In this document: positions 1 through 64,000 of the stretch, piece by piece
Layout: each line of letters begins with the position of its first letter
How positions within the stretch are numbered: position 1 is the stretch's first letter
Virus record (IMG/VR): IMGVR_UViG_3300042367_000228
Span: 1-64,000 of that record
Length of the DNA stretch: 64,000 nucleotides
Strand: one strand, 5' to 3'
Notes under the pieces: model-generated
What the model saw: only the letters and a program-made list of their open reading frames with translations
What the model was told of the DNA's origin: nothing
Databases searched by the model: none
Translations under genes and position numbers: made by a program

Positions 1-128
1 GCATAGCAAGCGCATAGCATAGCAAGCGCATAGCATAGCAAGCGCATAGCATAGCAAGCGCATAGCATAGCAAGCGCATAGCATAGCAAGCGCATAGCAT
101 AGCAAGCGCATAGCATAGCAAGCGCATA
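1..128. repeat. Tandem repeat, 8 exact copies of 16-bp GCATAGCAAGCGCATA (may continue left of the window)
   Basis: Period-16 exact repeat read directly from 1 to 128. Confidence 0.97.
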
Positions 129-205
129 AATGCGCTTTAACGCGCGTTAAAACATTAAGCAATGCTAACGTAGCATTAAAAAAAATAATGCGCTTAAAAC
201 GCATT
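121..205. repeat. Chain of four adjacent inverted repeats/palindromes
   Basis: AGCGCAT-AA-ATGCGCT (121-136); perfect palindrome TTTAACGCGCGTTAAA (136-151); AATGCTA-ACG-TAGCATT (161-177); AATGCG-CTTAAAA-CGCATT (187-205). Confidence 0.9.
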
Positions 206-245
206 TAAACGCAATTTAGCGCGTGTAGTGTATAAACAACAAAAT

Positions 246-342
246 GTTGTAAAAAAACAACAACAACATTTTGTTGTAAAAAAACAACATTTTGTTGTAA
301 AAAAACAACAGACTGGGGGGGTATAGTTGTAAAAAAACAACA
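246..342. repeat. Four exact copies of 17-mer GTTGTAAAAAAACAACA (iteron-like, A7 tract)
   Basis: Copies at 246, 273, 294 and 326. Confidence 0.93.
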
Positions 343-424
343 AATTTTTTTAAACGCAACAACTCCTAAAAAATGACCCCATAGGTAGGAAATCACCGGT
401 CTGAATCTGTAAGTACTTCTTTCT

Positions 425-529
425 AATTTTTTGCGCAGCAAAAAATTACACCCCTCAGGACCAATTTCGGGTTTCAAATTTTTTTGCGCAAAATTTTTTT
501 AAACTCTGCAGGACCCGTTTCGGGCTCAC
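425..529. repeat. Two imperfect ~52-bp direct repeats (T-tract-GCGCA...CAGGACC..TTTCGGG)
   Basis: AATTTTTTGCGCAGCAAAAAATT...CAGGACCAATTTCGGGTTTCA versus AATTTTTTTGCGCAAAATTTTTTT...CAGGACCCGTTTCGGGCTCA; the first copy holds a perfect 10-bp inverted repeat (425-447). Confidence 0.75.
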
Positions 530-587
530 AGTCCGACCAGACAATATCTAACAGTGATATATACAGTATACACACAGTGGAGTTAAA

Positions 588-806
588 ATGGAACAATATA
601 ATCAAGAGCCGGATCCGGACAGCGTAGTCCCGGGCCGAGTAGAGTTTGAAAATGGTAGCAGTAAGTTTGTACACAGTGATTCTAGCCATCTCTATACGCT
701 AGTACACCGTCTAATGGAAACGGTAGATCGTCAAGCGCGTCAAATCTCAAGGATGGAATCATCCATAAGTGAAGTTAGGTCTACCATACGCAACCGTAGT
801 GAATAA
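588..806 (+). CDS. Small hypothetical protein with C-terminal coiled coil
   Basis: 72-aa ORF, GGAG Shine-Dalgarno upstream, heptad-like C-terminus. Confidence 0.55.
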   Translation: MEQYNQEPDPDSVVPGRVEFENGSSKFVHSDSSHLYTLVHRLMETVDRQARQISRMESSISEVRSTIRNRSE

Positions 807-953
807 TTCTAACGGTGTTCAAATGGTTTCAAAAACTTAAAAAATGGTGAATATACTGTTGTGCGCCTAAATCGTCTAAACAGTGAATAAACAGTGGATT
901 CACCATATAGAGCTGAGACCTAACCATAAGGACAAAGTTTTGGGCCGGTGGCC

Positions 954-979
954 AAAATAAAACCAGCTGGTTTTATTTT
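954..979. terminator. Perfect 26-bp palindrome between convergent ORFs; possible bidirectional terminator or binding site
   Basis: AAAATAAAACCAGCTGGTTTTATTTT equals its own reverse complement. Confidence 0.55.
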
Positions 980-1048
980 AAGTGGGTATTTAAAAAGATA
1001 AATTTTTGCTTACCGCCTGCTTCGCAGGGTCAAGGTGTTGTCATTGTT

Positions 1049-1402
1049 TTAAAAAGCATCAGTAGCTACTGGATCTGTTATTACCGGAGTATTGCCACGC
1101 AACATAATATTACCTTGATGCAAGTCAGTTCTAAATGATGAGTTGTGTTCAGCTACAGCGTCTAGAATAGGAAGCAATTGCGGGTAGTGTTGTTTTAAAA
1201 AATTTTCTGCTTCTTGTTCTCCAGACATTTGATCGCCAATAATCAGCATATACCATTCAGCGCCTTTTGGAAAAGTTTTTCTAATCCAATTTGCACGTTC
1301 ATCGATAAACGGTACTTGATCCGGGTAAGTCGTTTTCAAACGTTTAATTACGTCTGCAACGCTTTCGATTATAATTGTAGTGTAAAGTTCTCTTAGTTTC
1401 AT
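1049..1402 (-). CDS. Hypothetical protein ending in a protein-kinase-like catalytic-loop motif; no N-lobe
   Basis: C-terminal DLHQGNIMLRGNTPVITDP resembles the DLHxGN...D motif of PKL/APH-type kinases; only 117 aa. Confidence 0.5.
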   Translation of the reverse strand: MKLRELYTTIIIESVADVIKRLKTTYPDQVPFIDERANWIRKTFPKGAEWYMLIIGDQMSGEQEAENFLKQHYPQLLPILDAVAEHNSSFRTDLHQGNIMLRGNTPVITDPVATDAF

Positions 1403-3168
1403 TGATTTTCCATTTTAGCTTTATGTGAATCAACTCGTTGTTGAAACTGTTCAGGTGTAATATTCGTACCGTGCGTTTGCAGTCCTTTGTAAACTATATC
1501 AGCTATTGCTGGATCTCTAGCTGCAGCAGTCATTACGGGAACAGTAAGCAGAAGGATTGCTCTTGGCACACTCGTAACGTATGCTTGCATTACCACTGGA
1601 GTTATTTGAGTTGGATCTAGACCATTAATTCCAGTAGATCCTTTTTTGCTAAAGTACTCATTCCATTGTTCAAAGGCGCTCAAATCTTCAGTATTCTCTA
1701 TACCTAACGCTGCAGGGAATTTAGCAGCGTATTGGCTCCATACTTCTGGATTGGTTTTAATAAAAGGTTCAGCGTCAGGCCAACGTTGTTTCATTACCCG
1801 TGCTGCGTATAGTGCTGCTAGTTGTGCTCTATGGGGATGATTAGATTCTAATATGTCTTGTGCTAACGCTGGCCAATCAGTTATGCCAAATCGTCTAGCG
1901 TATTCAATTAGTTCAGATACTTGATCATAATAGCTAGCAAGTAAATCAAGATGTAACCATTCTACTAATTTTTCTTCAGCTTTGGGCCAACGTTTTTTAA
2001 GTACATTAGTAGCGTAGTCAACTAATAGTTCAGGATTGTTGCTTTCTAGCATGCTAGGTTCAGCTTCAGGCCATGGGGTAGTAACATTATCTCTAACATA
2101 AAAATATGAATATCTACTACTTGAGAACGGCATTCTTTTAAGTATCTCAGGTTCAATCTCTGGGCAGCGTTCTTGTACCTGGCCAACATATTCTCTAAAT
2201 GCGTGTTGGTTATTTTCTTTAAGTATTCTAGCTTCAAGTCCTGGCCATCTTTGTAGTCCTATCACATTATTCCAATACCCAAAGCAATCTCCTATGGAAG
2301 CAAAGTTTAAAAGGTATTGTTCTATTTTTTCGTCTCTGCCATTTTTTTCTGTGTAATCAATTACGCGGTCAATGTCGATTGATTTGATCTTTGGTTTGTT
2401 TTCTTGTTTTCTAGTAACTAAGGCAGTATCTATATGTTTGAATGCTTTTTTACTAAAGAATACTGCTTGGCATGGTTCTGCTTCATGTATAACAGCGTGG
2501 AATTCGTCAACTACTAGTTGAATGCCTAGTCCGCGGAATACAGAAGACCAATCGTTAGTTACGCGTGTTGCAGGGTGACTTGTATCGTCTTCGTAATCGT
2601 AGCCGGATCTAGACTCTTTGCGTTTACGTAATTTTTCATAAGCTATACTTCTAGTAACCGTCCATAGTATTGCAGCAGGGCCTTGTGTTGGGATTTCGTT
2701 ATAGTAACCTTGAAATTCTGTAGCTCGGGATTTCTCTCTGCTTATAGCGCCGTCACTAAGATGATATTGTTTTTGCAGTTTAGCTAAGTCTTTTTCTAAG
2801 TCATCTTCAGTATAGTTAGAAGTGTTTGGATTACCAGATATAACTAGTGATCTGCCTGCTCCGGTATATTTAAGTACTTGTATATACGGACGTCCAGCAA
2901 CAAAATCAGGGTATTGAGTGAAATCCTTATATCGATCTACTTCATACATCTGCCAAGTTAATGCTAACGGAAAGGTATAAACACCATTGGGCGTATTAAA
3001 AGCCGACTTTGGGTTTATACCTGCTTTGTTTAAAGTTGTAAATGTTATGTAGATATCCGGGTCATCTTTATAGGGTAATAATTTCTCATATGCAGATACC
3101 TTTGGATTCTGTGCTGGTTTAGTTCTAGCTTCTATAATGTCTAGTTCATATAATTCTCTTAAGAGCAT
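1399..3168 (-). CDS. Hypothetical phage protein, probably head-internal, with RWPxAEP repeats
   Basis: 589-aa ORF; MLLRELYE..IIE-A N-terminus; repeated RWPGLE/PWPEAEP/RWPKAEE/RWPDAEP units; ATAAATA motif upstream (3196-3202). Confidence 0.7.
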   Translation of the reverse strand: MLLRELYELDIIEARTKPAQNPKVSAYEKLLPYKDDPDIYITFTTLNKAGINPKSAFNTPNGVYTFPLALTWQMYEVDRYKDFTQYPDFVAGRPYIQVLKYTGAGRSLVISGNPNTSNYTEDDLEKDLAKLQKQYHLSDGAISREKSRATEFQGYYNEIPTQGPAAILWTVTRSIAYEKLRKRKESRSGYDYEDDTSHPATRVTNDWSSVFRGLGIQLVVDEFHAVIHEAEPCQAVFFSKKAFKHIDTALVTRKQENKPKIKSIDIDRVIDYTEKNGRDEKIEQYLLNFASIGDCFGYWNNVIGLQRWPGLEARILKENNQHAFREYVGQVQERCPEIEPEILKRMPFSSSRYSYFYVRDNVTTPWPEAEPSMLESNNPELLVDYATNVLKKRWPKAEEKLVEWLHLDLLASYYDQVSELIEYARRFGITDWPALAQDILESNHPHRAQLAALYAARVMKQRWPDAEPFIKTNPEVWSQYAAKFPAALGIENTEDLSAFEQWNEYFSKKGSTGINGLDPTQITPVVMQAYVTSVPRAILLLTVPVMTAAARDPAIADIVYKGLQTHGTNITPEQFQQRVDSHKAKMENQ

Positions 3169-3203
3169 TGTAAATCCTTTAAATATAATTTACAATATTT
3201 ATG

Positions 3204-4613
3204 CTAAAATTCGTCTACATCTAAATTGTTTATCAGGTCTCTAAGTGCAGTACTTTGTATGCTACCATTAACCTTTGCTACAGGTTTTCCGTCTGGATCT
3301 TGTGTAGTGCCGCGTGCCTTAATTGAGTTTAACAGTGCATTGCCTGCTGTGGGTGTAGATGTATTACCGTAGCCTTGATCTTCATCGATGTCTGTAATAC
3401 GCAATGTATCAATATCATATCCTAAATCGATCTTCATGCCAACGCCAGAACTGCTACGTGTTTTCATAAGCTGGATTTGATATCTACCACGCTCGCGCAT
3501 AGCTCTACTTGTAAAGATACCAAATACGTTATCTGCAGTTTGGATCTTACTTAACCCACCTGATATATGACTATGATCAAATTCTACTTCTTCTACTGCA
3601 CCCCTATTAAGCTGTGCCGCAGTAACAAACACACAATTCTTTTCTACTGCTAAGTTTCTTAATTCTTCTGATACATATTTGTCTTTAATGAATAAGTCTG
3701 CTGGGCTAATCTTTTTACTCATTGGCATTAACAAATCCAAGTAATCTACTAGTAATACGTCAACTTTTCTATCTGTTTTAATTTCATATTCTTTTAAATA
3801 ACTTCTAATATCGTTAGCAGTTTTACCTGATGGCATATATTTTACTTGTAATGATCCTGATTTCTTAGCAGTCATTTTAACTTTAAGTTCTACATCATCG
3901 ATATTTTTAAATACTTCTCTAGTCGAAACGCCTGTTATCATACTATCAATACGCATAGATACAAGTTCTTCACTAAGTTCTAGTGTTAAATAAACTACGT
4001 TAAATCCTGCTAGTGCCCAGTTAACACCTAAGTTAGCTAGGAATAAACTCTTACCTGCGCCTGACCCACCTGCAAAAATATTAAGCTCTCCCCTGTTCAT
4101 ACCACCGAACAGTTTGTCATCCATGTTCTTCCAACCTGTAGATACTTGGCCGTTCTTGTCTTTAATCTTCATTAATCGTTCACGCGGATTAGCAAAGTAG
4201 TCTGTACCTAAATCTTTTTGTAAGCCAATTTGTACTGCTTGTTTAATTTTATCTTCTACTGGACCGTATTCGCCTTTTTCAAGTAAGTCGGCTGATTCAT
4301 TAATAGCACGTTCTAATCCTTTGTGTCTAATAAATGTTTCAAAGTCGTTAAGCAGCCAATCATAATGTTCTTCTTTGAGTCCGTCTACTTCTTTAAAGTC
4401 GCTCTGCGTAGCAGCGTTAATTATATCGAAAGTTGGCATTACGTTGTGTTCGTCAACGTAACTGTTTATAAAGTCTGCTGATTTTTGTAATTTACGATCG
4501 AATAATCTGTAATCAAATATGGATTGGCATCTAACAAATGTAGCTGCATCGCTTATCATCATTTCTAAATATAACTTCTGTATATCATAACCATAGTCTA
4601 CGTTTTGTGCCAT
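3204..4613 (-). CDS. gp41: Replicative DnaB-type DNA helicase (T4 gp41-like)
   Basis: Walker A GGSGAGKS, LTLELSEE, VDYLDL, TAAQLNR, QLMKTRS motifs; adjacent to primase. Confidence 0.92.
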   Translation of the reverse strand: MAQNVDYGYDIQKLYLEMMISDAATFVRCQSIFDYRLFDRKLQKSADFINSYVDEHNVMPTFDIINAATQSDFKEVDGLKEEHYDWLLNDFETFIRHKGLERAINESADLLEKGEYGPVEDKIKQAVQIGLQKDLGTDYFANPRERLMKIKDKNGQVSTGWKNMDDKLFGGMNRGELNIFAGGSGAGKSLFLANLGVNWALAGFNVVYLTLELSEELVSMRIDSMITGVSTREVFKNIDDVELKVKMTAKKSGSLQVKYMPSGKTANDIRSYLKEYEIKTDRKVDVLLVDYLDLLMPMSKKISPADLFIKDKYVSEELRNLAVEKNCVFVTAAQLNRGAVEEVEFDHSHISGGLSKIQTADNVFGIFTSRAMRERGRYQIQLMKTRSSSGVGMKIDLGYDIDTLRITDIDEDQGYGNTSTPTAGNALLNSIKARGTTQDPDGKPVAKVNGSIQSTALRDLINNLDVDEF

Positions 4614-5590
4614 TCGATGTCCTTAAAATATTGTTTTGCTCTTAGTTGGATCTTAAGTGAATAAGATTGTTTTGCATCAATAATTAGCCAGAGCGTAGCC
4701 AATCTACCTAATTTAATAACAGCATCGTTAACATCTTTAATGCCATCGGGCCAGTCTGGCATGCTAACAGACCAGCCATATTCTATTGCTTGTTCTACAG
4801 TTTTAGGACCTTCGTGGTCTCTATCTGGTACTAGTATAATTTCTTTGTTTAATCTTTTCAAGAGCCAATCTTGTTTTTCTTTTATTTGTGAACCTAGAAT
4901 AGCGCAACCGTCTATGCTAATAGCATCAAATGGACCTTCGCATACGATGACAAATGCTCGATCATGTGTTTGCCTATCTAAGTTGAATACATAGTCAGGT
5001 TGTTGCTCAGAGAAGTAGCGTAGTTTCTTTTCTTGTGTTACCAGTCTTGCAGTATATCCTACGATGCGTTTTTCATAAAAGAATGGAATAATAAGTCTAT
5101 CGTTAAATCCAGTTTTAGGAGTCCAATAAAACGGATAGTCTTCTAAGTATAAATGTCTTTTATCGATGTATTCTAAAACTGGAATTAGTTTTTCTGGTAT
5201 TTTGTCTAAAAATGAAGTAATAGGGTGTGCATCAATTGGCATAGTTCTTAATTCAAATTTAGGCATTAGTGTTTTCATTACATACGTTTCAGATGCTTCT
5301 AAACGGAATGCTTCTAATGTAAGTTTACTAATTTCACTATCGCTCATGTTCAAGTAGATCATAAGTGATTTCATATTTTTACTAATGTGCCGACCTGGTT
5401 GCCAACTAGCCTTAAAGCTACAATTGAAGCAGTGAAACGTAACTGCATCGCCATCGTTAATAATAAATCCGCCACGTTGGCGGGTATCCTGGCAACAAGG
5501 TGCGTTGCCAGTTATCCATCCGCTTAAAGTTGTTTTAGTTCGCCTACCAGTAGTCCAGTACATTCGCAATGTATCTGTAATAAGGTTCAT
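4598..5590 (-). CDS. gp61: DNA primase (T4 gp61-like)
   Basis: N-terminal Zn-binding CC...HCFNC; TOPRIM motifs VCEGPFDA, VPDRD, KDVND. Confidence 0.88.
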   Translation of the reverse strand: MNLITDTLRMYWTTGRRTKTTLSGWITGNAPCCQDTRQRGGFIINDGDAVTFHCFNCSFKASWQPGRHISKNMKSLMIYLNMSDSEISKLTLEAFRLEASETYVMKTLMPKFELRTMPIDAHPITSFLDKIPEKLIPVLEYIDKRHLYLEDYPFYWTPKTGFNDRLIIPFFYEKRIVGYTARLVTQEKKLRYFSEQQPDYVFNLDRQTHDRAFVIVCEGPFDAISIDGCAILGSQIKEKQDWLLKRLNKEIILVPDRDHEGPKTVEQAIEYGWSVSMPDWPDGIKDVNDAVIKLGRLATLWLIIDAKQSYSLKIQLRAKQYFKDIEWHKT

Positions 5591-5615
5591 GATAGGTATG
5601 TTAATTTAAAAATGT

Positions 5616-5644
5616 ATTATACTATGAAACGGTAACTTTGTCAA
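5616..5644 (-). promoter_or_regulatory. Consensus sigma70 promoter for primase-helicase
   Basis: Minus strand TTGACA-17 nt-TATAAT, -10 element 25 nt upstream of the primase ATG. Confidence 0.85.
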
Positions 5645-6419
5645 CAGTTCCGGTAGGGTTGATGGGGTGATTTCCTTGATATAACACACGGAAATATTTA
5701 AAGTCGCCTACAGGTAATGTATAGCGTAGTATAGTATCTTCAGGTGTCACTGGAATATCAATTTTAGTTGCATGTAAGTATGAATTAACACTAATGGTAG
5801 AGTTAGTGGTGCCTTCTAACCAAATGTTCCCAACAAAGCCAGTGACCTTAATTTCAATCCAAATTTGATCAGTAGCAACTGCTTCGTAAAATGTAGTCGG
5901 TATAGAGCTAGTGTGGTATATAACCTTGCCCATGTAATCGATCTCACCGGTAAATGTTTTGTAGACTTTATCATCACGGAATGTAGGCATTGCATCGCCT
6001 ATCAACTCTATAGTACCAACTGCACCAAATCTTGAGTCGGCATATAACATAATATCTTTACCGTCTTTAACTGCGCTAACGCTATATTTTAAAAACTGCG
6101 GAGATAGATCTACTAAGTCATCTTCTGGAATAGTTACATACGCTATACCTTTTTTTCCAGTAATCGGAGTAATCACATACGGGCTATTTGGTAGTGCATT
6201 ACCCAATGCATCCATAATGTTTAACGAAATGCCGCTTAATGTAGTTAAGTCAATTCGTTTTTGGTCTGCATTTTTAATGTCAAACTCGATAGTATTATCA
6301 ATACCATTATATATTTTTACGTTTCTTTGATACACGTTTGTGAACTCCACTGTAAACCCAGCCAGATCGGCAATAAGCTCGATACGATTTGGGTATAAAT
6401 AACTTGATATTTTTTGCAT
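5622..6419 (-). CDS. Hypothetical protein, possibly structural (BppU-like N-terminal beta-rich region)
   Basis: Long ORF; ATG 6419 preferred, downstream of ATAAATA at 6439-6445; beta-rich composition. Confidence 0.6.
   Translation of the reverse strand: MQKISSYLYPNRIELIADLAGFTVEFTNVYQRNVKIYNGIDNTIEFDIKNADQKRIDLTTLSGISLNIMDALGNALPNSPYVITPITGKKGIAYVTIPEDDLVDLSPQFLKYSVSAVKDGKDIMLYADSRFGAVGTIELIGDAMPTFRDDKVYKTFTGEIDYMGKVIYHTSSIPTTFYEAVATDQIWIEIKVTGFVGNIWLEGTTNSTISVNSYLHATKIDIPVTPEDTILRYTLPVGDFKYFRVLYQGNHPINPTGTVDKVTVS
6394..6401 (+). promoter_or_regulatory. T4-type late promoter TATAAATA for the plus-strand ORF at 6444
   Basis: Exact TATAAATA 42 nt upstream of the ATG. Confidence 0.55.
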
Positions 6420-6443
6420 TGGCAATATCCTTTATATATATTT

Positions 6444-6821
6444 ATGGCAAACTTAAGAGATAACATAGAACAAAATCTACCATTTATTAGTGTTTTAAAC
6501 TACGGAAATGAAGAATACGTTGGAATAGTAATTAATCAAGACCAATATGTGACTAGTTTTTACGATTTAAATGCAATACAGTCTGCTGAAGACAAAGCTT
6601 CTTTCTTAGAAATAGGAGAAATATGGTGGTGGGAGTCAAATCGTCAATTTCCGATATCTATTTTTTGTAGAGAAGAAATTCGACCGTTTGCATACGCAAT
6701 CAAAACATTTAATAGTAAAGACACACGTATTATATTAGGTCCGGTTGTTAACTTGATGAATTTAACAATTAAACGAGTTAAACGAAAATCTGTTCAACTC
6801 GTTCGAAGACCACCCCGTTAG
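6444..6821 (+). CDS. Hypothetical protein
   Basis: ORF; ATG 6444 (MANLRD) preferred over 6414, which overlaps the divergent gene. Confidence 0.7.
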   Translation: MANLRDNIEQNLPFISVLNYGNEEYVGIVINQDQYVTSFYDLNAIQSAEDKASFLEIGEIWWWESNRQFPISIFCREEIRPFAYAIKTFNSKDTRIILGPVVNLMNLTIKRVKRKSVQLVRRPPR

Positions 6822-7384
6822 TTTTGTTCACAAATTAAATTCATTTGTACCACAATTGCCATAGCATACGCAATGGCATGTGATTTACGGAATGCGTATC
6901 CTGCATCAGTGTCTGTGTGGTCCCATATTTCGTTCATCACCGTAGTCCATTCTTTCCCAATCAAATAGCGTTTCGCCGGTCTTATCATCGCTAGGACTGC
7001 AGCTAATTGTTCCACCGAAGTCGGCTGCATCTGTTTCAGAATATCGGTATGCCCGTTTATATGAAATAGTAGATTTACAAAATCTTCTTGAAGAAGTAGT
7101 TCCCATATTGGTTCAGTTCCCATTAAATGTAATAAATGATTATTGTCTCTAATGTCTTTGTATATGTTGACATTTAGAAAATCAATTTTAAAATATCCCC
7201 TTTGCTCGGCTTCTTTATAGTCAATTGTACTTACACCTGTTATAGGATTGTGTGGTATGTTTTGACAATAGATGCCGGTGTTATGTCTCTTAAAAGTGTT
7301 TTCGTTACTAATGGCTGCCGTAACATGTTTCATCTTTGTTAGCGCGTGTGATCTATCAAAGAAATCTATATCTATGTCAGGCAT
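6818..7384 (-). CDS. dnaE: Miniature DnaE/PolC-like (C-family DNA polymerase) catalytic core
   Basis: PDIDIDF, KRHNTGIY, YFKIDFLNV, MIRPA and YAFRKSHAIAYA are colinear with DnaE PDFDVDF, KHAGGVV, KFDFLGL, LFRPG and YGFNKSHSAAYA; GGAGG SD upstream. Confidence 0.85.
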   Translation of the reverse strand: MPDIDIDFFDRSHALTKMKHVTAAISNENTFKRHNTGIYCQNIPHNPITGVSTIDYKEAEQRGYFKIDFLNVNIYKDIRDNNHLLHLMGTEPIWELLLQEDFVNLLFHINGHTDILKQMQPTSVEQLAAVLAMIRPAKRYLIGKEWTTVMNEIWDHTDTDAGYAFRKSHAIAYAMAIVVQMNLICEQN

Positions 7385-7438
7385 GTGTGAAGAACCTCCA
7401 ATTATAAAGCGGTTTTATTACAACCGCAATATTTATGT

Positions 7439-8131
7439 TCATATGTTGCTCTCCTTGACCACTGTTTTTACAAGGGCTACATCATCCGATAATTTCTTAA
7501 ACTTGCTAATCCAAAACGGAACATCTAATGCCAAACTCACTACAGCTAGTTGCTCGTCATTAAATTTTTGTATAAGTTGTTTACCAGAATTACAGTTTAA
7601 TACTAGCCATGGACTAATTTTTCCATCCTTAATATCATACATTGCTCTATTTAAACTTACATATAAAAAATATTGATTCCACAATGCATTGTTTGCATCA
7701 CCCCAATCTAACATATGGGTAATACTGCGTTCTAATGCGGTATCTGCAGATTCGGTTTTAATTAAATCTACAACATACTTGTCATATAAATCATCTCTAC
7801 ACCAATGATCTAATTTAACACCGCTTGTTACTACATACGATATAAACTTATCAGGGTATAGTGGTTTTACGTTACTAACAAAACTTCCAAACTTAACAAA
7901 TGCATTGTAATATGGACTTTTACAAAAATCTTCATATGTTTTCATGCCATGGAAGTTTTGTGTCTTTTGATAAAATGTATTGTATGTTTCAAAGCCTAAT
8001 ACTACATGTTTATCTCGTTGGGCCAAGGCTCTGCGTTTTGGCTCACAAACGTGTACTGCAAGAGTAGATTCTTTTACGTATTTGCTCTTGCAGTATTGGC
8101 ATTGAAATGGCTTAGAAGGAGTTAAATTCAT
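7439..8131 (-). CDS. Zinc-finger protein; possibly gp59 helicase-loader-like
   Basis: C-x2-C-x3-Y-x5-L-x2-H-x-C at N-terminus; replication-gene context; the gp59 similarity is weak. Confidence 0.55.
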   Translation of the reverse strand: MNLTPSKPFQCQYCKSKYVKESTLAVHVCEPKRRALAQRDKHVVLGFETYNTFYQKTQNFHGMKTYEDFCKSPYYNAFVKFGSFVSNVKPLYPDKFISYVVTSGVKLDHWCRDDLYDKYVVDLIKTESADTALERSITHMLDWGDANNALWNQYFLYVSLNRAMYDIKDGKISPWLVLNCNSGKQLIQKFNDEQLAVVSLALDVPFWISKFKKLSDDVALVKTVVKESNI

Positions 8132-8610
8132 TTTTTGAATTTCTTTTTAATTTCTTTATCGTCTAAACCGTGGTCTTTAGCAAGCTCGGTTATTTCTTTA
8201 TCAGTAGTTAACGATGCAAGCATCTCAACTTCTTTCATTTTCATACTAGGATACATTTCGGCTAAAAATACTACTTTTTTATTATCGGTATTATCTTTTT
8301 TCTTAAATCCAATCCATTGATGGAAAAACGTTTTCTCGCCGTTATATGAACACATACACAATAGCATCCACATTAATTTAGGATGTTGTTGTAGGTCAAA
8401 CCAATGCTTGTTAAAGCATTCGTTTACTGAATAAACAAAATGTTCTTGAATATCTCTAGGTTGACCTTTTACATTACTAATATATCTATTTAGAATAAAC
8501 AATTCACTCTTTAATAGCTTTTGATTAGTTTCGTCAAGTTCATCCCACAGTTCTCGTATACCCAAATCAACTGCTTGTATTTTTTCTTTTAGTTCTAATT
8601 TTTCAGTCAT
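8128..8610 (-). CDS. Probable clamp-loader small subunit (gp62-like)
   Basis: FILNRYIS...N...HPKL...FHQWIGFKKK pattern resembles T4-like gp62; ATG 8610 preferred. Confidence 0.55.
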   Translation of the reverse strand: MTEKLELKEKIQAVDLGIRELWDELDETNQKLLKSELFILNRYISNVKGQPRDIQEHFVYSVNECFNKHWFDLQQHPKLMWMLLCMCSYNGEKTFFHQWIGFKKKDNTDNKKVVFLAEMYPSMKMKEVEMLASLTTDKEITELAKDHGLDDKEIKKKFKK

Positions 8611-9116
8611 TATAGTAATTTGTCTAAATGTATTAATTCGCTTTGGCGTGATACTTCTTTTACAAAATATGCACAATCGGGTTTTGATTTTTGTTGTAAC
8701 GGTGTTGCTAGTAAATGACCTAATTTCATTTTAGGAAAATACCATTTAACATCGTTGTAAAAATTTACAATTTCGATCTTCTTGAATTCAATCCTAAAGT
8801 CTGATATTGGGTTAAACACTAGTGCATCAAACCCTCTATCATTTAAACTAGTTAACGGGAGTATTTCGATATGTGTTGCACTGCTACCATCTCCTACTGC
8901 AATACACCAATCGATTGGCATAGTTACTTCGTTATTACCAATTTTTAATACCATTGCTGGCGAATTAAATGATTCTAAATAGATTAATGGTGCAAAGAAG
9001 AAATCCGGATCTTGAGGATTACTGTTATCTAATACACCAAATCGCATGCTATCATCAACTTCGTCAGGCAAGCTGTTAAGTGAATACCACTCATTGTTAA
9101 CTGTTAATATATTCAT
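8610..9116 (-). CDS. Hypothetical protein, possibly a degenerate Hint-fold domain
   Basis: ATG 9116 overlaps the uvsW stop (ATGA); beta-strand pattern recalls Hint but lacks Cys1 and terminal HN. Confidence 0.6.
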   Translation of the reverse strand: MNILTVNNEWYSLNSLPDEVDDSMRFGVLDNSNPQDPDFFFAPLIYLESFNSPAMVLKIGNNEVTMPIDWCIAVGDGSSATHIEILPLTSLNDRGFDALVFNPISDFRIEFKKIEIVNFYNDVKWYFPKMKLGHLLATPLQQKSKPDCAYFVKEVSRQSELIHLDKLL

Positions 9117-11695
9117 TTCCAATCTACCTTATTAATTTCAAATGCATATTTTGCATCTTTATAAAATTTCTTTCTTTCTGCAAGATGTCTTTTAGCATAT
9201 TTGCAAGTACTAGTAATATCATAAATTTGCACAAAGTCTTTATCGTGTGCCTTTCTAATTCCTCTACCAATACTTTGTATAACTCTTGTAAAACTTTTAC
9301 CGGGTTCGATTAATACTAAATTAAAAATACGCGGAATATTAATGCCAACAGCAGCAACGCCATATGTTGCTACAATAATTTTATTTGATGCTGTTTTTAC
9401 TTCGTCGTATTCTGTTTTTCTATCTTTTGTTTTTACATTACCTGATACAAATACTGCATCTTCTATTTCATTTATAATAAAATTACCTGTTTCTATTCTA
9501 CCAACTAACACTAATGTATTTCCAGTTTCTGCAATAGTTCTAATAGTATCACTAATAAAACGCATTCTATCTTCATTTGTAACCTGATATTTTAATTCAT
9601 CTGCATATGACCGAAATGCTGGTAAATCAATTAGCTGCAGTACCTTTACATGACACGCAGACAATACACCTGCATCTTGTAATTCATGTGCTTTAATACC
9701 GCCTACTACAGGACCAATGCTTGCAAAGATTTGTTCATATTCAAACTTTTCTTTAGGCACCGTACCTGTTAATCCCCACCGAATTGGAGCATTACATAAG
9801 TTATGTGTAAGTAAGTTTTTTAATACATCGGCTTTTGCCATATGGACTTCGTCAACAATTACTGCGCAAACGCCGTCTAAAAATTCTGCTAATGTTATAA
9901 TGTCGTGTTCTTGATTTTTACTTTTCTTATCTAGTATGTTTAAACTTTGCCATGTACAAATTGTGTGTGTTTTGTCTAAATCCTTTTTATCACCGTAATA
10001 CATACCTACATCAAGATTCACGTTAACGAAGTCTTCACATGTTTGTTCTACTAAACTCTTATTTGGAACAATAACAATAGTACGACCGAATGGTTCACAT
10101 ACGTGAGCAAGCGTTGCTGTTGTTATCGTGTTATGAGTTACAATATAATCATCAGTAATATATAAATGATCCGGACTATCAATTAAAATACATTTAACTG
10201 GTTCAGTAGATACTAAGTTAATATCTGTAATATTAAGTTTTAAAGTATTTCCATATTGATATTTAAAGTTAGTAGCATTTTGTTTCCTAGATAATGATGT
10301 AAGCATCCACGGTTTAGGAAACTTAGTAGACACGGTATAAGAATCTTTACACGGGGTTCTTATTCCATTATACATATATGTATTATTAGTTTTTGTAAAA
10401 AGTTTTGCAATTCCACCGACACTTCTAACTAATCTTTGAAATCCGACCGCTAACTCATAACTAACCGATGTAAACTTAACACTAGATTTGTCAATTGTTC
10501 CATCACTATCAACTAATCCTCGTATAAGTTCTAATCGTTGTTCTAAACTACCTTTAAAATATATTTCAGGTATGAATTTAGAATGGCTGTATGTCTCCAT
10601 TAAGTTAAGGTCTGTTAAAATTTGAATATATTTATGAAATGAACTTTTAGAATCAGTAATATATCCTTTTTCATTTCTAATTTTATTTTTCATATGTAAC
10701 GATTTTTTATTTTGTAAAATTTTATCAGTTTTAAATGAAATTCCATAATCATACCGTGTTACATGCGTAACTTTATAGTTTTCGTCTAACTTTGATGAAA
10801 CTTTGTTAATTAGTTCATCATCAGCTGAACTAAATCCAACATGGTTATTTCTAAAACTACCGTCACCTAATAAAAACCCTAACAGCCATGGATCTAATGG
10901 TAAATTAATATCAGTATTATCATATTCCATAGTAGCCAATGGGATTCCAACTGATCTCTTAGTAGATTTTTTTAGTTTAATTAACTCACGTGTTGAAATA
11001 TTCCGTATTGAACCTGTTGACGATCTGCCCCACCCAATATTATATATTGGCCATATGTGGTCTTCACATGATCTTGCAGATCGTCCATCATAGAATGATA
11101 GTTCATACACATCCTTAATTCCTGGTTCATAAATTTCTAATATTGGCACTGATTTTCCGGTTGGAGTTATTACATAATCCCCAACTTGCATTTCGCCCAT
11201 TGTCTTCCACCCATCCGGTGTTAAAACTTTACTAGAGTAAGGTTGGCATTTACCGGCACCTGTGGCAATTTCTTGTAATGCTTGAGTTTGTGTTAAAAAT
11301 TTATTAATAGCTTCAACTTGATAGTCACGTAACATAATAGGCTGTCCGGCTTGAGAATGCCCTTCAGGCCATACTTTGCCTTGATCTGCCCAATATGATT
11401 CTGTAACTGGTGTAAAGTTTAATTTATAATGCTTTCTTAAATCTTCTATTTCGTCTATTTCAATACCGCTTTTATTAAGTACAGATAATATTGCTTCTAA
11501 ATTATTTAAATATCCAGTCCCGCCTAATCCAAATAGGCTAACAGTGCCGTCCCATCTACCTAACTTAAAAGAAGGTTGATATCTAGCATACGGCACTTCG
11601 AACTTAAATGTGTTTGCTAATTTCTTACGCACATCTAATGGCAAATTTTCAAACTTAATATTAACTTCGTCTTTTATGACTAATTTAACTCCCAT
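9113..11695 (-). CDS. uvsW: UvsW-like SF2 DNA helicase containing an intein
   Basis: LRDYQ Q-motif, ATGAGK/T Walker A split by the intein, VDEVH, GLTGT, QSIGRGIR; lies beside uvsY and uvsX. Confidence 0.92.
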   Translation of the reverse strand: MGVKLVIKDEVNIKFENLPLDVRKKLANTFKFEVPYARYQPSFKLGRWDGTVSLFGLGGTGYLNNLEAILSVLNKSGIEIDEIEDLRKHYKLNFTPVTESYWADQGKVWPEGHSQAGQPIMLRDYQVEAINKFLTQTQALQEIATGAGKCQPYSSKVLTPDGWKTMGEMQVGDYVITPTGKSVPILEIYEPGIKDVYELSFYDGRSARSCEDHIWPIYNIGWGRSSTGSIRNISTRELIKLKKSTKRSVGIPLATMEYDNTDINLPLDPWLLGFLLGDGSFRNNHVGFSSADDELINKVSSKLDENYKVTHVTRYDYGISFKTDKILQNKKSLHMKNKIRNEKGYITDSKSSFHKYIQILTDLNLMETYSHSKFIPEIYFKGSLEQRLELIRGLVDSDGTIDKSSVKFTSVSYELAVGFQRLVRSVGGIAKLFTKTNNTYMYNGIRTPCKDSYTVSTKFPKPWMLTSLSRKQNATNFKYQYGNTLKLNITDINLVSTEPVKCILIDSPDHLYITDDYIVTHNTITTATLAHVCEPFGRTIVIVPNKSLVEQTCEDFVNVNLDVGMYYGDKKDLDKTHTICTWQSLNILDKKSKNQEHDIITLAEFLDGVCAVIVDEVHMAKADVLKNLLTHNLCNAPIRWGLTGTVPKEKFEYEQIFASIGPVVGGIKAHELQDAGVLSACHVKVLQLIDLPAFRSYADELKYQVTNEDRMRFISDTIRTIAETGNTLVLVGRIETGNFIINEIEDAVFVSGNVKTKDRKTEYDEVKTASNKIIVATYGVAAVGINIPRIFNLVLIEPGKSFTRVIQSIGRGIRKAHDKDFVQIYDITSTCKYAKRHLAERKKFYKDAKYAFEINKVDWK
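10130..11248 (-). mobile_element. Intein (373 aa) with LAGLIDADG homing endonuclease
   Basis: Starts CQPYSSKVLTPDG after GAGK, ends YIVTHN before +1 Thr; LLGFLLGDGS and LIRGLVDSDG motifs. Confidence 0.95.
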
Positions 11696-12899
11696 ATGGA
11701 TTCCTCGTTTCGATTAATGGTTCTGATGGCGTATATGTTATAATCAAATCACTACATTTTGCATATACTGCCGTTTTACTGTGACGTAGTGTGTTGTTAA
11801 TACATAATACTGTCATTGGTTTCCACTCTGTTTTAAGAAAGAACTTTGGTAATTTTCCTCCGAGTACTCCTGCAACGATTGTTGAATCATCGAGCATAGT
11901 ATTATACTGTCTTTTTGCAATTGCGTCATTAAATATTTTACCATCAGGTGTATTATCTAATCTAAAGTAAATACCGATCTTATCTGTGATAGTATTATTA
12001 GTTAACGCGGTTGATAACTCATTAAACTGTACTATTGTGTTTAACGTTGTAGTTTGATCAAACACTACTAGTAGAGGTAATCGATTTAATTCAATTAACG
12101 ATTTAATAACAGTTGTTAAAGAATGAATATTGCTGTTTACCCATAATTTAGTAGATGGTCGATTAGCAATAGTTTCAGTCAACGTATTACAATTACATGG
12201 AACATTATCAGTATATTGATAACGATGTTTGCGATCTTTAATTAACAGATTAGTAGGTGTGTTACCTATATCAGTCGTAACTATAGATTTAAGAACACTG
12301 TTCGAATTGTTAGTAAGTAAAAATTGATCTAAGATTTCTAATTTATTCCACGAAACGATTGTATTATATATTTCTTGGAGTTCTGGTTCAACTTCAAAAT
12401 TATATTGTTCTAAGTTTTTTATTACAGTATATAAGTTACGTTCGGTATAATCAGCAATATAAAAAGACCCCGATTTTACTTGAATAATAGTCGATGATAA
12501 TGGTTTTAAATGATTACGAATCGTACTCGAAAATGTAAATTCAATTGCAATCACACCAGTGTAATTATTTCGAAATCCGTTGTATTCTGGAATCATATTA
12601 GACCCAGCAGGAATATGATAAATTTTCTTAATATCCGGAAGTATGCGAAATGAATTTTTCCATTGCGGGGTATCTAAATATTCTTTATAATCAGGTGTTG
12701 CTTCTAAAAGAAATTGCGAGTATGACGGTGTGTTTAAAATAGTAATTAATAAATTACTTTGTTTTTCAGTAATATATGTATCGGACATCATTGCACTGTG
12801 TAAACTTTGCAATGTTTTGTTATCTCTTGGCGAGAATGGCGGTTTTAATGACATACTTTGTAAGAATACAAAGTGAAGAAGGCTGTCTATTGTTTTCAT
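11685..12899 (-). CDS. Hypothetical protein
   Basis: 404-aa ORF coupled to uvsW; no motif recognised. Confidence 0.7.
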   Translation of the reverse strand: MKTIDSLLHFVFLQSMSLKPPFSPRDNKTLQSLHSAMMSDTYITEKQSNLLITILNTPSYSQFLLEATPDYKEYLDTPQWKNSFRILPDIKKIYHIPAGSNMIPEYNGFRNNYTGVIAIEFTFSSTIRNHLKPLSSTIIQVKSGSFYIADYTERNLYTVIKNLEQYNFEVEPELQEIYNTIVSWNKLEILDQFLLTNNSNSVLKSIVTTDIGNTPTNLLIKDRKHRYQYTDNVPCNCNTLTETIANRPSTKLWVNSNIHSLTTVIKSLIELNRLPLLVVFDQTTTLNTIVQFNELSTALTNNTITDKIGIYFRLDNTPDGKIFNDAIAKRQYNTMLDDSTIVAGVLGGKLPKFFLKTEWKPMTVLCINNTLRHSKTAVYAKCSDLIITYTPSEPLIETRNPYGS

Positions 12900-12919
12900 G
12901 TGTTATACACCTATAGTAG

Positions 12920-12940
12920 TGACGGGCACTAAGCCCGTCA
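12920..12940 (-). terminator. GC-rich intergenic stem-loop after uvsY
   Basis: TGACGGGC-ACTAA-GCCCGTCA; no clear U-tract. Confidence 0.45.
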
Positions 12941-12946
12941 TATTAT

Positions 12947-13402
12947 TTAAAGAGTTGCGTCTTCCATGCCTGCACATCTTAGTCGTATAATATTGCTTAA
13001 TGCATACGATTTCTGATCTAAGGCTTTTGTAATACCCAACCATTGATTTCTCAGTAGTGCAAATTCGTTAATAACAAGTTCATATTCGATTACATCGTCT
13101 TCACCTTCTACATACTTTTCACAATCGCGACTACTTAATGCCCTTGCGTATGTTTCTAAATATTTTCTAAAGTGATAACTCTTTAATCTTTTAAGTTCTA
13201 TATTAAGGAACTCAAGGATAGCTTCGACTTCTTGAAGCTGTCCATATCTATGTTCTACAATGCCTGGCATTGCTGCAGATGCTTTTTCTACATTTCCTAT
13301 TATTTTACACTCTTGTTTGGCACTTGTCAACTCTGTTTGAAAATATACAATGCCGTCAGGTAGTTTTGTAATGTCTTTTACGATTGTAGAATACCAACTC
13401 AT
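12947..13402 (-). CDS. uvsY: Recombination mediator UvsY
   Basis: YLETYARALSSRDCEKYVEGE motif; between uvsX and uvsW. Confidence 0.88.
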   Translation of the reverse strand: MSWYSTIVKDITKLPDGIVYFQTELTSAKQECKIIGNVEKASAAMPGIVEHRYGQLQEVEAILEFLNIELKRLKSYHFRKYLETYARALSSRDCEKYVEGEDDVIEYELVINEFALLRNQWLGITKALDQKSYALSNIIRLRCAGMEDATL

Positions 13403-13638
13403 TAAAACTCCAATTCTGAATAATCGTCATCATCTTCGTCGCTATTATCTTCTAAGTAGTATGTAATAGCTTGATCTAATACAGGATCAATACCAATAGC
13501 ACCTTGAAAGGTACGATCAGTAGCACCAAAGTCTGCTAACAATTCAATAAATCTCTCAGCAGCAATTTCTGCTTGTTTCTTATCAATATAATCTGCAAAC
13601 AACAACCATACATCAGCAATTTGTGTTTCATTCAACAT
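13402..13638 (-). CDS. Small acidic hypothetical protein
   Basis: ATG 13638 (MLNETQ) overlapping the uvsX end; acidic tail. Confidence 0.65.
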   Translation of the reverse strand: MLNETQIADVWLLFADYIDKKQAEIAAERFIELLADFGATDRTFQGAIGIDPVLDQAITYYLEDNSDEDDDDYSELEF

Positions 13639-14716
13639 TATTATCGTCCTCCATGACGTAATCATCTTCAATGATATCTTCAATGTCATCAAATACCACT
13701 GGTACATCAGTAAACTCGTTCATTGCTCTTAACAACGAATCATTAGTATTACTTTCCCATTCCTTACGGTACAATTTAATTTCAGTACCATCAGTTGCCA
13801 CATATTTAAGTCTATTTCCATCTTTTTTCAAGATATTCTTTTTCTCAAATAAATCAACTAAACCACTAAATGGGTTCATACCTGTAGTATATGGAATTTT
13901 AATTTGTAATGACTCAAATGGTTTAGCATAACGTGTTTTCATAATTTTACATGAGGCACGAATACCGTTAACTTCGCTAACTTTATTACCATCTTCGTCT
14001 TCTTTCAATTTAAGTTTTTTCATTGCTACTACAATACTAGATGCATAGATAAAACCTTGACCGCCTGAAATCTTATCGTCTGGATCAAACATATCTTGTG
14101 ATGCATAACTATGGTTAGTACATACTAAACCTACATTGTGACTACCGAACATATTAACACAGTTACGAACGAGTGCTGTAAGTGCTTTAGGTTTACGACC
14201 CATATCACCTTTTAAATCACCTGCTTCGAATTGATTAATATCAGTCGGAGTTAATAACATACCTAATGAATCTACTACAAACAAGACTTTCGGTTTGTCT
14301 TCCATAGCTTTGTATTCTTTCATAAACTCACTTATAGTTTTAGCTACGTCATCAATCATAGCCATGTTAAGTTTAAGAAGTTTTTCTTCACTTGTATCTA
14401 CACCTAGTGCGTGTAGCCAAGCTTCGTCTAGTGCGTTTTCAGAATCAATCAATACTACATAAATTTCTTGTTCTTGAGCGTGTTTAATGATATTACCTGA
14501 GCAGATGTAACTTTTACCTGCACCTGATTCGCCTGCAAACACAGTTACTTTGCCTAATGGAATACCTTTGTTGAAATCTGAACTAATAAGATAGTTCAAT
14601 GCGAAATTGCCAGTACTTACCCAATCTGTAGGATCATTAAAGCCTACACCTAAGCCGTCAATGCTTTTTGTTAGAGTTTTTCGAAATTTTGTTAAATCAA
14701 AGGGACGAGTAGCCAT
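13628..14716 (-). CDS. uvsX: RecA-like recombinase UvsX
   Basis: [10 protein letters not shown] Walker A, IDSENA, VVDSLG, KTRYAKP; own GGAG SD. Confidence 0.95.
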
Positions 14717-15461
14717 TAGTTATCTCCGTGTGTAGTTTTCTATTTTCTTTTTTGTTATGTTTGCCAAACCGATCTTTACGTTCTTCTGCTGTCATTTTAG
14801 ATATTTGTTCTTTCTTTATATTACTCATTTTTTTACATATTTCTGCATTATGAGTATACTCTAATTTTGCTTGAGATTCTCTCATTTTTCGTTTAGTTTC
14901 ATCAGTATGCTTCATACCAATATGTCCATTAGATTTACCTTTTTTTGCTAAAGAAATTGCCAATTTTCTCTCTTCAGACATAGGACCTCTAAGTTTTCCA
15001 CTCAATGATGCTTTTATTTTTTGACGCTGTTCGTTAGTAAATCCTCGGCGTTTAGCAGATGCACTCATTTTCTTAATAGTTTCCACTGAATGACGCTTAT
15101 TGAGCATTCCGGTGATACCTTGTTTAATATTCTCTCTCATTTTTTTTCGAGTTAATGGTCCTGGATTTATTAATCCATCGCCTCCATCTGTTAAATTGTG
15201 TAATATACCGGTACCTATATCTTTTCTACCATAAAAAGATATTAAATCTATTTCTAATGAAATTGCTGCTGACTCAAATAAATTTTCTTTTATGAATTTA
15301 ATTTTTGATTTATCTTTTGGAACGCTGATTCTACCATGCGTCTCAAAAGCTCGATTTTTTTTACCTTTACCGATATAATACGGTGTATTATCAGATTTTC
15401 TTAAATAACTGTAAACATAAAAAATAGGGGTATGATTATTATCAAAGGGTTTTGTTGCCAT
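14697..15461 (-). mobile_element. Free-standing GIY-YIG homing endonuclease with NUMOD3-like repeats
   Basis: FYVYSYLR...PYYIGKG; [10 protein letters not shown]; repeated [19 protein letters not shown]; starts MATKPFD. Confidence 0.9.
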
Positions 15462-15480
15462 GAATATACTCCAAACAATG

Positions 15481-15508
15481 TAACGTAGCAAGACCCCTTG
15501 CTACGTTA
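15481..15508 (-). terminator. 12-bp stem-loop between ssb and the endonuclease
   Basis: TAACGTAGCAAG-ACCC-CTTGCTACGTTA. Confidence 0.6.
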
Positions 15509-15520
15509 ATCTTACACCTA

Positions 15521-16531
15521 TTAACCGCGGTTACGAATTCTTGCTAAAATATCATTAGCACGAGAATCGCTTGATGCCGCAGGCGCTGTGTCAACAGCAG
15601 TTGGTGGAGTATATGCATTAACAGTTTCAGCTGGCTCATCCCAAGGTAATTCTTCTTCGACTTTGTGTACTACAGGAGCTACGGGTGCAACAACTGGTGC
15701 TACTGTAGCAGTATGCGTAGGAGCTGCATTTTCGTCAAACTGTACACCATATGGTCTAAAGTATTTGCCCCAACGTTCGATGTCATATGCTTCACCATTT
15801 ACTGATGCTTCAAACATTTCCATCATAACTTTAAGTTCAACGTCGTTTGGTTTTTTAGGTAAGTAGTCTGATAAGTTTGGTAATCCAAATTTATCAATTG
15901 CTGCATTTTCAGCATCGCTTAATGGACGTGTGTTACGTTTCCAAGTTGATGTTGAATAATCAGCAAAGCCGCCTTTGCTACCGACACGTAATGTAAAGTC
16001 GAAACCATTTACATAGTCTGTAGGTAATTCTGTATATTCTTCGTCAGTTAATGCTGCGTGAATTAATTTGTTAATTTGTGGTCCGATAATAAATCTACGG
16101 ATTGAATTTTCAGGTGGTTCTTTTTCGTCTAAACCGTCTTTAGATACAAAGCCATGATAAATGAAGCTACGTTTTTTCCAGTATTTACGACCCATGTCTT
16201 CTAATGAAGGATCTTTAAACCAGGGACGCACTTCTGAAAGAATCGGACATACTGAACCGTCGTTATACATTTCAACGCATGGTACATTTACTGTTACTGC
16301 TTTATTATCTGTTTGACCTTTAATACCTGCAAAAGGTAATTTGATTACGTTGCGTTCAACCCAGAAAAAAGTGTTATCTGGATTACCGTCTGGTAGGAAT
16401 CTAAAAGTTGCTTCGCCGCCTGATTTAATAGTCCAGAAAGGATAAATTGATTTATCGCCGCCTGTGTTACTATCTGTTGTACGTGTTTCTGCCGCTTTTA
16501 ATTTTGCTCTGATTTCTGCTAGTGTTGCCAT
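15521..16531 (-). CDS. gp32: Single-stranded DNA-binding protein (T4 gp32-like)
   Basis: FRFLPD, PCVEM...CPI, GRKYWKKRS motifs; acidic flexible C-terminal region. Confidence 0.9.
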   Translation of the reverse strand: MATLAEIRAKLKAAETRTTDSNTGGDKSIYPFWTIKSGGEATFRFLPDGNPDNTFFWVERNVIKLPFAGIKGQTDNKAVTVNVPCVEMYNDGSVCPILSEVRPWFKDPSLEDMGRKYWKKRSFIYHGFVSKDGLDEKEPPENSIRRFIIGPQINKLIHAALTDEEYTELPTDYVNGFDFTLRVGSKGGFADYSTSTWKRNTRPLSDAENAAIDKFGLPNLSDYLPKKPNDVELKVMMEMFEASVNGEAYDIERWGKYFRPYGVQFDENAAPTHTATVAPVVAPVAPVVHKVEEELPWDEPAETVNAYTPPTAVDTAPAASSDSRANDILARIRNRG

Positions 16532-16665
16532 TTTATTATCCTATGTGTTTTGAATTTAACACACAGATTTTACTCTGTGTGTTATATAGCCTATGTGTTT
16601 TATTACTAATATTTTTTGTGTTTTATACTTTAATATATAATGCCTTACTGTTAAAGTATGTGCGT

Positions 16666-16694
16666 ATTATATACTCTATTATTTATATGAGCAA
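16666..16694 (-). promoter_or_regulatory. Overlapping sigma70-like and late promoters for ssb
   Basis: TTGCTC-17 nt-TATAAT, with exact TATAAATA (16680-16687) inside the spacer. Confidence 0.7.
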
Positions 16695-16723
16695 GAGAAA
16701 TCTTTCACTTTTTCATATTCTTT

Positions 16724-17728
16724 TTACCATTTTGCTAATTGTACTATTCTAGCTAAACTATCTTCATTTTTAAACGAAACTGATTCAGCAGTTTGTTGTT
16801 GTGTCGCTGTTCCTGGAAACACTGTTACACCTTCTGGTTTTTCCGGAGGTGGTGTTTGAATTGATTGGCCAGCTTCTTGTTGTTGAAGAGACCGTTGCAG
16901 CTGTCCAAGTGCAGAGCTATTATACGCTGATTGTTGGGCAGGTGCTGCCGGAGCTGGTGCTTGTTGGCTTTGGAATGCAGGAGTAATTGCCGCTGCGCCT
17001 GCCGGAGCTGGAGCCGGTGTTTGGGCTGGATTCATATTCTTAATTGCTGCATCATATGCTGCTTTTTGAGCAGGATCCGTCGGAACTGCAGGAGCAGGTT
17101 TACTAGGATCCATATTGTTAGTAGCTTGTACACCGGCATCACGTTTATCTGACTTTGCTTGCCAATCCATTGCTTGTTGTGTTTTAGGCCCCATAATGCC
17201 GTCAGCTTTAAGTGGATAACCTTTAGCAATTAAATCTTGTTGGATTTTTACTACTGCAGGATCTGGCTTAGCTGCAGGAGCTTGTTGCTTTTGTGCTGTT
17301 GTAGCTGCTGGTTTAGCTGCAGGAGCTTGTTGTTTTTGTTGTGCAACAGGTTTACCGCTTGTTCCTTGTTGCTGCGGTGCATTAACATCGATACCTGCCA
17401 TTTTTGCAGGATCTGTGTTATTCCAACCTTGTGCTACGCCTTGTCCAAAATTTTGAGCACCTTGAACAACAGTATTAGCTGCATTACTTGCTGCATTTTT
17501 CACAGCATCAACTGCGCCGCCTGCATGGTTATATGCATACTGCCCGGCATCAGCAATTGCGCGTGGAACAGCAGTAGCATATCCTGCTGCGCTGCCGAGT
17601 GCATTGCCCATTGATTGCATTATCCCGCCTTGCGGTTGCTGTGTTGCTTGTGCAGCTTCGTACATTGCTAACTTTTCATTTAGTTGATTAACTCTAAATA
17701 AAAGTGCGTTTTCTGTAATTTTTTTCAT
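16724..17728 (-). CDS. Q/A/P-rich protein with peptidoglycan-binding domain
   Basis: IQQDLIAKGYPLKADGIMGPKTQQAM matches the PG_binding_1 pattern. Confidence 0.75.
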   Translation of the reverse strand: MKKITENALLFRVNQLNEKLAMYEAAQATQQPQGGIMQSMGNALGSAAGYATAVPRAIADAGQYAYNHAGGAVDAVKNAASNAANTVVQGAQNFGQGVAQGWNNTDPAKMAGIDVNAPQQQGTSGKPVAQQKQQAPAAKPAATTAQKQQAPAAKPDPAVVKIQQDLIAKGYPLKADGIMGPKTQQAMDWQAKSDKRDAGVQATNNMDPSKPAPAVPTDPAQKAAYDAAIKNMNPAQTPAPAPAGAAAITPAFQSQQAPAPAAPAQQSAYNSSALGQLQRSLQQQEAGQSIQTPPPEKPEGVTVFPGTATQQQTAESVSFKNEDSLARIVQLAKW

Positions 17729-17730
17729 TG

Positions 17731-18675
17731 TTATCCTCTTGCTAGTTGAATGATTCTAGCTAAACTGTCGCCTTGACTAAATGTTACATGTTCTGCAATC
17801 GGATCTGCATGATCAAAATCTCCTTGCGTATTATCGAATGGTTCAGACGGAGCAATTGACTGATCCATGTCTGCTTTTAATTCATCATAACCTGTAATTC
17901 TATCTTGGGTATTAGCTGATTGATTTTCCCAATCAATTGCTTGTTGTGTTTTAGGTCCTAAGATACCATCGGCTTTAATAGGATAGCCTTTAGCTTGTAG
18001 TTCATATTGTAACTTTTGTACAGCTGGATCAAACTTAGCTTTAGGCGTTTTTGGTTGTCCTGCAGGATGTGGTTTATCAGCATGTGGTGCAGTACTATAA
18101 GGATGTACCGCATCTAAATCTGATGGTCCACTTAAATCATCTACCGGTGGATGATCTTGTGCATAGCTAGTATCAGATGGATTAAACTGATGTGCTTGCG
18201 GAGTCGGAGCAGCATATTCATGCGGTGCATTAAGCATACTGTTTGCAATATCGGGTGCATCACCTGCGCCAACTGATGCACTTTTTGCTGAAGGCATGTC
18301 GGCTACACCACCGCCGAATCTATCAATACCCCAATCATTTGCGTCTTGTGTAAACGTTTTATTTACGTGGTTTGAGATATCATTATATGCACCTTTTCCG
18401 ACTGCGCCAATCCCGCGGGCAATTTCTTTTGCAACTTTTGGACCTTGATTAATAAGTGGATCACCTATACTATGTCCAATTCCAGATGCTAAGTCGCCAA
18501 CTGCATTATTGACATTATCTTTACCTGTATTCATGTAGTCGCTAAAGTTTTGCATTGGATGTTCTGTTGCACCGATTACATTAGGAGCATCTCCGAATGC
18601 ACCTTCAATCAATGCCATTGTTTCTCTTAGAGATTTAACGGAATCTAGAAGTACGGTTTCTGAAATTCTTTTCAT
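17731..18675 (-). CDS. Paralogous protein with peptidoglycan-binding domain
   Basis: LQYELQAKGYPIKADGILGPKTQQAI; N- and C-terminal motifs shared with 16724-17728. Confidence 0.75.
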   Translation of the reverse strand: MKRISETVLLDSVKSLRETMALIEGAFGDAPNVIGATEHPMQNFSDYMNTGKDNVNNAVGDLASGIGHSIGDPLINQGPKVAKEIARGIGAVGKGAYNDISNHVNKTFTQDANDWGIDRFGGGVADMPSAKSASVGAGDAPDIANSMLNAPHEYAAPTPQAHQFNPSDTSYAQDHPPVDDLSGPSDLDAVHPYSTAPHADKPHPAGQPKTPKAKFDPAVQKLQYELQAKGYPIKADGILGPKTQQAIDWENQSANTQDRITGYDELKADMDQSIAPSEPFDNTQGDFDHADPIAEHVTFSQGDSLARIIQLARG

Positions 18676-20962
18676 AATTATTCCTCATTGTTTTATGCAT
18701 TTTATGTTTATCGATACTATCAAATTTGCGCTTGCCAAAACCTTCCATATCGATATCATCAGTGTTTAAGTTTTGATGTTTTACGCCTGCTAATCTTAAC
18801 ACATCGTTTTGTTCACGAGCATCTTCGCTTGGATCTAACTGATCAACTTTTTGCAATACTTCTCTAACATCTTCTTCTGATGCATTACTGTATTCACCAT
18901 CTTTAAAACCTTTAATTATTTTAGTTTTAACTCTAGTGCCTCCGATTGTAAAGTTGCGTTCTTCTTTATTCCAAAATCCAGCAATTGAATTTAAGATTTG
19001 GTCTTTACCTGAAATGTTTTCGTCTGCCGGTTCGCCGCCGTCGTGTTTATCTTCCATGTCACATTCACCAAATCCTGCCTCGCACGGAGTTAATCCGCTT
19101 TCTCTAATAGCATCACGAATAGTCATACCTTCTGCAAACATAGTTTCTAATGTTGCACCGGCTGCTTTAGCTTTAATAAACTTAGCTTTGATTTTAGCTT
19201 TCTTATGATTAATACCTTCTTGCATCGGCGGAGCTGGAGGGGGTACTTCACCTACTGGCGGAGCTGGAGGAGCGCCTGCTTCTGCACCTGGTTCGCCTTC
19301 TGGAGCTGGAGGAGCGCCTGCTTCTGCACCTGGTTCGCCTTCTGGAGGTAATTCTCCTTCCGGAGGCATTCCGCCTAAGTCTGGAGGCATTCCGCCACCT
19401 AGACCACCTAAGCCGCCACCCATATCAGGTGCGCCTTCTGGTGCTGGAGGAGCTGCTGGAGGAGCTGGAGGAGCAGATCCGTCTGCTGCTGGTGCCATGT
19501 CTTGTCCGCCGATGTTACCGTCACCAAATTGTAATTGAACTGCAACACCTGGATCGGTATATGTTACATATTGTTGTATTAACGGACGAACATCTAAGTC
19601 TGGGTCGATGTCTTTAAGTGAATCTAAAAAATCAGGATCGTCAATTAAACCAGCTAAACTTTGAATAGCATTAATGCCATCCGGTCCGCCACGTAATTCT
19701 TTTTCTAAAATTTTATTTAATTTGTCAATAGCAACTTTTTGTGAATCCTTGTTCGGACTAAAGAGTTCGTCTTTATCTTCAAGCATGATACGATTAATAA
19801 ATGATTCAAATGCAAGTTCTGGATCGAAACTTTCTTTTTTATGGCTTGTATAGCCTTTGTTTTTCATTGAATGTGCTAATGCCCAAGGATTATCGATCTC
19901 CTTGTGTTTTTTCATTGCTTTAACAGTTCCTTCCCAGCCTTTAGGTGCTTTTTCATCTAAGAAGTAATCTGACGATAATTCGCAAACTGGTAATTCGCTT
20001 TCGTCTACTATGTTGTATAAGAATGGGAATACAGTTTTCATTTCTTCATTAAAAGTACGTACTGTTAACCGATCAATCCAGTCATTCATAACAGTTTCTG
20101 GAATTGCTTTTTCTTCTTTTTCAATAAACGATTCTGCAAATTGTTGATAATATGAAGGACGTTGTAAGTTGTGTATTTCTTTTTTAACTTCTTCAATGCG
20201 CTCAATTACACGATCTGTAACATTGCCCATTGCTTCTGATAATTGAGATTGACGTCCGACATATCCTTTAAACTTACGTAAACTTGCTAGTTCTTCACTA
20301 AGTTTAGTAATGTGTTTGCCAATTGCATCGTATGGGTTTCCACCATGTTTAACATGTTCTGCTAGTGCTCGAGCACCTGGTAAATGTTTATAGGGGTATT
20401 TAAATCTTTCACCGTCTGCATTTTCAACGTAAATGCATTCGATGTGCATAGTACGTCCTGCAGCTAGTTCAGGGTTAATAGGCTGGTTATGTTTAACTAT
20501 TAACCGAGTTTCGCCTAAATTTTGGTAACTTATTCTAGAAGTCCCAAACATTTTACTTTCCATCATTGGTAATTCCTTGGGTTTTGCTTGAAACTGATAG
20601 TCTCGCTTGTCTAAGTTGCTTTTACCGATATTTTGTACATCAAAATTTAATAAGCGAGATTTAGCAAATTGTCTAAATGATCTTATAAATTTAAATGCAT
20701 TGTGATGTGTAGCCCCGGAGTCATCGTCAACTAAGTCTCCACTAACTTGTACTACAATACCATCATCTAAGTCTAGTGTAATAGCAATAGTTCCAAGTGG
20801 TTCTCCATTTTCTGTGTATTGAAACTCAAAAAATCTAGCACGAGGAATATCGACTTTCTTACTTAAGACTTCTGCATTTTCGTCTCCCATTTTAATATCT
20901 GAAAAACGTGTTTGTATTTTACCATAAAGGTCTTTAGCGATTTTGTTTAAATTATTGTCCAT
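18635..20962 (-). CDS. Large hypothetical, probably head/core protein with Pro/Gly-rich linker
   Basis: ATG 20962 just downstream of ATAAATA (20968-20974); directly after terL. Confidence 0.75.
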   Translation of the reverse strand: MDNNLNKIAKDLYGKIQTRFSDIKMGDENAEVLSKKVDIPRARFFEFQYTENGEPLGTIAITLDLDDGIVVQVSGDLVDDDSGATHHNAFKFIRSFRQFAKSRLLNFDVQNIGKSNLDKRDYQFQAKPKELPMMESKMFGTSRISYQNLGETRLIVKHNQPINPELAAGRTMHIECIYVENADGERFKYPYKHLPGARALAEHVKHGGNPYDAIGKHITKLSEELASLRKFKGYVGRQSQLSEAMGNVTDRVIERIEEVKKEIHNLQRPSYYQQFAESFIEKEEKAIPETVMNDWIDRLTVRTFNEEMKTVFPFLYNIVDESELPVCELSSDYFLDEKAPKGWEGTVKAMKKHKEIDNPWALAHSMKNKGYTSHKKESFDPELAFESFINRIMLEDKDELFSPNKDSQKVAIDKLNKILEKELRGGPDGINAIQSLAGLIDDPDFLDSLKDIDPDLDVRPLIQQYVTYTDPGVAVQLQFGDGNIGGQDMAPAADGSAPPAPPAAPPAPEGAPDMGGGLGGLGGGMPPDLGGMPPEGELPPEGEPGAEAGAPPAPEGEPGAEAGAPPAPPVGEVPPPAPPMQEGINHKKAKIKAKFIKAKAAGATLETMFAEGMTIRDAIRESGLTPCEAGFGECDMEDKHDGGEPADENISGKDQILNSIAGFWNKEERNFTIGGTRVKTKIIKGFKDGEYSNASEEDVREVLQKVDQLDPSEDAREQNDVLRLAGVKHQNLNTDDIDMEGFGKRKFDSIDKHKMHKTMRNNYEKNFRNRTSRFR
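19260..19343. repeat. Exact 42-bp in-frame tandem duplication (EGEPGAEAGAPPAP x2)
   Basis: Identical 42-mers at 19260-19301 and 19302-19343. Confidence 0.9.
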
Positions 20963-20973
20963 GTTTATATTTA

Positions 20974-22083
20974 TCACATATTAGAGGAAACAAATATTGG
21001 TAGAGGTGCTTCCCAGTCCTCAATTCTTTCTTCAATTCGCATTCTTTCAAATACCATAGGATCCCATTCTGCTAGTATATCAATCATTCTTACTACTAGT
21101 AATAGTGCTGCTACTAAGTCATCATGTTGCCCCGGTTTACCTTTAAAACTAATACCATGCGCAATAAAAGATTTCAATTCAGTAATTAATGGTTTACTGT
21201 TGATAGTCATTTTATCTTCTTCTACAAAATATTTTAATTTTGAACACGCTGCTATTTTATTATTAAAGGTAGTATTAAATCCTTTGCGGAATTTACGAAC
21301 ATGCCCTTTTCTGCCAGGTTCACTCACAAACAACCCTGGAAATGATTCTTCTCCTAAATTTTCAACTACTACTAACGCGCTTTCGCCTACGGTATTGTTT
21401 TCTATTGACCAATATATAGAATTATATTGATCATATCCTAATTCATCTTGAATGTATAATAGAATTTCTCTAAGTAACTTTACTTGTCCTTGAATAGGTG
21501 TAATGTTATGATGCCATTCTGCTACTTGATTCATCGATGGTAATTCAAAAACTGTTATTGCTGAAAAGTCACCACCAGTTCCTAAACTAGGATCTAATGC
21601 AATCAAGTATAAATTACCAGCTGTTGGAGCCTTATACCAACGTACTTGACCCATTTTCATTATAGGTTCTTTACCGTATAATTCTACTAACTTTAAACTG
21701 CTAATAAGAGTTTCGTCGTATACTAAAAATTCGCAATTTTTGATTAGAACGTTATTTGCATAATACCTGTGATTCTGTTCAACATTAAACAGATCGTATA
21801 CTGGTTCTTCATCTAACAGCCACTTAACAGACACGACATTATCAAGTTTGCCATTAACTAAAATTTTTTGTTTAGGCAATAATAATCTACCTTCTATCGG
21901 TTTAAACCCATTAAGAAAATATTTATGATCAGGAGTGCTTTTAAGTGAATGACGTTGTGTAGTTACATGAAGTATCTTTTTAACACCTTTAACTAAGATT
22001 CCGTCAAACTTGCTCCAGCCGGTGTCAGTTAGCACCGTTAATCCTAACTTATTTTTTATTAATTCTTCCGCGTGTAAATCCAT
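20974..22083 (-). CDS. terL: Terminase large subunit, C-terminal nuclease half, preceded by split-intein C fragment
   Basis: After ...VLIKN comes CEFLVYDETLI; RNase H-like LIALDPSLGTGGDFS and HDDLVAA; start at ATG 22083 or TTG 22086. Confidence 0.9.
   Translation of the reverse strand: MDLHAEELIKNKLGLTVLTDTGWSKFDGILVKGVKKILHVTTQRHSLKSTPDHKYFLNGFKPIEGRLLLPKQKILVNGKLDNVVSVKWLLDEEPVYDLFNVEQNHRYYANNVLIKNCEFLVYDETLISSLKLVELYGKEPIMKMGQVRWYKAPTAGNLYLIALDPSLGTGGDFSAITVFELPSMNQVAEWHHNITPIQGQVKLLREILLYIQDELGYDQYNSIYWSIENNTVGESALVVVENLGEESFPGLFVSEPGRKGHVRKFRKGFNTTFNNKIAACSKLKYFVEEDKMTINSKPLITELKSFIAHGISFKGKPGQHDDLVAALLLVVRMIDILAEWDPMVFERMRIEERIEDWEAPLPIFVSSNM
21736..22083 (-). mobile_element. Split intein, C fragment (~116 aa)
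   Basis: TPDH (block B), PVYDLFNVEQNHRYYANNVLIKN (blocks F/G), +1 Cys. Confidence 0.88.
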
Positions 22084-22828
22084 CAAGTTCTGTTCCTTCT
22101 TTAAATTGTTTGTTAATTACTCCATTATTATACCAACACATGCCTCTCTTTGATATTTGTAATCTAGGAAGTCTTCCCTTAACAAATCCGTCAGGGCATA
22201 TATCTTTATAGGTCTCAATAACTCCATTATTAAACCATTGTTTGTCTTTTGCTGATCCAGGTTTTCCTTTTTTGGAGTCACTTATTTTTTTTGCTCTTAT
22301 AGGACATTTGTTAAACTCATAATAACCTGGTTGGCTTCTAACTAACAGTTGAGTTTCTCTTTCAGATTCAGACCATTTAGTACCTAATGTACGTCCACCA
22401 ATTCCTGGACGAGCGATACCTTTATTATATGGAATAGTTCCTTTTCTCTGAATACTCATTAATTGTTTGGTTTCTTCAGTATGTTTAAATCCAGTACACC
22501 CATCTCCGCCTAGTGTTTTATTTGTTAACGGGCCGGCATGATCAATTAATCGGCCGTACTGGTTAATCAGATCAATTTCAAGAGCCTTTGCTGCAGCATC
22601 TGTTAACTCAGTTTGATACATTTCTATAACCGGAGTTAGATTTTGCGCGACTAATCTAGAAATTACCGCAACTTTTAAATGATTACACGTAGTTTCTGCA
22701 GTTTCTGATAAATGATCTTTATATCGCCTACCGTGGCCCTTCCCAATATAAAACGGTTGATTTGCTAAAATACTCATATAACTTACTGTGATGTTAATTG
22801 GGGTTTTATAAATATATACATAATACAT
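22049..22828 (-). mobile_element. Free-standing GIY-YIG homing endonuclease between the terL halves
   Basis: YYVYIY...PFYIGKG, NKTLGGDG, HTEETKQLMS, two W(F/Y)NNG..GF.(K/R)GR repeats; ATAAATA at 22834-22840. Confidence 0.9.
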
Positions 22829-22854
22829 GCTAGTATTTATCATTTCGTCATATA

Positions 22855-23781
22855 CTATGAACTTAATAATCGCATAATATCGCCCATTGTTAGTTTTTCA
22901 ATTTTTCCAGATGGCCATTTAACAGTTACAACTGAATCATGCACAATACAACCGTATTCACGTCTAAACTTTTCTTCACCTATACGACCGAGCTCTTCTT
23001 GTTTCCATTCTTCATCTCGATCTGGATGATCCCACCAGTCAGACCGGAACCCAGAAAATCCATTAATTCCGATCTTGTTTGGTTTTTCATTCCCAAACTC
23101 ATCAAAAAACTGTTGGCTTTCCTTCCATATAGTAGCAAATTGATCTTCGTCACTGTTTGGTGTAGAAGTAATAATACAACGTCCACCAGTTGCTAGTGTA
23201 GGTGATATAGAAGTCCAAAACTCTTCAGCAATGTTAGGTTGTAGGAAAGCAAACTCATCGCAATATAATAACGAAATACTCATACCCCGTCCTGTTGTGC
23301 CAGTAGTAGTTTGACTTACAATACGTGATCCATTATCAAATTCCATAGACCCTTTATTGTAACTTACTACACCTGCACGTAAGAAGTCTGGACATAGTTC
23401 GTATCCATAACGTATACGTTGCATAATCTCTTGAGCACCTGTGTACTTGTGCGCTGCGATTAAAATAGTTTGATCCGGGTGAAACATTGCATACCATAAT
23501 AAGTATGCAGATGCACATGTTGTTTTACCACTTTGACGCGGTAACATATTAATATTAAAACGATGAGCATGATAACAATTTAATAAGTTAACTTGATAAT
23601 CAAATGGTTGAAATAATAATTTACCTTTTACTGAATGTTGGATATGAAAGAAGTTTCTTGAAAAATGTAAAAATCCGTCAGCCGGATCCGAACACATTAA
23701 TATATCATTAATCTGTTGTTCGTCAAATTTTTCAGTCTTGTGTGCTTTTTTTGTAAGGACACCGTCTAGCGATTTACCCAT
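22855..23781 (-). CDS. terL: Terminase large subunit, N-terminal ATPase half, ending in split-intein N fragment
   Basis: PRQSGKTT Walker A, YCDEFAF Walker B, STPN; ends FRREYG-CIVHDSVVTVK...; ATG 23781 follows GTAAATA (23807-23813). Confidence 0.92.
   Translation of the reverse strand: MGKSLDGVLTKKAHKTEKFDEQQINDILMCSDPADGFLHFSRNFFHIQHSVKGKLLFQPFDYQVNLLNCYHAHRFNINMLPRQSGKTTCASAYLLWYAMFHPDQTILIAAHKYTGAQEIMQRIRYGYELCPDFLRAGVVSYNKGSMEFDNGSRIVSQTTTGTTGRGMSISLLYCDEFAFLQPNIAEEFWTSISPTLATGGRCIITSTPNSDEDQFATIWKESQQFFDEFGNEKPNKIGINGFSGFRSDWWDHPDRDEEWKQEELGRIGEEKFRREYGCIVHDSVVTVKWPSGKIEKLTMGDIMRLLSS
22858..22950 (-). mobile_element. Split intein, N fragment (31 aa)
   Basis: CIVHDSVVTVKWPSGKIEKLTMGDIMRLLSS: block A-like, Cys1 at the conserved EY(E/G)|CEF terminase site. 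Confidence 0.82.
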
Positions 23782-23813
23782 ATATAATCCTTTTTTTTGT
23801 ATTATGTATTTAC

Positions 23814-23841
23814 AAAAAAAAGCGGACATAATGTCCGCTTT
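23814..23841 (-). terminator. Intrinsic terminator
   Basis: AAAGCGGACAT-T-ATGTCCGCTTT followed by a T-tract on the minus strand. Confidence 0.8.
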
Positions 23842-23861
23842 GTGATTAGTATTTGTATGTC

Positions 23862-24353
23862 TTATTTACGAGATTTAACATCTTCATATAACGATGCAAG
23901 ATGATTAACAAGAGACTCGTGGCGAATGTTCCACGGGTTGCCGCCACCTGCTTGTTTAGGAGCTTCTCCGCCTTTACTAAACATATCATTGCCTGTTGGT
24001 GTAACCGCATCGATATCGAATACTTTAGAGCCTTTGTCGCCTTGTTTAGAATTACCAAAGCTATCACCGATAACAATTTCTGCTTCATCATTGCCTAATA
24101 ATTTTTCATCGTCGTGAGGTGAGTGTGTAGGTTCATTGTCTGCATCACCGCCGATGCCTTTTAAAACATCAATTAACTCACGAATACCGTCTGCACCTTT
24201 ACTGTTAATAGTAAGATTCATGTTTAATGATTCATCGTGAGCAGGACCACTTTGTATAACAGCCGCCGGCATATCACCGCCGCATTCTTCAATTGATGTA
24301 TCTACACCTTCATCAATCTGATACATCTTTTGCATTAATTCTTTAAAATCCAT
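23862..24353 (-). CDS. Acidic hypothetical, probable prohead core/internal protein
   Basis: MDFKELM...IDE-G start, acidic composition, head-gene context. Confidence 0.65.
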   Translation of the reverse strand: MDFKELMQKMYQIDEGVDTSIEECGGDMPAAVIQSGPAHDESLNMNLTINSKGADGIRELIDVLKGIGGDADNEPTHSPHDDEKLLGNDEAEIVIGDSFGNSKQGDKGSKVFDIDAVTPTGNDMFSKGGEAPKQAGGGNPWNIRHESLVNHLASLYEDVKSRK

Positions 24354-24979
24354 TATTTCATTCCTTTAGCAGTTGGCAGTGTAACTTGTTTAGATCCAAT
24401 TGCACTTGTTGTTCCAACTGATTTATCATATTTAGAACTAACTACTGCTGATTTTTCAACAGGTGCGTTTTTTGCTAATAATTGGTCGTTAACGCCTTTG
24501 TATTGTTCGCCTTGATGTTTAACTTTATTAAGTTCTTTTAACAGCGACATAGTACTTGATTGCCCTACTAGGTGTTGATTATTTTCTTTTTCATAATCTT
24601 TACCTAACAATGCTTCGCCTGTTTTTTCATCAAATTTGTGATTAAGTTCTTGTTCTTCTTGTTCTTTAAGATTGCGAACTTTAACACAACATTCGCTTAA
24701 TCCTAATGACTCTGCTGCAAGTTGTCTTACTTGAAAACTAGTTGCAGGGTAACTTAACGTAATATCATATGTTGTAACACTGATATTTTTATGTTCAGGA
24801 AAATCAACTTGTGTTTCCTGAATAGGTGTACGTGTACTTCTTTGGAATAATTCCACTACGAACTTATCTAACGACCCTTTAAATTTATCAAGTTGTTCAT
24901 CTGCAGGTTCTCCGGCAATTTTAACTTTAAATTCATAAGATTGTTTTGATTCGAGTAAATGTTGTTTAAATGATTTCAT
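24353..24979 (-). CDS. Hypothetical, probable head-internal protein
   Basis: MKSFKQHLLE-S resembles the T4 capsid-targeting sequence MKTYQEFIAE; ATAAATA at 24998-25004. Confidence 0.7.
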   Translation of the reverse strand: MKSFKQHLLESKQSYEFKVKIAGEPADEQLDKFKGSLDKFVVELFQRSTRTPIQETQVDFPEHKNISVTTYDITLSYPATSFQVRQLAAESLGLSECCVKVRNLKEQEEQELNHKFDEKTGEALLGKDYEKENNQHLVGQSSTMSLLKELNKVKHQGEQYKGVNDQLLAKNAPVEKSAVVSSKYDKSVGTTSAIGSKQVTLPTAKGMK

Positions 24980-25000
24980 AATATATCCTTGATAGTATAT

Positions 25001-25483
25001 TTATTTCATATTCTTTAATTTTTCGATCAAACTGTTACGATCGGTTACGATAAACCCATCACCTTGAATATTAACACTGTTATCTTCCGGATGTGCATCG
25101 CTATCTAATTTTTGTTTTTTAATTTGTAATTCGATCATTTTAAGCTTTTTATCTATTTTAGCAGATTTAGCATCGATTGCATTTTTTAACATACTTGCTG
25201 CAACTTCAAATACGCGTCCGCTGTATCTAGCTTCAACGTTCATACCTAAATCCATTAAGTCGTCGTATGCAGCAGTTGCGCGTTGTGCTAATGCATCAAA
25301 TTCAGAATCGCTAATGTCTCCCAACCCTTTTACTTGAGGCAATGCTGCTGAGATTTTATCAAACTCGGCAATATCTCTAAATAATGGTGCAGGAACAGTA
25401 GGAGTGGGAATTTGTGTTTCGGTTTCTTTTATAATAGTTTTACTTTCTGGTAAATTTAATAATTCTTCCAATTTACGTGTCAT
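25001..25483 (-). CDS. terS: Probable terminase small subunit (gp16-like)
   Basis: RVFEVAASMLKNAID...KKLKMIELQIKK pattern of T4-like TerS; near terL. Confidence 0.65.
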   Translation of the reverse strand: MTRKLEELLNLPESKTIIKETETQIPTPTVPAPLFRDIAEFDKISAALPQVKGLGDISDSEFDALAQRATAAYDDLMDLGMNVEARYSGRVFEVAASMLKNAIDAKSAKIDKKLKMIELQIKKQKLDSDAHPEDNSVNIQGDGFIVTDRNSLIEKLKNMK

Positions 25484-25505
25484 GGAATATCCTCATATAG
25501 TAATA

Positions 25506-25955
25506 CTATTTACGTTGTTTGCCGCCGTTGTGAAAAATATCGTCTTCATTAATAACTCTAAAAACTAATCCGTTTTGTTTACAATAAGCAGTTGCTGCTG
25601 CCCATTTAGCTTGGTTCTTAATGAATTGTGCTTGATTATATTTGTTCTTACCAACACGTTCTAATATGTGTTGACTTGCAGGTTTTATTTCAATTACTTC
25701 GTTATGAATTTTATTATTCTTATCTACGTATTGTATAAAGAAATCAGGTAGGTAAATTGTATTACGATTGGTTAATGGGTCTCTATAAGGAATAGTTATA
25801 GCCTCACTTGCCCATTTCTGAATTCCGGGATTAGTGTCGCACATATTCATAAAGTTCCATTCCCAAGAACTCCTGTAATAAGGAATTTTAGTTCCTACAT
25901 ACTTTCCAGGATTCTTAAATACAAATTTTCCTTTTGCAAATTTACGACTGCTCAT
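25506..25955 (-). CDS. gp4: Head completion nuclease (T4 gp4-like, TnsA-type PD-(D/E)xK)
   Basis: KNPGKYVG, YRSSWE, WASEAITIPY, YLPDFF, IEIKP, NQAKWAAA. Confidence 0.9.
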   Translation of the reverse strand: MSSRKFAKGKFVFKNPGKYVGTKIPYYRSSWEWNFMNMCDTNPGIQKWASEAITIPYRDPLTNRNTIYLPDFFIQYVDKNNKIHNEVIEIKPASQHILERVGKNKYNQAQFIKNQAKWAAATAYCKQNGLVFRVINEDDIFHNGGKQRK

Positions 25956-26317
25956 ACTAGTATATTTCGTTTCTCATATGCGTTATCTGCAACTTTAGTA
26001 CGATAACCGATTAAACTTGTTTTTTCTCTATATGCATTTAAAATTTGAGCAACAACTGATGATAATTGCATAGTAGGTACGGCTTTAAGTGTTTCTAATA
26101 ATTGAAATACTGGTATATTATCAAACCTAGCCTGATTCAATAAAACAATAGCAACTGTTCTTGCACTTGATAAATCAAAACCACGACGTTGAAAAAACCC
26201 AATAGTTGCATCAACATCATTAGACGGAAAGGTAACTTGATTAACATAAAATTTGTCGAAGAACTGTTTAATTTCAGCTGCACTAGATTCTTTTTGTGGT
26301 AAATTAGACGTTAACAT
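25952..26317 (-). CDS. Hypothetical protein
   Basis: 121-aa ORF coupled to gp4 by ATGA overlap. Confidence 0.7.
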   Translation of the reverse strand: MLTSNLPQKESSAAEIKQFFDKFYVNQVTFPSNDVDATIGFFQRRGFDLSSARTVAIVLLNQARFDNIPVFQLLETLKAVPTMQLSSVVAQILNAYREKTSLIGYRTKVADNAYEKRNILV

Positions 26318-26325
26318 ATATATCC

Positions 26326-27438
26326 TTAATAAGTTGCCGTATGATCAGCAGTATTTGGTTGTGTTGTAGTATTTGAAGATGTATTTGGTATATTTGCTTG
26401 AGATGCAGTAGTATCACTACTAGTACGCCCAACTGGCAATGCCACGTCTTGAAGACCGCCGGGTTTTGGTGCAGTTGAAAGTATTGTATTATATATTAAT
26501 GTATTATCTTGAGTTGTACTTGGATTAACAGTTATATTATCAGAAAATGATGCAGGATCTAACTTTGGAGCTGATGCATCGGTTGAACCAAACGGAACCG
26601 TTGCAAACGATTTTGAATTACCAACTAAATCATTTGGCCCGCGTGTCGGATCTGAATTATATATTGGAGACTGAGTAGTATCATATAACGGAGAAAGAAA
26701 TCCAAAATTAGACATTTCTACATCACCCTCTGTATGATTAACAAATCCGGTATTAAACCAAACTGCTTCGTACGCTAGTTTCATATCAAAATGATGAGCA
26801 CCTTGTTCATAGTATCCTAATTTATTACCAGTCCAACTAGTAATAATTGGATTGATTAATTTATAACTTACAAATTCTTTTCTTGACATTTGAAAAATCG
26901 TAATGCCTTTAAAAAATGGTTTTTTACGTCCATTATAACCATAAGGTGCTGTAATGTGATCTGCAGATAACATTGCATTTTTTCTATATGAACTAGTTTT
27001 AGCCGATACGGTCGGATCAGCATAATAATATTTGTAATATAATTGCCATACTTGATTAATAAGACCCATGTTATCGTCATGAAACGAAATATCTACATCA
27101 TTGTACTTATGTTGGTATTGGACTACTTTTTTTCTGTTGTATTGATTTAGTACTTCGTGTTGAACCGAATACGACGGTAACGTTACATCCTTAACTAACA
27201 GGTTAATTTCATCTTTAAGTGTTTCTACTATACTAGGATTAACTTTATCTAAAGGAAGTGAAGATTTACCTTTAGGATTAGCTACGTTCCAATCGATATC
27301 AAAAGATACATGAAATAAGAATTTAGTTTTTGGTAACAATCTAAATTGATCGTCAGCAAAAATTCGTGCGGCATGTTGCCGACATCTAAGTAGGGTAATC
27401 GGATCTGATAGTAATTCTGTATTAGGTGTAAATGACAT
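26326..27438 (-). CDS. Tail-tube paralogue (gp54/gp48-like tube initiator)
   Basis: PKTKFLFHVSF, VKDVTLPS, NQYNRK, ISFHDD tube-fold motifs; follows the tube gene. Confidence 0.7.
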   Translation of the reverse strand: MSFTPNTELLSDPITLLRCRQHAARIFADDQFRLLPKTKFLFHVSFDIDWNVANPKGKSSLPLDKVNPSIVETLKDEINLLVKDVTLPSYSVQHEVLNQYNRKKVVQYQHKYNDVDISFHDDNMGLINQVWQLYYKYYYADPTVSAKTSSYRKNAMLSADHITAPYGYNGRKKPFFKGITIFQMSRKEFVSYKLINPIITSWTGNKLGYYEQGAHHFDMKLAYEAVWFNTGFVNHTEGDVEMSNFGFLSPLYDTTQSPIYNSDPTRGPNDLVGNSKSFATVPFGSTDASAPKLDPASFSDNITVNPSTTQDNTLIYNTILSTAPKPGGLQDVALPVGRTSSDTTASQANIPNTSSNTTTQPNTADHTATY

Positions 27439-27480
27439 ACATATATTTATCTTTTTAATAAAGTGTATGGTTTAATAGTC

Positions 27481-27510
27481 AAAAAAAAGCCCGTATAAAA
27501 CGGGCTTTTT
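27481..27510 (-). terminator. Intrinsic terminator after the tail tube gene
   Basis: AAAAAGCCCGT-loop-ACGGGCTTTTT with A/T tracts on both sides. Confidence 0.85.
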
Positions 27511-27523
27511 AATAATGCTAAAT

Positions 27524-28198
27524 TTAGCCTTCGCCAGCTGACACAACAGTTGCGTTTTGACCAGCCACCCTAGCACCGGCAGGATCATCAAATGGTATAA
27601 TACCACCACCAAGTGTCTGAACGCAGTTATCAGCTTGAATTGATAAATCAACTGTCATGCCTGTACCTGCATCTGAATATTGTAATTGTCCGTATGTAGA
27701 CGAAATTACATAACAACCAACACATTCCCATGATTCCAAAATGTTAACAGAACTATCTTCATCAGTAAAGTTGCCAGCGTTGCCGCCGTCTAACATATCA
27801 ATTCTCATTGAGAATTTATAGTCACCTGCAGCTGCAGCTGAACTTTGTTCAAAGAAATCAAATTGTTTTTGATTTTGCTCACCGATCAATTTGTTTACTA
27901 CACCAGTAGCATCATCACGTATTTTAATAGAGATTGGATCCCAATTAGGTTTACCTGCATAATGAATTGTACTGTTATATACTTCAATTTTTTGATCAGT
28001 AAATTTTACAGTGGGACGATTTGCTTCAACAATCTGTTTAGTTAATTGTGTAGTATCTGACCCTTCTCCGCCAAGACCAAAATCTGTAAAAATCACTCTA
28101 AAGCGATATTTTAATTTTGGCATTAACATACCTTCATTACCACCTCCAAGAGGTGGTACTGAGAAATTGTTTAAACTTGCAACTCCGGTTGTAGCCAT
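27524..28198 (-). CDS. gp19: Tail tube protein (gp19-like)
   Basis: MPKLKYRFRV, YAGKPNWDPISIKIRDD; directly after the sheath gene. Confidence 0.85.
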   Translation of the reverse strand: MATTGVASLNNFSVPPLGGGNEGMLMPKLKYRFRVIFTDFGLGGEGSDTTQLTKQIVEANRPTVKFTDQKIEVYNSTIHYAGKPNWDPISIKIRDDATGVVNKLIGEQNQKQFDFFEQSSAAAAGDYKFSMRIDMLDGGNAGNFTDEDSSVNILESWECVGCYVISSTYGQLQYSDAGTGMTVDLSIQADNCVQTLGGGIIPFDDPAGARVAGQNATVVSAGEG

Positions 28199-28209
28199 TT
28201 ATATTCTCC

Positions 28210-31200
28210 TTATCCTAAGCCTTTAATTTCACCAGTGTTTTTCAAACGCAGTGGGATATAAATAAATTCTACTGCCTTCATTGGCTCAATTGCAATATCG
28301 ACCCATAGTTCGCTACGATCGATTCTATCTGCAGTGTTATTTTGACTATCACATTGAACGAGGTAATCGTTTATAGCACGTTTTGCAACTAAATCAACAA
28401 AAATTGATTCAATGGCGTGTTTAACTTGATTACGTGTAGCAGTATCATTTGGTTCAAATAAGTACGGTCTAGTTGCTTTATCAAGTTGTCTACGCAAATA
28501 AACTACCAAACGTGCAACGTTAATACGATCTAATGACGATGCTACTGGAGAACGTGTATATTGTCCAAAGTTAACAATGCCTTGTCCGTCAAGATAAGTA
28601 ATTGGATTAACTTTAATTTCTGCTAATGTATCACGTAACCCGCTATTTAACGATACAGTTTGATATTTACCAGTGCTTGTAACATATCCAGTTGAGTCAA
28701 TATTAGTAATACTTCCTCTGTTTGTACCAGCAGGTGCAAACCATGGATAAGTTTTTTGATCGTTTAATGCAATAGTACGCAACATCATATGTGTTGGAGG
28801 AAGTACTACATTAAGTCCTTTATTGTCACTTGCCATACCCCATGGGTAGAAAAATGCAACATATGGATCTGCAGTTACTAATCCGTCATCGTTGTCTTCT
28901 GTTGCTAAATTAGCATTATGACCCCAGTTGTTAATATCAGTTGCGTTTGTAGCTAAACGTGCTGGAGTATCAGCAAGTACAAATGCAGTAATACCACGAT
29001 CGTAGTTTAAAATTCTTAATTCACCTACTAACTCTGGATAACCAGGAGCTGCAAGTAAATTGAATACACGTTGTTCTGTTTCACGAACTTGTTGATTAGT
29101 GTTAACTAATGCTTGTAATGATTGAATAACAACTTTACGTTGTGCTTTACGACCGAATGCACCAACACCATTTCCGTGGTTAGCAGACTCAGTTACCCAA
29201 CGAGATGTTACATAGCCGTTTGATGTATTCATTAATTCATCATTATGTCTCACGTTACGAGCTAACGGATTAACATAATTTTTATGATATTTTTTAACAT
29301 TAAATCCACTTCTACGTAAATTCCATAACAACATACCTTTTGGATATAATGCAGGATTTGGTGCATCAAAATCAACAAAGTTTGCTGCTTCGTTTAATGT
29401 TGCTGCTTCTTCAGAAGTTACATCAGAACTAGAAACAAATCCACCTAGCATATCAGTAAGTGAACCGATTGTGTCACCACCGTTAGTACTCCATCTTGCA
29501 TCAGCAAAAATAATACCATTTTCAGTAGTGTGATCAGTTGCATCGATCAGTTCCCATTGTTTATCAAAATCTACATATCTGTAAATTTTTGGATAATTTT
29601 CAAGATCTGAAGTGTTAATCCAGATGTCACCTTCGGCTAATACACTACCGTCGGATTGTAACTTCGGTTTAGTTGGAGTAATAAATGGACCTGTTGAATT
29701 TACAGGAATATCACCGTATACGTAATTACGGAATGCTACCCATTTAGTTCCGTCATTAACCATAAGATCAACTTCTTCAACTTTAGAATCATACCACAAT
29801 TGGCCTTCTGCAGGACCTGCAGTAGGTTCCGAATCCGACGGTGTAATAAATGACGATGTTTTATCAGTTGTAAATTCAGTCCAGAAAGAACCCAAATATC
29901 TGTAATATGTTGTAGGAGTTCCACTTACTAATACAGATTCAGTACCAGCTGGGTGATCGTAGAAGTTAGCAGTAGGATTAGCACCTGTTGTACTAAACAA
30001 TTTAGTAACAATACCATTAGCCGGTTGTGATAATTCAATTTCACCACCTGTAGCATGAACGATAGCAAGTTTAGTTGTACCTACAGCAACCGCATGAACA
30101 TTAGTGGTATCAGGAGTGTTGTTAATTGCTTCTAAAATTTTATCAATAATTGTTACAACAGTATCATTAGATGTGATCGCAGGTACAGAAACAGTTCTTG
30201 AAACTAAAGTATCTGAGCCAGCTACGCTTTCTTTTAAAATAAAAGATGTTGCGCTGCTTATGAATGTACTTTTTTTAATTTCAGCTGATTCAAGACGTGT
30301 AGCAGTTGTAGCACTACGACGGTATAATTTAAAGGTTGCAGCAGTAGTAGCAAGTTCGGCATCATTTGTTTTAGCATAAATTGTATTACCTGCAATGTTT
30401 AAACCGCCGCCTGTTGAATCTAAACCGTTTAATGCGCTTGCATTATTTGGATAAACTGAAACAGTTTGTGGTAACCATGTTTTAGCAGCTGAACTATATT
30501 TGCTAACAAGTAAATCAATACCTTTGTTAATTGATGTAGTTTTAATCCAAATTGATCCAGTTGGATAATTAGCTGTTCTAGTTTTAAAATCAGGAACTGA
30601 TGTGTGTTTTGAAATTTGCAATTTAGGTGCATAGTACACTGAACCACTAGAAGTACCAGTATTATCTAAACGGAAACCTAATGAAGATGCAGTAGTTGTT
30701 GATGTACCTGCTAAATCAATATCTACCCCTGTTGAATACAAATTAATTTTATTATTAATTAATTGTGCAGTAATTTCAGCATTAATTGTTGAATTATTGT
30801 TAATTGCAGCTACTAAACCAGCTAATGAATCCATAGTCGGTGAACCAGTAAATACTTGTCCATTAATATGAAGTTCATCAGCAGCAGATAAATCAGTGCT
30901 ATCGATTGTTTTTGTACTAGCAACAGTAGGACGACTTGCTTTCCAACTAGCTGAACCAACCTCAACCCATTTTGCAGCTACTGAATTAACACCTGGCTTT
31001 TTATACCATAATTTCATAAGGCTTGAAACAGCAACGATTGCATACGAGCCTGAAGCTCCAATACTCGCTTTTGGTTGTGTAACACTGTTAACTACTTCGG
31101 TTAATGATGTATCAGTAATTACAGTTGGTACTTTGTTAATGAATGTTTGTCCAGTTGCGGTTGATCTGTTACCTGATGATGGATTTCCGTCCCATTCAAA

Positions 31201-31641
31201 AATACCCCATTTTGAACTTGAAGTATCTAACCAAAATGAACCATCTTCTGGAATGCCATCTGGAATAACAGGTGTACCGTCTAATTGTGCTAAGTCAACG
31301 CTTGCACGCGCAACATACGCACGATTTGAAACACCTAAATAACTGTATGCGGCTTGTAATCCATATTCATTTTGTTCATGAGCATGTTGTGCATTATTAC
31401 TAGCATCAGTTTTGAAAATAGGTGTGCCAAATGTATCTAATAAATCTTTTTGACCAGTAAGTAAGTAAACTTTACCGTCGTTTTCTGCTAATGTTCCTGG
31501 AGCAATTCCTGTTCCAGCATCTGTTAATTTGTTTGAAGCAGAGGCAACAAAAATTAAAGGTATTGTACCAGCGGGTGCCGACGTATATGCACTTTCATCA
31601 GTAATCGAAACGCTTACCCCTGGTGAACTAAGTTGAGCCAT
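28210..31641 (-). CDS. gp18: Tail sheath protein (gp18-like), enlarged
   Basis: SPGVSVSITDES start, WFAPAGTNRG, RINVARL, FEPND, IEPMKAVEFIYI end; TATAAATA at 31675-31682. Confidence 0.93.
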   Translation of the reverse strand: MAQLSSPGVSVSITDESAYTSAPAGTIPLIFVASASNKLTDAGTGIAPGTLAENDGKVYLLTGQKDLLDTFGTPIFKTDASNNAQHAHEQNEYGLQAAYSYLGVSNRAYVARASVDLAQLDGTPVIPDGIPEDGSFWLDTSSSKWGIFEWDGNPSSGNRSTATGQTFINKVPTVITDTSLTEVVNSVTQPKASIGASGSYAIVAVSSLMKLWYKKPGVNSVAAKWVEVGSASWKASRPTVASTKTIDSTDLSAADELHINGQVFTGSPTMDSLAGLVAAINNNSTINAEITAQLINNKINLYSTGVDIDLAGTSTTTASSLGFRLDNTGTSSGSVYYAPKLQISKHTSVPDFKTRTANYPTGSIWIKTTSINKGIDLLVSKYSSAAKTWLPQTVSVYPNNASALNGLDSTGGGLNIAGNTIYAKTNDAELATTAATFKLYRRSATTATRLESAEIKKSTFISSATSFILKESVAGSDTLVSRTVSVPAITSNDTVVTIIDKILEAINNTPDTTNVHAVAVGTTKLAIVHATGGEIELSQPANGIVTKLFSTTGANPTANFYDHPAGTESVLVSGTPTTYYRYLGSFWTEFTTDKTSSFITPSDSEPTAGPAEGQLWYDSKVEEVDLMVNDGTKWVAFRNYVYGDIPVNSTGPFITPTKPKLQSDGSVLAEGDIWINTSDLENYPKIYRYVDFDKQWELIDATDHTTENGIIFADARWSTNGGDTIGSLTDMLGGFVSSSDVTSEEAATLNEAANFVDFDAPNPALYPKGMLLWNLRRSGFNVKKYHKNYVNPLARNVRHNDELMNTSNGYVTSRWVTESANHGNGVGAFGRKAQRKVVIQSLQALVNTNQQVRETEQRVFNLLAAPGYPELVGELRILNYDRGITAFVLADTPARLATNATDINNWGHNANLATEDNDDGLVTADPYVAFFYPWGMASDNKGLNVVLPPTHMMLRTIALNDQKTYPWFAPAGTNRGSITNIDSTGYVTSTGKYQTVSLNSGLRDTLAEIKVNPITYLDGQGIVNFGQYTRSPVASSLDRINVARLVVYLRRQLDKATRPYLFEPNDTATRNQVKHAIESIFVDLVAKRAINDYLVQCDSQNNTADRIDRSELWVDIAIEPMKAVEFIYIPLRLKNTGEIKGLG

Positions 31642-31703
31642 AATTATAATCTCCATATATACAAGTTCTAACTGTATTTATAGGAAATTGTATTTTTATG
31701 GCA

Positions 31704-32321
31704 TTATATATTAACTATTTCAGTTACTTTTGCGTATAATGCATCAAGTGTGCTATTATTTTCTATCGTATAATCAACTTCTAAACTATACCATGCCCAC
31801 TCGCTTTCATGAATTCCTGACTCTTTTAACATTAAAATATCTTCAATATTACCAGCCAATGCACCGGCAACATGAATATGCCATTCTGGTTCCGGTCCTC
31901 GTTTTATACGAATAATTTTGCCGCCGGCATTCTTAATCGCAGTAAATTCATTTGGGAATCTGCAATCACTTATTACTACATCAGTTGTTATGTTTTTTAA
32001 CTTATATTCTAAACTAGCAATCCAAATATCGTCATGGAAACTTCTTCTGCAAACTTCAGTACCCCAGAGTTGTAAAATTAATCTTGGTGTTAAGTTTGGC
32101 ATATTTAATTTATCTGCCCACCATTGATCAACTTGTTCGCGCCATTCTCTCGATTCTTTAGTTTTGCCTTCGAGTAATTCTCTGTCCCATCCAAATACTG
32201 CAGCAACTGCATCTTTTAATGTACCTGCAAAACTTTCACGCTTAAAACCGTGATATGTTTCTAAATAGTCTGCAACAGTGTCTTTACCTTCACCTATATT
32301 TCCTACAATGCCAAAAATCAT
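31704..32321 (-). CDS. Deoxynucleoside monophosphate kinase (T4 gp1-like)
   Basis: GNIGEGKDT P-loop, FAGTLK, PRLILQLWGTE, DCRFPNE. Confidence 0.9.
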   Translation of the reverse strand: MIFGIVGNIGEGKDTVADYLETYHGFKRESFAGTLKDAVAAVFGWDRELLEGKTKESREWREQVDQWWADKLNMPNLTPRLILQLWGTEVCRRSFHDDIWIASLEYKLKNITTDVVISDCRFPNEFTAIKNAGGKIIRIKRGPEPEWHIHVAGALAGNIEDILMLKESGIHESEWAWYSLEVDYTIENNSTLDALYAKVTEIVNI

Positions 32322-32341
32322 GTTATTCTCCTAAAAAAAGC

Positions 32342-32370
32342 ATTATACGCTCTTTATAGTCAAATGTCAA
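32342..32370 (-). promoter_or_regulatory. Consensus sigma70 promoter for dNMP kinase
   Basis: Minus strand TTGACA-17 nt-TATAAT, GGAG SD downstream. Confidence 0.88.
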
Positions 32371-32371
32371 A

Positions 32372-33142
32372 TTAACCTATAATAAACGTTAGGCCAGTTC
32401 CGCCAGCAACGTAAGTTTTGAGTTCTTTGTCAAGTGCAATAAGTTCTTCTTTACCTGCAGATTTCATATCATTACCATTTAGTGTAATGCCGCCACTCGG
32501 GCCTGCAATTGTCGAAAATAGACTACGTGCTTCGCCTAACATAATTTTACAAGTAGCAAGCGTGTAATCACGTAACCATTGTTTAGCATAGATGTCAGTT
32601 AACAACACAAAATCAGGACGATAGTTATGCGATTTAATTAAAATCTGTTCGCCTTGTGCAAAAGGACGTTGTAAAATTGTTAATACATGACTAGTAGGCT
32701 TCCATTTAAATTCAATGTAACTACCAAACATTTTACCAACTAATTTTTGATAACCTGCAAACAGTTCATACGTTGCAAGTCCGCCCATCATACTACCACT
32801 CATCATATATGTGTTAGTATAAGCTAAGTTAAATGGCTCAAATAATGTACCACCTGCACCTATACCAGAACGTGAACCGATTGCACGTCTAAATACACTT
32901 TGTACTTCTATAATTTCATCAGGTAATCTGTACTCGTTTTGATCTTGTATTAATTCTAAAAAGCTATAGCTTTCTTCTACAGCATTTGGACTGCGTTGTC
33001 TAAATCTAGTTAATGCTCTATCCAATGCAGTTTCGTAATGAATTGGGTCTAAATCTATAGTGATCATGCCATCGCCAAGCATTGCTTTAACGTATTCAAA
33101 TACTTTATTTCTTTCTATCAATGAGGTTGTTTCGTCAGACAT
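32372..33142 (-). CDS. gp13: Neck protein (gp13-like)
   Basis: AMLGDGMITIDLD..HYETALDRAL; WLRDYTLATCKIMLGEARS; GITLNG. Confidence 0.8.
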   Translation of the reverse strand: MSDETTSLIERNKVFEYVKAMLGDGMITIDLDPIHYETALDRALTRFRQRSPNAVEESYSFLELIQDQNEYRLPDEIIEVQSVFRRAIGSRSGIGAGGTLFEPFNLAYTNTYMMSGSMMGGLATYELFAGYQKLVGKMFGSYIEFKWKPTSHVLTILQRPFAQGEQILIKSHNYRPDFVLLTDIYAKQWLRDYTLATCKIMLGEARSLFSTIAGPSGGITLNGNDMKSAGKEELIALDKELKTYVAGGTGLTFIIG

Positions 33143-33157
33143 AATAGTTCTCCTACT

Positions 33158-33179
33158 ATATTTATCTTACGATAAATAT
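33158..33179. promoter_or_regulatory. Back-to-back late promoters forming an inverted repeat
   Basis: ATATTTATC-TTAC-GATAAATAT between divergent gp13 and gp14, one ATAAATA per strand. Confidence 0.8.
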
Positions 33180-33196
33180 GATAAAGGAGAAGAACG

Positions 33197-34630
33197 TTGC
33201 CCAGATTAAGTTTATATACCCCAGAAAAAGGAAATAATTATAGATTCATTGATCGTCAAATATCATTGATGTTCCAAGTTGGCTGTACAGATGTGCATGT
33301 TCATAAATATGCAGGACCAAAAAATCCACTAGAAGGAACTGCTGATCAACCGATATATGATGTAATTAAAGAAACAAATATTCAAGATTTATTATTTTTA
33401 GAAAATCGTGATCGTAAATATGAAGAAGAAATATACCGTGTTCGCGGGCATTATCAACTTCAAAACCTTAATTTTAATCTAAGCCAATTTGGTTTGTTTA
33501 TTGATAACGACACTGTATTCATGACTGTACATATTAATGATATGATTACTACATTAGGTCGTAAACCGATTGCAGGTGATGTTATGGAATTACCTCATTT
33601 AAAAGATGATTTTGCATTAAATGATTTAGATCTAAGTATGCCGCGCTTTTTTGTTGTTGAAGAAGTAGATCGTCCTAGTGAAGGTTACAGTGCTACTTGG
33701 TATCCACATTTGTATAGGTTAAAACTTAAAAAACTTACAGACAGTCAGCAATATTCTGACATACTTGACAAACCTGCCGGAGAAGATACATCATATGCGT
33801 TACGTGAATTATTAAGCACACGTACTAAAGAACTTGAAATTACTGATGCAATCGTAAGACAAGCTGAATTAGATGCGCCAATGAGCGGTTTTGAAACTAG
33901 ACAATTTTATACGTTAGCAATTGATGAAATAACCGGTGATAAGATTTTAATGACAGTAGATTCTGATAGCATCGATACAAGTTATAGTAGTCAAACAATT
34001 AACGGTTTGTCAAATATTAATGTTAGTAGTGTTAACGCAGTACCATTAAGAACAGGATATACAGGTTATTTGTTTGGTGACGGATATCCACCAAATGGCT
34101 ATGTGTTTGGTACAGGAATTCGTTTTCCGCAAAATGCAGCAGAGAATGATTTTTATTTAAGAATTGATTTCTTACCAAATAGGTTATTTAAATTTAACGG
34201 ACACCGATGGTTAAAAGTTGAAGATAATGTGCGAATGACTATGACAAATACTGATAATAGACAAACATTAAAAACTGGATTTATTAACAATAGCAAGTTT
34301 ATGTATACCGAAGAGCTCGCAGTTGATTATGTAAGAGTAGCAGTCGGTGATTACATATTTAATACAGAATTTATATATCCAACAGATGCGTTATACCTTG
34401 TTCTTAAGTTCTCGACTACACGATTAGAGTTTGTAATTGCAGATAATCCGACATTATTTGAACCGTATACAGTTGATGGAGTTAATAAAATACGAGTAAC
34501 ATTACCAATAGTAGATGATTCGCAAATCACTATTCCATTTGCTGGAGCATGGCGAGTTATGTTGTTTAACCATCGAGAAGCAGAGCGCCAAGGAATATCA
34601 AAAGCACTCAAACCAAAAGCAGATTTGTAA
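33197..34630 (+). CDS. Neck protein (gp14-like) with C-terminal extension
   Basis: TTG start with GGAG SD; followed by a gp15-like gene; similarity judged by context and N-terminal pattern. Confidence 0.65.
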   Translation: MPRLSLYTPEKGNNYRFIDRQISLMFQVGCTDVHVHKYAGPKNPLEGTADQPIYDVIKETNIQDLLFLENRDRKYEEEIYRVRGHYQLQNLNFNLSQFGLFIDNDTVFMTVHINDMITTLGRKPIAGDVMELPHLKDDFALNDLDLSMPRFFVVEEVDRPSEGYSATWYPHLYRLKLKKLTDSQQYSDILDKPAGEDTSYALRELLSTRTKELEITDAIVRQAELDAPMSGFETRQFYTLAIDEITGDKILMTVDSDSIDTSYSSQTINGLSNINVSSVNAVPLRTGYTGYLFGDGYPPNGYVFGTGIRFPQNAAENDFYLRIDFLPNRLFKFNGHRWLKVEDNVRMTMTNTDNRQTLKTGFINNSKFMYTEELAVDYVRVAVGDYIFNTEFIYPTDALYLVLKFSTTRLEFVIADNPTLFEPYTVDGVNKIRVTLPIVDDSQITIPFAGAWRVMLFNHREAERQGISKALKPKADL

Positions 34631-34666
34631 AAATATACTGCAATAAATAATGGAATAGGAGAACAC

Positions 34667-36130
34667 ATGCAACATTTTTATGACGGTGCCATAAGACGGT
34701 ACGTTACTCAAACAATACGAGTTTTTAGTAGTTTTACTGTTAGATATAGCGACGGAACACTACATCGCGTCCCGGCGTCATATGGTGATAGTGATAGACA
34801 AGCTGCAACGATTGTTAGACAAAATTCAGAAAACACACTAAATTCTATACCAAAAATTAGTGTATACATTCATGCAATTGAGTTAGATCGTGAACGTATT
34901 CAAGATCCAACATTTGTTAGTAAAAAACAATATAGAGAACGAGAAATTGTAGATGGTGAGTATACTAGCAATCTAGGCAGAAATTATACAGTAGAAAAAA
35001 TCATGCCAACTCCATTTAAATTAACTATGAAAGTTGATATATGGACTGCAAATACCGATCAAAAATTGCAGATTATGGAGCAAATCTTTATTCTCTTTAA
35101 TCCTAGTTTGGAAATACAAACAACTGACAATTATATCGATTGGACTAGTATTTCTGTATTATATTTAGATGCAATTGCATGGTCAAGTAAAGCAGTGCCA
35201 GTCGGTAATGATACACCAATCGATATTGGTACATTAACATTAGTTGCTCCGATATGGATTAGTCCGCCTGTAAAAGTTAAACAAATGGGTATTATTAGAA
35301 AAATTATTACAAATATTCATGATGCATATTCACCAGAAATAACAGGGTTCGGAACTGATACTTTTGTTCCAGACACTGCAATTTCAACGCTAATGCAAGG
35401 TGTAGTTACAGTCATTGAAGATTATACTATCGAAGTACTTAATAATCAAATTACGTTATTAGATTCTCATAACGGTGCAGTTTCAAACGATTTGTCATTT
35501 GATATGCCAGAACGTATAAACAAAGAAATATCATGGGATTTATTGTTAGACATGTTCCCAAATAAATTTATTTCAGGTATTGCAAGAATATTTTTAATGC
35601 AAATAGATGGAACAGAAATAAACGGAACAGTATCAAGAGATCCACTAAATGATGCAGTTTTAACTGTTAATTGGGATCGTGATACTATTAGTCCTAATAC
35701 AGGAATTAATAGTGTTGGTTTTTTTGATTTTGATCCAAGATATGATGCAGGACCAAATTATAGACCAAACAGTCCTGGAACAGTCGATGCAATTATTAAT
35801 CCTCTTACATTTAATCCAACAGATCATACTGTGTTTCAAGGATTACGATTCTTGTTAACAGAAGATATCGGTGATATTAATAATACTGAAGGACCGATCG
35901 GGTGGAAGGGGAATCAAGGACAAGACTTAGTTGCTCACGCTAACGACATCATTGAATGGGACGGCAATAAATGGAATGTGATTTTTAGTTCAGTTAATGA
36001 AAAAGATGTTATAATTTGGCAAACTAATACATATTCTGATTCCGGAATACAATACATGTGGAACGGTGTAGCATGGGTTAAAAGCTTTGAAGGTATATAT
36101 AAGGTAGGAAAATGGCGATTAGAAATGTAA
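34667..36130 (+). CDS. gp15: Tail sheath terminator (gp15-like) with C-terminal extension
   Basis: HFYDGAIRRY, RVPASYG, PTPFKLTMKVDIW, QKLQIMEQI...FNP; ATAAATA at 34643-34649. Confidence 0.82.
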   Translation: MQHFYDGAIRRYVTQTIRVFSSFTVRYSDGTLHRVPASYGDSDRQAATIVRQNSENTLNSIPKISVYIHAIELDRERIQDPTFVSKKQYREREIVDGEYTSNLGRNYTVEKIMPTPFKLTMKVDIWTANTDQKLQIMEQIFILFNPSLEIQTTDNYIDWTSISVLYLDAIAWSSKAVPVGNDTPIDIGTLTLVAPIWISPPVKVKQMGIIRKIITNIHDAYSPEITGFGTDTFVPDTAISTLMQGVVTVIEDYTIEVLNNQITLLDSHNGAVSNDLSFDMPERINKEISWDLLLDMFPNKFISGIARIFLMQIDGTEINGTVSRDPLNDAVLTVNWDRDTISPNTGINSVGFFDFDPRYDAGPNYRPNSPGTVDAIINPLTFNPTDHTVFQGLRFLLTEDIGDINNTEGPIGWKGNQGQDLVAHANDIIEWDGNKWNVIFSSVNEKDVIIWQTNTYSDSGIQYMWNGVAWVKSFEGIYKVGKWRLEM

Positions 36131-36561
36131 CAGAACAAGTAATATGTAGCGGGGCGTTAATGTATTCGCAAGCTACTCACAGGTTTCTGTTAATTCAAAA
36201 ATCCTCAGGTAAACATCAAGGTACCTGGGGATTAGTTGGCGGAACTAACTTAGCTAATGAAAATCCATGGCAAGGTCTTACTAGAGAAATAGAAGAAGAA
36301 ATTGGGTTTCTTCCAGTCATTAAAAAAACACTACCATTAGAAAAGTTCGTATCTAATGATAGTGTCTTTAATTTTCACACATATTTCTGTTTAGTAGAAA
36401 ATGAATTTGTACCAACGCTAAGTGATGAGCATATTGCATGGGGTTGGTTTAGTTTAGTTGCACTTCCAAAACCAATACATCGTGGGTTAAATCTTAGTCT
36501 GCGTAATAAAATTATTCAAACTAAGATTCAAACTGTTATCGATATTATTGATAGTTTATAA
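36112..36561 (+). CDS. Nudix hydrolase
   Basis: Complete Nudix box G-x5-E-x7-REIEEEIG. Confidence 0.93.
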   Translation: MAIRNVTEQVICSGALMYSQATHRFLLIQKSSGKHQGTWGLVGGTNLANENPWQGLTREIEEEIGFLPVIKKTLPLEKFVSNDSVFNFHTYFCLVENEFVPTLSDEHIAWGWFSLVALPKPIHRGLNLSLRNKIIQTKIQTVIDIIDSL

Positions 36562-36954
36562 CCCTAATACTGCGTCTAATTCTTCATGAGTAGTTGCTGC
36601 AGAAATTGCAGCAATTTTTGTAGTTAAATCCGCTTTTGCTTGTTCAATTTGGGGGAGATTAACTGGTTCGTCTGAATGTATCCAGCGTTGAGTAATACTA
36701 GATACTTGAATCATACATTGCTGTTTAGCATTTGATATTTCAGATCCTTTTCGTTCTTCAAGTAGTAGATCTAAAATAAGATATGTAATTTCAACCGGAT
36801 TTGATAATAAATTATATTGAGGAACTGCAATTTGATTTGTTCTAACAATAGGTTTAGGTTCTAATTCTATTGCATCTCTCCATACTATTTCGTCTTGTTT
36901 CCATAAATTTATAGCACCGGTAGAGTTAACGTTTATTTTGTACATAGTTGCCAT
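36556..36954 (-). CDS. Probable tail-fibre assembly/accessory protein
   Basis: C-terminal ISAATTHEELDAV typical of fibre chaperones; last gene of the fibre operon. Confidence 0.55.
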   Translation of the reverse strand: MATMYKINVNSTGAINLWKQDEIVWRDAIELEPKPIVRTNQIAVPQYNLLSNPVEITYLILDLLLEERKGSEISNAKQQCMIQVSSITQRWIHSDEPVNLPQIEQAKADLTTKIAAISAATTHEELDAVLGL

Positions 36955-36964
36955 TTAATTTTCC

Positions 36965-37702
36965 TTATAATGTAAATGTAATAGTAACGTACCCGCCACT
37001 GGGCACTGTTATTGATATAGGTGTTGTGCTATAAGACGGTACTGATGTTCCTAAAGTTGTAGGTATTGCAGTTGCGGCGCCGCCGTACCCGCCCGGTATT
37101 GCTACACCAAATACGTTAGTTGCTGCGCCTACATTTGCTGTAGCTGCATTTATCCCTGAAGTCCCAGCTACATAGTTCCCAGTTACATAGTTCCCAGGAG
37201 TATATGATGCTGGAACATTACCTATACCAGCACCAGTACCAGATTGTGCAAATATAAATGGACTAGGTGGTAGGGGTCCTGTAGAAGGACCTGAATATGA
37301 TGCGGGAAAATAACCTGAATACGGGGGTGACCAATAAACCCCAGGATACAGATTATTATAAGTTACGTTAAAGTTTACTGCGCTTGAATATTGGTACCAC
37401 GCTCCGGGAACTCCTGCAGTAGTACCGTAAGCCGGTGATGGCGAATAAGTGGTTACCATATACCCGATCACTACTCCAGCTAATGCAGGTTGATAATACC
37501 CTGCATTAGTATACCCTGCATTAGTATATGAATTATCATACGGATTGCCGGGAGTAGATGTTCCAGTTCCGCCCTTTCCAGTTACATATACTTTTTGTTT
37601 GCCATATCTTGGATTATAATTTCCAGTTGCGTTTAATGTTACTGGCGACATGTCGGCTGGAGTCAGTTCTTTTATCATTCTACTAAAAAACTTACCAATC
37701 AT
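36965..37702 (-). CDS. Gly/Tyr/Pro/Thr-rich virion accessory protein
   Basis: Low-complexity ORF with short internal repeats (NAGY, GNYV). Confidence 0.65.
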   Translation of the reverse strand: MIGKFFSRMIKELTPADMSPVTLNATGNYNPRYGKQKVYVTGKGGTGTSTPGNPYDNSYTNAGYTNAGYYQPALAGVVIGYMVTTYSPSPAYGTTAGVPGAWYQYSSAVNFNVTYNNLYPGVYWSPPYSGYFPASYSGPSTGPLPPSPFIFAQSGTGAGIGNVPASYTPGNYVTGNYVAGTSGINAATANVGAATNVFGVAIPGGYGGAATAIPTTLGTSVPSYSTTPISITVPSGGYVTITFTL

Positions 37703-38619
37703 TATCTAACCCCGTACATTGCTAAACTTCCAGCAAACGTTGTTCCACCATCAGTTGTAAAAAATGTCCAAACGTCGTAACCTCCAGTTCCGATCACAGT
37801 TAATGTAGCCGGAGGAACTGTACCAGACGGCCATTTAATGTTAGATGCACTTGCAGTCCGTTGCCACGTTAAACTTGCAATTGCTACGTTATTTTTAACA
37901 ATGACATTTATTGAGTATATATTTGAACTAATCATTGTAGACGGTGTGCCTGTAAAATTAAATACCTTTGCTTGACTAGCAGTAGTGTCGCAGGTTATAA
38001 TTATGGTAGTATTAGTAATTGTAGATAAATCAATTGTAGTAGTTGCAGTAGTGCTAGATATGGTGGTAGTTTGTTCAATAATGCCAGTTGCTTTAACATA
38101 TCCATTTACTTGTAATTTATTTACACCGTCATCAACTCCAGTACCTAATAATACATTACCGCCATACTGTCCAAGTTTTATAACTCCGGTATCTAATACT
38201 TCTATACTCGGAATACCAGATACATCATTAGCGGAAAATATAGTTCCAGTAAAGCTATTAGTAACTGAAAGTAATTGCCCAGTTGATCCAGTAAAAGACA
38301 ATGAACCAGCATTAAGCATAGTAGCAGTTATTGTTTTAGAAGCATCTGGACTAGTATAAGTTACCGGAGCTGCAACATTTAAGCTACTATCACTTTGCCC
38401 TAATGTTAATGTTTTACCAGTTAATGCTCTAATTTTACCATTTTGTTCAAATATAATATCAACAGACGTTGTACCGTCACCAATGTAAACATTTGATGCG
38501 GTGTTCCCAAGTGATAATTGTCCAGTATCGCTTAATGATATAGTAGCAACTGATACATTTGATGCGTTTTTAAAATCTATTAATCCGCTTGCTGGCGTTA
38601 TTACTACGTCTTTAGCCAT
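37702..38619 (-). CDS. Tail-fibre-associated protein
   Basis: Thr/Ser/Gly-rich, GNVLLGT...KLQVNG fibre repeat, C-terminal IKWPSGTVP...DVWTFFT module. Confidence 0.7.
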   Translation of the reverse strand: MAKDVVITPASGLIDFKNASNVSVATISLSDTGQLSLGNTASNVYIGDGTTSVDIIFEQNGKIRALTGKTLTLGQSDSSLNVAAPVTYTSPDASKTITATMLNAGSLSFTGSTGQLLSVTNSFTGTIFSANDVSGIPSIEVLDTGVIKLGQYGGNVLLGTGVDDGVNKLQVNGYVKATGIIEQTTTISSTTATTTIDLSTITNTTIIITCDTTASQAKVFNFTGTPSTMISSNIYSINVIVKNNVAIASLTWQRTASASNIKWPSGTVPPATLTVIGTGGYDVWTFFTTDGGTTFAGSLAMYGVR

Positions 38620-41090
38620 TAAAGTCTCCCACCTAATCTAATTTTGTTTTGTAAAAAGCTATTTTCTGTTGATACTGCATCTAATAATTGGCTTGGTCCC
38701 TGGTTTATAATCCCAGCAATTGCAGGATTTGCATACGGAGTATCTAAGGATATTTGAAGTGGTTTAACCCAATATCCAACACCTGGTGTATTTATATTAG
38801 CAGTAGTATCTGTTACACCAACATTTACCCATCTCGGAAATGACACTGCCGCTAATGTTAATTCAGCTTTTTCATAAGTAGTAGAATTAGCAGTGCTAAA
38901 TTGCACATAGCTACCTCCTCCGGATAATGCACTACTAAATTCGCCGCCTGCATTTCCTAGTTGATTCGGATTAGTTCCTGACTGTGCAGTTCTTGCACAT
39001 AACCATGGTTTATCACTTCCACTATTCCAGTTTGATTGTAATTTAATAGAACATGTTGCTCGTAACGTTACATTTGGTGGAATATATACACCTTGGAACC
39101 AACCTCGACCCCACTCTGTAAAGTCTTGTGCAATAACTACATGCCATGCATTTTCAGTTAAATCCCACCATCTTTCAGTTCCGTATGCAAGTTGTCGTAC
39201 TCTATCATATTCAAAATCATCTTCAATCATAGTAACTATTTGATTACCTTGAGTACCTCTATCTAGGTGTGTATGATAATAACCACGTTGTAGGGTACTA
39301 GGAGTAGCGTTGAACACATTAGGAGCTCCACTGCATGATCGTAACTTTGAATATAGTAATGTAGCTTGAGTTCTTTCAGTATGTGGACCATACCAATAAC
39401 CGGTAATTTTCCACTTATAAAACGGTGTTTGTTGTGATGTAATAAACTGTATTTCACTACACGCATCTATAATAATGTGATGCATTCCACAGTTACCGTC
39501 AGCTTCAAGAGTTCTGCAGCCCCATGGGGTTCTCGATGTGTAGTTATATGCTAATTCTCCATACTCACTAGACCATTCGGATCTAAATGACCATGAGTTA
39601 CTACCGGCAGAAATACAATTATACGCAGCATTACCATTATCATACCACCCAAATAATATATTACTGTTAAATGGCCCAATTGACGAACAACATCTAAGTT
39701 GCCCATATCTATTATTCCAATTCCACAAACCGCCTAGGTCTCTAGTAGAATTACTAGCAGTCATTGCAATACCTTCTGTCCAACATTGTTGACCAAATGC
39801 AGGCACGGTATTAGTTAATGTTACTGGTAACGAATTTGTGCTATGATATCCTCTAAATGAAACACCGCCTTCTGCTTGCCCTTGAGAACTTCCTACGTAT
39901 CTAAAAAATACATCTTTTACTATTAATTTTCTATCATAATTGTCGCTAGCATGTTCAACATAAACTCCATAATAATCTGAATTTGGAGTAACTGGCTCGA
40001 CAATTATATCTCTGGTTAATCTTGTAACTAATGCACTAACAACTACATTATAGCTAATTGCTGCAGATAGATTAATAGTTGTACCGGAAACTGAAGATAC
40101 TGTTCTAACATACGTAGAATAAGCATTCCATGAAAAATCAGAAGTCCCGCCACATTCACTTCTGGCTTCAATCCAAATTTCGTCGCCTGCTGCAAACATA
40201 TTAGCATTTGCGACTACAATTGAAGTAGCAGTCGATGCAGCTGCAGCAGTTGCTACTGTAGCAACTTTTCTTACTTTATTTCCGGAAGTGTGAATTTTAT
40301 CCGTGCCAGTTTCGTACACAGTTTGCCCAGTAACTGCACCACTAGAAACCACACTATCACAAGTAATCACATTAGTAGAATAATTGATAGCAGTTATTGT
40401 TTTTACATTTCTATCAGCACCCGTTCCAAAAATAATTTTCTGGTTAACTCTAAAAACTTTAGCATTAGCAACAGTAATTGTTGATCCATAAGCCTGAGTA
40501 ATAACCGATTCTGGACCAACAAATTGTCTAAAATAAACTGTTGTTCCTGAAATATCGTGGATCCAAAAACCTTCATCTCTTAATGTAGTCCCACCGCCAA
40601 CACTTGCTTGTGCAGTAGTATTATCATATATTGCAAACCATTCACCAACTGCAAAGTTTGTTACACTAGTAAATGAAAAACTAGTCGATCTTTCATTTGC
40701 AGTAGCTGATAAAGTAGTAGTTGGCATACCATCAGAACCTTCCATAATAAGATTAGCACCAGTGTCTGCTACGCTGTATAATAATCTAGACGATGCGGCG
40801 GCTCCTTTAAATTGAAGTTTATGCCCTGCTCTAGCATGGAATGTGCCACCAGTTCTAATTTGAAGTCTACCATTCATTCTAAGAACATTAGTTGCACCAG
40901 CTGCTGCAGTTTGTAATATTCCGTAAATATTACTTTCAGCAAATCCATTAGTTACAGGAGTAGCTACGTTATAGATAACAGTGTGCCCGGTTGATATTGT
41001 AAAAGAATCTCCGTCAACTGGAACAACACCGCCTGTCCATGTCGTAGTAGCGTTAAAATTACCCGATTGGGCTGATGTTATTGTAGCCAT
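38619..41090 (-). CDS. Large adhesin-like protein with G8-like N-terminus
   Basis: SAQSGNFNATTTWTGGVVPVDGDSFTISTGHTV fits the G8-like motif; beta-rich body. Confidence 0.65.
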   Translation of the reverse strand: MATITSAQSGNFNATTTWTGGVVPVDGDSFTISTGHTVIYNVATPVTNGFAESNIYGILQTAAAGATNVLRMNGRLQIRTGGTFHARAGHKLQFKGAAASSRLLYSVADTGANLIMEGSDGMPTTTLSATANERSTSFSFTSVTNFAVGEWFAIYDNTTAQASVGGGTTLRDEGFWIHDISGTTVYFRQFVGPESVITQAYGSTITVANAKVFRVNQKIIFGTGADRNVKTITAINYSTNVITCDSVVSSGAVTGQTVYETGTDKIHTSGNKVRKVATVATAAAASTATSIVVANANMFAAGDEIWIEARSECGGTSDFSWNAYSTYVRTVSSVSGTTINLSAAISYNVVVSALVTRLTRDIIVEPVTPNSDYYGVYVEHASDNYDRKLIVKDVFFRYVGSSQGQAEGGVSFRGYHSTNSLPVTLTNTVPAFGQQCWTEGIAMTASNSTRDLGGLWNWNNRYGQLRCCSSIGPFNSNILFGWYDNGNAAYNCISAGSNSWSFRSEWSSEYGELAYNYTSRTPWGCRTLEADGNCGMHHIIIDACSEIQFITSQQTPFYKWKITGYWYGPHTERTQATLLYSKLRSCSGAPNVFNATPSTLQRGYYHTHLDRGTQGNQIVTMIEDDFEYDRVRQLAYGTERWWDLTENAWHVVIAQDFTEWGRGWFQGVYIPPNVTLRATCSIKLQSNWNSGSDKPWLCARTAQSGTNPNQLGNAGGEFSSALSGGGSYVQFSTANSTTYEKAELTLAAVSFPRWVNVGVTDTTANINTPGVGYWVKPLQISLDTPYANPAIAGIINQGPSQLLDAVSTENSFLQNKIRLGGRL

Positions 41091-41241
41091 TTATTATTAC
41101 CTGTTGATATGCAGATTCTTGATGCGGAATTGAAATTTCTAATTCAATTATTGAATCTTCTTGTTTAATATGATTAATTGTTACACCGTTTTCTGCTAAT
41201 GCAGTAAGATCGGACGTATTGATTGTTATTTTACTTAACAT
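41059..41241 (-). CDS. Small hypothetical protein
   Basis: AAGGAG SD and ATAAATA (41258-41264) upstream. Confidence 0.6.
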   Translation of the reverse strand: MLSKITINTSDLTALAENGVTINHIKQEDSIIELEISIPHQESAYQQVIINGYNNISPIG

Positions 41242-41265
41242 TACATCTCCTTTTGTATATTTATG

Positions 41266-42501
41266 TTAGATACCAAACCGGCCTCTTAACGCATTAAAAT
41301 TTTGTAATACTTCAGCGGCTGACAATGCTCTGTTATACATTTTTACGTTTGATATGGAACATTTTGGGTAGAATATATAGATCTCGTTTCTTAATGTAGT
41401 ATTACCAACTCCACCAAGATACAATACATCAGTAGTTACATTTGGATTTGTTAATGCAGTAGTTGTACCTGTTCCAAAATTAACACCATTAACATAAGGA
41501 GTAAATACGTTACCGTTTTTAGTAACGACTACTTGATACCATTTTCCTTGATTGATTTGCGCGCCAGAAGTTCCAAGCGTCCAAGATGCTACCACTGGTT
41601 CTGTTGGACCAGTGGTCATGTGTGCATAAATTAGATTTGAACTAGAATAATAAAATCCGGCATGCCATCCTCGATAAAGCATTAAATTACTCATACTTTC
41701 ATACTGATCAAAACTAGATGGATTTATATCATTAATCTTAAACCAAATTTCCCAAGTATGATTTCCATATACAAAATTTCCATAAGTTAATGCACCAGTA
41801 GCTGTGACATCCATAGCTGGTCCAAATCTAGTAGTTGCACTACGAGTAAACGTGACACTTTTATCATCGTATGAGATATACTGATTGTGGTATGAATTTA
41901 ATGTATAATTACCAACAGAGTCTTTAACGGGCATTACATAACTAGAATCATCTAATTCAAGTTTTACACCCCAGAAATCTAAAACGTAATCAGTTGTATT
42001 GTTATCTAAAATGTCTAAAAACGATTTAGATGTTGTAGTTGTAGTATTAGAAAATGAAACTCTAACCCATTTACCAGTTACTAATTGTGATGAATAATCT
42101 AATGCTGGGTTAGTATCAGATAGCCCGCTCCAAATTTGATTACTTTCTGAAACGGTACCACTAATTTTTCTAACCCAAAAACTTACAGTATAAAGTTCAC
42201 TAGTGCTTGCTGGAGTAAATGAATTAAAACCTATTCTAATTAAACTTTGGCCAGTTGTTTTGCAAGTAACTCGGACTGCGTTAGTACTGCCATCTGGAGC
42301 ATCGATACCTGTGGTAATTGTCGTATTTGCGGAAAATACATTCCACCAAGTTGATGCGTTATAAATCGGATCCTGAATTAAATTTCCAGTACCGAAACTT
42401 GTAACGCCTGCAGTTTTACTAAAACGTTTTGAATTAGCAAAGTCTAAGTTTAAAAGTAAACTTGAATCAACTACACTATTTGGTTTATATGCTACACTCA
42501 T
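41266..42501 (-). CDS. LamG/concanavalin-A-like lectin protein with carbohydrate-binding module
   Basis: TWEIWFK, WYQVVVT, YVNG, YNRALSAAEVLQNF; YTVSFWVR CBM-like segment. Confidence 0.85.
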   Translation of the reverse strand: MSVAYKPNSVVDSSLLLNLDFANSKRFSKTAGVTSFGTGNLIQDPIYNASTWWNVFSANTTITTGIDAPDGSTNAVRVTCKTTGQSLIRIGFNSFTPASTSELYTVSFWVRKISGTVSESNQIWSGLSDTNPALDYSSQLVTGKWVRVSFSNTTTTTSKSFLDILDNNTTDYVLDFWGVKLELDDSSYVMPVKDSVGNYTLNSYHNQYISYDDKSVTFTRSATTRFGPAMDVTATGALTYGNFVYGNHTWEIWFKINDINPSSFDQYESMSNLMLYRGWHAGFYYSSSNLIYAHMTTGPTEPVVASWTLGTSGAQINQGKWYQVVVTKNGNVFTPYVNGVNFGTGTTTALTNPNVTTDVLYLGGVGNTTLRNEIYIFYPKCSISNVKMYNRALSAAEVLQNFNALRGRFGI

Positions 42502-44321
42502 AATCCGTATCTCCCTCTCAAAGCATTAAAGTTTTGTAATACCTCTGCTGCGGATAATGCTAATTTATATACTTTAGCTACTGCAATCTTTCCAAGAAAG
42601 TTAAGTGTTGATGCCGGAGTTGGTCCTAGCATACCGATGTTAAGTTGTGCAGTGGTATTTGTTAGAGATCCAGTTGTTCCGGGTGTTCCGAGAACTGTTC
42701 CGTTGCGGTATAAAATCATATTATAACCATCAAATGTTGCTACTAGATGGCTCCAGTTATTAACAGATAATGTTGAATCTACTGCATCACCTGCCGAACT
42801 TCTACTGCCAGCAGAAAATCTTTCAAATATAAAATATGTAGTAGTAGTTGCACTGCCATTAAAATACAAATTGTAACCATCTCTACCAGATCCCGGATTA
42901 CTTTCTCTACAAATAATACCAAGCCACGCATTTGTGCCTGGATTTGCAGTTGGATAAACCCACGCTTCTAATGTAAATGGTTGTAATCCTAAAAATTGAA
43001 AATCAGTATTTGAAGTTGCAGTAACATAATTAGAACTACCATTAAAACTAAATGTAGTATCACTAGCATAAGTTAAACTAGATGCAGTAAATGTATTAGT
43101 AGTTGACGATGTTCCGGTTGTTGAAGAAAATGGAGTGAGTTTAGGATATGGTTCTAATTGAAATCCACAGAATTGCATAGTTATTCCAGCAATCATTCCA
43201 CCAGTATGAGCTAAGAACATATCAATACCATTACCAGCAGTAATATTACCAGTAACTGAATATCGTTTCCAAGTTGTAGTAAACGTTGGATTAACATCAC
43301 CGGTCATTGCAGAATCTGATCCCAATACAGACTGCCTCCATATCTGCGAATTTCCTATGTTACTTGAACTGCTACCGCTAATTAATCTTGCATAATATGA
43401 GAAAGTATATTTTGCAGTGGTCGGAACAGTATTTGATCTAATAGCAAAAAATTGATATCCGCCAGTTCCTGTATAATACTGTAAGACTCCAGGAGCATTT
43501 ACAGGATTAGCAACACTAGTTTGATAGGTATAAGTTGCCCCTAAATCACTCTTATTGTAGGATAATTCAAAAGAAGAACCATTATATGACGCATAAGGAT
43601 ATGGCATATAATTTTGTGTTTCGTACGGATTAGCCAAATTTAAAATAGCTTGAGTATTAGACCGAGTACCATTGACAAACGGAGTTCTAAATCCATTTAC
43701 TTCAGCTTGTGGATTTCTATATAAAATAAAGCCACTATCTGCTAATCTAGTTGAACTACACGCTCCTGGATACATATAACATCTAACTTGAGGGTTGATT
43801 GAATTAGCAGGAACTTGTACTGTTGCATATTTAGTTTTCCATACACCGACTACTGATATATCGGGATCATAATAACTTGCACCAGTTAAATAGGTCCAAT
43901 TTGGACTCGTTGGTTCATATATTTCAATATTAGCCAAAAAATGCTGGTTTGGTGAAACACCATAATTGACGCAGGTTGGTGAAATATAATAATCAAATGA
44001 AAATGTTACATAACTTCCAGGTGAAATAGTAGGTGATGCTAAATTCATACCATGGTAATGGCAAGCATTTGTTCCTACTGTATATGAATAAACAATGTCT
44101 GATGGTTGAACTGTATAATCGCCATAGGTTCCAGATGTTACTCTTACAAAAGATCCACCGTTGCCTTGAATAGAAAATGTCACATTTCCCGAACCATCAG
44201 GCGTAGGAACTTCATATTGATTAACAATGGGTTGACCTTTAAATGACTTTTTAGTATTGCCCATATCATAATGCAATATTAAGCCATTAGTAACGATAGC
44301 AGGTGCATGAGTTATTGCCAT
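42498..44321 (-). CDS. LamG/concanavalin-A-like lectin protein, multi-domain
   Basis: FTLEAWVYP, WSHLVATFDG, YKLALSAAEVLQNF; N- and C-terminal motifs shared with the neighbour. Confidence 0.85.
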   Translation of the reverse strand: MAITHAPAIVTNGLILHYDMGNTKKSFKGQPIVNQYEVPTPDGSGNVTFSIQGNGGSFVRVTSGTYGDYTVQPSDIVYSYTVGTNACHYHGMNLASPTISPGSYVTFSFDYYISPTCVNYGVSPNQHFLANIEIYEPTSPNWTYLTGASYYDPDISVVGVWKTKYATVQVPANSINPQVRCYMYPGACSSTRLADSGFILYRNPQAEVNGFRTPFVNGTRSNTQAILNLANPYETQNYMPYPYASYNGSSFELSYNKSDLGATYTYQTSVANPVNAPGVLQYYTGTGGYQFFAIRSNTVPTTAKYTFSYYARLISGSSSSNIGNSQIWRQSVLGSDSAMTGDVNPTFTTTWKRYSVTGNITAGNGIDMFLAHTGGMIAGITMQFCGFQLEPYPKLTPFSSTTGTSSTTNTFTASSLTYASDTTFSFNGSSNYVTATSNTDFQFLGLQPFTLEAWVYPTANPGTNAWLGIICRESNPGSGRDGYNLYFNGSATTTTYFIFERFSAGSRSSAGDAVDSTLSVNNWSHLVATFDGYNMILYRNGTVLGTPGTTGSLTNTTAQLNIGMLGPTPASTLNFLGKIAVAKVYKLALSAAEVLQNFNALRGRYGL

Positions 44322-44322
44322 A

Positions 44323-44523
44323 TTACCATTTTCCTATTGGACAAGATTTTACTTTAAGTGTTAAAAGTATAGCAATTGAACAATTACATTCGGAACACAT
44401 TGGTATAAAATGCTCATTAGAGTCTACGCGTTCACATATACTACAGAAACTATTTCTTTTCTGGAGTTCTTCTTCTGAACAATTTAAGTCTAATTCTTTA
44501 ATCTCGTTTATAACTTCATCCAT
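44323..44523 (-). CDS. Small Cys-rich protein
   Basis: CxxC...CxxCxC...CPIGKW pattern. Confidence 0.7.
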   Translation of the reverse strand: MDEVINEIKELDLNCSEEELQKRNSFCSICERVDSNEHFIPMCSECNCSIAILLTLKVKSCPIGKW

Positions 44524-44525
44524 AA

Positions 44526-47500
44526 TTAAAATTCCACAATTAATTTTTCAACATCTTTACGTTCTGCAAATACAGTGTAGAAACAGTTGATATTATCTCC
44601 GCCTACAATTACTGTATTATCTACAATATCTTCAACCCATAAATCTTGTGATTTACCAATAGCAGTTAAGTTTACTGTAATAGTATCTTCATTAACTAAT
44701 CCAATCCAGTAATCTGGTAATTCTATAACATTAGAATCTTTTAATCTACCACGAACATAAACACCATTTTCTGGTCCCTCTAAACTACCATAACGCAGTT
44801 TCATATCTGGTTTAGTTGGATGGTCAATTACGAATGATTTAGTAGTAGCAGCAAATGAACCGTTTACTTGAAGTTTGTAACCAGAATTTACAGTTCCGTT
44901 ACCAATAGTAAGGTTGCCGTTTTGGATGTACATATTAGTTGCAGTAGTATTATTACCAACTACAACGGAACCAGCATTATTCCAATGCAAATAAGTATCT
45001 GATGTTGCGTCTGGATGAATATGTACAGCAGTTGAATACCCGCCAGCTACTCTAAATGAATTTGATGAGTCTATTGCAATAAGATTAGTAGCAGTTCCAT
45101 TTGCCATCTTTTGTTTGATAGCAAAATTATTCTCAAGTAATAGATTACCATTAACGTGCAATTTTTCACTCGGACTAGATGTTCCGATACCAACATTACC
45201 AGCAGAATCAATACGTATGCGTTCAGTTGCCGAGTTGCCCGCAGCAAACACCATGATTCCAGTATCGGATACTGCAATTCTACCTTGCTCACCGTTAGTT
45301 GCATTACCAAAGAACATGTATGCATTATTAGTACCACTGCTAATTGCATGAAATCCAGCATAACCAGAACCACTTTCAGATTTTATAATAGTATCGGCAG
45401 ATGCATTTCTAACATGTAACAATGCAGATGGGCTAGACGTTCCAATACCAAGTTTTCCAGTATTATCCAACACCATTCTAGTAGCAATGCCACTATTACT
45501 AGTTCCCCAAGTATGTGTTCCTATCCCTGAAATTTTATAAAATGATCCCCAACTAGTTCCCGCACCTTGACCATATACTGAACCTGCTTCAAATACAGTT
45601 GATGTATCTGCAGCCCATCTATTACCAACAACTAATCCATTATAAGTAGTAGCATCATTTGCTTGATATATTTTAGCTGCCCAAGTTCCAGTTGGTTCTA
45701 ACAGGACTGCGTTTGTGCCATTTTGAACATGTAGTTTAGCAGTTGGAGTTGATTGTCCAATACCAACATTACCGCTAGAATCAATACGCATACGCTCTGT
45801 GTCGGTTGTCATAAAGACAATCGGCTTTGCAGCTACTGTTTTTAGTCTTAATGAATCACTATTTGTGTCTGATGAAATAACAAATTCTTTTTCATTTCCA
45901 GATTGACTTACACCAGTAAGTCTATTTCCCGTACTATCTCCTGTATAGCTAACATACTGTGTTGGCACTCCAAATCTTGTTAGTCGTGTTTCTCCAGCAA
46001 CTTGTAAAGGAACTGCTGGAGCTGTAGTACCAATACCAACATTACCTGTTGTAGTAATCCGCATCCATTCATTAATAGCAAATATGTCTGTAAACAGTAA
46101 TGGAGCAGCTGACGCACTAGTATGATCATTACCAGATTGTATGTAATTTTTACCGTTTGCGTTTACAAATCTAATTACAGAATTAGCGTCTTGAATTGAC
46201 TGGGAAGTACCAGCTGGTGTATATACATGTAATTTTTCAAGTGGACTAGTTGTTCCAATACCAACATTACCTGTAGATTTAATTGTCATCGCAGTTGATA
46301 ATGTAGTACCGGTCTGTGTTTGAAAATCGATTCTACCGCGAGCATCAGCTGCACTAAATGCATTATCAGCAGTAAAATAGATTCGAGCTACATCATTCAT
46401 TCCAATGCCATCCCAACCCCATCCAGTTAAACACCCTAGCGCATCGTCAGTTTGTACTGCAAGTTTTGTTGCCTCAGTACCTCTACTTCTAAACAGTTCT
46501 AATACACTAAATCCACCATTATCAGCAGTACCTGCTAAATTGCCTGAATAATGAAATGCGTCAAATCCTGCCCATTTAGGTGTTTCTGAACTTGAATTGA
46601 TTGATCGTATTTTAGTAGATGTATCAACTGCGCGTGTTTCCATTGCAGAATTATAAACATAAAACCCGGTATTATTAAGGCGCACACGCTCAACACCGTT
46701 AAACGTCCAGTTTCTATAAAGAACACCTAGACCTAAATCATCTTGGTAATATGGGCTGCCATTTGCATCACGCAATGCTGATATAGAATATGAATTTGCA
46801 GTTCCGCCAATCATTCTTAATGATACAGCTGCCAACGCACCAACTGTTGAATTTCCAATGCCTAATATAGTTTCAGCGTTTTGTGCTTTTGCTACTACTA
46901 ATCTTGCAGCATTTGAATACCAGTTAGAGGGAGACGAAGTACCAATTCCGAGATTGCCGCTGCTATCTAATCGCATTGCTTCAGCAATTGATTGCGGCGA
47001 AGTATTTGTTTGGCCAGTACCCCAAGCTATACCGCCTGTATTTCCGTTACCGTTAAATTGCTGCCATGCCATCCAAGTAGCATCAATTTTTTGCTGCAAT
47101 CGCGTACCAACTGTAGTCCAGTCTGTGCCAGCTGCATCTCTAAAATGTGAGATATCAAATAATCCAACGTTGCCGGAATATGTACTAGAAAATCTTGCGG
47201 ATATTTCTTGACTACCTAGTGTGCCACCTAATGCTGGATTATTTGCTTGAAAACCAATATTACTAACCCATCTATTTTCAGCAAATGTCCAGTATAATGT
47301 CTTATCAGCTGCAGCTTTAATAGTAATACCAGCACCATTTGCAGTTATGTCACTATTCCCAGTAGAGGTAATATTAGTAACAGTACCTGCAGTTGGCGTA
47401 GTTCCACCAGTTACAGTGTACGTGATACTTGTTGAACTAACAATAGATGCAACAACAACTGACGAAGGTGATCCGCCATATAATGTTCCAGTACCAGCTG

Positions 47501-48152
47501 TTGCAGAAATAGACACTCCTGTAATTAGATTAGCAGTAGTTGTCATATTTGTGATAGTAGCAGTCCATGGTCCAGTTCCGGTAATAGAACCAACTGTACC
47601 AGTAGTACTTATTGTTCCTGATGTAACTGAACCAAGTTCGATATTTTTATCATCAACGGATACTGTTGAAGAATTAATTGTAGTTGTAGTACCATTAACT
47701 GTTAAGTTACCTGTAATAGTTGCACTACCACCAACGTTTAAGTTTTCTACAATGCCAACTCCACCTGCAACTTGCAAAGCACCAGATGTAGTAGTAGTTG
47801 ACGTAGTAGTACTTGAAATTGATACTGCTGCAGATCGTAGTTCTAATGTAGTACCAGATCCAGTACGCACCATTACTTTTTTACCAGGAGCAATACCAAC
47901 AACTAAAACCCTGTTATCACCCGGAGCATATGACAATCCTGTAATATTAGTAGAATTCGAAGTAACAAAAATCGGTTGATCGTCAATACTAGTTGCATCT
48001 ACTGTATAGTTTGTGTTAAAATATGGTGTTGTAATATTTGGACTAGTAGACAATACAACAGAACCGGAACCAGTTGATGTAGTAGTTCCGGTACCTCCTG
48101 CTGCAACGGTTAATGTTCCGCTTTTTAAATAATTTGAAAAGTTAATTGACAT
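44526..48152 (-). CDS. Long tail fibre / receptor-binding protein
   Basis: Six G(N/K)(V/L)GIG(T/Q) repeats, VDDKNIELG motif, C-terminal SFAATTKSFVIDHP...EGPENGVYVRG module; ATAAATA at 48173-48179. Confidence 0.88.
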   Translation of the reverse strand: MSINFSNYLKSGTLTVAAGGTGTTTSTGSGSVVLSTSPNITTPYFNTNYTVDATSIDDQPIFVTSNSTNITGLSYAPGDNRVLVVGIAPGKKVMVRTGSGTTLELRSAAVSISSTTTSTTTTSGALQVAGGVGIVENLNVGGSATITGNLTVNGTTTTINSSTVSVDDKNIELGSVTSGTISTTGTVGSITGTGPWTATITNMTTTANLITGVSISATAGTGTLYGGSPSSVVVASIVSSTSITYTVTGGTTPTAGTVTNITSTGNSDITANGAGITIKAAADKTLYWTFAENRWVSNIGFQANNPALGGTLGSQEISARFSSTYSGNVGLFDISHFRDAAGTDWTTVGTRLQQKIDATWMAWQQFNGNGNTGGIAWGTGQTNTSPQSIAEAMRLDSSGNLGIGTSSPSNWYSNAARLVVAKAQNAETILGIGNSTVGALAAVSLRMIGGTANSYSISALRDANGSPYYQDDLGLGVLYRNWTFNGVERVRLNNTGFYVYNSAMETRAVDTSTKIRSINSSSETPKWAGFDAFHYSGNLAGTADNGGFSVLELFRSRGTEATKLAVQTDDALGCLTGWGWDGIGMNDVARIYFTADNAFSAADARGRIDFQTQTGTTLSTAMTIKSTGNVGIGTTSPLEKLHVYTPAGTSQSIQDANSVIRFVNANGKNYIQSGNDHTSASAAPLLFTDIFAINEWMRITTTGNVGIGTTAPAVPLQVAGETRLTRFGVPTQYVSYTGDSTGNRLTGVSQSGNEKEFVISSDTNSDSLRLKTVAAKPIVFMTTDTERMRIDSSGNVGIGQSTPTAKLHVQNGTNAVLLEPTGTWAAKIYQANDATTYNGLVVGNRWAADTSTVFEAGSVYGQGAGTSWGSFYKISGIGTHTWGTSNSGIATRMVLDNTGKLGIGTSSPSALLHVRNASADTIIKSESGSGYAGFHAISSGTNNAYMFFGNATNGEQGRIAVSDTGIMVFAAGNSATERIRIDSAGNVGIGTSSPSEKLHVNGNLLLENNFAIKQKMANGTATNLIAIDSSNSFRVAGGYSTAVHIHPDATSDTYLHWNNAGSVVVGNNTTATNMYIQNGNLTIGNGTVNSGYKLQVNGSFAATTKSFVIDHPTKPDMKLRYGSLEGPENGVYVRGRLKDSNVIELPDYWIGLVNEDTITVNLTAIGKSQDLWVEDIVDNTVIVGGDNINCFYTVFAERKDVEKLIVEF

Positions 48153-48182
48153 TTAGAAATTCCTATATCGTATATTTATCGT

Positions 48183-48593
48183 CTATGAACGATTCAATAT
48201 TTGATGTTTAATTTGAGTTGACCAGTACACAGCGTGTTTACTTTCAATTCTAATATCATATTTAATAGGTTTTTCAAATATAAGGTTTGTATCGTTATAC
48301 TTACTTTGATTTATAGTGTCAACAAATACTGTAAAATCTGCATTAAATATTTTTCTAATTTCTTCAGTTGGTGCAACAAAATCACATATTACATATTTAG
48401 CGTTGGATTGTTCAGCTAATTGTTTCATTCTATTACACTGTCGCAGTCTTCCCTGATCGCTAAAATCCCAATCATTATACTGTTTTCTAATTTCATCGGC
48501 ATTAAACCATTCTAAATTTGGTAAAATTTTAATTAATTCATTTGCTAATGTTGTTTTACCTGAACCAGGTAATCCTAATATAAGTATTTTCAT
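48183..48593 (-). CDS. cysC: Adenylylsulfate (APS) kinase-like P-loop kinase
   Basis: GLPGSGKTTLA, NADEIR, WDFSDQGR, FEKP pattern; short (136 aa). Confidence 0.7.
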   Translation of the reverse strand: MKILILGLPGSGKTTLANELIKILPNLEWFNADEIRKQYNDWDFSDQGRLRQCNRMKQLAEQSNAKYVICDFVAPTEEIRKIFNADFTVFVDTINQSKYNDTNLIFEKPIKYDIRIESKHAVYWSTQIKHQILNRS

Positions 48594-49099
48594 TATTCAA
48601 GTAAAACAGTATTTAATAAGAATAACTGAGTTAATTTATTTGGATCCAATGAATACCAAATCCACGGTCTAATATAAATGTAATCATTCTTTTTCAATTT
48701 AATAGTATTAACTGTTAACCATTTACTAGCATCATAACAATTATCAACAATAAATTCATCTAAGTTATCTATAACATCAAACACAGTCTTTACAGTATCT
48801 TGTTCATAAATAGTTAAAAGAGTATCTTCCATTGCAACTATAACTAACCACATCGAATGTTGAAAAAACTGTTCTACATGGATTATATCAGATGATTTTC
48901 TAAAAATACCAGTACCTTGTTGTATAGTAATATTAGAATTAATTTCGTGTTTAAAATAATCTTCTAAATCAGCCGGAACGTAATTAAAGTTGATAATTTC
49001 TTCACCAAATATTGCACCCTCAAACTCCATTGAAGACATTAACATGTGCAATTGATCTATGTTATTATACAAGCCAGAACAATGAATAAAATTTTGCAT
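48593..49099 (-). CDS. Hypothetical protein, possibly a degenerate 2OG-Fe(II) oxygenase-like fold
   Basis: IHVE...WLVIVAM pattern; second metal-binding His not evident. Confidence 0.5.
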   Translation of the reverse strand: MQNFIHCSGLYNNIDQLHMLMSSMEFEGAIFGEEIINFNYVPADLEDYFKHEINSNITIQQGTGIFRKSSDIIHVEQFFQHSMWLVIVAMEDTLLTIYEQDTVKTVFDVIDNLDEFIVDNCYDASKWLTVNTIKLKKNDYIYIRPWIWYSLDPNKLTQLFLLNTVLLE

Positions 49100-49103
49100 A
49101 TTT

Positions 49104-51908
49104 TTACCTTTTGTATGTACTTAAATATTTAAAAAAGAAGTCTCTTTCAGTTTCTTCATCTAGCACATAAAAATCAATAACCTCGCCATTAACATTTTGA
49201 AATGCTAATTTTTCTGGTAATTTACCTTTATACGCGATATTATTGATAGCGCAATAACTATAAAAATGTTGCACTACACCTAAAGATAATCTGATAGTCC
49301 AATCATCGCCGCAATTTTTTAATTCTTTATGCCACATCTCCATTCCGCGTTCAAGCCAAGTAAAGTCAGGTTTTGGATGATCTGTTATAAATTTACTCCA
49401 ATAATCAACTAAGATATAATGTTTAGCAAAAACTCTATCTGGATATGTTCTAACATTTTTATAAATTAAATCAGAATTTCTACCTATAGATTTTCTTTTT
49501 AATAATTCATGATTAGCTAAACCATAATGTAAAATCCAAGCATAATCTTGCCAAAACATTTTACCTAAAAAATGCTCACCGTCTTTAGATGGATATTCAT
49601 GCACAACACCAGTAAATCTAATTTTACCTCGTTTAAATAATCTATCGTGCATAACATCAACATTAATACCCATTTTATGGGAATCAAGTGACATGCATTG
49701 TTTTTGTTTCAACAACATACCATCATAGTAATCGCTGGTAATATACTTAAATAAATTTTTCCAACTTTCAACTTGTTCATCAGCATCAATCCAAAAAATA
49801 TAATCTCCAGATGCTTGATCAATAGAATAATTTCTAGCTCTAGAAAAATTACCTAATCCATCTTCTTCTAACCATTCTAAATCATAAATTTTATCTGTAT
49901 ATTTTTCGGCAATTCGTTTAGTGTCATCAGTAGAACCAGTATCAACAATAATAATTTCATCTACAAATCCATTTAACGATTTTAAACAACGAGAAATATT
50001 ATCTTCTTCATTTCTAACAATCATACAAGCAGAAATAGATTTATATGGTCTAGTTTTTATCCATTTTTCATTATAATCAATTTCACCAAATTCAATATTA
50101 TCGCCTTTAGAAGAATTAAACCAAAACGAAATATTGCTACAAGGTTCGTTTCTTCTACCCACCACACTAGAAGATGAATGAATTAACGTAAAATCTACGT
50201 TTTTTAATAATTGTTTAATATCAGATCTTTCAAAATGATGAACATGATTAAGTTCTACTTTATTCATTATCATATTATCCCACGGTCCTGTTGGAGTAGT
50301 AAAATAAAATAACGTATCAAGTTGAGCTAATTTAGTTACTGTATTAAGAAATTCTTTAGTATCCTCAATATGTTCCATTACCTCACCAAGAATAACTACA
50401 TCAGGTTTAATATCATAATTCAAAATATTAAACACAGAATCACAAATAAATTTTAATTGAGGATATTTAGATTTATATCGTTTTTCAACAAAATCTAACA
50501 CAGGTTTATAAGTATCAACTAATGTCATTTCTGAAATATTAAGAGAAAATCGTGTTAGTAATGGCAATGATAATATACCATCATTACTTCCTATGTCAAC
50601 AATTTTTAATTTTTTACTAGGAGCTTTTTTAATAATATCATCAACTAAATTTATTAGATGAGTACCTCTTTCATCTAACATAAAATCTTCGTCTGAGTTA
50701 TAATCTTCTCTAACTAATACAACATTTTTATTGTAATAATCAGCATTATCTAACAATTTTCTATATTTTTCATCTCCTGTTAATTTATAAGCAGCTACTA
50801 TATCTGAATTATAAACTAACTGGTCTAAAATTTTAGATTTATATTTTTCAAATCTTTTATTAAACATAGAATCAATTTCTCTGTTCCAAGATTTGGCTAC
50901 GTTTTGCCAAGAATATTTTTCAATATCTACTCGCGCCTTATCTACAGCTTGATCATACAAATCTTTATCTTGATATTTTTTTACTAATGATAAAAATTCA
51001 TCAAAATATTCTTGTGTATCGTATTTTGATTTAACTGTAGTTTGAGATTTAACAGTTTCTGATAATGCAAAATTATGTGTAGCAATAATCATACATTCAT
51101 TATATTGAGCTTCAATAGCATTAATACAACTAATTTCAGGAAAATCTGTTGGATATAGCATGTATGCGCAATTAGAAAGTAATTCATAATATTCGCGTTT
51201 AGGTAAATTACCTATCATTTTAACATTAGTTGAATACTCTAATAATTCTTCAACCTCATTATAAATTTTTTGAACTTCTTCCGGAGTTCCTAGTGTATGC
51301 TCATATCCGCATAAATGTAATATTGCATCAGGATTAATATCTAACACTTCTGGCCATATTTTTTCAAGTAGATATTTCAATCCTCGTTCGGGTCTAGAAG
51401 CATAGATATAATTATTTTTCTTTTCTTCAAATGATTTTTTTGTTGTTATAATTGACTGATCATAACCATTAGAAGTTTTCCAAATATAATTAGTTGGTTC
51501 AATAGTATAATTGTTAACAAATAACGATTTATGATATTCACTTAAACAAAATACTCTATCTGCTACGCCCATAGCATCACGAAAATTATTAGAATCAATA
51601 TCATGACACCAAAGAACGTTAAGTTTTGAATCTAATGGAACTGCTAGAAAATCTGTAAATCTACTTACAATTACAACATCAAATTGAGAAATATCATCTG
51701 CCATATATTTTTCTAATGGTCGATACTCAACATTATCATAAATTCCAGGTTTATCGCATTTACAATAAACTGTTACTTCATGACCTAAGGCTGCAGTTTC
51801 TTTAGCCATATAGATCAAGGCTGATTCTGACCCACCTAACGCTTTTTCGTAAACTGAATTACCATTAAATTCTAATCCAGCAGTTACAAAACAAATACTT
51901 TTATTCAT
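49104..51908 (-). CDS. Tri-domain GT4 glycosyltransferase / SAM methyltransferase / GT2 glycosyltransferase
   Basis: YASRPERGL and EISCINAIEA (GT-B); VDIGSNDG and EVMEHI (MTase); ACMIVRNEE, VDTGSTD, WIDADE (GT-A). Confidence 0.88.
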   Translation of the reverse strand: MNKSICFVTAGLEFNGNSVYEKALGGSESALIYMAKETAALGHEVTVYCKCDKPGIYDNVEYRPLEKYMADDISQFDVVIVSRFTDFLAVPLDSKLNVLWCHDIDSNNFRDAMGVADRVFCLSEYHKSLFVNNYTIEPTNYIWKTSNGYDQSIITTKKSFEEKKNNYIYASRPERGLKYLLEKIWPEVLDINPDAILHLCGYEHTLGTPEEVQKIYNEVEELLEYSTNVKMIGNLPKREYYELLSNCAYMLYPTDFPEISCINAIEAQYNECMIIATHNFALSETVKSQTTVKSKYDTQEYFDEFLSLVKKYQDKDLYDQAVDKARVDIEKYSWQNVAKSWNREIDSMFNKRFEKYKSKILDQLVYNSDIVAAYKLTGDEKYRKLLDNADYYNKNVVLVREDYNSDEDFMLDERGTHLINLVDDIIKKAPSKKLKIVDIGSNDGILSLPLLTRFSLNISEMTLVDTYKPVLDFVEKRYKSKYPQLKFICDSVFNILNYDIKPDVVILGEVMEHIEDTKEFLNTVTKLAQLDTLFYFTTPTGPWDNMIMNKVELNHVHHFERSDIKQLLKNVDFTLIHSSSSVVGRRNEPCSNISFWFNSSKGDNIEFGEIDYNEKWIKTRPYKSISACMIVRNEEDNISRCLKSLNGFVDEIIIVDTGSTDDTKRIAEKYTDKIYDLEWLEEDGLGNFSRARNYSIDQASGDYIFWIDADEQVESWKNLFKYITSDYYDGMLLKQKQCMSLDSHKMGINVDVMHDRLFKRGKIRFTGVVHEYPSKDGEHFLGKMFWQDYAWILHYGLANHELLKRKSIGRNSDLIYKNVRTYPDRVFAKHYILVDYWSKFITDHPKPDFTWLERGMEMWHKELKNCGDDWTIRLSLGVVQHFYSYCAINNIAYKGKLPEKLAFQNVNGEVIDFYVLDEETERDFFFKYLSTYKR

Positions 51909-51910
51909 AA

Positions 51911-52522
51911 TTAATTTACTCTCTTATAGGCTTTTTTATGTTTAGATATAGCAAATATTTCAAATCCGCCTGTTAACATTTTATCTTCAATTTGTTGATG
52001 ATCGTAATATGGAATATCATCAAATATTATAATTCCATTCATAGAGAGTCTAGGAATAAAAAAATCTGCTTCTAGCAATACGGCATCTGTACAGTGAGGA
52101 CCGTCAATAAATACTAAAGCATAGTTGGATTCGATTGTTTTAACTTGATTATACACTGGAATACCGTCAGAATATCTAGAGAAAAATTCAGTATCTTCTA
52201 AATTAAAAAATTGAAAATTAAATCCTAAATCAGTTATATAAGAAAATAAATTAGGAATCGTTTCGTCTCTCATACGATTATTATAATCAAATTTTATAGC
52301 TAAATGCAAATCGCTAGAAGCATAATCTATATTTCCGTAAGGATCAACACAAACAAATACTCTATTAGTATCTTCAAATCGTTCTAAAGAATCTGCGATT
52401 AGTATTGCAGATCCACCTTTTCGAGTCCCTAACTCTATTATATTTCCAAAGATATTATTTTTTGAAATATATTCACAAGCATCATTTAATATTTCATAAT
52501 CTATACTATCAGTTTCAAACAT
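51911..52522 (-). CDS. Class I SAM O-methyltransferase (TylF/Methyltransf_24-like)
   Basis: IELGTRKGGS, VFIDGPH, IIFDD. Confidence 0.85.
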   Translation of the reverse strand: MFETDSIDYEILNDACEYISKNNIFGNIIELGTRKGGSAILIADSLERFEDTNRVFVCVDPYGNIDYASSDLHLAIKFDYNNRMRDETIPNLFSYITDLGFNFQFFNLEDTEFFSRYSDGIPVYNQVKTIESNYALVFIDGPHCTDAVLLEADFFIPRLSMNGIIIFDDIPYYDHQQIEDKMLTGGFEIFAISKHKKAYKRVN

Positions 52523-53885
52523 TATATTTTTCCTTTAATACAGCTTTTAGTTCGTCATATACTTCATTCCAAATTTCCGGAGTAACTTGTCTAATTAACC
52601 TTACGTTTTCTCCATACCAACTAGAATTTGGTTTACCTTCGGCCCAGACATAATATTCCATGATAGGAATTAATATAACAACTTGTTTACCTAGCGCAGC
52701 CGCTGCATGTGCAACTGAAGTACACGAAGTTATTACTAAATCTAGGTTATGGATTACACCTAGTAAATCTTCAAATGTACTTAACTCAAATTGCAAATCA
52801 ACAACTTCATTATGATTTTCTAATTGCGCTAACCCAACATCTCGTTGAATAGAATATAAACTCCAGTTATTGCCTTCTGGTAAGGAATTTATAACTTCTG
52901 TTAAATTAACGCTGCGATGTAATTCATGATCATATCTTGGATTGCCTGCCCATCGCAACCCAACTTTAAATTCTCCAGATAATTTATGTTTCTCAATATA
53001 GTCAGGTTTAGCTTGTAAATAAGGGCCGTACCATAAATCGTTAGCATCAATTCCTAATGTTTTTGGTAATGCCATCATTGGAGTCCAACAATCATAATCT
53101 TCTTTTTTATAGTCTGAAATATCAATAATTTTTTCAAATGGTAAATGATTGTAAATTGTATGCACTTTATGAGTAGTCATAATAGAAACTTTCATACCAA
53201 GATCTCTTAAATGTTTTACAAATCTAACATTAATAATCTCGTCGCCAATGCCGCCTTCACCTACCATTAATATATGTAAATTTGGTTTTGGTTTACCGTT
53301 CCATTCAGGGATATCCCAAACTTTAGAATATGATCCAAATACATTTAACTTTCTACCAATGTAAAGGTGTTCCATACCTTTTTTAAAATCTCCATCTTGA
53401 ATATAATGCACTCCAAGATTAAATAAGATCGAATCCGCTTCTCGTTGATCGTATTTCCATAAATTTTCTTCCATGGATTTAACAATATCATAAGATTCTT
53501 GTTTTTTATTACACGCAAATAATGCAGCTGAATAATCTAATAGATAGCGATCATTATCTTGAATATTATCCATAACAAATTCATAATATTCTACAGATTT
53601 AGTTGGCTTATTTGCTGACAAATAAATTTTAGCTAAATTAGACTTAATTGCTACAGTTTGTTCAATAGCTTTAGATAGCGATAATGCTTTTTCGCCATAT
53701 TCTATAGCAGTAACAAATCTTTTTGCTTTATCATAAGAATAACTATATAAATCATAACCTAAAATATCAAGAGGAACTATTTTATTTTTTTCAAATAGTT
53801 CCATTAAATTTACTATTTCGTCTAATAAATCCGATCTTGATAAAATATCAACTGTTTGCTTTACTGCATCATAATCTGTAGCCAT
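52515..53885 (-). CDS. TPR-containing GT9-like glycosyltransferase
   Basis: TPR helices, then EGGIGDEI, VGLRWAGNP, DLVITSCTSVAHAAAALGK; ATG 53885 preferred. Confidence 0.82.
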   Translation of the reverse strand: MATDYDAVKQTVDILSRSDLLDEIVNLMELFEKNKIVPLDILGYDLYSYSYDKAKRFVTAIEYGEKALSLSKAIEQTVAIKSNLAKIYLSANKPTKSVEYYEFVMDNIQDNDRYLLDYSAALFACNKKQESYDIVKSMEENLWKYDQREADSILFNLGVHYIQDGDFKKGMEHLYIGRKLNVFGSYSKVWDIPEWNGKPKPNLHILMVGEGGIGDEIINVRFVKHLRDLGMKVSIMTTHKVHTIYNHLPFEKIIDISDYKKEDYDCWTPMMALPKTLGIDANDLWYGPYLQAKPDYIEKHKLSGEFKVGLRWAGNPRYDHELHRSVNLTEVINSLPEGNNWSLYSIQRDVGLAQLENHNEVVDLQFELSTFEDLLGVIHNLDLVITSCTSVAHAAAALGKQVVILIPIMEYYVWAEGKPNSSWYGENVRLIRQVTPEIWNEVYDELKAVLKEKYNV

Positions 53886-54672
53886 TATTTTCCAATTCCA
53901 AAATAAACTCGTATTCCGATGATGATAATTTTTCTTCAGGAACACAAATAAAATTTATATCCAAAACAAAAGTTTTATAACCTAACGATTCAATTAACGT
54001 TTTTAGTTCAGTTGCACCGTTATATTGCTTATAATATTCAATATACATTAGTGGTCTGTGCTTGTTAATTGTAGCAACAGCACCATTAACTACGTCTAGT
54101 TCCATCCCTTCAACATCAACTTTAATAATAGAAATATTTTCTATATCTTTAAAGTATTCATCAATAACAATTTGATCAACAATTTCACCATTACCAAAAT
54201 CTAGATCTTGGCCAACATCATCAAATTCTCCAGTAAGACCTACACTACCAAAACTAGCCGGTTTATAATAATCTACTTTAGGTACAGTTATCGGTTTAGT
54301 AGACGATCCGACTGCAGTTTTTTCCGCATATACGTTATCTACGCTGTTTAATGCTAAGTTACCACATAGCATTTGATAGATCTGACGTTGCGGTTCAAAT
54401 GCATACACAGTTCCATTTGCTGGTAAAATTGCATCAGCAACTTGGACAGAGAACGCGCCGATGTTAGCACCAACATCAATCACTGCAGGATACTTTTTAT
54501 CCTTAAGGTAATGACGTAAGATCCACATTAATTCCATGTTTTCTGATCCCATGTTCATTAAATGATATCCAACTCCGGGAAAATTTTCTATAGGATTGTA
54601 ATCAAATCGGTTTACTATCATCATACCAAACTCAGTCGGTATTATAACATTTCTTCTTGGTTTTCCTATCAT
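53869..54672 (-). CDS. FkbM-family methyltransferase
   Basis: VIDVGANIG, YAFEPQ, IKVDVEGME. Confidence 0.92.
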   Translation of the reverse strand: MIGKPRRNVIIPTEFGMMIVNRFDYNPIENFPGVGYHLMNMGSENMELMWILRHYLKDKKYPAVIDVGANIGAFSVQVADAILPANGTVYAFEPQRQIYQMLCGNLALNSVDNVYAEKTAVGSSTKPITVPKVDYYKPASFGSVGLTGEFDDVGQDLDFGNGEIVDQIVIDEYFKDIENISIIKVDVEGMELDVVNGAVATINKHRPLMYIEYYKQYNGATELKTLIESLGYKTFVLDINFICVPEEKLSSSEYEFILELENNGYRL

Positions 54673-55448
54673 TTCATGTGCTTCCAAAAATCCATTTCTT
54701 CTAAATGGTTAAACAAATCTGGTGGAAGAATCGTTTGACGTTCTTTAAACTGAACTTTATTCCTAACATGATGTAACCCTTTAATGTTCATGTCGAAATC
54801 AAATTCATCGTAATCACCAACTACGTTATCAAAATCATGATCAAACCAAGATTCTCCAATAAATTCATAAATTTTCTTCATAACTAATTTAGGATTTTTA
54901 GCTAATTGATCATATTGGACTATCATAACATTTTCTTTCTTTGCCCCAAACAACGCTTCTTTAACTCCGTTATATGCAAACCCAACAAATGAAGATGAAT
55001 CTGTTAGATATTGCGCTCTAGAGTAAACAGAAACTCCTGCTCCGTCAGGAAATATAGACGGAACATCGTATGGATTTTTAGCAAATAAAGTTTCAAATGA
55101 ATCTATAATCCACGGAATTGATCGTATGCAAACAATAATCTTAGCGTCTGGATATAAATCAGCTAATAATGGAGTTAAATAAGTCCACCCTCGATTAGTA
55201 TCAAACACTACGTTATTTGAATCTTTATAGTAAGTTTCTGTAAGAGAATGAATTAATTCTTTGCGTTTTTCTGGTGGGCATTGGAATCTATATCCGCCCT
55301 GTGATTGACTTTCTTGAATAATAGCTCGTGTAAATCTAGCAAGCGGACCAGAAATACTTGCTCCAAAATTTGGATTTTGATTTAAAATGGAAGAAAGAAG
55401 GGTTGTTCCAGAACGGGGCAACCCTGAGATAAAATGAATTTTTTGCAT
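54669..55448 (-). CDS. Sulfotransferase
   Basis: 5'-PSB loop SGLPRSGTTLL; CIRS motif. Confidence 0.9.
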   Translation of the reverse strand: MQKIHFISGLPRSGTTLLSSILNQNPNFGASISGPLARFTRAIIQESQSQGGYRFQCPPEKRKELIHSLTETYYKDSNNVVFDTNRGWTYLTPLLADLYPDAKIIVCIRSIPWIIDSFETLFAKNPYDVPSIFPDGAGVSVYSRAQYLTDSSSFVGFAYNGVKEALFGAKKENVMIVQYDQLAKNPKLVMKKIYEFIGESWFDHDFDNVVGDYDEFDFDMNIKGLHHVRNKVQFKERQTILPPDLFNHLEEMDFWKHMK

Positions 55449-55479
55449 ATTGACCTTTCAAATAGTATAATAAAACATA

Positions 55480-55508
55480 ATTTTACTATACTTAGTTCAA
55501 AAAGTCAA
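55480..55508 (-). promoter_or_regulatory. sigma70-like promoter heading the glycan-modification operon
   Basis: TTGACT-17 nt-TAAAAT upstream of the sulfotransferase ATG. Confidence 0.65.
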
Positions 55509-55511
55509 GTG

Positions 55512-56144
55512 TTATTTTTTTTCTAAATCATATTCACGCAATTCAACTGTTGTTTGAATAGCGTCAATTTCAGCAGTTTTTGTAGATTCCCAATTAAAAC
55601 AATTTTGGATATGCGCCATTATAGAATTAACAATTAATTGTAAATCAGTTTTGTTAATTACAAAAAAACCTTCTGGAAATTTCCATTCAGCAGAGTAATC
55701 ATCATTGGTTAATAATAATGCTTGAGAATACATTACTCTAGTTTCTCTATCAGTATACAGAGTTAACATTTTTCCATTAATATCTCGCGTAATTGGCGTT
55801 GTTTCTTTAACCCAGCGTAAATTTGCTAATAATGATTTTAAATTAACTTTTATAGATTCTATAGGAAATTCTTGTGCGTAAAATTCTGCTATGTGATTAT
55901 TAGATTCATCATAATAGAATCTTGGTCCAGCTATTTGATCAAATATTGTATTAAGTTCTGTTGGATTAACAATTTGCGTTGGAACCAATTTTAACGATTC
56001 ATTAAAAATTAATGGTTCGCTTGGCGGATGTTCTATAGTAACTTGTTGGTGTAATTCTTCAGAAACAAAGTGTTCAAAATATGCTTGATGCCAATCTCTT
56101 GGACCTGTTATTATATTTTCGTTTTTTAATAATGTGTATGCCAT
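55512..56144 (-). CDS. Fibre-associated accessory protein (DUF4376-like C-terminus)
   Basis: LYTDRETRVMY...WK...HIQNCFNWE pattern. Confidence 0.6.
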   Translation of the reverse strand: MAYTLLKNENIITGPRDWHQAYFEHFVSEELHQQVTIEHPPSEPLIFNESLKLVPTQIVNPTELNTIFDQIAGPRFYYDESNNHIAEFYAQEFPIESIKVNLKSLLANLRWVKETTPITRDINGKMLTLYTDRETRVMYSQALLLTNDDYSAEWKFPEGFFVINKTDLQLIVNSIMAHIQNCFNWESTKTAEIDAIQTTVELREYDLEKK

Positions 56145-56152
56145 TTTTAACC

Positions 56153-57283
56153 TTATACTATTTGTAATCCCATTGTCGAATAAATTCCACCAGTAACGTT
56201 ACTCCAGTTACTTAAAGTTCCGACTTGCATTGGGCTTGATCTATTGGTTGTATCCAATAATCCTAATCGACCTTGAGCATTTAAACCCCAAGTCCATAAT
56301 GTTCCGTCTGTTTTTACTGCTGCTGTATGAAATTGCCCGCAAGAAATTTTACTCCAGTTGGATAGAGTCCCAACTTGCGTTGGGCTTGATCTATGAGTTA
56401 AATCTCCTAATCCCAATTGACCAAACGTATTATTTCCCCAAGTCCACAATGTTCCGTCTGTCTTAATCGCTGCTGCAAAAAAACTTCCAGAAGAACTCGA
56501 AACTTTACTCCAGTTAGATAGAGTCCCAATTTGCACTGGGCTTGATCTATGAGTTAAATCTCCTAATCCCAATTGACCCAAACTATTACCACCACAAGTC
56601 CATAATGTTCCATCTGTTTTTACTGCTACTATGTGATTTTGTCCAGCAGAAATTTTACTCCAGTTGGATAGAGTTCCAACTTGTACTGGGCTTGATCTAT
56701 TGGTTACATCGGCTCCTAATTGGCCAAGACCATTTAAACCCCAAGTCCATAATGTTCCATTTGTTTTTACTGCTGCTGTATAATATTGCCCACAACTAAC
56801 TTGACTCCAGTTAGATAGAGCACCAACTTGTATTGGGGTACTTTTATTGGCTGTATCGCCTAATCCTAATTGACCATAAGTAGCACTATTTCCCCAAGCC
56901 CATAATGTTCCGTCTGTTTTAATTGCTGCTATATGATTCCATCCAGCACTAACTTGACTCCAATTAGATGCAGGTACAACTTGATTTGGGCTACTTTTAT
57001 TGGTTGTATCAGTTAATCCTAGTACAAGATAAATATTAAATCCCCAAGTCCATAATGTTCCGTCTGTTTTAATAGCCGCTGCAGAATGATTTCCGATAGA
57101 AATTTGACTCCAGTTAGATAGAGTCCCAATTTGCACTGGGCTTGATCTATTGGTTATATCAGATAATCCTAATTCTCCATATGTTTGGCCAAACCCCCAA
57201 GCATACATATTCCCAGTTGTCTTAAACATAGCCGTGGACATATATCTTGTTTGTAATTTTGTTCCAGTTACTTTATAAGTCAT
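56153..57283 (-). CDS. RCC1/BLIP-II repeat beta-propeller protein (7 blades)
   Basis: Seven ~52-aa repeats HxAAIKTDGTLWTWGxNxxGQLG...SSPVQVG. Confidence 0.93.
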   Translation of the reverse strand: MTYKVTGTKLQTRYMSTAMFKTTGNMYAWGFGQTYGELGLSDITNRSSPVQIGTLSNWSQISIGNHSAAAIKTDGTLWTWGFNIYLVLGLTDTTNKSSPNQVVPASNWSQVSAGWNHIAAIKTDGTLWAWGNSATYGQLGLGDTANKSTPIQVGALSNWSQVSCGQYYTAAVKTNGTLWTWGLNGLGQLGADVTNRSSPVQVGTLSNWSKISAGQNHIVAVKTDGTLWTCGGNSLGQLGLGDLTHRSSPVQIGTLSNWSKVSSSSGSFFAAAIKTDGTLWTWGNNTFGQLGLGDLTHRSSPTQVGTLSNWSKISCGQFHTAAVKTDGTLWTWGLNAQGRLGLLDTTNRSSPMQVGTLSNWSNVTGGIYSTMGLQIV

Positions 57284-60216
57284 AATAGTGAAGCCAAAGT
57301 TGTATTATCCATTGCATAAACGCTAACGTATGTATTTAGCGTTCCGACTTGTACAGGGCTACTTGTATTAGTATAATTTTCCTGACCTAATTGACCAGAA
57401 CTATTTAAACCCCACGCCCAAAGAGTTCCATCCGTTTTTATGGCAACAGAATGATAGTTACTTGCTGCAATTTTGCTCCAATTAGATAAATTACCAATTT
57501 GCGTTATACTTGAACGATGAGTTACATCTCCTAACCCTAATTGACCATAACTATTATTACCTATAGACCAAAGAGTTCCATTAGTTTTTAAAAATAATCC
57601 ATGTGTTAATCCAGCAACAACTTTAGACCAACCAGTATCTAACGATATTTGAATAGGAGAGTAAACATTACTAGAAAGTCTACCTAATTGTCCATAAGCA
57701 TTATTACCCCAAGTCCATAATGTTCTGTCTGTCTGAATAGATCCTGTATAATAAGCTCCAGCAAAAATTTGATTCCAGTTACTTAACGATCCAACTTGTA
57801 CTGGGCTTGATCTATTGGTTACATCGTCTCCTAATTGACCTTGAACATTATAACCCCAAGTCCATAATGTTCCGTCTGTTTTTATCGCTGTTGTATGACG
57901 ATATCCGCAAGCAATTTTACTCCAGTTACTTAAAGCTCCGACTTGTACTGGACTACTTCTATTTGTTGTATTAGATAATCCTAGTTGACCCCAATTATTT
58001 AAACCCCAAGTCCATAATGTTCCGTCTGTCTTGATCGATGCTATATGCGCAAGTCCAGCGGCAACTTGACTCCAATTAGATAAACTACCAACCTGAACTG
58101 GACTTGATCTATCGACAAATGAATCTGATATTCCTAAATAACCATTAACGTTACTACCCCAAGCCCATAATGTTCCATCTGTCTTGATCGATACTGTAAG
58201 ATATCCTCCAGACGAAATTTGACTCCAATTCGATAAAGTTCCAACTTGCGTTGGGCTTGATCTATTCGTTATATTCGATAACAGTCCTAATTGGCCTTGA
58301 CCATTATAACCCCAAGTCCATAATGTATTATCTGTTTTAATTGCTGCTGTATGATAATATCCACAAGCAACTTGACTCCAGTTAGATAACAACCCAACTT
58401 GTACTGGGCTAGATCTATGGGGTACATCAGATAATCCTAATTGACCATAACTATTATTTCCCCAAGCCCATAATGTATTATCTGTTTTAATAGATGCTGT
58501 ATGATAATATCCACAAGCAACTTGACTCCAGTTAGATAGAGTTCCAACTTGTACTGGGCTTGATCTATTGGATGTATCGAATGATCCTAATTGACCAAAA
58601 CTATTACCACCCCAAGTCCATAATGTTCCATTTGTTTTTACTGCTGCTGTATGATGATATCCACAAGAAAACTTAGTATTAGTTGTAACATCATATAAAC
58701 CTGGATACGAAGGTAATACAACTTTTTGAACAACAGGATTAATACCAACTTGACCAAAACTAGTTAACCCCCAACTCCAAAGCGTAGTATCTGGTTTAAT
58801 ATAATAGCCAAATCTATCACCGAACGATGCTTCTATTGCAGAGTCTATTACAACTGGCAAAGCAATAACAGTTCCGTTTGATGACGAATTAACGTAAGTT
58901 GGATATAGCGACAAGTAATCCAAATAAGATTTTGTAGTTAGCAAATAATCTGCATTATTGCCGAATGCATACAAATTACCATCAGAATTGATAGCAGCAC
59001 CCCAAGCAGTATTTTGAGTTCCTGTTGGAAATTTATTCCAACTAGAAGATGATACTTGATTAATATTAGAACGATATGAAATATCAGAATACCCTAATTG
59101 ACCTTGATTATTTAAACCCCAAGCCCATATTGCTCCGTTTGAATTAATCGCTACTGTATGAGACGCTCCACCAGAAATTTTACTCCAGTTACTTAAAGTT
59201 CCAACTTGTACTGGGCTTAATCTAGCAGCAGTATCTGATAATCCTAATTGACCATAATTATTTTGACCCCAAGACCATAATGTTCCATCTGTTTTAATTG
59301 CTAATGTATTATACCGCGCGACAAAAACGTTACCCCAATTTGATAGCGCACCAACTTGTACTGGGCTACTTCTATCAGGTATATTGTTTAATCCTAATTG
59401 ACCATAATTATTTTTACCCCAAGACCATAATGTTCCATCTGTTTTAATTGCTAATGTATCGCCATATCCACAAGAAACTTTACTCCAATTTGATAGCGCA
59501 CCAACTTGTACTGGGCTATATCTATCTGTTGTATTAGATAATCCTAATTGACCATTACCATTCCAACCCCAAGACCATAATGTTCCGTCTGTCTTGATTG
59601 CCGTTACATGGGCGTAAAAGCCAGAAATTTGACTCCAATTGGATAGAGAGCCAACTTGTACTGGACTATATCTATTCGTTATATCAGAGAACCCTAATTG
59701 ACCATAAACATCATTACGACCCCAAGTCCATAATGTTCCATCTGTCTTGATCGCTGCGTTATATTCATACCCGCTAATAATTTGGCTCCAGTTGGATAAA
59801 GTTCCAACTTGTACTGGGCTATATCTATCAGTTGTATCAGATAATCCTAATTGACCATAAAAATTATAACCCCAAGTCCATAATGTTCCATCTGTTTTAA
59901 TCGCTGCTGTATGATCATATCCGCTACAAACTTTACTCCAGTTACTTAAAGTTCCAACTTGTACTGGGCTTGATCTATTGACTTGATCGGATAATCCTAA
60001 TTGACGAAAACTATTTAAACCCCAAGTCCATAATGTTCCATCTGTTTTAATCGCCGCTGAATGATTTTCTGCGCAAGAAACTTGACTCCAATTTGTAACG
60101 CTTAAAGGGGTCGGAACTGAAGGCAAAAACCGATAATTTCTACCAACTTCCCAAAGAGTGCTATCGTTTTTTATTATATAATTTGAATTATTTTTTATAC
60201 CGTAATATTGAGTCAT
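57280..60216 (-). CDS. RCC1/BLIP-II repeat protein (~19 blades)
   Basis: Same repeat, counted by eye. Confidence 0.93.
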   Translation of the reverse strand: MTQYYGIKNNSNYIIKNDSTLWEVGRNYRFLPSVPTPLSVTNWSQVSCAENHSAAIKTDGTLWTWGLNSFRQLGLSDQVNRSSPVQVGTLSNWSKVCSGYDHTAAIKTDGTLWTWGYNFYGQLGLSDTTDRYSPVQVGTLSNWSQIISGYEYNAAIKTDGTLWTWGRNDVYGQLGFSDITNRYSPVQVGSLSNWSQISGFYAHVTAIKTDGTLWSWGWNGNGQLGLSNTTDRYSPVQVGALSNWSKVSCGYGDTLAIKTDGTLWSWGKNNYGQLGLNNIPDRSSPVQVGALSNWGNVFVARYNTLAIKTDGTLWSWGQNNYGQLGLSDTAARLSPVQVGTLSNWSKISGGASHTVAINSNGAIWAWGLNNQGQLGYSDISYRSNINQVSSSSWNKFPTGTQNTAWGAAINSDGNLYAFGNNADYLLTTKSYLDYLSLYPTYVNSSSNGTVIALPVVIDSAIEASFGDRFGYYIKPDTTLWSWGLTSFGQVGINPVVQKVVLPSYPGLYDVTTNTKFSCGYHHTAAVKTNGTLWTWGGNSFGQLGSFDTSNRSSPVQVGTLSNWSQVACGYYHTASIKTDNTLWAWGNNSYGQLGLSDVPHRSSPVQVGLLSNWSQVACGYYHTAAIKTDNTLWTWGYNGQGQLGLLSNITNRSSPTQVGTLSNWSQISSGGYLTVSIKTDGTLWAWGSNVNGYLGISDSFVDRSSPVQVGSLSNWSQVAAGLAHIASIKTDGTLWTWGLNNWGQLGLSNTTNRSSPVQVGALSNWSKIACGYRHTTAIKTDGTLWTWGYNVQGQLGDDVTNRSSPVQVGSLSNWNQIFAGAYYTGSIQTDRTLWTWGNNAYGQLGRLSSNVYSPIQISLDTGWSKVVAGLTHGLFLKTNGTLWSIGNNSYGQLGLGDVTHRSSITQIGNLSNWSKIAASNYHSVAIKTDGTLWAWGLNSSGQLGQENYTNTSSPVQVGTLNTYVSVYAMDNTTLASLL

Positions 60217-61665
60217 TTATACTCCATAAACTGCTTTTGTAGGAAAAGGTACTGTATCAAACAATCCTAATTGACCTAGATTATTATAACCACAAGTCCA
60301 TAATGTTCCGTCTGTTTTGATCGATGCTGTATGAATATTTCCGCAAACAACTTGACTCCAGTTACTTAAAGTCCCAACTTGCGTCGGGCTAAGTCTCTGC
60401 GTTAAATCAGATAACCCTAGTTGACAGTTACTATTGGCACCCCAAGTCCATAATGTCCCGTCTGTTTTGATCGCTGCTGTATGATACTGACCGCAAGAAA
60501 CTTTACTCCAGTTAGATAAAGTTCCGACTTGTACTGGACTCAATCTATTAGCTGTATCAGATAATCCTAAGTTACCAAAAAAATTATAACCACAAGTCCA
60601 TAATGTTCCGTCTGTTTTTATTGCTGCTGTATGATGCCGTCCGCTAGCAACTTGACTCCAGTCGGATAGCGTACCGACTTGTACTGGGCTTGATCTATTA
60701 ACTGCGTTAGCTAACCCTAATTGACCGCTAGAATTCTGCCCCCAACTCCATAATGTTCCGTCTGTTTTAATCGCTGTTGTATAATATCTCCCACCAGAAA
60801 CTTGACTCCAGCTGGATAGCGTGCCAACTTGTACTGGACTCGATCTATTCGTTAAATCAGATAATCCTAATTGACCTTGATCATTTGCACCCCAGGACCA
60901 TAATGTTCCATTTGTTTTGATCGCTGCTACATAATGCTGACCGCAAGCAACTTGGTTCCAGTCGGATAGCGTACCAACTTGCGTTGGTCTTAATCTATTT
61001 GTTAAATCAGATAATCCTAATTGACCATAACCATTATAACCGCAAGTCCATAATGTTCCGTCTGTTCTAATTGCTGCTGTATGTTGAACTCCACCAGCAA
61101 CTCGGTTCCAGTTGGATAGCGTACCAACTTGTACTGGGCTTGATCTATTAACTGCGTCAGATAACCCTAATTGGCCAGAAACGTTATAACCCCAAGTCCA
61201 TAATGTTCCGTTTGTCTTAATCGATGCTGTATGAGACTCTGCTCGAGAGATTTTACTCCAGTTAGATAAAGTCCCAACTTGTATCATAATAGATTTAGAT
61301 GTAGTAATAGCTTGCGCCCACGCAGCAGTTTGTGGAGTATTTTCTAAAGCACCGAAGGCTCCCCGAATATACGTTTGTGAAGTATTAGCTCTATTGGAAA
61401 ATATTATTGCGCTTGGTAATACAGCAACTATATCAGCAAAATTATCTAAATCAAGTTTTGGAAGATTTAATACTGCATTACCAGCATTAAATGCATTACC
61501 TACATTTAACGCGTAATATCCAGAAGAACTAATATTATTTTGACCAAATACAACAGTTTTTCTACTAGAAATATTTAACGTTTCTATTGGAAAATAATTT
61601 ATATCATTTGCATTAATATAAGTATAATCTAAATCAACAGAATTTAGTTTATAATTAGAACTCAT
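60217..61665 (-). CDS. RCC1/BLIP-II repeat protein (~7 blades) with unique N-terminus
   Basis: Same repeat; starts MSSNYKLNSVDLD. Confidence 0.93.
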   Translation of the reverse strand: MSSNYKLNSVDLDYTYINANDINYFPIETLNISSRKTVVFGQNNISSSGYYALNVGNAFNAGNAVLNLPKLDLDNFADIVAVLPSAIIFSNRANTSQTYIRGAFGALENTPQTAAWAQAITTSKSIMIQVGTLSNWSKISRAESHTASIKTNGTLWTWGYNVSGQLGLSDAVNRSSPVQVGTLSNWNRVAGGVQHTAAIRTDGTLWTCGYNGYGQLGLSDLTNRLRPTQVGTLSDWNQVACGQHYVAAIKTNGTLWSWGANDQGQLGLSDLTNRSSPVQVGTLSSWSQVSGGRYYTTAIKTDGTLWSWGQNSSGQLGLANAVNRSSPVQVGTLSDWSQVASGRHHTAAIKTDGTLWTCGYNFFGNLGLSDTANRLSPVQVGTLSNWSKVSCGQYHTAAIKTDGTLWTWGANSNCQLGLSDLTQRLSPTQVGTLSNWSQVVCGNIHTASIKTDGTLWTCGYNNLGQLGLFDTVPFPTKAVYGV

Positions 61666-63998
61666 TTAAATATCACTCCTGCTGAATAATTTTTAACTTC
61701 TACTTTAACAGCAGTATTTATCAATCCAATTCTAACTGGGCTACTTTTATTTGCTGTATCTCCTGTTCCTAATGCGCCATATTGATTATTACCTAATGCC
61801 CATATACTTCCATCTGTTTTTGTAAATAAAGTTGAATCTAAATTTGTAGAAACTGAATTCCAAGTATCTCCAGTAACTGATTTTTTTACTATGTTAGTAT
61901 AAATTGTATAATCACCTAAGTTGCCAGAAGTATTCATACCCCAAGTCCATAATGTCCCGTCTGTTTTGATCGATGCTGTATGATATTGGCCACCGGCAAC
62001 TTGACTCCAGTTAGATAGCGTGCCAACTTGTACTGGACTTGATCTATTTGTTTGATCAGATAATCCTAATGTACCGTATTGATTATTACCCCAAATCCAT
62101 AATGCGCCTGCCGAATTAATCGCTGCTGTATAATAATAGCCACCGGAAATCTGACTCCAGTTAGATAGCGTGCCAACTTGTACTGGGCTCAATCTATCGG
62201 TTGTATCAGATAATCCTAATTGACCACTATTGTTGGACCCCCAAACCCATAACGTTCCGTCTGTTTTAATCGCTGCTGTATGCCTCCACCCGCAAGCAAC
62301 TTTACTCCAGTTAGATAACGCGCCAACTTGTACTGGACTATATCTATGAGTTTGATTAGATAACCCTAGTTGGCCATTAGAATTTAAACCCCAAGACCAT
62401 AATGTTCCATCCGTTTTAATCGATGTCATATTATAATACCCGCAAGCAATTTTACTCCAGTTTGATAGCGCACCAACTTGTACTGGGCTCGATCTATCGG
62501 TTGTATCAGATAATCCTAAGCAACCATAACCGTTATACCCCCAAGACCATAATGTTCCATCTGTCTTGAGTGCTGCTTTGTATTGGCCTATCCCAGCAAC
62601 TTGACTCCAGTTAGATGCAGTACCAACTTGCGTTGGGCTTGATCTATGAGTTAAATCTCCTAATCCTAATGCACCATAAATACTGTTCCGACCCCAACTC
62701 CATAATGTTCCGTCTGTCTTAACAGATACTGTATGATCATATCCAGCAACAATTTGACTCCAGTTACTTAAAGCTCCAACTTGTACTGGGCTTGATCTAG
62801 TTGCAGTATCCCCTAATCCTAATTGTCCGGAACTATTTAAACCGCAGGACCACAACGTTCCATCTGCCTTGATTGCTGCTGTATGTTGATATCCACCACA
62901 AGCAACTTTACTCCAGTTAGATGCAGTTCCAACTTGTACTGGGCTATATTTATGGGCTTGTCCATCCGGAAAATAGCTCGTATTATATCTACCAGCTTCC
63001 CATATATCATTAGTTGTATTGACTATCCATATGTTAGTATCATCCATACTAGCAGTAGATATTGATATACTGCCTATTTGTACCGGACTACTTCTATGAG
63101 TTTGATCTGATAATCCTAGCTGACCATAATCGTTTTTACCAAATACATATCCACCGTAACTATTATCTACTAACATTGCTCCATAATCTGAACAATACAC
63201 TTTAGTCCAATCGCTACGAGTTCCAATTTGAACTAAACTTGAACGATAAGTTGTATCTGATATGCCTAATTGACCATAAGAATTATTACCTACAGACCAA
63301 GCTGTACCGTTAGTTTTAATTCCAACAAAATGATTTCTACCAACATCAAATGTATTCCAAGTAGATGTATAATCGCTCCAAGGTATATCTAACAATAAAC
63401 CTTCCGGATATATATTACTGTTAACATCTAAACAAAAAATATCATTATTACTTGCGGCAATTTGTTTGTATGCTCTAGAAGTTGCTTTAATAGGGAAAGT
63501 TGAAATTGGAATATAATTAATTCCTAATTGACCCCAACTATTATTACCCCAAGTCCATAATGTATTATCTGTCTTAAGTGCTGCTGTATGATAAATTCCG
63601 CAAGCAACTTTACTCCAGTTACTTAAAGTTCCAACTTGTACTGGACTTGATCTATGAGTTAAATCAGATAACCCTAATTGTCCGGCAGAATTTAAACCCC
63701 AAGTCCATAATGTACTATCTGTTTTAATTGCTGCTGTTTGATAATATCCGCAAGCAACTTGACTCCAGTTTGATAGCGCACCAACTTGTACTGGGCTCGA
63801 TCTATCGGTTGTATTAGATAATCCTAGTTGACCTCGATTATTAAAACCCCAAGTCCATAATGTCCCGTCTGTCTTAATTGCTGCTGTATGATAGGGTCCG
63901 GCAGCAACTTTACTCCAGTTACTTAAAGCTCCAACTTGTACTGGGCTATATCTATCTGTTATATTAGATAATCCTAATTGACCACTATTGTTGGACCC
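61662..63998 (-). CDS. RCC1/BLIP-II repeat protein, 5'-truncated by the window edge (at least 15 blades)
   Basis: The frame of the 61662-63395 ORF stays open, with further repeats, up to 63998; the TTG at 63395 is internal. Confidence 0.9.
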   Translation of the reverse strand, partial: GSNNSGQLGLSNITDRYSPVQVGALSNWSKVAAGPYHTAAIKTDGTLWTWGFNNRGQLGLSNTTDRSSPVQVGALSNWSQVACGYYQTAAIKTDSTLWTWGLNSAGQLGLSDLTHRSSPVQVGTLSNWSKVACGIYHTAALKTDNTLWTWGNNSWGQLGINYIPISTFPIKATSRAYKQIAASNNDIFCLDVNSNIYPEGLLLDIPWSDYTSTWNTFDVGRNHFVGIKTNGTAWSVGNNSYGQLGISDTTYRSSLVQIGTRSDWTKVYCSDYGAMLVDNSYGGYVFGKNDYGQLGLSDQTHRSSPVQIGSISISTASMDDTNIWIVNTTNDIWEAGRYNTSYFPDGQAHKYSPVQVGTASNWSKVACGGYQHTAAIKADGTLWSCGLNSSGQLGLGDTATRSSPVQVGALSNWSQIVAGYDHTVSVKTDGTLWSWGRNSIYGALGLGDLTHRSSPTQVGTASNWSQVAGIGQYKAALKTDGTLWSWGYNGYGCLGLSDTTDRSSPVQVGALSNWSKIACGYYNMTSIKTDGTLWSWGLNSNGQLGLSNQTHRYSPVQVGALSNWSKVACGWRHTAAIKTDGTLWVWGSNNSGQLGLSDTTDRLSPVQVGTLSNWSQISGGYYYTAAINSAGALWIWGNNQYGTLGLSDQTNRSSPVQVGTLSNWSQVAGGQYHTASIKTDGTLWTWGMNTSGNLGDYTIYTNIVKKSVTGDTWNSVSTNLDSTLFTKTDGSIWALGNNQYGALGTGDTANKSSPVRIGLINTAVKVEVKNYSAGVIFK

Positions 63999-64000
63999 CC

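Follow-up and report, generated by a model that had tools for sequence, protein, structure and literature searches.

How could a phage whose large terminase gene (terL) is divided between two open reading frames, with an endonuclease gene lodged between them, make a whole terminase? The question arises at positions 20974–23781 of a 64,000-nt stretch of IMG/VR record IMGVR_UViG_3300042367_000228, referred to here as the window. The window derives from an uncultivated freshwater jumbo phage whose kin include PA5oct, Atu_ph07 and Rak2-like phages; a near match was not found in the INPHARED phage collection. A first-pass annotation made from the sequence alone described a terL fractured by an atypically split intein that flanks a free-standing GIY-YIG endonuclease, and this observation is confirmed as real at these positions. 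We propose that an S2-split TerL intein trans-splices the two halves and that a homing GIY-YIG endonuclease occupies the break, an explanation to which we assign a probability of roughly 0.8. The core of it, a terL broken at an atypically split intein that flanks a free-standing endonuclease gene, draws support from matching profiles, the exactness of the insertion, catalytic residues that never vary and a complex model set against controls. We infer trans-splicing itself from these sequence features, and DNA packaging would in turn depend on it.

Anatomy of the interrupted terminase gene

Both terL reading frames lie on the minus strand (whole spans 23781–22858 and 22083–20977), with the endonuclease gene between them on the same strand, and all that had been said of this layout from the sequence checks out. 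The ATPase half, or N-extein (22951–23781), comprises 277 aa from the ATG at 23781 and ends GEEKFRREYG. It continues into a 31-aa intein N piece, IntN (22858–22950; CIVHD...LLSS), which opens with Cys1 and is closed by a TAG stop at 22855–22857. On the other side of the endonuclease gene, a 116-aa intein C piece, IntC (21736–22083), is read from the ATG at 22083, contains blocks B, F and G, and ends in Lys-Asn (VLIKN) directly before CEFLVYDE. The nuclease half, or C-extein (20977–21735), then runs for 253 aa from Cys+1-Glu-Phe to a stop codon at 20974–20976. The upstream limit of the annotated feature, 23781, is likely the true start of the N-terminal frame rather than 23829, because the first ATG of that frame, at 23829, falls within a hairpin that resembles a terminator for the upstream gene (23819–23841, minus strand) and alignments with relatives begin only near residue 17.

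The two exteins correspond to the Terminase_6N ATPase and Terminase_6C nuclease domains of a T4-type large terminase, the former clearly (9.8e-19, 68.3 bits) and the latter at borderline strength (21.7 bits; cutoff 22.6). Both match PHROG 36964 (4.9e-70 for the N-extein and 6.9e-53 for the C-extein), and the PHROG model is contiguous over the junction (model positions 629 and 626). An uninterrupted TerL from a related phage (L114) measures 530 aa, exactly the sum of 277 and 253, with residues 1–277 being 94% identical to the N-extein and residues 278–530 being 92.5% identical to the C-extein. PA5oct and Atu_ph07 also encode TerL uninterrupted across the site (FRREHE/VEF and FRQEHE/CEF, respectively; the slash marks the insertion point), and REYGCEFLVYDET is encoded unbroken in at least 120 IMG/VR stretches. 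Measured against these intein-less proteins, the REYG/CEFL junction named at first pass is an exact in-frame insertion, and the insertion point, REYG/CEF, falls at the hinge that links the ATPase domain of T4-type TerL to its nuclease domain.

The split arrangement is real DNA and no assembly accident, since a 3,732-nt contig from an independent run covers 20900–23049 with zero differences, the stretch is present in about 20 lake metagenome runs, and the IMG/VR contigs L007 and L008 show full identity over 10.3 kb. The split is also common to 86 protein clusters and 80 loci. A different view would hold that the break is artefactual or healed in nucleic acid, through mis-assembly, a self-splicing intron or a helper-dependent defective genome. 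The window does stem from a metagenomic assembly, and an intein-less junction does occur in an RNA library, which bears on the continuous or RNA-spliced terL that the first-pass annotation had set against its own reading. However, the RNA-library contigs differ synonymously at the junction (TAT GGC versus TAC GGT) and by ~7% in the flanks, and they therefore belong to another allele; no contig of the RNA library extends over the intein–endonuclease element itself. A search of Rfam returned no group I or group II intron or other RNA family, the sole matches being sub-threshold ones at the terminator hairpin. Together with the identical copies from independent runs and the many loci that carry the split, these results leave an artefact or nucleic acid-level repair very improbable.

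A split intein at the ATPase–nuclease hinge

By its sequence, the interrupting element is a class-1 mini-intein broken after its first helix, at the "S2" position, with block B lying inside the 116-aa IntC as expected of a short-IntN/long-IntC split. Each of 44 family loci has Cys1 (codon 22950–22948 here), with IntN pieces 30–37 aa long. Within IntC, block B contains the Thr-x-x-His motif as TPDH, block F reads VYDL...NHRYYAN, and block G is VLIKN, with the C-terminal Asn followed by Cys at +1 (IKN/CEF). Residues T50, H53, D97, N116 and Cys+1 (C117) are invariant across the aligned IntC sequences; this conservation set comprises 33 IntC and 44 IntN, with exteins down to ~45% identity. In most inteins a penultimate His helps Asn cyclisation, a feature that is common, not obligatory. 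All 86 clusters of this family have Lys or Ser at the penultimate position, never His; the present intein has Lys and retains the F-block His, as had been noted at first pass, and most members also keep that His.

Profile searches relate IntC to the inteins gp41-1 (3e-12), VidaL (3.7e-12), CatC (1.1e-10) and NrdJ-1 (6.5e-9), and the IntN profile has CatN (6dsl_A) as its sole significant match in the PDB (2.6e-5); the single-sequence match to Pfam Intein_splicing fell below threshold. Contiguous versions of the same intein occupy the same site in two relatives (L034 and L065), and IntN and IntC are therefore parts of one domain. The gp41-1 alignment hinted that the tail of IntN and the head of IntC carry a duplicated strand; this idea was rejected, as the contiguous L034 intein has both segments in series. 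Relative to a further locus (L013), dN/dS values of 0.01 for IntN, 0.043 for IntC and 0.089 for the endonuclease point to purifying selection on all three.

A model of the complex placed IntN docked on IntC, scoring 0.79, a mark that 58 of 80 solved complexes and 2 of 110 mismatched pairs attained, versus 0.02 for the best control. The modelled interface takes in blocks B and F and Cys+1. The model was built on our own alignments and resembles the solved complex 6DSL, and its high score may reflect this likeness rather than binding.

These features suggest a route by which the TerL halves are probably rejoined at the protein level by the split intein. Two polypeptides would be made, one consisting of the ATPase half and the 31-aa IntN and the other of the 116-aa IntC and the nuclease half. 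IntN would dock into the near-complete IntC and complete the HINT fold, and Cys1, the TxxH block, the terminal Asn and Cys+1 would then perform protein trans-splicing. The predicted product is a 530-aa TerL with the junction REYG-CEFL, which would yield the junction peptide EYGCEFLVYDETLISSLK. Alternatively, the TerL halves could form a non-covalent heterodimer, with the intein pieces acting solely as a handle for association and never creating a peptide bond; the fragmented NrdA of phage Aeh1 offers a parallel. The missing penultimate His would suit such a heterodimer, as would the predicted tight IntN–IntC docking, which would keep the halves joined even if splicing never occurred. Yet the residues needed solely for splicing are invariant (Cys1 in 44/44, terminal Asn and Cys+1 in 33/33, and TxxH), this invariance persists despite saturated synonymous divergence in the family, and the contiguous inteins of L034 and L065 must splice to free TerL. 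We consider the heterodimer improbable and favour trans-splicing.

The endonuclease gene and its probable spread among lake phages

The gene within the break (22049–22828, minus strand) encodes a free-standing homing endonuclease composed of a probable GIY-YIG head, a NUMOD3 region and a C-terminal DNA-binding module. Pfam NUMOD3 is matched above threshold (27.1 bits; cutoff 20.4), providing the separate DNA-binding module, and PHROG 314 "homing endonuclease" is matched at 6.7e-11. The match to Pfam LEM-3_GIY-YIG (22 bits) lies below its cutoff of 27; the GIY-YIG motifs, including the Arg, Glu and Asn residues, are nevertheless legible (YVYIY, FYIGKG, RRY, LEID and LTNK). The stop of the endonuclease frame overlaps the IntC start by 35 nt. 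The frame is open from an ATG at 22843 (264 aa), and a second ATG at 22828 gives 259 aa.

A putative promoter-like or operator-like non-coding element (22829–22854, minus strand) precedes the second ATG. It consists of GACGAAA at 22849–22843 and ATAAATA at 22840–22834, followed after a further 5 nt by the ATG at 22828. The order GACGAAA-N2-4-ATAAATA-N4-5-ATG is kept in most of 20 aligned loci, with TAAAT present in 20/20, and the element is conserved under both GIY-YIG-headed and HNH-headed endonucleases. From this element we take the endonuclease start to be the ATG at 22828, not 22843. The gene had been credited with a late promoter of its own, a claim that survives in part. It is not a T4 late-promoter consensus, TATAAATA, on the gene's strand; that octamer is unenriched in the window (6 found versus 14.7 expected), and the one copy close to the endonuclease lies on the opposite strand. 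What stands is the conserved ATAAATA motif, a 7/8 match to ATAAATAT, which occurs in eight intergenic spacers of the window. The endonuclease may be expressed from this ATAAATA-containing element just upstream of its ATG, a putative promoter function suggested by the motif's conservation. A sigma-70 scan proved uninformative as promoter evidence (23 matches versus 16.7 ± 4.1 expected), and no conserved RNA hairpin was found upstream of the endonuclease in the aligned loci (0 pairs).

Comparison with a second locus (L004) delimits a mobile block of 1,265 nt (21704–22968) that contains IntN, the endonuclease gene and IntC together with 18 and 32 nt of extein beyond the two intein–extein junctions. 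The block differs at 2 positions (99.8% identity), versus 32 mismatches over ~295 nt and 54 over ~319 nt in its flanks (83–89% identity). Empty alleles, which lack the intein, share that lake sample at similar depth and are also present in close relatives. A near-identical block set in diverged flanks, alongside co-occurring empty alleles, indicates recent homing of the element between phages, and the element looks still to be spreading. On these population data, when an intein-less relative co-infects the cell, the endonuclease would cut its terL close to the insertion site, and repair of the cut would install the entire IntN–endonuclease–IntC block there.

The identity block proves recent recombination, not catalysis by this endonuclease, and the block could instead have arisen by ordinary homologous recombination or selection, with the endonuclease inactive or domesticated and no longer driving homing. 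The sub-threshold GIY-YIG score is compatible with such decay, and some relatives (L020, L028/29 and L076) have lost or truncated the endonuclease and kept the split intein. Against this, block edges lying so close to the junctions are what homing with short tracts of co-conversion should leave behind, the endonuclease gene is under purifying selection, its motif residues remain legible, and empty target alleles are present in the same sample. We judge an inactive endonuclease unlikely and retain homing, with cleavage by the endonuclease as its predicted step.

Family diversity and comparison with known split inteins

The family is large: grouping at 90% identity yields 86 clusters, and related representatives run into the hundreds. 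At the one orthologous terL site we find empty alleles, contiguous inteins, split inteins with an HNH, GIY-YIG or DUF7487 endonuclease, split inteins with an endonuclease remnant, and split inteins without any endonuclease gene. In most relatives the DNA-binding module seen here bears an HNH head. One relative carries two such inteins in a single protein, giving a three-piece TerL and suggesting natural orthogonality; L013 has an intein at Walker B. Among the 120 N-half relatives listed, 96 are uninterrupted and none has Ser1 as in GOS-TerL. We give about even odds to a broader proposal built on this diversity, namely that an actively homing IntN–endonuclease–IntC element circulates in lake phages, that all stages of the fracture cycle stand at one terL site, that the catalytic head (GIY-YIG or HNH) is swapped on one binding module with its GACGAAA-ATAAATA element, and that splicing proceeds with Lys or Ser in place of the penultimate His.

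Few natural split inteins have a short N piece, and those that do are in demand for the semisynthesis and labelling of proteins. The present pair is a divergent, new addition to a known class and comes from a large, untapped and sequence-distinct family of short-IntN split inteins with an unusual C-terminal active-site make-up, Lys-Asn with an F-block His. If our reading is right, the family is a source of new short-IntN split inteins that may prove orthogonal, and the three-piece TerL would carry a natural orthogonal pair. The fracture cycle would run at a single site from the empty gene through a contiguous intein to endonuclease invasion and splitting and finally to endonuclease decay, with nuclease heads exchanged on a fixed DNA-binding module, and it would offer a natural series on which ideas about gene fracture could be tested. 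The known concept is unchanged; it is filled in by an unusually complete natural data set.

Nearest among known inteins are the naturally split AceL-TerL and GOS-TerL and their consensus Cat (PDB 6DSL), whose host protein is a phage TerL, as here. The proposed membership in the AceL/GOS-TerL and fractured-gene class is supported by the profile matches, a common split point and a common layout, and the proposed distinctness of the pair also holds: the relation to Cat is seen by family profiles (CatC 1.1e-10; CatN 2.6e-5), with single-sequence phmmer giving E 0.45. Since profiles alone detect the relation, we place this family as a seemingly distant subfamily of atypically split TerL inteins. 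In the alignments IntN and IntC end where CatN and CatC do, and the S2 split falls after helix alpha1 (PMC13014065). The insertion site may be shared as well: over the three N-extein and two C-extein residues of 6DSL, CatN EFE/A aligns with E-x-x/Cys1 and CatC SHA/CE with KN/CE. AceL and Cat have Cys1 and Cys+1, as does this intein; Cat differs in having a penultimate His, where this intein has Lys and some relatives Ser, and an Asn at the F-block position, where this intein has His. The AceL-TerL, GOS-TerL and Cat pieces measure 25–37 and 104–115 aa, versus 31 and 116 aa here, and those of GOS-TerL (37 and 115 aa) are nearer this family in size than those of AceL-TerL. The N fragment had been called very short; its 31 aa are confirmed, but it is not exceptionally short beside the IntN of AceL-TerL (25 aa), VidaL (16 aa) and PolB16 (15 aa) (PMC13014065). 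The freshwater jumbo phage host also sets this intein apart from AceL-TerL and GOS-TerL.

The best IntC profile matches, gp41-1, NrdJ-1 and VidaL (PDB 6QAZ, 8UBS and 6VGV), are class 1 mini-inteins of phage or metagenomic origin, with host proteins other than TerL. VidaL is atypically split like the present intein, but at S1 (16-aa IntN), whereas gp41-1 and NrdJ-1 have the canonical split site. The endonuclease resembles I-TevI-type GIY-YIG enzymes in linking an N-terminal GIY-YIG head to NUMOD3 and a C-terminal binding module, and in being encoded by a free-standing gene in a T4-like late-gene region; unlike them, it lies inside intein coding sequence rather than in an intron or intergenic spacer.

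The fractured genes described by Dassa et al. 2009 (PMC2677866) consist of N-extein–IntN, a free-standing GIY-YIG or other endonuclease, and IntC–C-extein on one strand. This is the layout found here, with the endonuclease frame between IntN and IntC on the same strand. Dassa et al. 2009 also reported one lake terminase locus with an unusual break point and a long, 122-aa IntC (PMC2677866). The present data go beyond that work in that all gene-breaking stages are found at one orthologous site in one phage lineage, accompanied by population evidence of recent transfer.

Anatomy of the interrupted terL locus

Three successive ORFs, all on the minus strand, occupy positions 20974–23829 and confirm the fractured terL of the first-pass annotation. 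The first (22855–23829) encodes the ATPase half of a T4-type large terminase (Pfam Terminase_6N, 9.8e-19; PHROG 36964, 4.9e-70); its extein ends in ...GEEKFRREYG and is followed by a 31-residue piece beginning with Cys (IntN, CIVHD...LLSS) and a TAG stop. Because its first ATG (23829) lies within a terminator-like hairpin of the upstream gene (23841–23819) and relatives align only from about residue 17, we place the true terL start at ATG 23781, as previously annotated, which leaves 277 extein residues in the N half. Between the halves, as had been claimed, lies an endonuclease ORF (22049–22843) with GIY-YIG and NUMOD3 motifs; NUMOD3 passes its cutoff with 27.1 bits, a match to PHROG 314 ('homing endonuclease') has an E-value of 6.7e-11, and the GIY-YIG Pfam model, at 22 bits, stays under its 27-bit cutoff. 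ATG 22083 opens the third ORF, which overlaps the endonuclease stop by 35 nt; its first 116 residues (IntC) end in ...NHRYYANNVLIKN, with the Lys-Asn of the first-pass annotation, and are followed by CEFLVYDE... and the TerL nuclease half. This half matches PHROG 36964 (6.9e-53) at model positions that resume where the N ORF ended. Immediately downstream is the gene for a 780-aa virion structural protein (18635–20977, minus strand) with a long Pro/Ala/Gly/Glu-rich low-complexity insert in which ..PPAPEGEPGAEAGAPPAP.. is repeated.

The proposal that the endonuclease has its own late promoter stands in part: a conserved ATAAATA (22840–22834) precedes the gene, but the T4 octamer TATAAATA is not over-represented, and where it occurs close to the endonuclease it is on the opposite strand. 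The motif ATAAATAT occurs in eight short intergenic spacers of the window directly upstream of minus-strand genes (3195, 6438, 7429, 24997, 27443, 33158, 41257 and 48172, minus strand); overall it shows no enrichment (16 found, 15 expected), but it is likely a phage promoter element. Another copy (20967–20974) spans the terL stop codon. In an alignment of 20 loci that includes both types of nuclease head, the spacer following the IntN stop reads GACGAAA-N2-4-ATAAATA(A/T)-N4-5-ATG (window 22829–22854), with TAAAT invariant and the GACGAAA box missing from a few loci; no conserved RNA pairing was found in it. This pattern supports the spacer as a putative functional cis element, possibly a late-type promoter with a nearly leaderless mRNA, or an operator, and on account of it the endonuclease start likely shifts to ATG 22828. 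There is a loose likeness between GACG..TGA..ATAC in the spacer and the empty homing site (AGACGTGAATAC), which prompts the idea of an I-TevI-like autorepressor operator.

Intein identity and catalytic residues

The intervening pieces are an intein. An IntC profile from 33 sequences matches the solved inteins gp41-1 (3e-12), VidaL (3.7e-12), Spl DnaX (9e-11) and CatC (3e-9), the last improving to 1.1e-10 when ten extein residues are included, and the sole significant PDB match of an IntN profile from 26 sequences is CatN (6dsl_A, 2.6e-5); CatN and CatC are the halves of Cat, the consensus of the AceL-TerL and GOS-TerL split inteins. IntC contains blocks B (TPDH), F (VYDL...NHRYYAN) and G (...IKN). 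Cys1 is kept in 44 of 44 loci, no Ser1 member was found among the IntN loci and the 120 N-extein relatives listed, and T50, H53, D97, N116 and Cys+1 are invariant with exteins down to ~45% identity. The penultimate residue is Lys in the window and Ser in some relatives, and in none of the 86 clusters is it His, bearing out the reported Lys variant; the F-block His is likewise retained, whereas Cat has Asn there. Relative to a close relative (L013), dN/dS is 0.01 for IntN, 0.043 for IntC and 0.089 for the endonuclease.

In two loci (L034 and L065) this intein occupies the identical site unbroken, as a contiguous domain of 143 or 132 aa, which shows that IntN and IntC belong to a single fold. 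A complex model of IntC and IntN, each with ten additional residues, reached 0.79, whereas the best of the three controls reached 0.02. Of the solved complexes 58 of 80 attain the former mark, and of the mismatched pairs 2 of 110; since the alignments behind the model are ours and a solved complex (6DSL) resembles it, the score shows likeness rather than proven binding. The modelled interface takes in blocks B and F and Cys+1. Together, these observations support the interpretation of the window locus as a split intein with predicted trans-splicing chemistry, and splicing, cleavage and promoter activity here are sequence-based predictions.

Family, insertion site and probable mobility

The split C half forms 86 clusters at 90% identity, all of 352–381 aa; an exhaustive profile search returned 3,863 representatives at E<=1e-3, of which 750 pass E<=1e-10, and many of the matches begin at residue 1–15 of their protein. 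Automated motif classification of the 57 complete loci among 80 from IMG/VR assigned a split intein with an HNH endonuclease to 34, with GIY-YIG to 13, without a motif-recognised endonuclease to two (L056/L057, GIY-YIG-like by tblastn), with a DUF7487 protein to two, and with a remnant only or nothing to four (L020, L028/29, L076); two carry the contiguous intein. Two loci classed as incomplete (L071, L073) have a 1-kb non-G-like gap as in L063/L064 and may also carry the DUF7487 gene. At L076:4857-5400, IntN and IntC share a reading frame and are parted only by a stop codon and two further codons, with no endonuclease. The IntN ORF of L028/L029 extends by 92 aa into what is left of the endonuclease's C-terminal part. 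HNH and GIY-YIG proteins have a common C-terminal part from the NUMOD3 motif on (window residues ~118–264, 45–62% identity to HNH forms): nuclease heads have been exchanged on one binding module. A second free-standing GIY-YIG endonuclease gene (14697–15491, minus strand; PHROG 314, 1.4e-16), which shares 35% identity with the terL endonuclease in the catalytic head, is flanked by UvsX-like recombinase (13628–14716) and SSB (15521–16531) genes.

Insertion into terL is exact. TerL of the nearest cultured relatives is unbroken at the site (FRREHE|VEF in PA5oct, FRQEHE|CEF in Atu_ph07), as are 96 of the 120 N-extein relatives listed, and at least 120 unbroken copies turn up in IMG/VR with a degenerate R-E-Y-G-C-E-F-L-V-Y-D-E-T pattern. 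The unbroken TerL of L114 has 530 aa, exactly 277+253, is 94% (N) and 92.5% (C) identical to the window exteins, and is joined at residue 277/278. In another relative (L117:2695-4398), REYG|CEF is uninterrupted and the N terminus bears a stretch resembling IntC (33% identity to residues 47–116 of window IntC); as its extein alignment begins only at window residue 73, this terL would be fractured at yet another, upstream site.

Comparison with IMG/VR contigs of other samples (L003, L004, L006, L011, L012) delimits a shared block of 1,265 nt (22968–21704) that takes in IntN, endonuclease and IntC together with 18 and 32 nt of extein sequence. The block has 2 mismatches to L004 and 6–8 to L011 and L012; adjoining terL has 32 in ~295 nt and 54 in ~319 nt, and wider flanks are 70–90% identical. 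Similarly, dS relative to L013 is ~0.7 for the element, well under the exteins' 1.8–3.3. One lake DNA run holds the occupied allele on a 3,732-nt contig (0 differences, depth 7.9) and a 499-nt contig (depth 5.6) that fits the empty allele, with the N-extein end joined to C-extein sequence; the 391 letters in the middle, taken together with the shared Cys codon, match in number the 394 nt of C-extein whose place they take. Intein-less alleles of related strains occur alongside the occupied one in the same lake samples (runs X2 and X21; window 20900–23900). These comparisons indicate probable horizontal spread by homing, recently; that this particular endonuclease made the cut is our inference.

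Movement of the block by general recombination, with an inactive endonuclease, is less likely than homing; it agrees less well with the block's tight boundaries and with the purifying selection. That the halves complement each other non-covalently, leaving terL unspliced, is unlikely, given that residues required only for splicing are invariant and that contiguous alleles must splice. An assembly artefact or RNA-level repair of a broken terL is excluded: the same arrangement recurs on independent contigs, and no intron models match. The empty junction ..GAA TAT GGC|TGC GAA.. is present in two metatranscriptome-library contigs, which we read as another allele and not as evidence of RNA splicing because they carry synonymous junction changes and differ from the window by ~7% in the flanks. 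Contigs from this library cover relatives' exteins, not the endonuclease or intein block.

Comparison with known TerL inteins

Further TerL breaks were seen among relatives. In L013:1922-5035 (also clusters P0240-P0249), TerL is broken into three pieces. Another atypically split intein occupies the Walker B site (..SISLLY|C...); the IntC of that intein finishes in ..SHQ|CDEFAF with terminal Gln, a 307-aa endonuclease of its own goes with it, and the 247-aa middle piece bears this IntC' at its N end and a window-type IntN at its C end, an arrangement that implies two putatively orthogonal trans-splicing reactions. TerL is likewise broken at window N residue 190 in L016, L020, L027-29, L052 and L065. 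In Agrobacterium phage Atu_ph07 (L084:395-2586), the annotated terL is two ORFs, gp110 and gp109, the latter opening with a long IntC-like stretch that ends ..ILSHN|T and aligns with the Walker A region, a candidate further split intein at a third site in TerL. In Campylobacter phages NCTC12673 (L001:3492-4820, where the ORF is unannotated) and CP30A (L002:3992-5320), the terL C part begins with a ~100-aa IntC that ends ..FVSHN|CAFIDKW at the Walker B site and is 36% identical to window IntC; the N half must be encoded at another place in the genome.

The 'fractured genes' of Dassa et al. (2009; PMC2677866) include a terminase locus from a lake, with an unusual breakpoint and a long IntC. The characterised atypically split TerL inteins AceL-TerL (25 + 104 aa), GOS-TerL (37 + 115) and Cat (30 + 104) break after helix alpha1, at the 'S2' position (PMC11766414, PMC13014065). 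In HMM alignments, CatN 'EFE|A...' aligns with E-x-x|Cys1 of the window family and CatC '...SHA|CE' with '...KN|CE', and the fragment ends coincide with those of IntN and IntC; this agreement argues for the same split place and, as far as five extein residues can show, the same TerL site. By sequence the two are distant (single-sequence phmmer of window IntC against CatC, E 0.45), in keeping with the first-pass description of the pair as sequence-distinct, and its assignment to the AceL/GOS-TerL and fractured-gene class is upheld. To this class the present analysis adds the family's size and variety, a full set of evolutionary stages at one terL site, a homing signature at the window locus and the Lys-Asn active-site variant. 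The alignments support the window intein as a probable divergent, allelic relative of the AceL/GOS-TerL class within a classical fractured gene.

What the first reader, a model, noticed from the sequence alone, without database searches (positions are those of the whole stretch)
48183..55508. Self-contained glycosylation-methylation-sulfation operon between adhesin modules
One apparent transcription unit encodes a sulfotransferase, FkbM MTase, TPR-GT9, TylF-like O-MTase, GT4-MTase-GT2 fusion, an unknown protein and an APS-kinase-like enzyme. APS kinase makes PAPS, the sulfotransferase donor (established). TPR and GT2 domains of this type often act on proteins. Inference: the phage builds a methylated, sulfated glycan on its Ser/Thr-rich fibres or on the host surface. 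The sigma70-like promoter hints at early expression.
Basis: partly seen in the sequence, partly recalled or inferred. Interest (0 to 1): 0.6.

Follow-up and report, generated by a model that had tools for sequence, protein, structure and literature searches.

The report
Phage fibre glycosylation, methylation and sulfation cassette
A freshwater jumbo phage carries a compact, separately promoted set of seven soluble enzymes (three sugar-adding domains, three methyl-adding domains, a sulfate-adding enzyme and a small kinase that probably makes the sulfate donor). The set always sits next to the phage's propeller-shaped tail-fibre genes, so it most likely decorates those fibres; sulfation of a phage particle has not been described in the papers I could search.

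Summary
Window 48183-55508 (minus strand) carries seven tightly packed ORFs. They are a sulfotransferase, an FkbM methyltransferase, a TPR + GT9-fold glycosyltransferase, a TylF-like methyltransferase, a GT4-methyltransferase-GT2 fusion, a DUF6445-like double-stranded beta-helix protein, and a shortened APS-kinase-like kinase.

This stretch has the lowest G+C of the 372-kb lake-phage genome.

New findings:
- The GT2 domain groups with the protein/peptide glycosyltransferases GmaR and SunS.
- The TPR + GT-B layout matches protein O-glycosyltransferases (OGT, SPY, FlmG).
- The sulfotransferase model is closest to tyrosylprotein sulfotransferases.
- No enzyme has a membrane segment.
- In about 12-13 of 14 independent contig types, the sulfotransferase lies within 1.4 kb of RCC1-repeat fibre genes. 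This holds at 55-57% identity and in a bacterial MAG.

Best reading (about 0.5): a mobile cassette that post-translationally decorates the phage's RCC1/fibre proteins with an O-methylated glycan and sulfate, using host APS and sugar nucleotides. Whether sulfate goes on the glycan or on tyrosine, and whether the kinase is a true APS kinase, remain open. Host-surface remodelling is the main rival. Verdict: new variant of a known kind; interest about 0.6.

The parts
55480..55508 (-). Sigma70-type promoter TTGACT-17 nt-TAAAAT, 32 nt before the sulfotransferase ATG
   Evidence: Searches show the site. The -35 and -10 boxes keep 17-nt spacing in L002, L034, L013, L016 and L012 while the spacer diverges. 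The motif class is enriched in the window, 7 found against 1.46+-1.17 expected.
54669..55448 (-). Sulfotransferase, 259 aa, with PAPS-binding motifs GLPRSGTT (5'-PSB) and R109...S117 (3'-PB)
   Evidence: PF13469 at 66 bits and phrog_27463 at 1e-45. AF2 pLDDT 88; best structural matches are TPST2, TPST1 and tick TPST at Z 18.4-18.6. The best PDB sequence hit is TPST2, E 1.8e-4.
53869..54687 (-). FkbM-family (RfbT-like) SAM methyltransferase, 272 aa; probable sugar O-methyltransferase
   Evidence: TIGR01444 at 91.6 bits, PF05050 at 67.9 bits, PF05575 at 28.2 bits. Present in only some relatives.
52515..53885 (-). TPR (residues 1-180) + GT-B glycosyltransferase of GT9 fold, 456 aa from Met21 (the ORF is open back to 53945)
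   Evidence: AF2 pLDDT 92.5. VIA Z 17.6 to 3tov, 16.5 to WaaF, 16.2 to WaaC and 16.1 to TibC. Foldseek places the whole chain on OGT/SPY. Invariant GIGD and HAAAALG motifs. The family has more than 1390 members.
51911..52522 (-). Methyltransf_24 / TylF-like SAM O-methyltransferase, 203 aa
   Evidence: PF13578 at 44.6 bits and PF05711 at 31.4 bits. Found only in the closest relatives.
49104..51908 (-). Three-domain fusion, 934 aa: GT4 (about 1-350), class I methyltransferase (about 420-580), GT2 of the GmaR/SunS type (about 620-830)
   Evidence: Pfam. SunS model TIGR04195 at 57 bits. PDB GmaR 2.4e-27; a SunS-like GT2 chain (7msk) 3e-12 and SunS 4e-10. EX7E, methyltransferase motif I and DAD motifs are present.
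48593..49099 (-). DUF6445-like double-stranded beta-helix (2OG-oxygenase fold) protein, 168 aa; the distal metal-binding His is replaced by Tyr
   Evidence: Atlas structure TM 0.77 to DUF6445 clusters, which are often fused to GT2 or a methyltransferase in viruses. Homologues carry HxE...H, whereas this copy and L002 read RPWIWYS.
48183..48593 (-). Shortened APS-kinase-like P-loop kinase, 136 aa
   Evidence: PF01583 at 33 bits. PDB APS kinase 2yvu at 2e-5. Aligned with two full-length cellular PF01583 domains (226.7 and 182 bits), the P-loop, D33, R36, F44, R49 and R55 are invariant. It belongs to a large viral mini-kinase family.
55512..56144 (-). DUF4376 tail-fibre-like protein, 210 aa; shares the low GC of the cassette and recurs next to the sulfotransferase elsewhere
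   Evidence: PF14301 and phrog_10508. GC 28.9%. 94% identical in L002. Present in L014, L043, L045 and L127.
56153..63998 (-). Tandem array of four RCC1-repeat (beta-propeller) tail proteins, the candidate substrates; the last ORF may extend past the window end
   Evidence: PF25390 and PF00415 with very strong scores; PHROG tail-protein hits. Adjacency to the sulfotransferase is conserved across lineages.
44526..48152 (-). 1208-aa Ser/Thr-rich tail fibre immediately downstream, with its own late-type ATAAATA motif 20 nt before the start
   Evidence: PHROG tail-fibre hits. 23.6% Ser+Thr. Motif seen. Absent from L002-type relatives.

Best explanation
This is a mobile seven-gene cassette of soluble cytoplasmic enzymes, transcribed from its own sigma70-type promoter, that modifies the phage's own fibre proteins after translation. 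The most likely substrates are the RCC1-repeat beta-propeller proteins and the DUF4376 protein encoded just upstream.

Proposed steps (all inferred):
1. The TPR domain of the TPR + GT9-fold enzyme binds the protein substrate, and its GT-B domain attaches a sugar, as FlmG and OGT do.
2. The GmaR/SunS-type GT2 and the GT4 domains of the fusion start or extend the glycan.
3. The embedded methyltransferase and the FkbM and TylF-like methyltransferases O-methylate sugars.
4. The sulfotransferase adds sulfate from PAPS, either to the glycan or directly to tyrosine.
5. The mini APS-kinase-like enzyme raises PAPS from host-made APS.

Sugar nucleotides, SAM and APS come from the host.

Shown here: the domain identities, intact catalytic motifs, the operon layout, the conserved promoter and the conserved linkage to RCC1 genes. 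Inferred: the substrates, the order of reactions and the biological role (fibre stability, masking, or receptor binding).
For: - Enzyme identities and intact motifs.
- The GT2 domain is closest to the flagellin O-GlcNAc transferase GmaR (2.4e-27) and to the peptide S-glycosyltransferase SunS; the best NCBIfam model is SunS.
- The TPR + GT-B chain matches OGT/SPY as a whole. The GT9 fold set includes the adhesin heptosyltransferase TibC at Z 16.1. FlmG shows that a TPR domain can bind a protein substrate (PMC7591256).
- The sulfotransferase is structurally and by sequence nearest to tyrosylprotein sulfotransferases.
- None of the seven proteins has a membrane segment, and there is no flippase, polymerase or priming transferase.
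- RCC1 genes lie within 1.4 kb of the sulfotransferase in 12-13 of 14 distinct contig types. This holds where gene order and the accessory genes differ (L043-45, L127, L133), and in a Bdellovibrionales MAG whose module is fibre-like 1525-aa protein, sulfotransferase, RCC1 protein.
- The sulfotransferase and the TPR-GT9 enzyme recur together down to 26-38% identity; in the most diverged clusters it is one of two sulfotransferase copies (L133, L134).
- The mini kinase recurs with sulfotransferases in the diverged cluster L133.
- The genome lacks ATP sulfurylase.
- The cassette lies inside the virion structural region, on the same strand as the fibre genes.
- Iyer et al. 2010 predicted that 2OG-dioxygenase + sulfotransferase + PAPS-synthetase operons modify tail-collar proteins (PMC2938197).
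Against: - There are no expression or proteomic data. The 24 runs that hold the DNA are all recorded as DNA.
- A sigma70-type (early-type) promoter differs from the late-type ATAAATA motif in front of the fibre and sheath genes. That would also suit a host-directed function.
- All characterised GT9 enzymes that I know of use ADP-heptose, mostly on LPS. The phage encodes no heptose pathway nearby.
- From memory of the TPST2 sequence, its catalytic Glu does not appear to be conserved here, so tyrosine sulfation is not established.
- Close kinase homologues sit in DNA-metabolism regions of Xylella and Stenotrophomonas phages; none of those records is among the matches to this sulfotransferase.
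- Some relatives lack the kinase altogether (L034, L038, L043-45).
- Gene adjacency is not proof of an enzyme-substrate relation.
- Complex prediction could not be run.
Confidence: 0.5

Rival explanations
1. Host-surface remodelling. The enzymes act early in infection on host LPS core, capsule or outer-membrane proteins, adding heptose or hexose, methyl and sulfate. This would block superinfection or stop progeny from sticking to debris.
For: - A conserved sigma70-type promoter suggests early expression.
- The GT9 fold is typical of LPS heptosyltransferases.
- FkbM/RfbT-like and TylF-like methyltransferases modify O-antigen and other glycans.
- The GT2 domain also hits the PHROG family 'GtrB-like O-antigen conversion' at 2e-6.
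Against: - There are no membrane segments, flippase or lipid-carrier enzymes.
- The GT2 domain is far closer to GmaR and SunS than to GtrB.
- The TPR domain argues for a protein substrate.
- Tight, repeated linkage to RCC1 and fibre genes across lineages is not expected for a host-directed function.
Confidence: 0.2
2. Two separate protein modifications. The sulfotransferase sulfates tyrosines of RCC1 or fibre proteins directly (TPST/RaxST-like), independently of the glycan built by the glycosyltransferases and methyltransferases.
For: - TPSTs are the top structural matches (Z 18.4-18.6) and the top sequence matches.
- In the Bdellovibrionales MAG the sulfotransferase sits between a fibre-like protein and an RCC1 protein, with no glycosyltransferase nearby.
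- RaxST with RaxPQ is a bacterial precedent for peptide tyrosine sulfation with a dedicated PAPS supply (PMC4646787).
Against: - The sulfotransferase is almost always paired with the TPR-GT9 enzyme.
- The TPST catalytic Glu seems not to be conserved (inspection against a sequence recalled from memory).
- Identity to TPSTs is only 17-20%.
Confidence: 0.25
3. The kinase is not an APS kinase. It is a member of a phage kinase family with another substrate (a nucleotide, a cofactor precursor or a sugar), placed next to the cassette by chance or to activate a sugar.
For: - It scores 25-30 bits against NCBIfam APS-kinase cut-offs of 127-139.
- The lid is shortened and the Ser of the ISP motif is Ala.
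- Homologues at 43-48% identity in Sano and Salvo-type phages lie beside MazG and topoisomerase genes.
- Many relatives are fused to an HxGH/ISxT nucleotidyltransferase domain.
- Its identity to L002 (74%) falls well below that of the core cassette (96-100%).
Against: - It passes the Pfam APS_kinase cut-off.
- The residues that I recall as APS-contacting in solved APS kinases (Asp, Arg, Phe, Arg) are invariant in the alignment with the two cellular APS_kinase-domain sequences.
- It recurs with sulfotransferases in independent clusters.
- The genome lacks any other PAPS-pathway gene.
Confidence: 0.35
4. DNA hypermodification, or synthesis of a small sulfated glycoconjugate, rather than protein decoration.
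For: Phage glycosyltransferases and P-loop kinases are known to hypermodify DNA (reviewed in PMC12619734). The kinase's relatives sit in DNA-metabolism regions.
Against: - The cassette lies in the tail-fibre module.
- The TPR domain and the GmaR/SunS-type GT2 point to proteins.
- No base-modifying genes lie next to the cluster.
- Sugar O-methyltransferases and a sulfotransferase are not known parts of DNA modification pathways (my knowledge).
Confidence: 0.05

Closest known systems
Mycobacteriophage virion glycosylation (Freeman et al. 2023, PMC10527164, as cited in PMC12619734)
   Same: Phage-encoded glycosyltransferases sit next to structural genes and are thought to act in the cytoplasm on virion proteins.
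   Different: Here there are three glycosyltransferase domains of other families, three methyltransferases, a sulfotransferase and a PAPS-related kinase. The candidate substrates are RCC1/fibre proteins rather than capsid or tail-tube C-termini. Nothing is shown experimentally.
Flagellin glycosylation systems: Listeria GmaR (GT2) and Caulobacter FlmG (TPR + GT-B; PMC7591256)
   Same: The GT2 domain matches GmaR at 2.4e-27. The TPR + GT-B layout is that of FlmG, whose TPR domain binds the protein substrate. Both are soluble cytoplasmic enzymes acting on a surface filament protein before assembly.
   Different: The GT-B domain here has the GT9 fold. The substrate would be a phage fibre, not flagellin. 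There are no nonulosonic-acid genes. Sulfation is added.
Autotransporter heptosyltransferases TibC / AAH (GT9-like)
   Same: A GT9-type fold (Z 16.1 to TibC) that glycosylates Ser residues of repetitive adhesins in the cytoplasm.
   Different: TibC has no TPR domain and forms an iron-containing dodecamer. The donor here is unknown and no heptose pathway is encoded.
Tyrosylprotein sulfotransferases and Xanthomonas RaxST with RaxPQ (PMC4646787)
   Same: This is the best structural and sequence neighbour of the sulfotransferase. RaxST works with a dedicated PAPS supply.
   Different: Identity is only 17-20%. The catalytic Glu of TPST seems absent. No RaxX-like peptide or RaxAB exporter is present. 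Here only the kinase half of PAPS synthesis is encoded.
Chlorovirus PBCV-1 A064R and giant-virus fibril glycosylation (my knowledge, not tested here)
   Same: Virus-encoded multi-domain enzymes combine glycosyltransferase and methyltransferase domains and build methylated glycans on virion proteins independently of host machinery.
   Different: Those are eukaryotic viruses with different domain families and order, and no sulfation module.
Predicted 2OG-dioxygenase + sulfotransferase + PAPS-synthetase operons linked to tail-collar or collagen-like proteins (Iyer et al. 2010, PMC2938197)
   Same: A sulfotransferase, a double-stranded beta-helix protein, methyltransferases and a PAPS-pathway enzyme are encoded beside phage-fibre-type proteins proposed as substrates.
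   Different: Those are bacterial operons with active hydroxylases and no glycosyltransferases. Here the beta-helix protein has lost a metal ligand, and glycosyltransferases dominate.

Membership tests
PAPS-dependent sulfotransferase (Pfam Sulfotransfer_3 / Sulfotransfer_1) | Score above the curated cut-off; 5'-PSB and 3'-PB PAPS-binding motifs; sulfotransferase fold | tested here: met
   PF13469 at 66.4 bits against 27, PF00685 at 46.3 against 22. GLPRSGTT and R109...S117 are invariant in the family. All top structural matches are sulfotransferases.
Tyrosylprotein sulfotransferase (TPST/RaxST type) | Catalytic Glu after the PSB loop and a peptide-binding groove; activity on Tyr peptides | tested here: inconclusive
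   It is the nearest fold (Z 18.4-18.6, 224-231 residues aligned, 17-20% identity) and the nearest PDB sequence hit. The position I recall as the catalytic Glu reads Ser-Gly-Pro here; this is an inspection against a sequence recalled from memory. Activity is not testable here.
Adenylyl-sulfate (APS) kinase | Family score above the cut-off | tested here: inconclusive
   Pfam PF01583 at 33.2 bits passes its 21.1 cut-off. The NCBIfam models (TIGR00455 at 25.3 against 138.7; PRK05541 at 30.5 against 127) are not reached.
Adenylyl-sulfate (APS) kinase | P-loop plus APS-contacting Asp, Arg, Phe and Arg; the Ser of the 'ISP' motif; a full lid (RDPKGLYKKAR) | tested here: inconclusive
   The P-loop, D33, R36, F44, R49 and R55 are invariant when aligned with two full-length cellular APS_kinase domains. 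The Ser is Ala, and the lid is about 10 residues shorter.
CAZy GT9 (heptosyltransferases) | Sequence-family membership (PF01075) | tested here: not met
   12.7 bits against a 22-bit cut-off, matching only the C-terminal nucleotide-binding motif.
CAZy GT9 (heptosyltransferases) | GT-B fold closest to GT9 structures | tested here: met
   Z 17.6 (3tov), 16.5 (WaaF), 16.2 (WaaC) and 16.1 (TibC). The next non-GT9 GT-B fold, the UDP-GlcNAc 2-epimerases, is at about 11.9.
CAZy GT9 (heptosyltransferases) | Use of ADP-heptose as donor | not testable with these tools
   No NTP_transferase is encoded in the genome, and no nucleotidyltransferase lies near the cluster: the one CTP_transf_like match is at 172.7 kb.
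GT41 / OGT-SPY-type protein O-glycosyltransferase | TPR + GT-B with the GT41 catalytic-domain fold | tested here: not met
   The whole-chain Foldseek matches (E 4e-9) have TM of only 0.28-0.40. The catalytic domain aligns better to GT9. The layout is shared; family membership is not.
GT2, GmaR/SunS protein-peptide glycosyltransferase group | PF00535 above the cut-off; DxD motif; closest relatives are protein-acting GT2s | tested here: met
   74.1 bits against 23.3. DAD at 708-710. GmaR 2.4e-27; SunS 4e-10. The SunS equivalog cut-off (350 bits) is not reached (57 bits), so it is not a SunS orthologue.
GT4 (Glycos_transf_1) | PF00534 above the cut-off; EX7E motif | tested here: met
   38.8 bits against 26.4. 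EX7E at 258-266.
FkbM-family and TylF/Methyltransf_24 SAM methyltransferases | Scores above the curated cut-offs | tested here: met
   TIGR01444 at 91.6 against 37.7. PF13578 at 44.6 against 26.3. PF05711 at 31.4 against 23.
2OG-Fe(II) oxygenase / DUF6445 | Sequence-family hit; HxD/E...H metal triad | tested here: not met
   There is no Pfam hit. The structure matches at TM 0.77. The distal His is Tyr in this copy, while homologues keep HxE...H.
Operon (single transcription unit) | Same strand, minimal gaps, one promoter upstream, a terminator downstream | tested here: inconclusive
   Gaps run from -19 to +4 nt. The sigma70-type promoter is conserved. No terminator was found; a late-type ATAAATA motif follows, in front of the next gene. 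No RNA data exist.
Phage virion glycosylation system | A glycan demonstrated on virion proteins | not testable with these tools
   Only genomic linkage to fibre genes is available.

The most novel reading that the evidence does not exclude
Many freshwater phages put sulfate on their RCC1-propeller tail fibres, either as tyrosine O-sulfate or as a sulfated, O-methylated glycan, using their own sulfotransferase and a minimal PAPS-forming kinase. This would be the first sulfated phage virion, and a new way for phages to tune adhesion (for example to polyanion-binding receptors or mucus-like matrices) or to mask their fibres.
Probability: 0.35. Interest if true: 0.8.

Novelty: new variant of a known kind. 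Interest (0 to 1): 0.62.

Why it matters
Glycosylation of phage particles was shown only recently, and only in mycobacteriophages. Sulfation of a phage particle has not been reported in the papers I could search.

The core pair here, the sulfotransferase and the TPR-GT9 enzyme, belongs to large families: more than 3400 and more than 1390 proteins respectively in metagenomes. Most sampled members lie on phage-like contigs beside RCC1-repeat fibre genes. If the cassette decorates fibres, this would be a widespread and unstudied layer of host recognition and particle stability in aquatic phages.

It would also supply compact enzymes for making sulfated or methylated glycoproteins in the cytoplasm: a 136-aa APS-kinase-like protein and a three-in-one GT4-MT-GT2. 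The hypothesis can be tested directly by co-expression in E. coli.

Tried and rejected
- Near-identical DNA in GenBank phages: none.
- Sequence search of the TPR protein against the PDB, alone and as a profile: only TPR hits, so the GT9 call needed a fold search.
- ATP sulfurylase, CysD/PAPS reductase and NTP_transferase in the whole genome: absent. A second GT4 (248.5 kb), an epimerase (312.7 kb) and a CTP_transf_like domain (172.7 kb) lie far from the cluster.
- DUF6445 by sequence: no match at the locus.
- Cellular homologues of the sulfotransferase in Rhodanobacteraceae (39-44% identity): the Dyella neighbourhood holds a GH2 hydrolase, a LacI regulator and a STAND NTPase, which was uninformative.
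- The moraphage paper and the Ostreococcus-virus paper: not relevant, since 'RCC' there means a culture collection.
- RNA evidence: no run holding the stretch is recorded as RNA.
- Terminator scan: 8 weak sites against 5.3 expected, none at the cluster end.
- The exact T4 late motif TATAAATA is not enriched overall, 6 found against 14.7 expected. The shorter ATAAATA is concentrated upstream of gene starts.
- The big representative-protein search was not used, because no claim here rests on an absence of relatives.
Full report
**Context.** The window is the first 64 kb of a complete 372,016-bp virus record with direct terminal repeats. The virus is a jumbo myovirus. Its 1148-aa tail sheath is about 44-46% identical to those of Pseudomonas phage PA5oct, Agrobacterium phage Atu_ph07 and Sinorhizobium phage Phosso. 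The same DNA is held by 24 lake-water or freshwater metagenome runs; none is recorded as RNA. Nearly all large ORFs from 36.5 to 64 kb are on the minus strand and encode virion parts:
- four RCC1-repeat proteins,
- a DUF4376 tail-fibre-like protein,
- a 1208-aa tail fibre,
- two LamG-domain structural proteins.

Neck and sheath genes follow.

**The observation.** Seven minus-strand ORFs fill 48183-55448, with gaps of -19 to +4 nt. A 63-nt gap lies upstream and a 30-nt gap downstream.
- the sulfotransferase,
- the FkbM methyltransferase,
- the TylF/Methyltransf_24 methyltransferase,
- the GT4-methyltransferase-GT2 fusion.

The EX7E, SAM motif I and DxD motifs of the fusion are intact.

The 'TPR-GT9' protein shows only TPR repeats by sequence. 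PF01075 reaches 12.7 bits, below its cut-off, and only on the C-terminal nucleotide-binding motif. An AF2 model built from 32 homologues (pLDDT 92.5) has an N-terminal TPR solenoid and a C-terminal GT-B domain. That domain aligns best to GT9 structures: Z 17.6 to 3tov, 16.5 to WaaF, 16.2 to WaaC and 16.1 to the adhesin heptosyltransferase TibC. The next non-GT9 GT-B fold, the UDP-GlcNAc 2-epimerases, scores about 11.9. As a whole chain, Foldseek places the model on OGT, SPINDLY and bacterial OGT homologues. Databases call the gene from Met21, giving 456 aa.

The 'unknown' 168-aa protein has no sequence family. Its Atlas model matches DUF6445, a 2OG-oxygenase-like beta-helix that viruses often fuse to GT2 or methyltransferase domains (TM 0.77). 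Its homologues keep an HxE...H triad, but this copy and its closest relative have Tyr in place of the distal His. It is therefore probably not a working oxygenase.

The kinase passes the Pfam APS_kinase cut-off (33 against 21 bits) but not the NCBIfam cut-offs. I aligned it with two full-length cellular APS_kinase domains, from a Dyella genome and a Bdellovibrionales MAG (226.7 and 182 bits to PF01583). It keeps the P-loop and the Asp, Arg, Phe, Arg and Arg positions, which I recall as APS-contacting. It has Ala for the Ser of the ISP motif and a lid about 10 residues shorter. It belongs to a large, mostly viral family of proteins of about 130-155 aa.

**Composition and mobility.** The 48-54 kb stretch is the lowest-GC part of the whole genome: 27.8-28.4%, against a mean of 35.6% with sd 2.4. 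The DUF4376 gene shares this low GC. One set of IMG/VR contigs (L002 type) is 96-100% identical in protein from the sulfotransferase to the fusion protein (94% in the adjacent DUF4376 protein). It is only 51-74% identical in the sheath and the RCC1 proteins, and 74-81% in the last two cassette genes. Those contigs also lack the window's 36.5-48.2 kb fibre block. The cassette therefore behaves as a mosaic module exchanged among related phages.

**Transcription.**
- A loose consensus scan finds as many such sites as chance predicts, so the site alone proves nothing.
- The stricter motif TTGAC-N17-19-TANAAT occurs 7 times in the window against 1.46 expected, and no shuffle reached 7. One copy lies 21 nt before the dNMP-kinase gene.
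- In an alignment of the upstream regions of eight loci, the -35 and -10 boxes and their 17-nt spacing are kept in six (the window plus five relatives), while the spacer and flanks diverge. In three of those relatives the -35 box falls inside the upstream ORF.
- The T4-late-like core ATAAATA lies within 60 nt upstream of gene starts in 9 of its 17 minus-strand occurrences, although those upstream regions cover about 5% of the window. It precedes the sheath, adaptor and 1208-aa fibre genes, but no gene of the cassette.

The cassette is therefore a plausible separate unit read by unmodified host polymerase, probably earlier than the fibre genes. No terminator was found and no RNA data exist.

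**What the enzymes point to.**
- The GT2 domain's best solved relatives are GmaR, the Listeria flagellin O-GlcNAc transferase (2.4e-27), and the SunS-type peptide S-glycosyltransferases. SunS is also the best NCBIfam model.
- TPR + GT-B is the layout of protein O-glycosyltransferases. In FlmG the TPR half binds the flagellin substrate (PMC7591256).
- The AF2 model of the sulfotransferase (pLDDT 88) is closest to human TPST2 and TPST1 and tick TPST: Z 18.4-18.6 with 224-231 aligned residues. It lies ahead of the olefin-synthase sulfotransferase domain (16.3), Stf9 (14.3) and the heparan-sulfate enzymes (about 13.5). TPST2 is also the best PDB sequence hit. Both PAPS-binding motifs are invariant in the family.
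- The FkbM enzyme just passes the RfbT model, and the TylF-like enzyme resembles sugar O-methyltransferases. A methylated glycan is therefore likely.
- None of the seven proteins has a membrane segment, and no flippase, polymerase or priming transferase is present.
- The genome has no ATP sulfurylase or CysD and no sugar nucleotidyltransferase, so APS and sugar donors must come from the host.

**Linkage.** This is the strongest new evidence. In every related viral contig with enough upstream sequence, RCC1-repeat genes end 70-1400 nt before the sulfotransferase. The pattern holds in more distant settings:
- **Contigs at 57-58% sulfotransferase identity** keep it although gene order and accessory genes differ. 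In L043-45 the order is sulfotransferase, fusion protein, two small ORFs, then the TPR protein. L127 has different downstream genes.
- **A 126-kb contig (L133)**, whose TPR-GT9 protein is 38% identical, carries two sulfotransferases, a mini APS kinase and an RCC1 gene among Peptidase_S74 fibres.
- **A Bdellovibrionales MAG** has the sulfotransferase (55% identity) between a 1525-aa protein that shares a segment with the window's fibre and a 402-aa RCC1 protein, beside AbiE and BrnTA modules.

Only L134 shows no RCC1 gene. The core that recurs is the sulfotransferase plus TPR-GT9. The fusion protein is frequent. FkbM, TylF, the beta-helix protein and the kinase come and go.

**Most likely mechanism (inferred).** The soluble enzymes act in the infected cell's cytoplasm on the phage's RCC1, DUF4376 or fibre proteins. 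The TPR-GT9 enzyme recognises the protein and adds a sugar. The GT2 and GT4 domains start or extend the glycan. The three methyltransferase domains cap its hydroxyls. The sulfotransferase adds sulfate to the glycan or to tyrosine. The kinase converts host APS to PAPS, which many bacteria make in small amounts or not at all (my knowledge). I put about 0.5 on virion-protein decoration. I put about 0.85 on the broader statement that this is a glycan-building, methylating and sulfating cassette.

**Rivals.**
- **Host-surface remodelling (0.2).** It fits the early-type promoter, the GT9 fold and the weak GtrB-like PHROG hit. It does not explain the TPR domain, the GmaR/SunS affinity, the lack of membrane parts or the RCC1 linkage.
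- **Direct tyrosine sulfation, separate from the glycan (0.25, a variant of the main model).** It fits the TPST resemblance and the MAG module that lacks glycosyltransferases. However, the TPST catalytic Glu appears absent, judged against a sequence I recalled from memory.
- **The kinase has another substrate (0.35).** Homologues at 43-48% identity lie among MazG and topoisomerase genes in Xylella and Stenotrophomonas phages; none of those records is among the matches to this sulfotransferase. Many relatives are fused to an HxGH/ISxT nucleotidyltransferase.
- **DNA or small-molecule targets (about 0.05).**

**Comparison with what is known.** The nearest demonstrated system is mycobacteriophage virion glycosylation. 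The nearest in mechanism are:
- flagellin glycosylation (GmaR, FlmG),
- adhesin heptosylation (TibC),
- RaxST/RaxPQ peptide sulfation.

Iyer et al. 2010 predicted sulfation of tail-collar proteins by bacterial dioxygenase-sulfotransferase-PAPS operons. My searches found no paper linking phage sulfotransferases with tail fibres, RCC1 proteins or jumbo phages. This is not a new kind of system. It is a new variant: protein glycosylation combined with methylation and sulfation, tied to RCC1 fibres and widespread in lake metagenomes.

**Limits.**
- There are no expression, proteomic or activity data.
- The substrates are inferred from adjacency and from domain type.

Noticed in passing
window, minus strand; e.g. 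31675-31682 (before the sheath start at 31656) and 48170-48180 (before the fibre start at 48152): The T4-late-like core ATAAATA lies within 60 nt upstream of gene starts in 9 of its 17 minus-strand occurrences, although those regions cover about 5% of the window. It looks like this phage's late promoter.
   Followed up: partly
window 5616-5644(-), 13302-13330(-), 32342-32370(-), 35158-35186(-), 7167-7194(+), 37972-38001(+): Strict sigma70-type promoters (TTGAC-N17-19-TANAAT) occur 7 times against 1.46 expected. One lies 21 nt before the dNMP-kinase gene (31704-32321), so early-type genes appear to be interspersed in the structural region.
   Followed up: partly
window 36556-48152: An 11.6-kb block is absent from the otherwise colinear L002-type relatives. 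It holds the 1208-aa fibre, two LamG proteins, an 823-aa protein and three small Ser/Thr-rich proteins. In the relatives the kinase gene abuts the NUDIX gene. This looks like a fibre-module insertion or deletion.
   Followed up: partly
window 56153-63998: A tandem array of four RCC1-repeat propeller genes (376, 978, 482 and 577 or more aa) has highly similar repeats at the DNA level (65-85%), which makes it a likely hot spot for recombination and host-range change.
   Followed up: no
L013:13141-13980, L016:10961-11899, L012:8638-9456; Xylella phage Sano L128:5992-6729: In several relatives the mini kinase is fused to a C-terminal domain of about 110 aa carrying GRWQPWHDGH and ISATKIR motifs, typical of HxGH nucleotidyltransferases. 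The kinase-then-transferase order recalls PAPS synthase, NadR and HldE; its substrate is unknown.
   Followed up: partly
L046/L048 (Bdellovibrionales MAG contig JANMPT010000028.1), locus 3348-9992: A three-gene module (1525-aa fibre-like protein, sulfotransferase, 402-aa RCC1 protein with a weak TAT-signal hit) sits between AbiE and BrnT/BrnA modules in a bacterial contig. It may be a prophage or tailocin remnant.
   Followed up: partly
genome C1:231402-243017 and 345611-347932 (outside the window): ARAGORN finds seven tRNA genes and a tmRNA-like call elsewhere in the 372-kb genome, and none in the window.
   Followed up: no
window 28210-31656: The tail sheath is unusually long (1148 aa). Only about 60% of it aligns to the sheaths of PA5oct and Atu_ph07-type jumbo phages, in two pieces, which suggests a large inserted domain.
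   Followed up: no
L133:13028-13816, L134:7155-9110, and an ENA contig without DNA: Several diverged versions of the cluster carry two sulfotransferase paralogues, which suggests more than one sulfation site or substrate.
   Followed up: no

What the first reader, a model, noticed from the sequence alone, without database searches (positions are those of the whole stretch)
56153..64000. Array of more than 40 RCC1/BLIP-II blades: fixed scaffold, hypervariable surface positions
At least four translationally coupled genes are built from a ~156-bp unit still highly similar at DNA level within and between genes. For example, TGGGCTTGATCTATGAGTTAAATCTCCTAATCC recurs near 56375, 56540 and 62635. Framework residues are nearly invariant, while positions after WG and around the xG-xx-H turn vary freely, rich in Y/N/S/G/W/F. 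Blade counts (7, ~19, ~7, at least 15) are not all multiples of 7, and homogenised blocks sit among divergent blades. Inference: a recombination-shuffled binder library, like natural DARPins, for host recognition or anti-defence. No RT is present, so it is not a DGR within this window.
Basis: partly seen in the sequence, partly recalled or inferred. Interest (0 to 1): 0.65.

Follow-up and report, generated by a model that had tools for sequence, protein, structure and literature searches.

The report
Phage tail-module RCC1 propeller gene array
A 372-kb lake phage carries four back-to-back genes, set among its tail-fibre genes, that encode about 54 copies of a 50-residue RCC1 beta-propeller blade; the blades keep a fixed scaffold while their loops are reshuffled by recombination, which makes them likely host-binding modules of a kind already annotated in many phages.

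Summary
There are four minus-strand genes: 56153-57283, 57280-60216, 60217-61665 and 61662-64829 (the last runs past the window). They encode 7, 19, 7 and 21 RCC1 blades. The period is 150 bp, not 156. Mean blade DNA identity is 72%.

The g1 model is a confident 7-blade propeller, closest to UVR8, HERC2 and RCC1. Variable columns (8, 10, 11, 19, 41, 42) align with UVR8 interface residues, which points to one face. The same scaffold/variable pattern appears in thousands of COG5184 homologues, so it is a family trait.

A sister phage has the same architecture. Its flanking genes are 94-100% identical, but its RCC1 genes are only 64-74% identical. Two near-identical strains differ at 5 sites in 21 kb, all in the array. 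Three of these form a 20-nt tract whose exact donor is another blade. This supports blade-to-blade gene conversion plus allelic recombination.

The complete genome has no RT, invertase or integrase. It has one RecA/UvsX-like gene.

The array is not a fast diversity generator: it is base-for-base identical in several independent assemblies.

Context points to a virion-borne binding role (unproven): tail-fibre genes on both sides, fusions to tail-fibre chaperone domains, and phAPEC6 virion proteomics.

New member of a known kind.

The parts
56153..57283 (-). g1: 376-aa protein, a single 7-blade RCC1-like propeller
   Evidence: PF25390 at 2.9e-110 and 7 PF00415 stretches. The AF2 model has pLDDT 93 and pTM 0.89. 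Foldseek finds UVR8, HERC2, RPGR and RCC1 at TM 0.84-0.88.
57280..60216 (-). g2: 978-aa protein with 19 blades in two propeller bodies, joined by a low-confidence linker (residues 397-468)
   Evidence: The AF2 model has pLDDT 73 and pTM 0.46. VIA-align matches residues 17-411 and 459-830 to 7-blade RCC1-like domains, with Z 30-33 but rmsd 5-7 A.
60217..61665 (-). g3: 482-aa protein with a unique N-terminal domain of about 120 aa, followed by one 7-blade propeller
   Evidence: The N-terminal domain has no usable match. It is 89-97% identical in the sister phage.
61662..64000 (-). g4: 1055-aa protein with 21 blades (3 x 7). The gene continues beyond the window, to genome position 64829.
55512..56144 (-). 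Small DUF4376 protein (tail-fibre family) immediately downstream of the array
   Evidence: PF14301 at 1.7e-10. phrog_10508 'tail fiber protein' at 8.8e-12.
48183..55448 (-). Glycan-modification cluster in the same operon direction. It comprises an APS-kinase-like gene, a GT1/methyltransferase/GT2 fusion, a TylF-like methyltransferase, a TPR + GT9-like glycosyltransferase, an FkbM methyltransferase and a sulfotransferase.
   Evidence: Cyanophage S-SRM01 has an equivalent neighbourhood beside its RCC1 genes.
44526..48152 (-). 1208-aa tail fibre protein downstream of the cluster
   Evidence: phrog_18345 and phrog_9942 'tail fiber protein'.
13628..14716 (-). RecA/UvsX-like recombinase, the only recombinase family found in the genome
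   Evidence: PF00154 at 1.9e-16, mapping to 13877-14665. No Resolvase, Phage_integrase or RVT_1 match.
56381..56413 (.). It covers three variable codons.
62454..62506 (.). Exact 53-nt tract shared with 63762-63814, between two g4 blades that are otherwise diverged. It is an example of a conversion-like patch.
57294..57593 (-). The last two, atypical, blades of g2. They are 98-99% identical in the sister phage, whereas no other blade scoring at least 1.45 bits per residue exceeds 88%.

Best explanation
The region is an operon segment of four translationally coupled genes, in the tail-fibre module of a complete 372-kb jumbo myophage from lake metagenomes. Together the genes encode six or seven RCC1-like beta-propellers (about 54 blades of 50 residues).

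Shown:
- The repeats and the fold.
- The position of the variable residues in two loops.
- The gene neighbourhood.
- The pattern of divergence.

Inferred function: the propellers are virion-associated, fibre-linked adhesion modules. They contact host surface structures through one face, which is formed by the loop after the W-x-W-G strand and by the G-x-x-H turn.

Inferred evolutionary mechanism: loop variants are reassorted by short ectopic gene conversion between blades, and by homologous recombination between alleles of co-circulating phages. This uses ordinary homologous recombination (the phage has a UvsX/RecA-like gene). No reverse transcriptase or site-specific recombinase is involved. 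The process acts on an evolutionary time scale, and each allele is stable across samples.
For: Fold:
- The g1 model has pLDDT 93 and matches UVR8, HERC2, RPGR and RCC1 at TM 0.84-0.88.
- BLIP-II matches at Z 19.

Variable face:
- The variable columns lie in the s1-s2 loop and the s3-s4 turn, which are alternate loops and so lie on the same side.
- In the HMMER alignment, columns 41/42 align with the W/R of the UVR8 GWRHT motifs, and columns 8, 10 and 11 align with UVR8 W198/R200/Y201. Placing those residues at the UVR8 dimer interface is published knowledge recalled from memory, not checked here.

Gene context:
- Upstream are a Peptidase_S74-chaperone tail fibre and further fibres. Downstream is a DUF4376 tail-fibre-family gene.
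- Homologues P0188 and P0217 fuse about four RCC1 propellers to a C-terminal S74 chaperone.
- In S-SRM01 and phiCD211 the RCC1 genes sit directly after tail-fibre genes.
- BFVD lists RCC1-like propellers in proteins annotated as tail fibres, in Pseudomonas phages Littlefix and PollyC.
- phAPEC6 RCC1-like proteins were detected in virions by mass spectrometry (PMC7247149).

Hot spot of divergence:
- In the sister phage, flanking genes are 94-100% identical in amino acids, while the RCC1 genes are 64-74% identical with the same lengths.
- dS is 0.40-0.49 in the array against 0-0.31 in the flanks.

Conversion:
- All 5 differences between L011 and L013 lie in the array (P about 0.011).
- Three of them lie within 20 nt, and the variant 30-mer has an exact donor 1.6 kb away in the same gene.
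- Exact tracts of 44-59 nt are shared between diverged blades.
- The run-length permutation test gives P=0.005.
- Orthologue difference tracks pool heterozygosity (r=0.95, slope 0.93), and this also holds at synonymous sites (r=0.88).
- Atypical blades keep positional orthology better than typical ones (0.845 against 0.751, P=0.009).
Against: - There is no direct evidence that these proteins are in the virion or bind anything.
- They lack the N-terminal motif shared by the neighbouring fibre genes, and no anchor domain was recognised.
- Propellers are monomeric folds, unlike trimeric fibres.
- Omega at the variable columns is only 1.3-1.4 with biased column choice. Relaxed constraint would therefore fit as well as diversifying selection.
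- The same variable columns are variable across the whole family.
- Some non-repeat parts are also 13-17% diverged, for example the g2 linker.
- Most variant clusters of the L093 allele have no donor in the G000 or L011 arrays: 3 of 15 were found, against 0.18 expected by chance. Allelic exchange from an unsampled pool must therefore contribute.
- The run-length test is inflated by the clustering of conserved sites.
- The one-face claim was not checked on coordinates.
Confidence: 0.55

Rival explanations
1. The propellers are structural decoration or spacer modules (whiskers, fibre scaffolds) with no specific ligand. Their loop variation is neutral drift at unconstrained surface positions, and gene conversion merely reflects the repetitive DNA.
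For: - Omega at the variable columns is close to 1 (1.3-1.4).
- The same columns are unconstrained across thousands of homologues.
- phAPEC6 carries unexplained 'hairy' appendages together with RCC1-like virion proteins.
Against: - The variable columns are strongly enriched in Tyr, Ser and Asn: 23% Tyr against 5% in the flanking genes. That is typical of binding surfaces rather than random loops.
- The array is the most diverged segment between two otherwise near-identical phages, together with the adjacent fibre gene. This is the usual behaviour of host-range determinants.
Confidence: 0.2
2. The divergence pattern is produced only by exchange of whole allelic segments between phage lineages, that is, classical tail-fibre mosaicism with breakpoints in conserved blocks. 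There is no conversion between blades of one genome.
For: - The identity profile is block-like, with blocks at 97-99%, 83-92% and 68-81%.
- dS forms a gradient in the flanks.
- The L093 allele has a sharp breakpoint near 58424, and most of its variants have no donor in the same array.
- The L091 variant differs downstream.
Against: - The L011/L013 three-site tract has an exact intragenic donor.
- Exact tracts of 44-59 nt occur between paralogous blades within one genome.
- In L093, the same variant 15-mer appears in two adjacent blades.
- Atypical blades are significantly better conserved than typical ones.
Confidence: 0.15
3. The proteins are intracellular or ejected effectors (host takeover, anti-defence, or DNA organisation as proposed for phAPEC6), and are not adhesins.
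For: - RCC1-like domains are general protein-protein interaction platforms.
- The phAPEC6 authors speculated about DNA condensation.
- PHROGs files the families under nucleotide metabolism, by name only.
Against: - The array sits inside a run of tail-fibre genes and is translationally coupled to one.
- Homologues are fused to tail-fibre chaperone domains or to T7-fibre N-terminal domains.
- The 'chromosome condensation' label is a name transferred from eukaryotic RCC1.
Confidence: 0.08
4. The array is a programmed diversity generator (a DGR, or an invertase-driven shufflon), or an artefact of assembling repeats.
For: The superficial resemblance of a fixed scaffold with variable positions.
Against: - The complete DTR-bounded genome has no RVT_1, Resolvase or Phage_integrase match.
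- All blades are in one orientation.
- The array is identical over 8,677 bp in independent assemblies, and the sister allele is reproduced with 0-5 differences in several others.
- The longest exact repeat is 59 nt.
Confidence: 0.02

Closest known systems
Bacterial/phage COG5184 'alpha-tubulin suppressor-like RCC1 family' proteins (Pfam PF00415, PF13540, PF25390)
   Same: - They share the 50-residue consensus (L-W-x-W-G-x-N-x-x-G-Q-L-G ... S-S-P-V-Q-V-G ... W ... G-x-x-H ... A-I-K-T-D-G).
- They are 45-58% identical to g1 and g2.
- Thousands of homologues were found, including proteins of 1100-1700 aa with several propellers.
- The variable columns are the same.
   Different: - Here, four such genes with about 54 blades stand in tandem inside a phage tail-fibre module.
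- Many homologues carry Ig-like, fn3 or LamG domains that are absent here.
RCC1-like 'DNA condensation protein' gene arrays of Rak2-like jumbo phages (phAPEC6, GAP32)
   Same: - These are jumbo myophages with multiple paralogous RCC1-like genes of about 40 kDa. phAPEC6 has eleven.
- Several were detected in the virion proteome (PMC7247149).
- The GAP32 protein matches at TM 0.71.
   Different: - Sequence identity is only about 20%.
- The phAPEC6 genes are mostly of single-propeller size (30-42 kDa) and are numbered at both ends of the gene list (gp003-010, gp549, gp551).
- Their authors proposed a DNA-organising role.
- No analysis of their evolution has been reported.
RCC1 genes next to tail fibres in Synechococcus phage S-SRM01 and Clostridioides phage phiCD211
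   Same: - S-SRM01 has the order: tail fibre distal subunit, then RCC1, RCC1, a TPR protein, further genes, RCC1, a sulfotransferase and a glycosyltransferase. This is the closest named relative, at 44-50% identity.
- phiCD211 has a 1759-aa RCC1 protein between tail-fibre genes.
   Different: - In S-SRM01 the RCC1 genes are single propellers interspersed with other genes.
- These are different phage lineages: a T4-like cyanophage and a C. difficile phage.
- No function was found reported for these genes. The S-SRM01 paper does not mention them, and the phiCD211 literature search returned nothing.
UVR8, eukaryotic RCC1/HERC2/RPGR RCC1-like domains, and BLIP-II
   Same: - All are seven-blade propellers (TM 0.84-0.88; BLIP-II Z 19).
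- The G-x-x-H-T turn aligns with the UVR8 GWRHT motif.
- All use one face for protein binding.
   Different: - There is no evidence here of Ran-GEF, photoreceptor or beta-lactamase-inhibitor activity.
- Identity is 24-31%.
- The proteins here contain several propellers.
Diversity-generating retroelements acting on phage tail fibres (the BPP-1 Mtd paradigm)
   Same: A fixed scaffold with variable surface residues in a host-recognition module.
   Different: - There is no reverse transcriptase anywhere in the genome.
- Variation is reassorted by homologous recombination on an evolutionary time scale, not by mutagenic retrohoming in each generation. The array is invariant across samples.

Membership tests
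RCC1-like repeat / RCC1-like domain (PF00415, PF25390) | Tandem units of about 50 residues that score above the Pfam gathering thresholds | tested here: met
   There are 50 genomic matches, of which 46 are individually over the cut-off. PF25390 scores run from 3.8e-96 to 5.7e-220 for the four proteins.
RCC1-like repeat / RCC1-like domain (PF00415, PF25390) | Closed seven-blade beta-propeller fold | tested here: met
   For g1, the model has pLDDT 93 and matches UVR8, HERC2, RPGR and RCC1 at TM 0.84-0.88. For g2 the result is inconclusive: pTM 0.46, 19 blades, and rmsd 5-7 A to 7-blade templates.
RCC1 proper (Ran guanine-nucleotide exchange factor) | GEF activity and chromatin binding | not testable with these tools
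   Not expected in a phage of bacteria. The name is inherited from the repeat.
BLIP-II | Seven-blade propeller that binds class A beta-lactamases through one face | tested here: inconclusive
   There is a fold match: Z 19, 26-32% identity over 238-247 residues. Binding activity is not testable. BLIP-II blades are shorter (the chain is about 270 residues for 7 blades).
Diversity-generating retroelement | A reverse transcriptase encoded by the element | tested here: not met
   No RVT_1 match in the complete genome. The control genomes gave matches.
Diversity-generating retroelement | A template/variable repeat pair that differs at adenines only | not tested
   No formal test was run. Codon tables show changes of all base types among blades.
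Invertase-driven tail-fibre switching (Gin/Cin/Min, shufflons) | A serine or tyrosine site-specific recombinase, with inverted segments | tested here: not met
   No Resolvase or Phage_integrase match in the genome. All blades are in one orientation.
Phage tail fibre / receptor-binding protein | Encoded within the tail or baseplate module | tested here: met
   An S74-chaperone fibre and further fibre genes lie upstream. A DUF4376 tail-fibre-family gene and a 1208-aa fibre lie downstream. The tail sheath gene is at 28210-31656.
Phage tail fibre / receptor-binding protein | A recognisable N-terminal attachment domain, or a trimeric fibre or chaperone domain, in the same protein | tested here: not met
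   No such domain is present in g1-g4. It is present only in homologues (P0188, P0217, PollyC protein).
Phage tail fibre / receptor-binding protein | Presence in the virion and binding to a host receptor | not testable with these tools
   There is only indirect evidence: phAPEC6 RCC1-like proteins were found in the virion by mass spectrometry.

The most novel reading that the evidence does not exclude
The array is an RT-independent combinatorial system for host recognition. About 50 interchangeable blade cassettes spread over four coupled genes are continually re-patterned by short gene conversion, comparable to conversion-based antigenic variation or lamprey VLR assembly but on an evolutionary time scale. 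Each phage lineage therefore displays a different set of six or seven propeller binding faces. In addition, the propellers may be substrates of the adjacent TPR-glycosyltransferase/sulfotransferase cluster: 36 of 44 blades carry an N-W-S/T sequon, against 31% in homologues. That would make them glycosylated virion adhesins.
Probability: 0.25. Interest if true: 0.7.

Novelty: new member of a known kind. Interest (0 to 1): 0.45.

Why it matters
RCC1-like genes are annotated in many large phages as 'regulator of chromosome condensation' or 'DNA condensation protein', without a tested function.

This locus gives a clear comparative case that they belong to the host-recognition module. They are the fastest-diverging part of the module, and their diversity is reassorted by blade-to-blade gene conversion rather than by a dedicated mutator.

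If the binding role is confirmed, the consensus-like scaffold with six to twelve free loop positions per blade would be a natural propeller-based binder platform. It would also be a marker for host-range regions in uncultured jumbo phages.

The recurrent linkage with sulfotransferase and glycosyltransferase genes, in two unrelated phage lineages, points to a possible role of glycan modification in adsorption.

Tried and rejected
- **Metagenome scan.** A scan with the g3 N-terminal domain found no relatives.
- **Scan with the DUF4376 gene.** The viral-contig scan returned only the sister-phage contigs already in hand.
- **Atlas search of the g3 N-terminal domain.** No usable hit; all TM values were below 0.4.
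- **Cluster look-up.** g1 forms a 90% cluster of one sequence seen on 9 contigs. The other seven proteins were not found by exact look-up.
- **Higher-order repeat.** Identity at blade offsets 7 and 14 is not raised (0.70 and 0.68, against 0.72 overall). There is therefore no trace of duplication of whole propellers.
- **Within-gene homogenisation.** Rejected: identity within genes equals identity between genes (0.718 in both).
- **Simple permutation of whole blades between the two phages.** Rejected: apart from the two conserved C-terminal blades of g2 (98%), the best cross-matches are at most 88%.
- **k-mer sharing test.** L011 20-mers occur at ectopic sites (18%) more often than at positional sites (2.9%). 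This was judged uninformative because scaffold stretches dominate.
- **Typicality versus orthologue identity.** The Spearman correlation between blade typicality and orthologue identity is 0.03. Only the two-class comparison is significant.
- **Clean contrast of unique and repeat sequence.** This does not hold. Non-canonical codons have dS 0.31 against 0.49 for canonical codons, and the g2 linker is 13-17% diverged.
- **Promoter/terminator scan.** No enrichment over shuffled sequence.
- **tRNA scan of the window.** None found.
- **PMC12906663.** It matched 'RCC1' only through culture-collection strain numbers.
- **Searches not run.** The search of protein representatives and complex prediction were not used. 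Relatives are abundant, and no binding claim is made.
- **Operator cautions.** No other genetic code was needed.

Full report
**1. What is there**

The window is the first 64 kb of a 372,016-bp virus record with direct terminal repeats, rated complete. Its GC content is about 35%.

Four minus-strand ORFs lie between 56153 and 64829:
- g1, 56153-57283, 376 aa
- g2, 57280-60216, 978 aa
- g3, 60217-61665, 482 aa
- g4, 61662-64829, 1055 aa, which runs 829 bp past the window

All 50 PF00415 matches of the genome fall in this stretch. The four proteins score 3.8e-96 to 5.7e-220 against the RCC1-like domain model PF25390.

A blade HMM built from 25 clean units finds 7, 19, 8 and 21 units. The 8 hits in g3 are 7 blades plus a split closing blade. 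The total is about 54 blades.

Other checks on the description:
- The unit is 50 residues (150 bp), not 156 bp.
- The gene junctions are TAATG, ATGA, TAA-ATG and ATGA.
- There is no excess of promoter-like or terminator-like sites.

**2. Scaffold and variable positions**

Forty full-length blades were aligned.
- Twenty-eight columns have less than 1 bit of entropy.
- Columns 8, 10, 11, 17, 19, 21, 38, 39 and 41-44 are variable. The extremes are columns 8, 10, 11, 41 and 42, at 2.6-3.1 bits.
- The six most variable columns are 23% Tyr, 11% Ser and 10% Asn. Tyr makes up 5% of the flanking genes.

Synonymous codon choice is column-specific: GGA at column 1, GGT at columns 7 and 12, GGA at column 15. 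The DNA similarity therefore reflects shared descent or homogenisation, not codon bias alone.

Pairwise statistics among blades:
- Mean pairwise DNA identity is 71.8%, equal within and between genes, with a maximum of 86%.
- Mean dS is about 0.6.
- Scaffold dN is about 0.10.
- Variable-column dN is about 0.84. That gives omega of about 1.4, but the columns were chosen for being variable.

The same x-positions appear in the consensus of 65 unrelated single-propeller homologues and 24 multi-propeller homologues. The pattern is a trait of the COG5184 RCC1 family.

**3. Fold and face**

The g1 model is confident (pLDDT 93, pTM 0.89). It superposes on UVR8, HERC2 RLDs, RPGR and RCC1 at TM 0.84-0.88.

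Each unit reads as follows:
- strand, columns 3-7
- long loop, columns 8-23
- strand, columns 24-29
- loop, columns 30-33
- strand, columns 34-39
- turn, columns 40-42
- strand, columns 43-48
- turn, columns 49-2

The variable columns lie in the first and third connections. In an antiparallel sheet these point to the same side. The second and fourth connections are conserved.

In the HMMER alignment to UVR8:
- Columns 41/42 fall on the W and R of the three GWRHT motifs.
- Columns 8, 10 and 11 fall on W198, R200 and Y201.

From published UVR8 structures, cited from memory, these residues form the dimer and partner-binding face. I could not verify the face on coordinates, because the tools do not expose them.

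The g2 model is weaker (pLDDT 73, pTM 0.46). It shows two propeller bodies, at about residues 17-411 and 459-830 with three further blades, joined by a disordered linker at 397-468. Whether its 19 blades close as 7-blade rings with extra blades left over, or as larger rings, remains open.

**4. Neighbourhood**

Upstream of g4:
- a 382-aa fibre with a Peptidase_S74 intramolecular chaperone domain, whose stop codon overlaps the g4 start
- a small gene
- three further fibre-like genes; the 382-aa fibre and two of these three share an N-terminal motif

Downstream of g1:
- a DUF4376 protein of a PHROG tail-fibre family
- a sulfotransferase, an FkbM methyltransferase, a TPR + GT9-like glycosyltransferase, a TylF-like methyltransferase, a GT1/methyltransferase/GT2 fusion and an APS-kinase-like gene
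- a 1208-aa tail fibre

The tail sheath gene (28210-31656) is closest to those of Atu_ph07, Phosso and PA5oct, at 44-46% identity.

**5. Relatives**

Single-propeller and multi-propeller homologues at 40-58% identity number in the thousands in metagenomes. They are mostly labelled 'alpha-tubulin suppressor-like RCC1 family protein'.

- P0188 and P0217 join about four propellers to a C-terminal S74 chaperone domain.
- BFVD contains RCC1-like propellers in a 'tail fiber protein' of Pseudomonas phage Littlefix, and in a protein of phage PollyC that carries a T7 tail-fibre N-terminal domain. It also contains 'DNA condensation proteins' of GAP32-like jumbo phages.
- The closest named phage is the freshwater cyanophage S-SRM01. 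There, RCC1 genes directly follow the distal tail-fibre gene and are interleaved with a TPR protein, a sulfotransferase and a glycosyltransferase.
- phiCD211 has a 1759-aa RCC1 protein between tail-fibre genes.
- phAPEC6 encodes eleven RCC1-like proteins, and six were found in purified virions by mass spectrometry. Its authors suggested a DNA-organising role (PMC7247149).

**6. Population and sister-phage comparison**

- *Stability of the G000 allele.* The complete array is identical, with 0 mismatches in 8,677 bp, in three other metagenome assemblies. It is also identical in three partial assemblies. The g1 protein is the only member of its 90% cluster and occurs on 9 contigs. The array is therefore neither mis-assembled nor rapidly varying.
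- *Sister phage.* A sister phage (L011-L014, L015, L095-L100) is collinear over 15.1 kb, with gene lengths 1059, 483, 978 and 374 aa. Its flanking genes are 94-100% identical in protein, while its RCC1 genes are 64-74% identical. dS is 0-0.31 in the flanks and 0.40-0.49 in the array. Omega is 0.45-0.56.
- *Identity profile.* The profile along the array is block-like. Blocks at 97-99% identity are the g4 start, the central atypical blades of g4, the g4 end with the g3 N-terminal domain, and the last two atypical blades of g2. Blocks at 83-92% include the g2 linker. Runs of typical blades are at 68-81%.
- *Positional orthology.* Apart from the last two blades of g2 (98%), no blade is more than 88% identical to its positional counterpart. 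Positional pairs average 76.5% identity, against 72.3% for non-positional pairs. Only 4 of 39 blades have their positional partner as best match.
- *Typical versus atypical blades.* Atypical blades (score below 1.45 bits per residue) keep orthology better than the rest (0.845 against 0.751, P=0.009).
- *Per-site pattern.* The frequency of orthologue differences equals the heterozygosity of the blade pool (r=0.95, slope 0.93). At synonymous third positions r=0.88 and the slope is 0.84.
- *Variable columns.* Columns 8, 10, 11, 19, 41 and 42 differ in 70-86% of orthologous pairs.

**7. Direct traces of conversion**

- L011 and L013 differ at 5 of 21,449 positions. All five lie in the array, which occupies 40% of the locus (P about 0.011).
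- Three of the five lie within 20 nt. The variant 30-mer is present exactly in another blade of the same gene, 1.6 kb away.
- Within G000, exact tracts of 59, 53, 53, 45 and 44 nt join blades that are otherwise about 72% identical. These tracts include variable codons.
- A run-length permutation test gives P=0.005. It is inflated by the clustering of conserved sites.
- A third allele, L093, is identical to G000 from g1 up to about 58424. It has about 62 mismatches in the next 520 bp, a sharp breakpoint inside g2. Only 3 of its 15 variant clusters have a donor in the known arrays (expected 0.18), so exchange with unsampled alleles also occurs.

The genome has no RVT_1, Resolvase or Phage_integrase gene. 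It has one RecA/UvsX-like gene, at 13628-14716.

**8. Interpretation**

- *Shown:* an array of RCC1-like propeller genes inside a tail-fibre module. It has a family-typical scaffold with variable loops. It is the fastest-diverging part of the module between close relatives. It carries signatures of blade-to-blade conversion and of allelic recombination. Each allele is stable across samples.
- *Inferred:* the proteins are virion-borne and bind host surface structures through the variable face. Loop diversity is kept by selection.
- *Not shown:* virion location, a ligand, a mode of attachment to the fibres, or positive selection free of bias from conversion.

It is not a within-population library, and the kind of protein is already widely annotated. 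I therefore rate it as a new member of a known kind, of moderate interest.

**9. Limits**

- Read-level data could not be obtained.
- Only two main alleles and two partial variants were available.
- dN/dS values are distorted by conversion.
- Face assignment rests on topology and homology.
- The UVR8 interface residues are cited from memory of the published structures.

Noticed in passing
window 48183-55448: A cluster of glycan-modification genes sits between two sets of tail-fibre genes. It comprises an APS-kinase-like gene, a GT1/methyltransferase/GT2 fusion, two methyltransferases, a TPR + GT9-like glycosyltransferase and a sulfotransferase. In cyanophage S-SRM01, a TPR protein, a sulfotransferase and a glycosyltransferase are likewise interleaved with RCC1 genes next to the tail fibre. 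The cluster may modify virion proteins or the host surface.
   Followed up: partly
window 56153-64000 (blade columns 33-35): An N-W-S/T sequon is present in 36 of 44 blades. The pooled figure in 175 homologous proteins is 31%, and only 5 of these reach 80%. Together with the adjacent TPR-glycosyltransferase, this raises the untested idea that the propellers are glycosylated.
   Followed up: partly
genome 64829-72734 (beyond the window; L009 3830-11735): Three of the four fibre-like genes upstream share a conserved N-terminal motif (..N-Q-I-P-T-N-x-D-L-G..). Their distal parts differ: an S74 chaperone, a PHROG tail-protein repeat and YadA-head repeats. This looks like several fibres that use one attachment site. 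The RCC1 proteins lack the motif.
   Followed up: no
L091 (sample 3300044633) against window 50402-53475: This is a variant of the same phage. Its g1 is identical, but it has a diverged TPR-glycosyltransferase region and no 203-aa TylF-like methyltransferase gene. Recombination therefore also remodels the glycan-modification cluster.
   Followed up: partly
L011 1-6410 against window 44508-47718: In the sister phage, the region upstream of the shared fibre C-terminus has no counterpart in G000's upstream fibre genes. Instead it contains pieces that are 88-95% identical to G000 46936-47718 and 44508-44879, part of the 1208-aa fibre gene. This indicates rearrangement of fibre modules between the two phages.
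   Followed up: no
L093 1-520 (window 58400-58920): In this allele the same variant 15-mer, which changes A-C to S-A at columns 38-39, appears in two adjacent blades. Another variant cluster equals the sequence of the neighbouring blade. This suggests local homogenisation between adjacent blades.
   Followed up: partly
window 9113-11695 and 3204-4613: An 860-aa helicase-like ORF also hits PHROG terminase-large-subunit families. A DnaB-like helicase lies nearby. These are replication genes at the start of the record and are not related to the finding.
   Followed up: no
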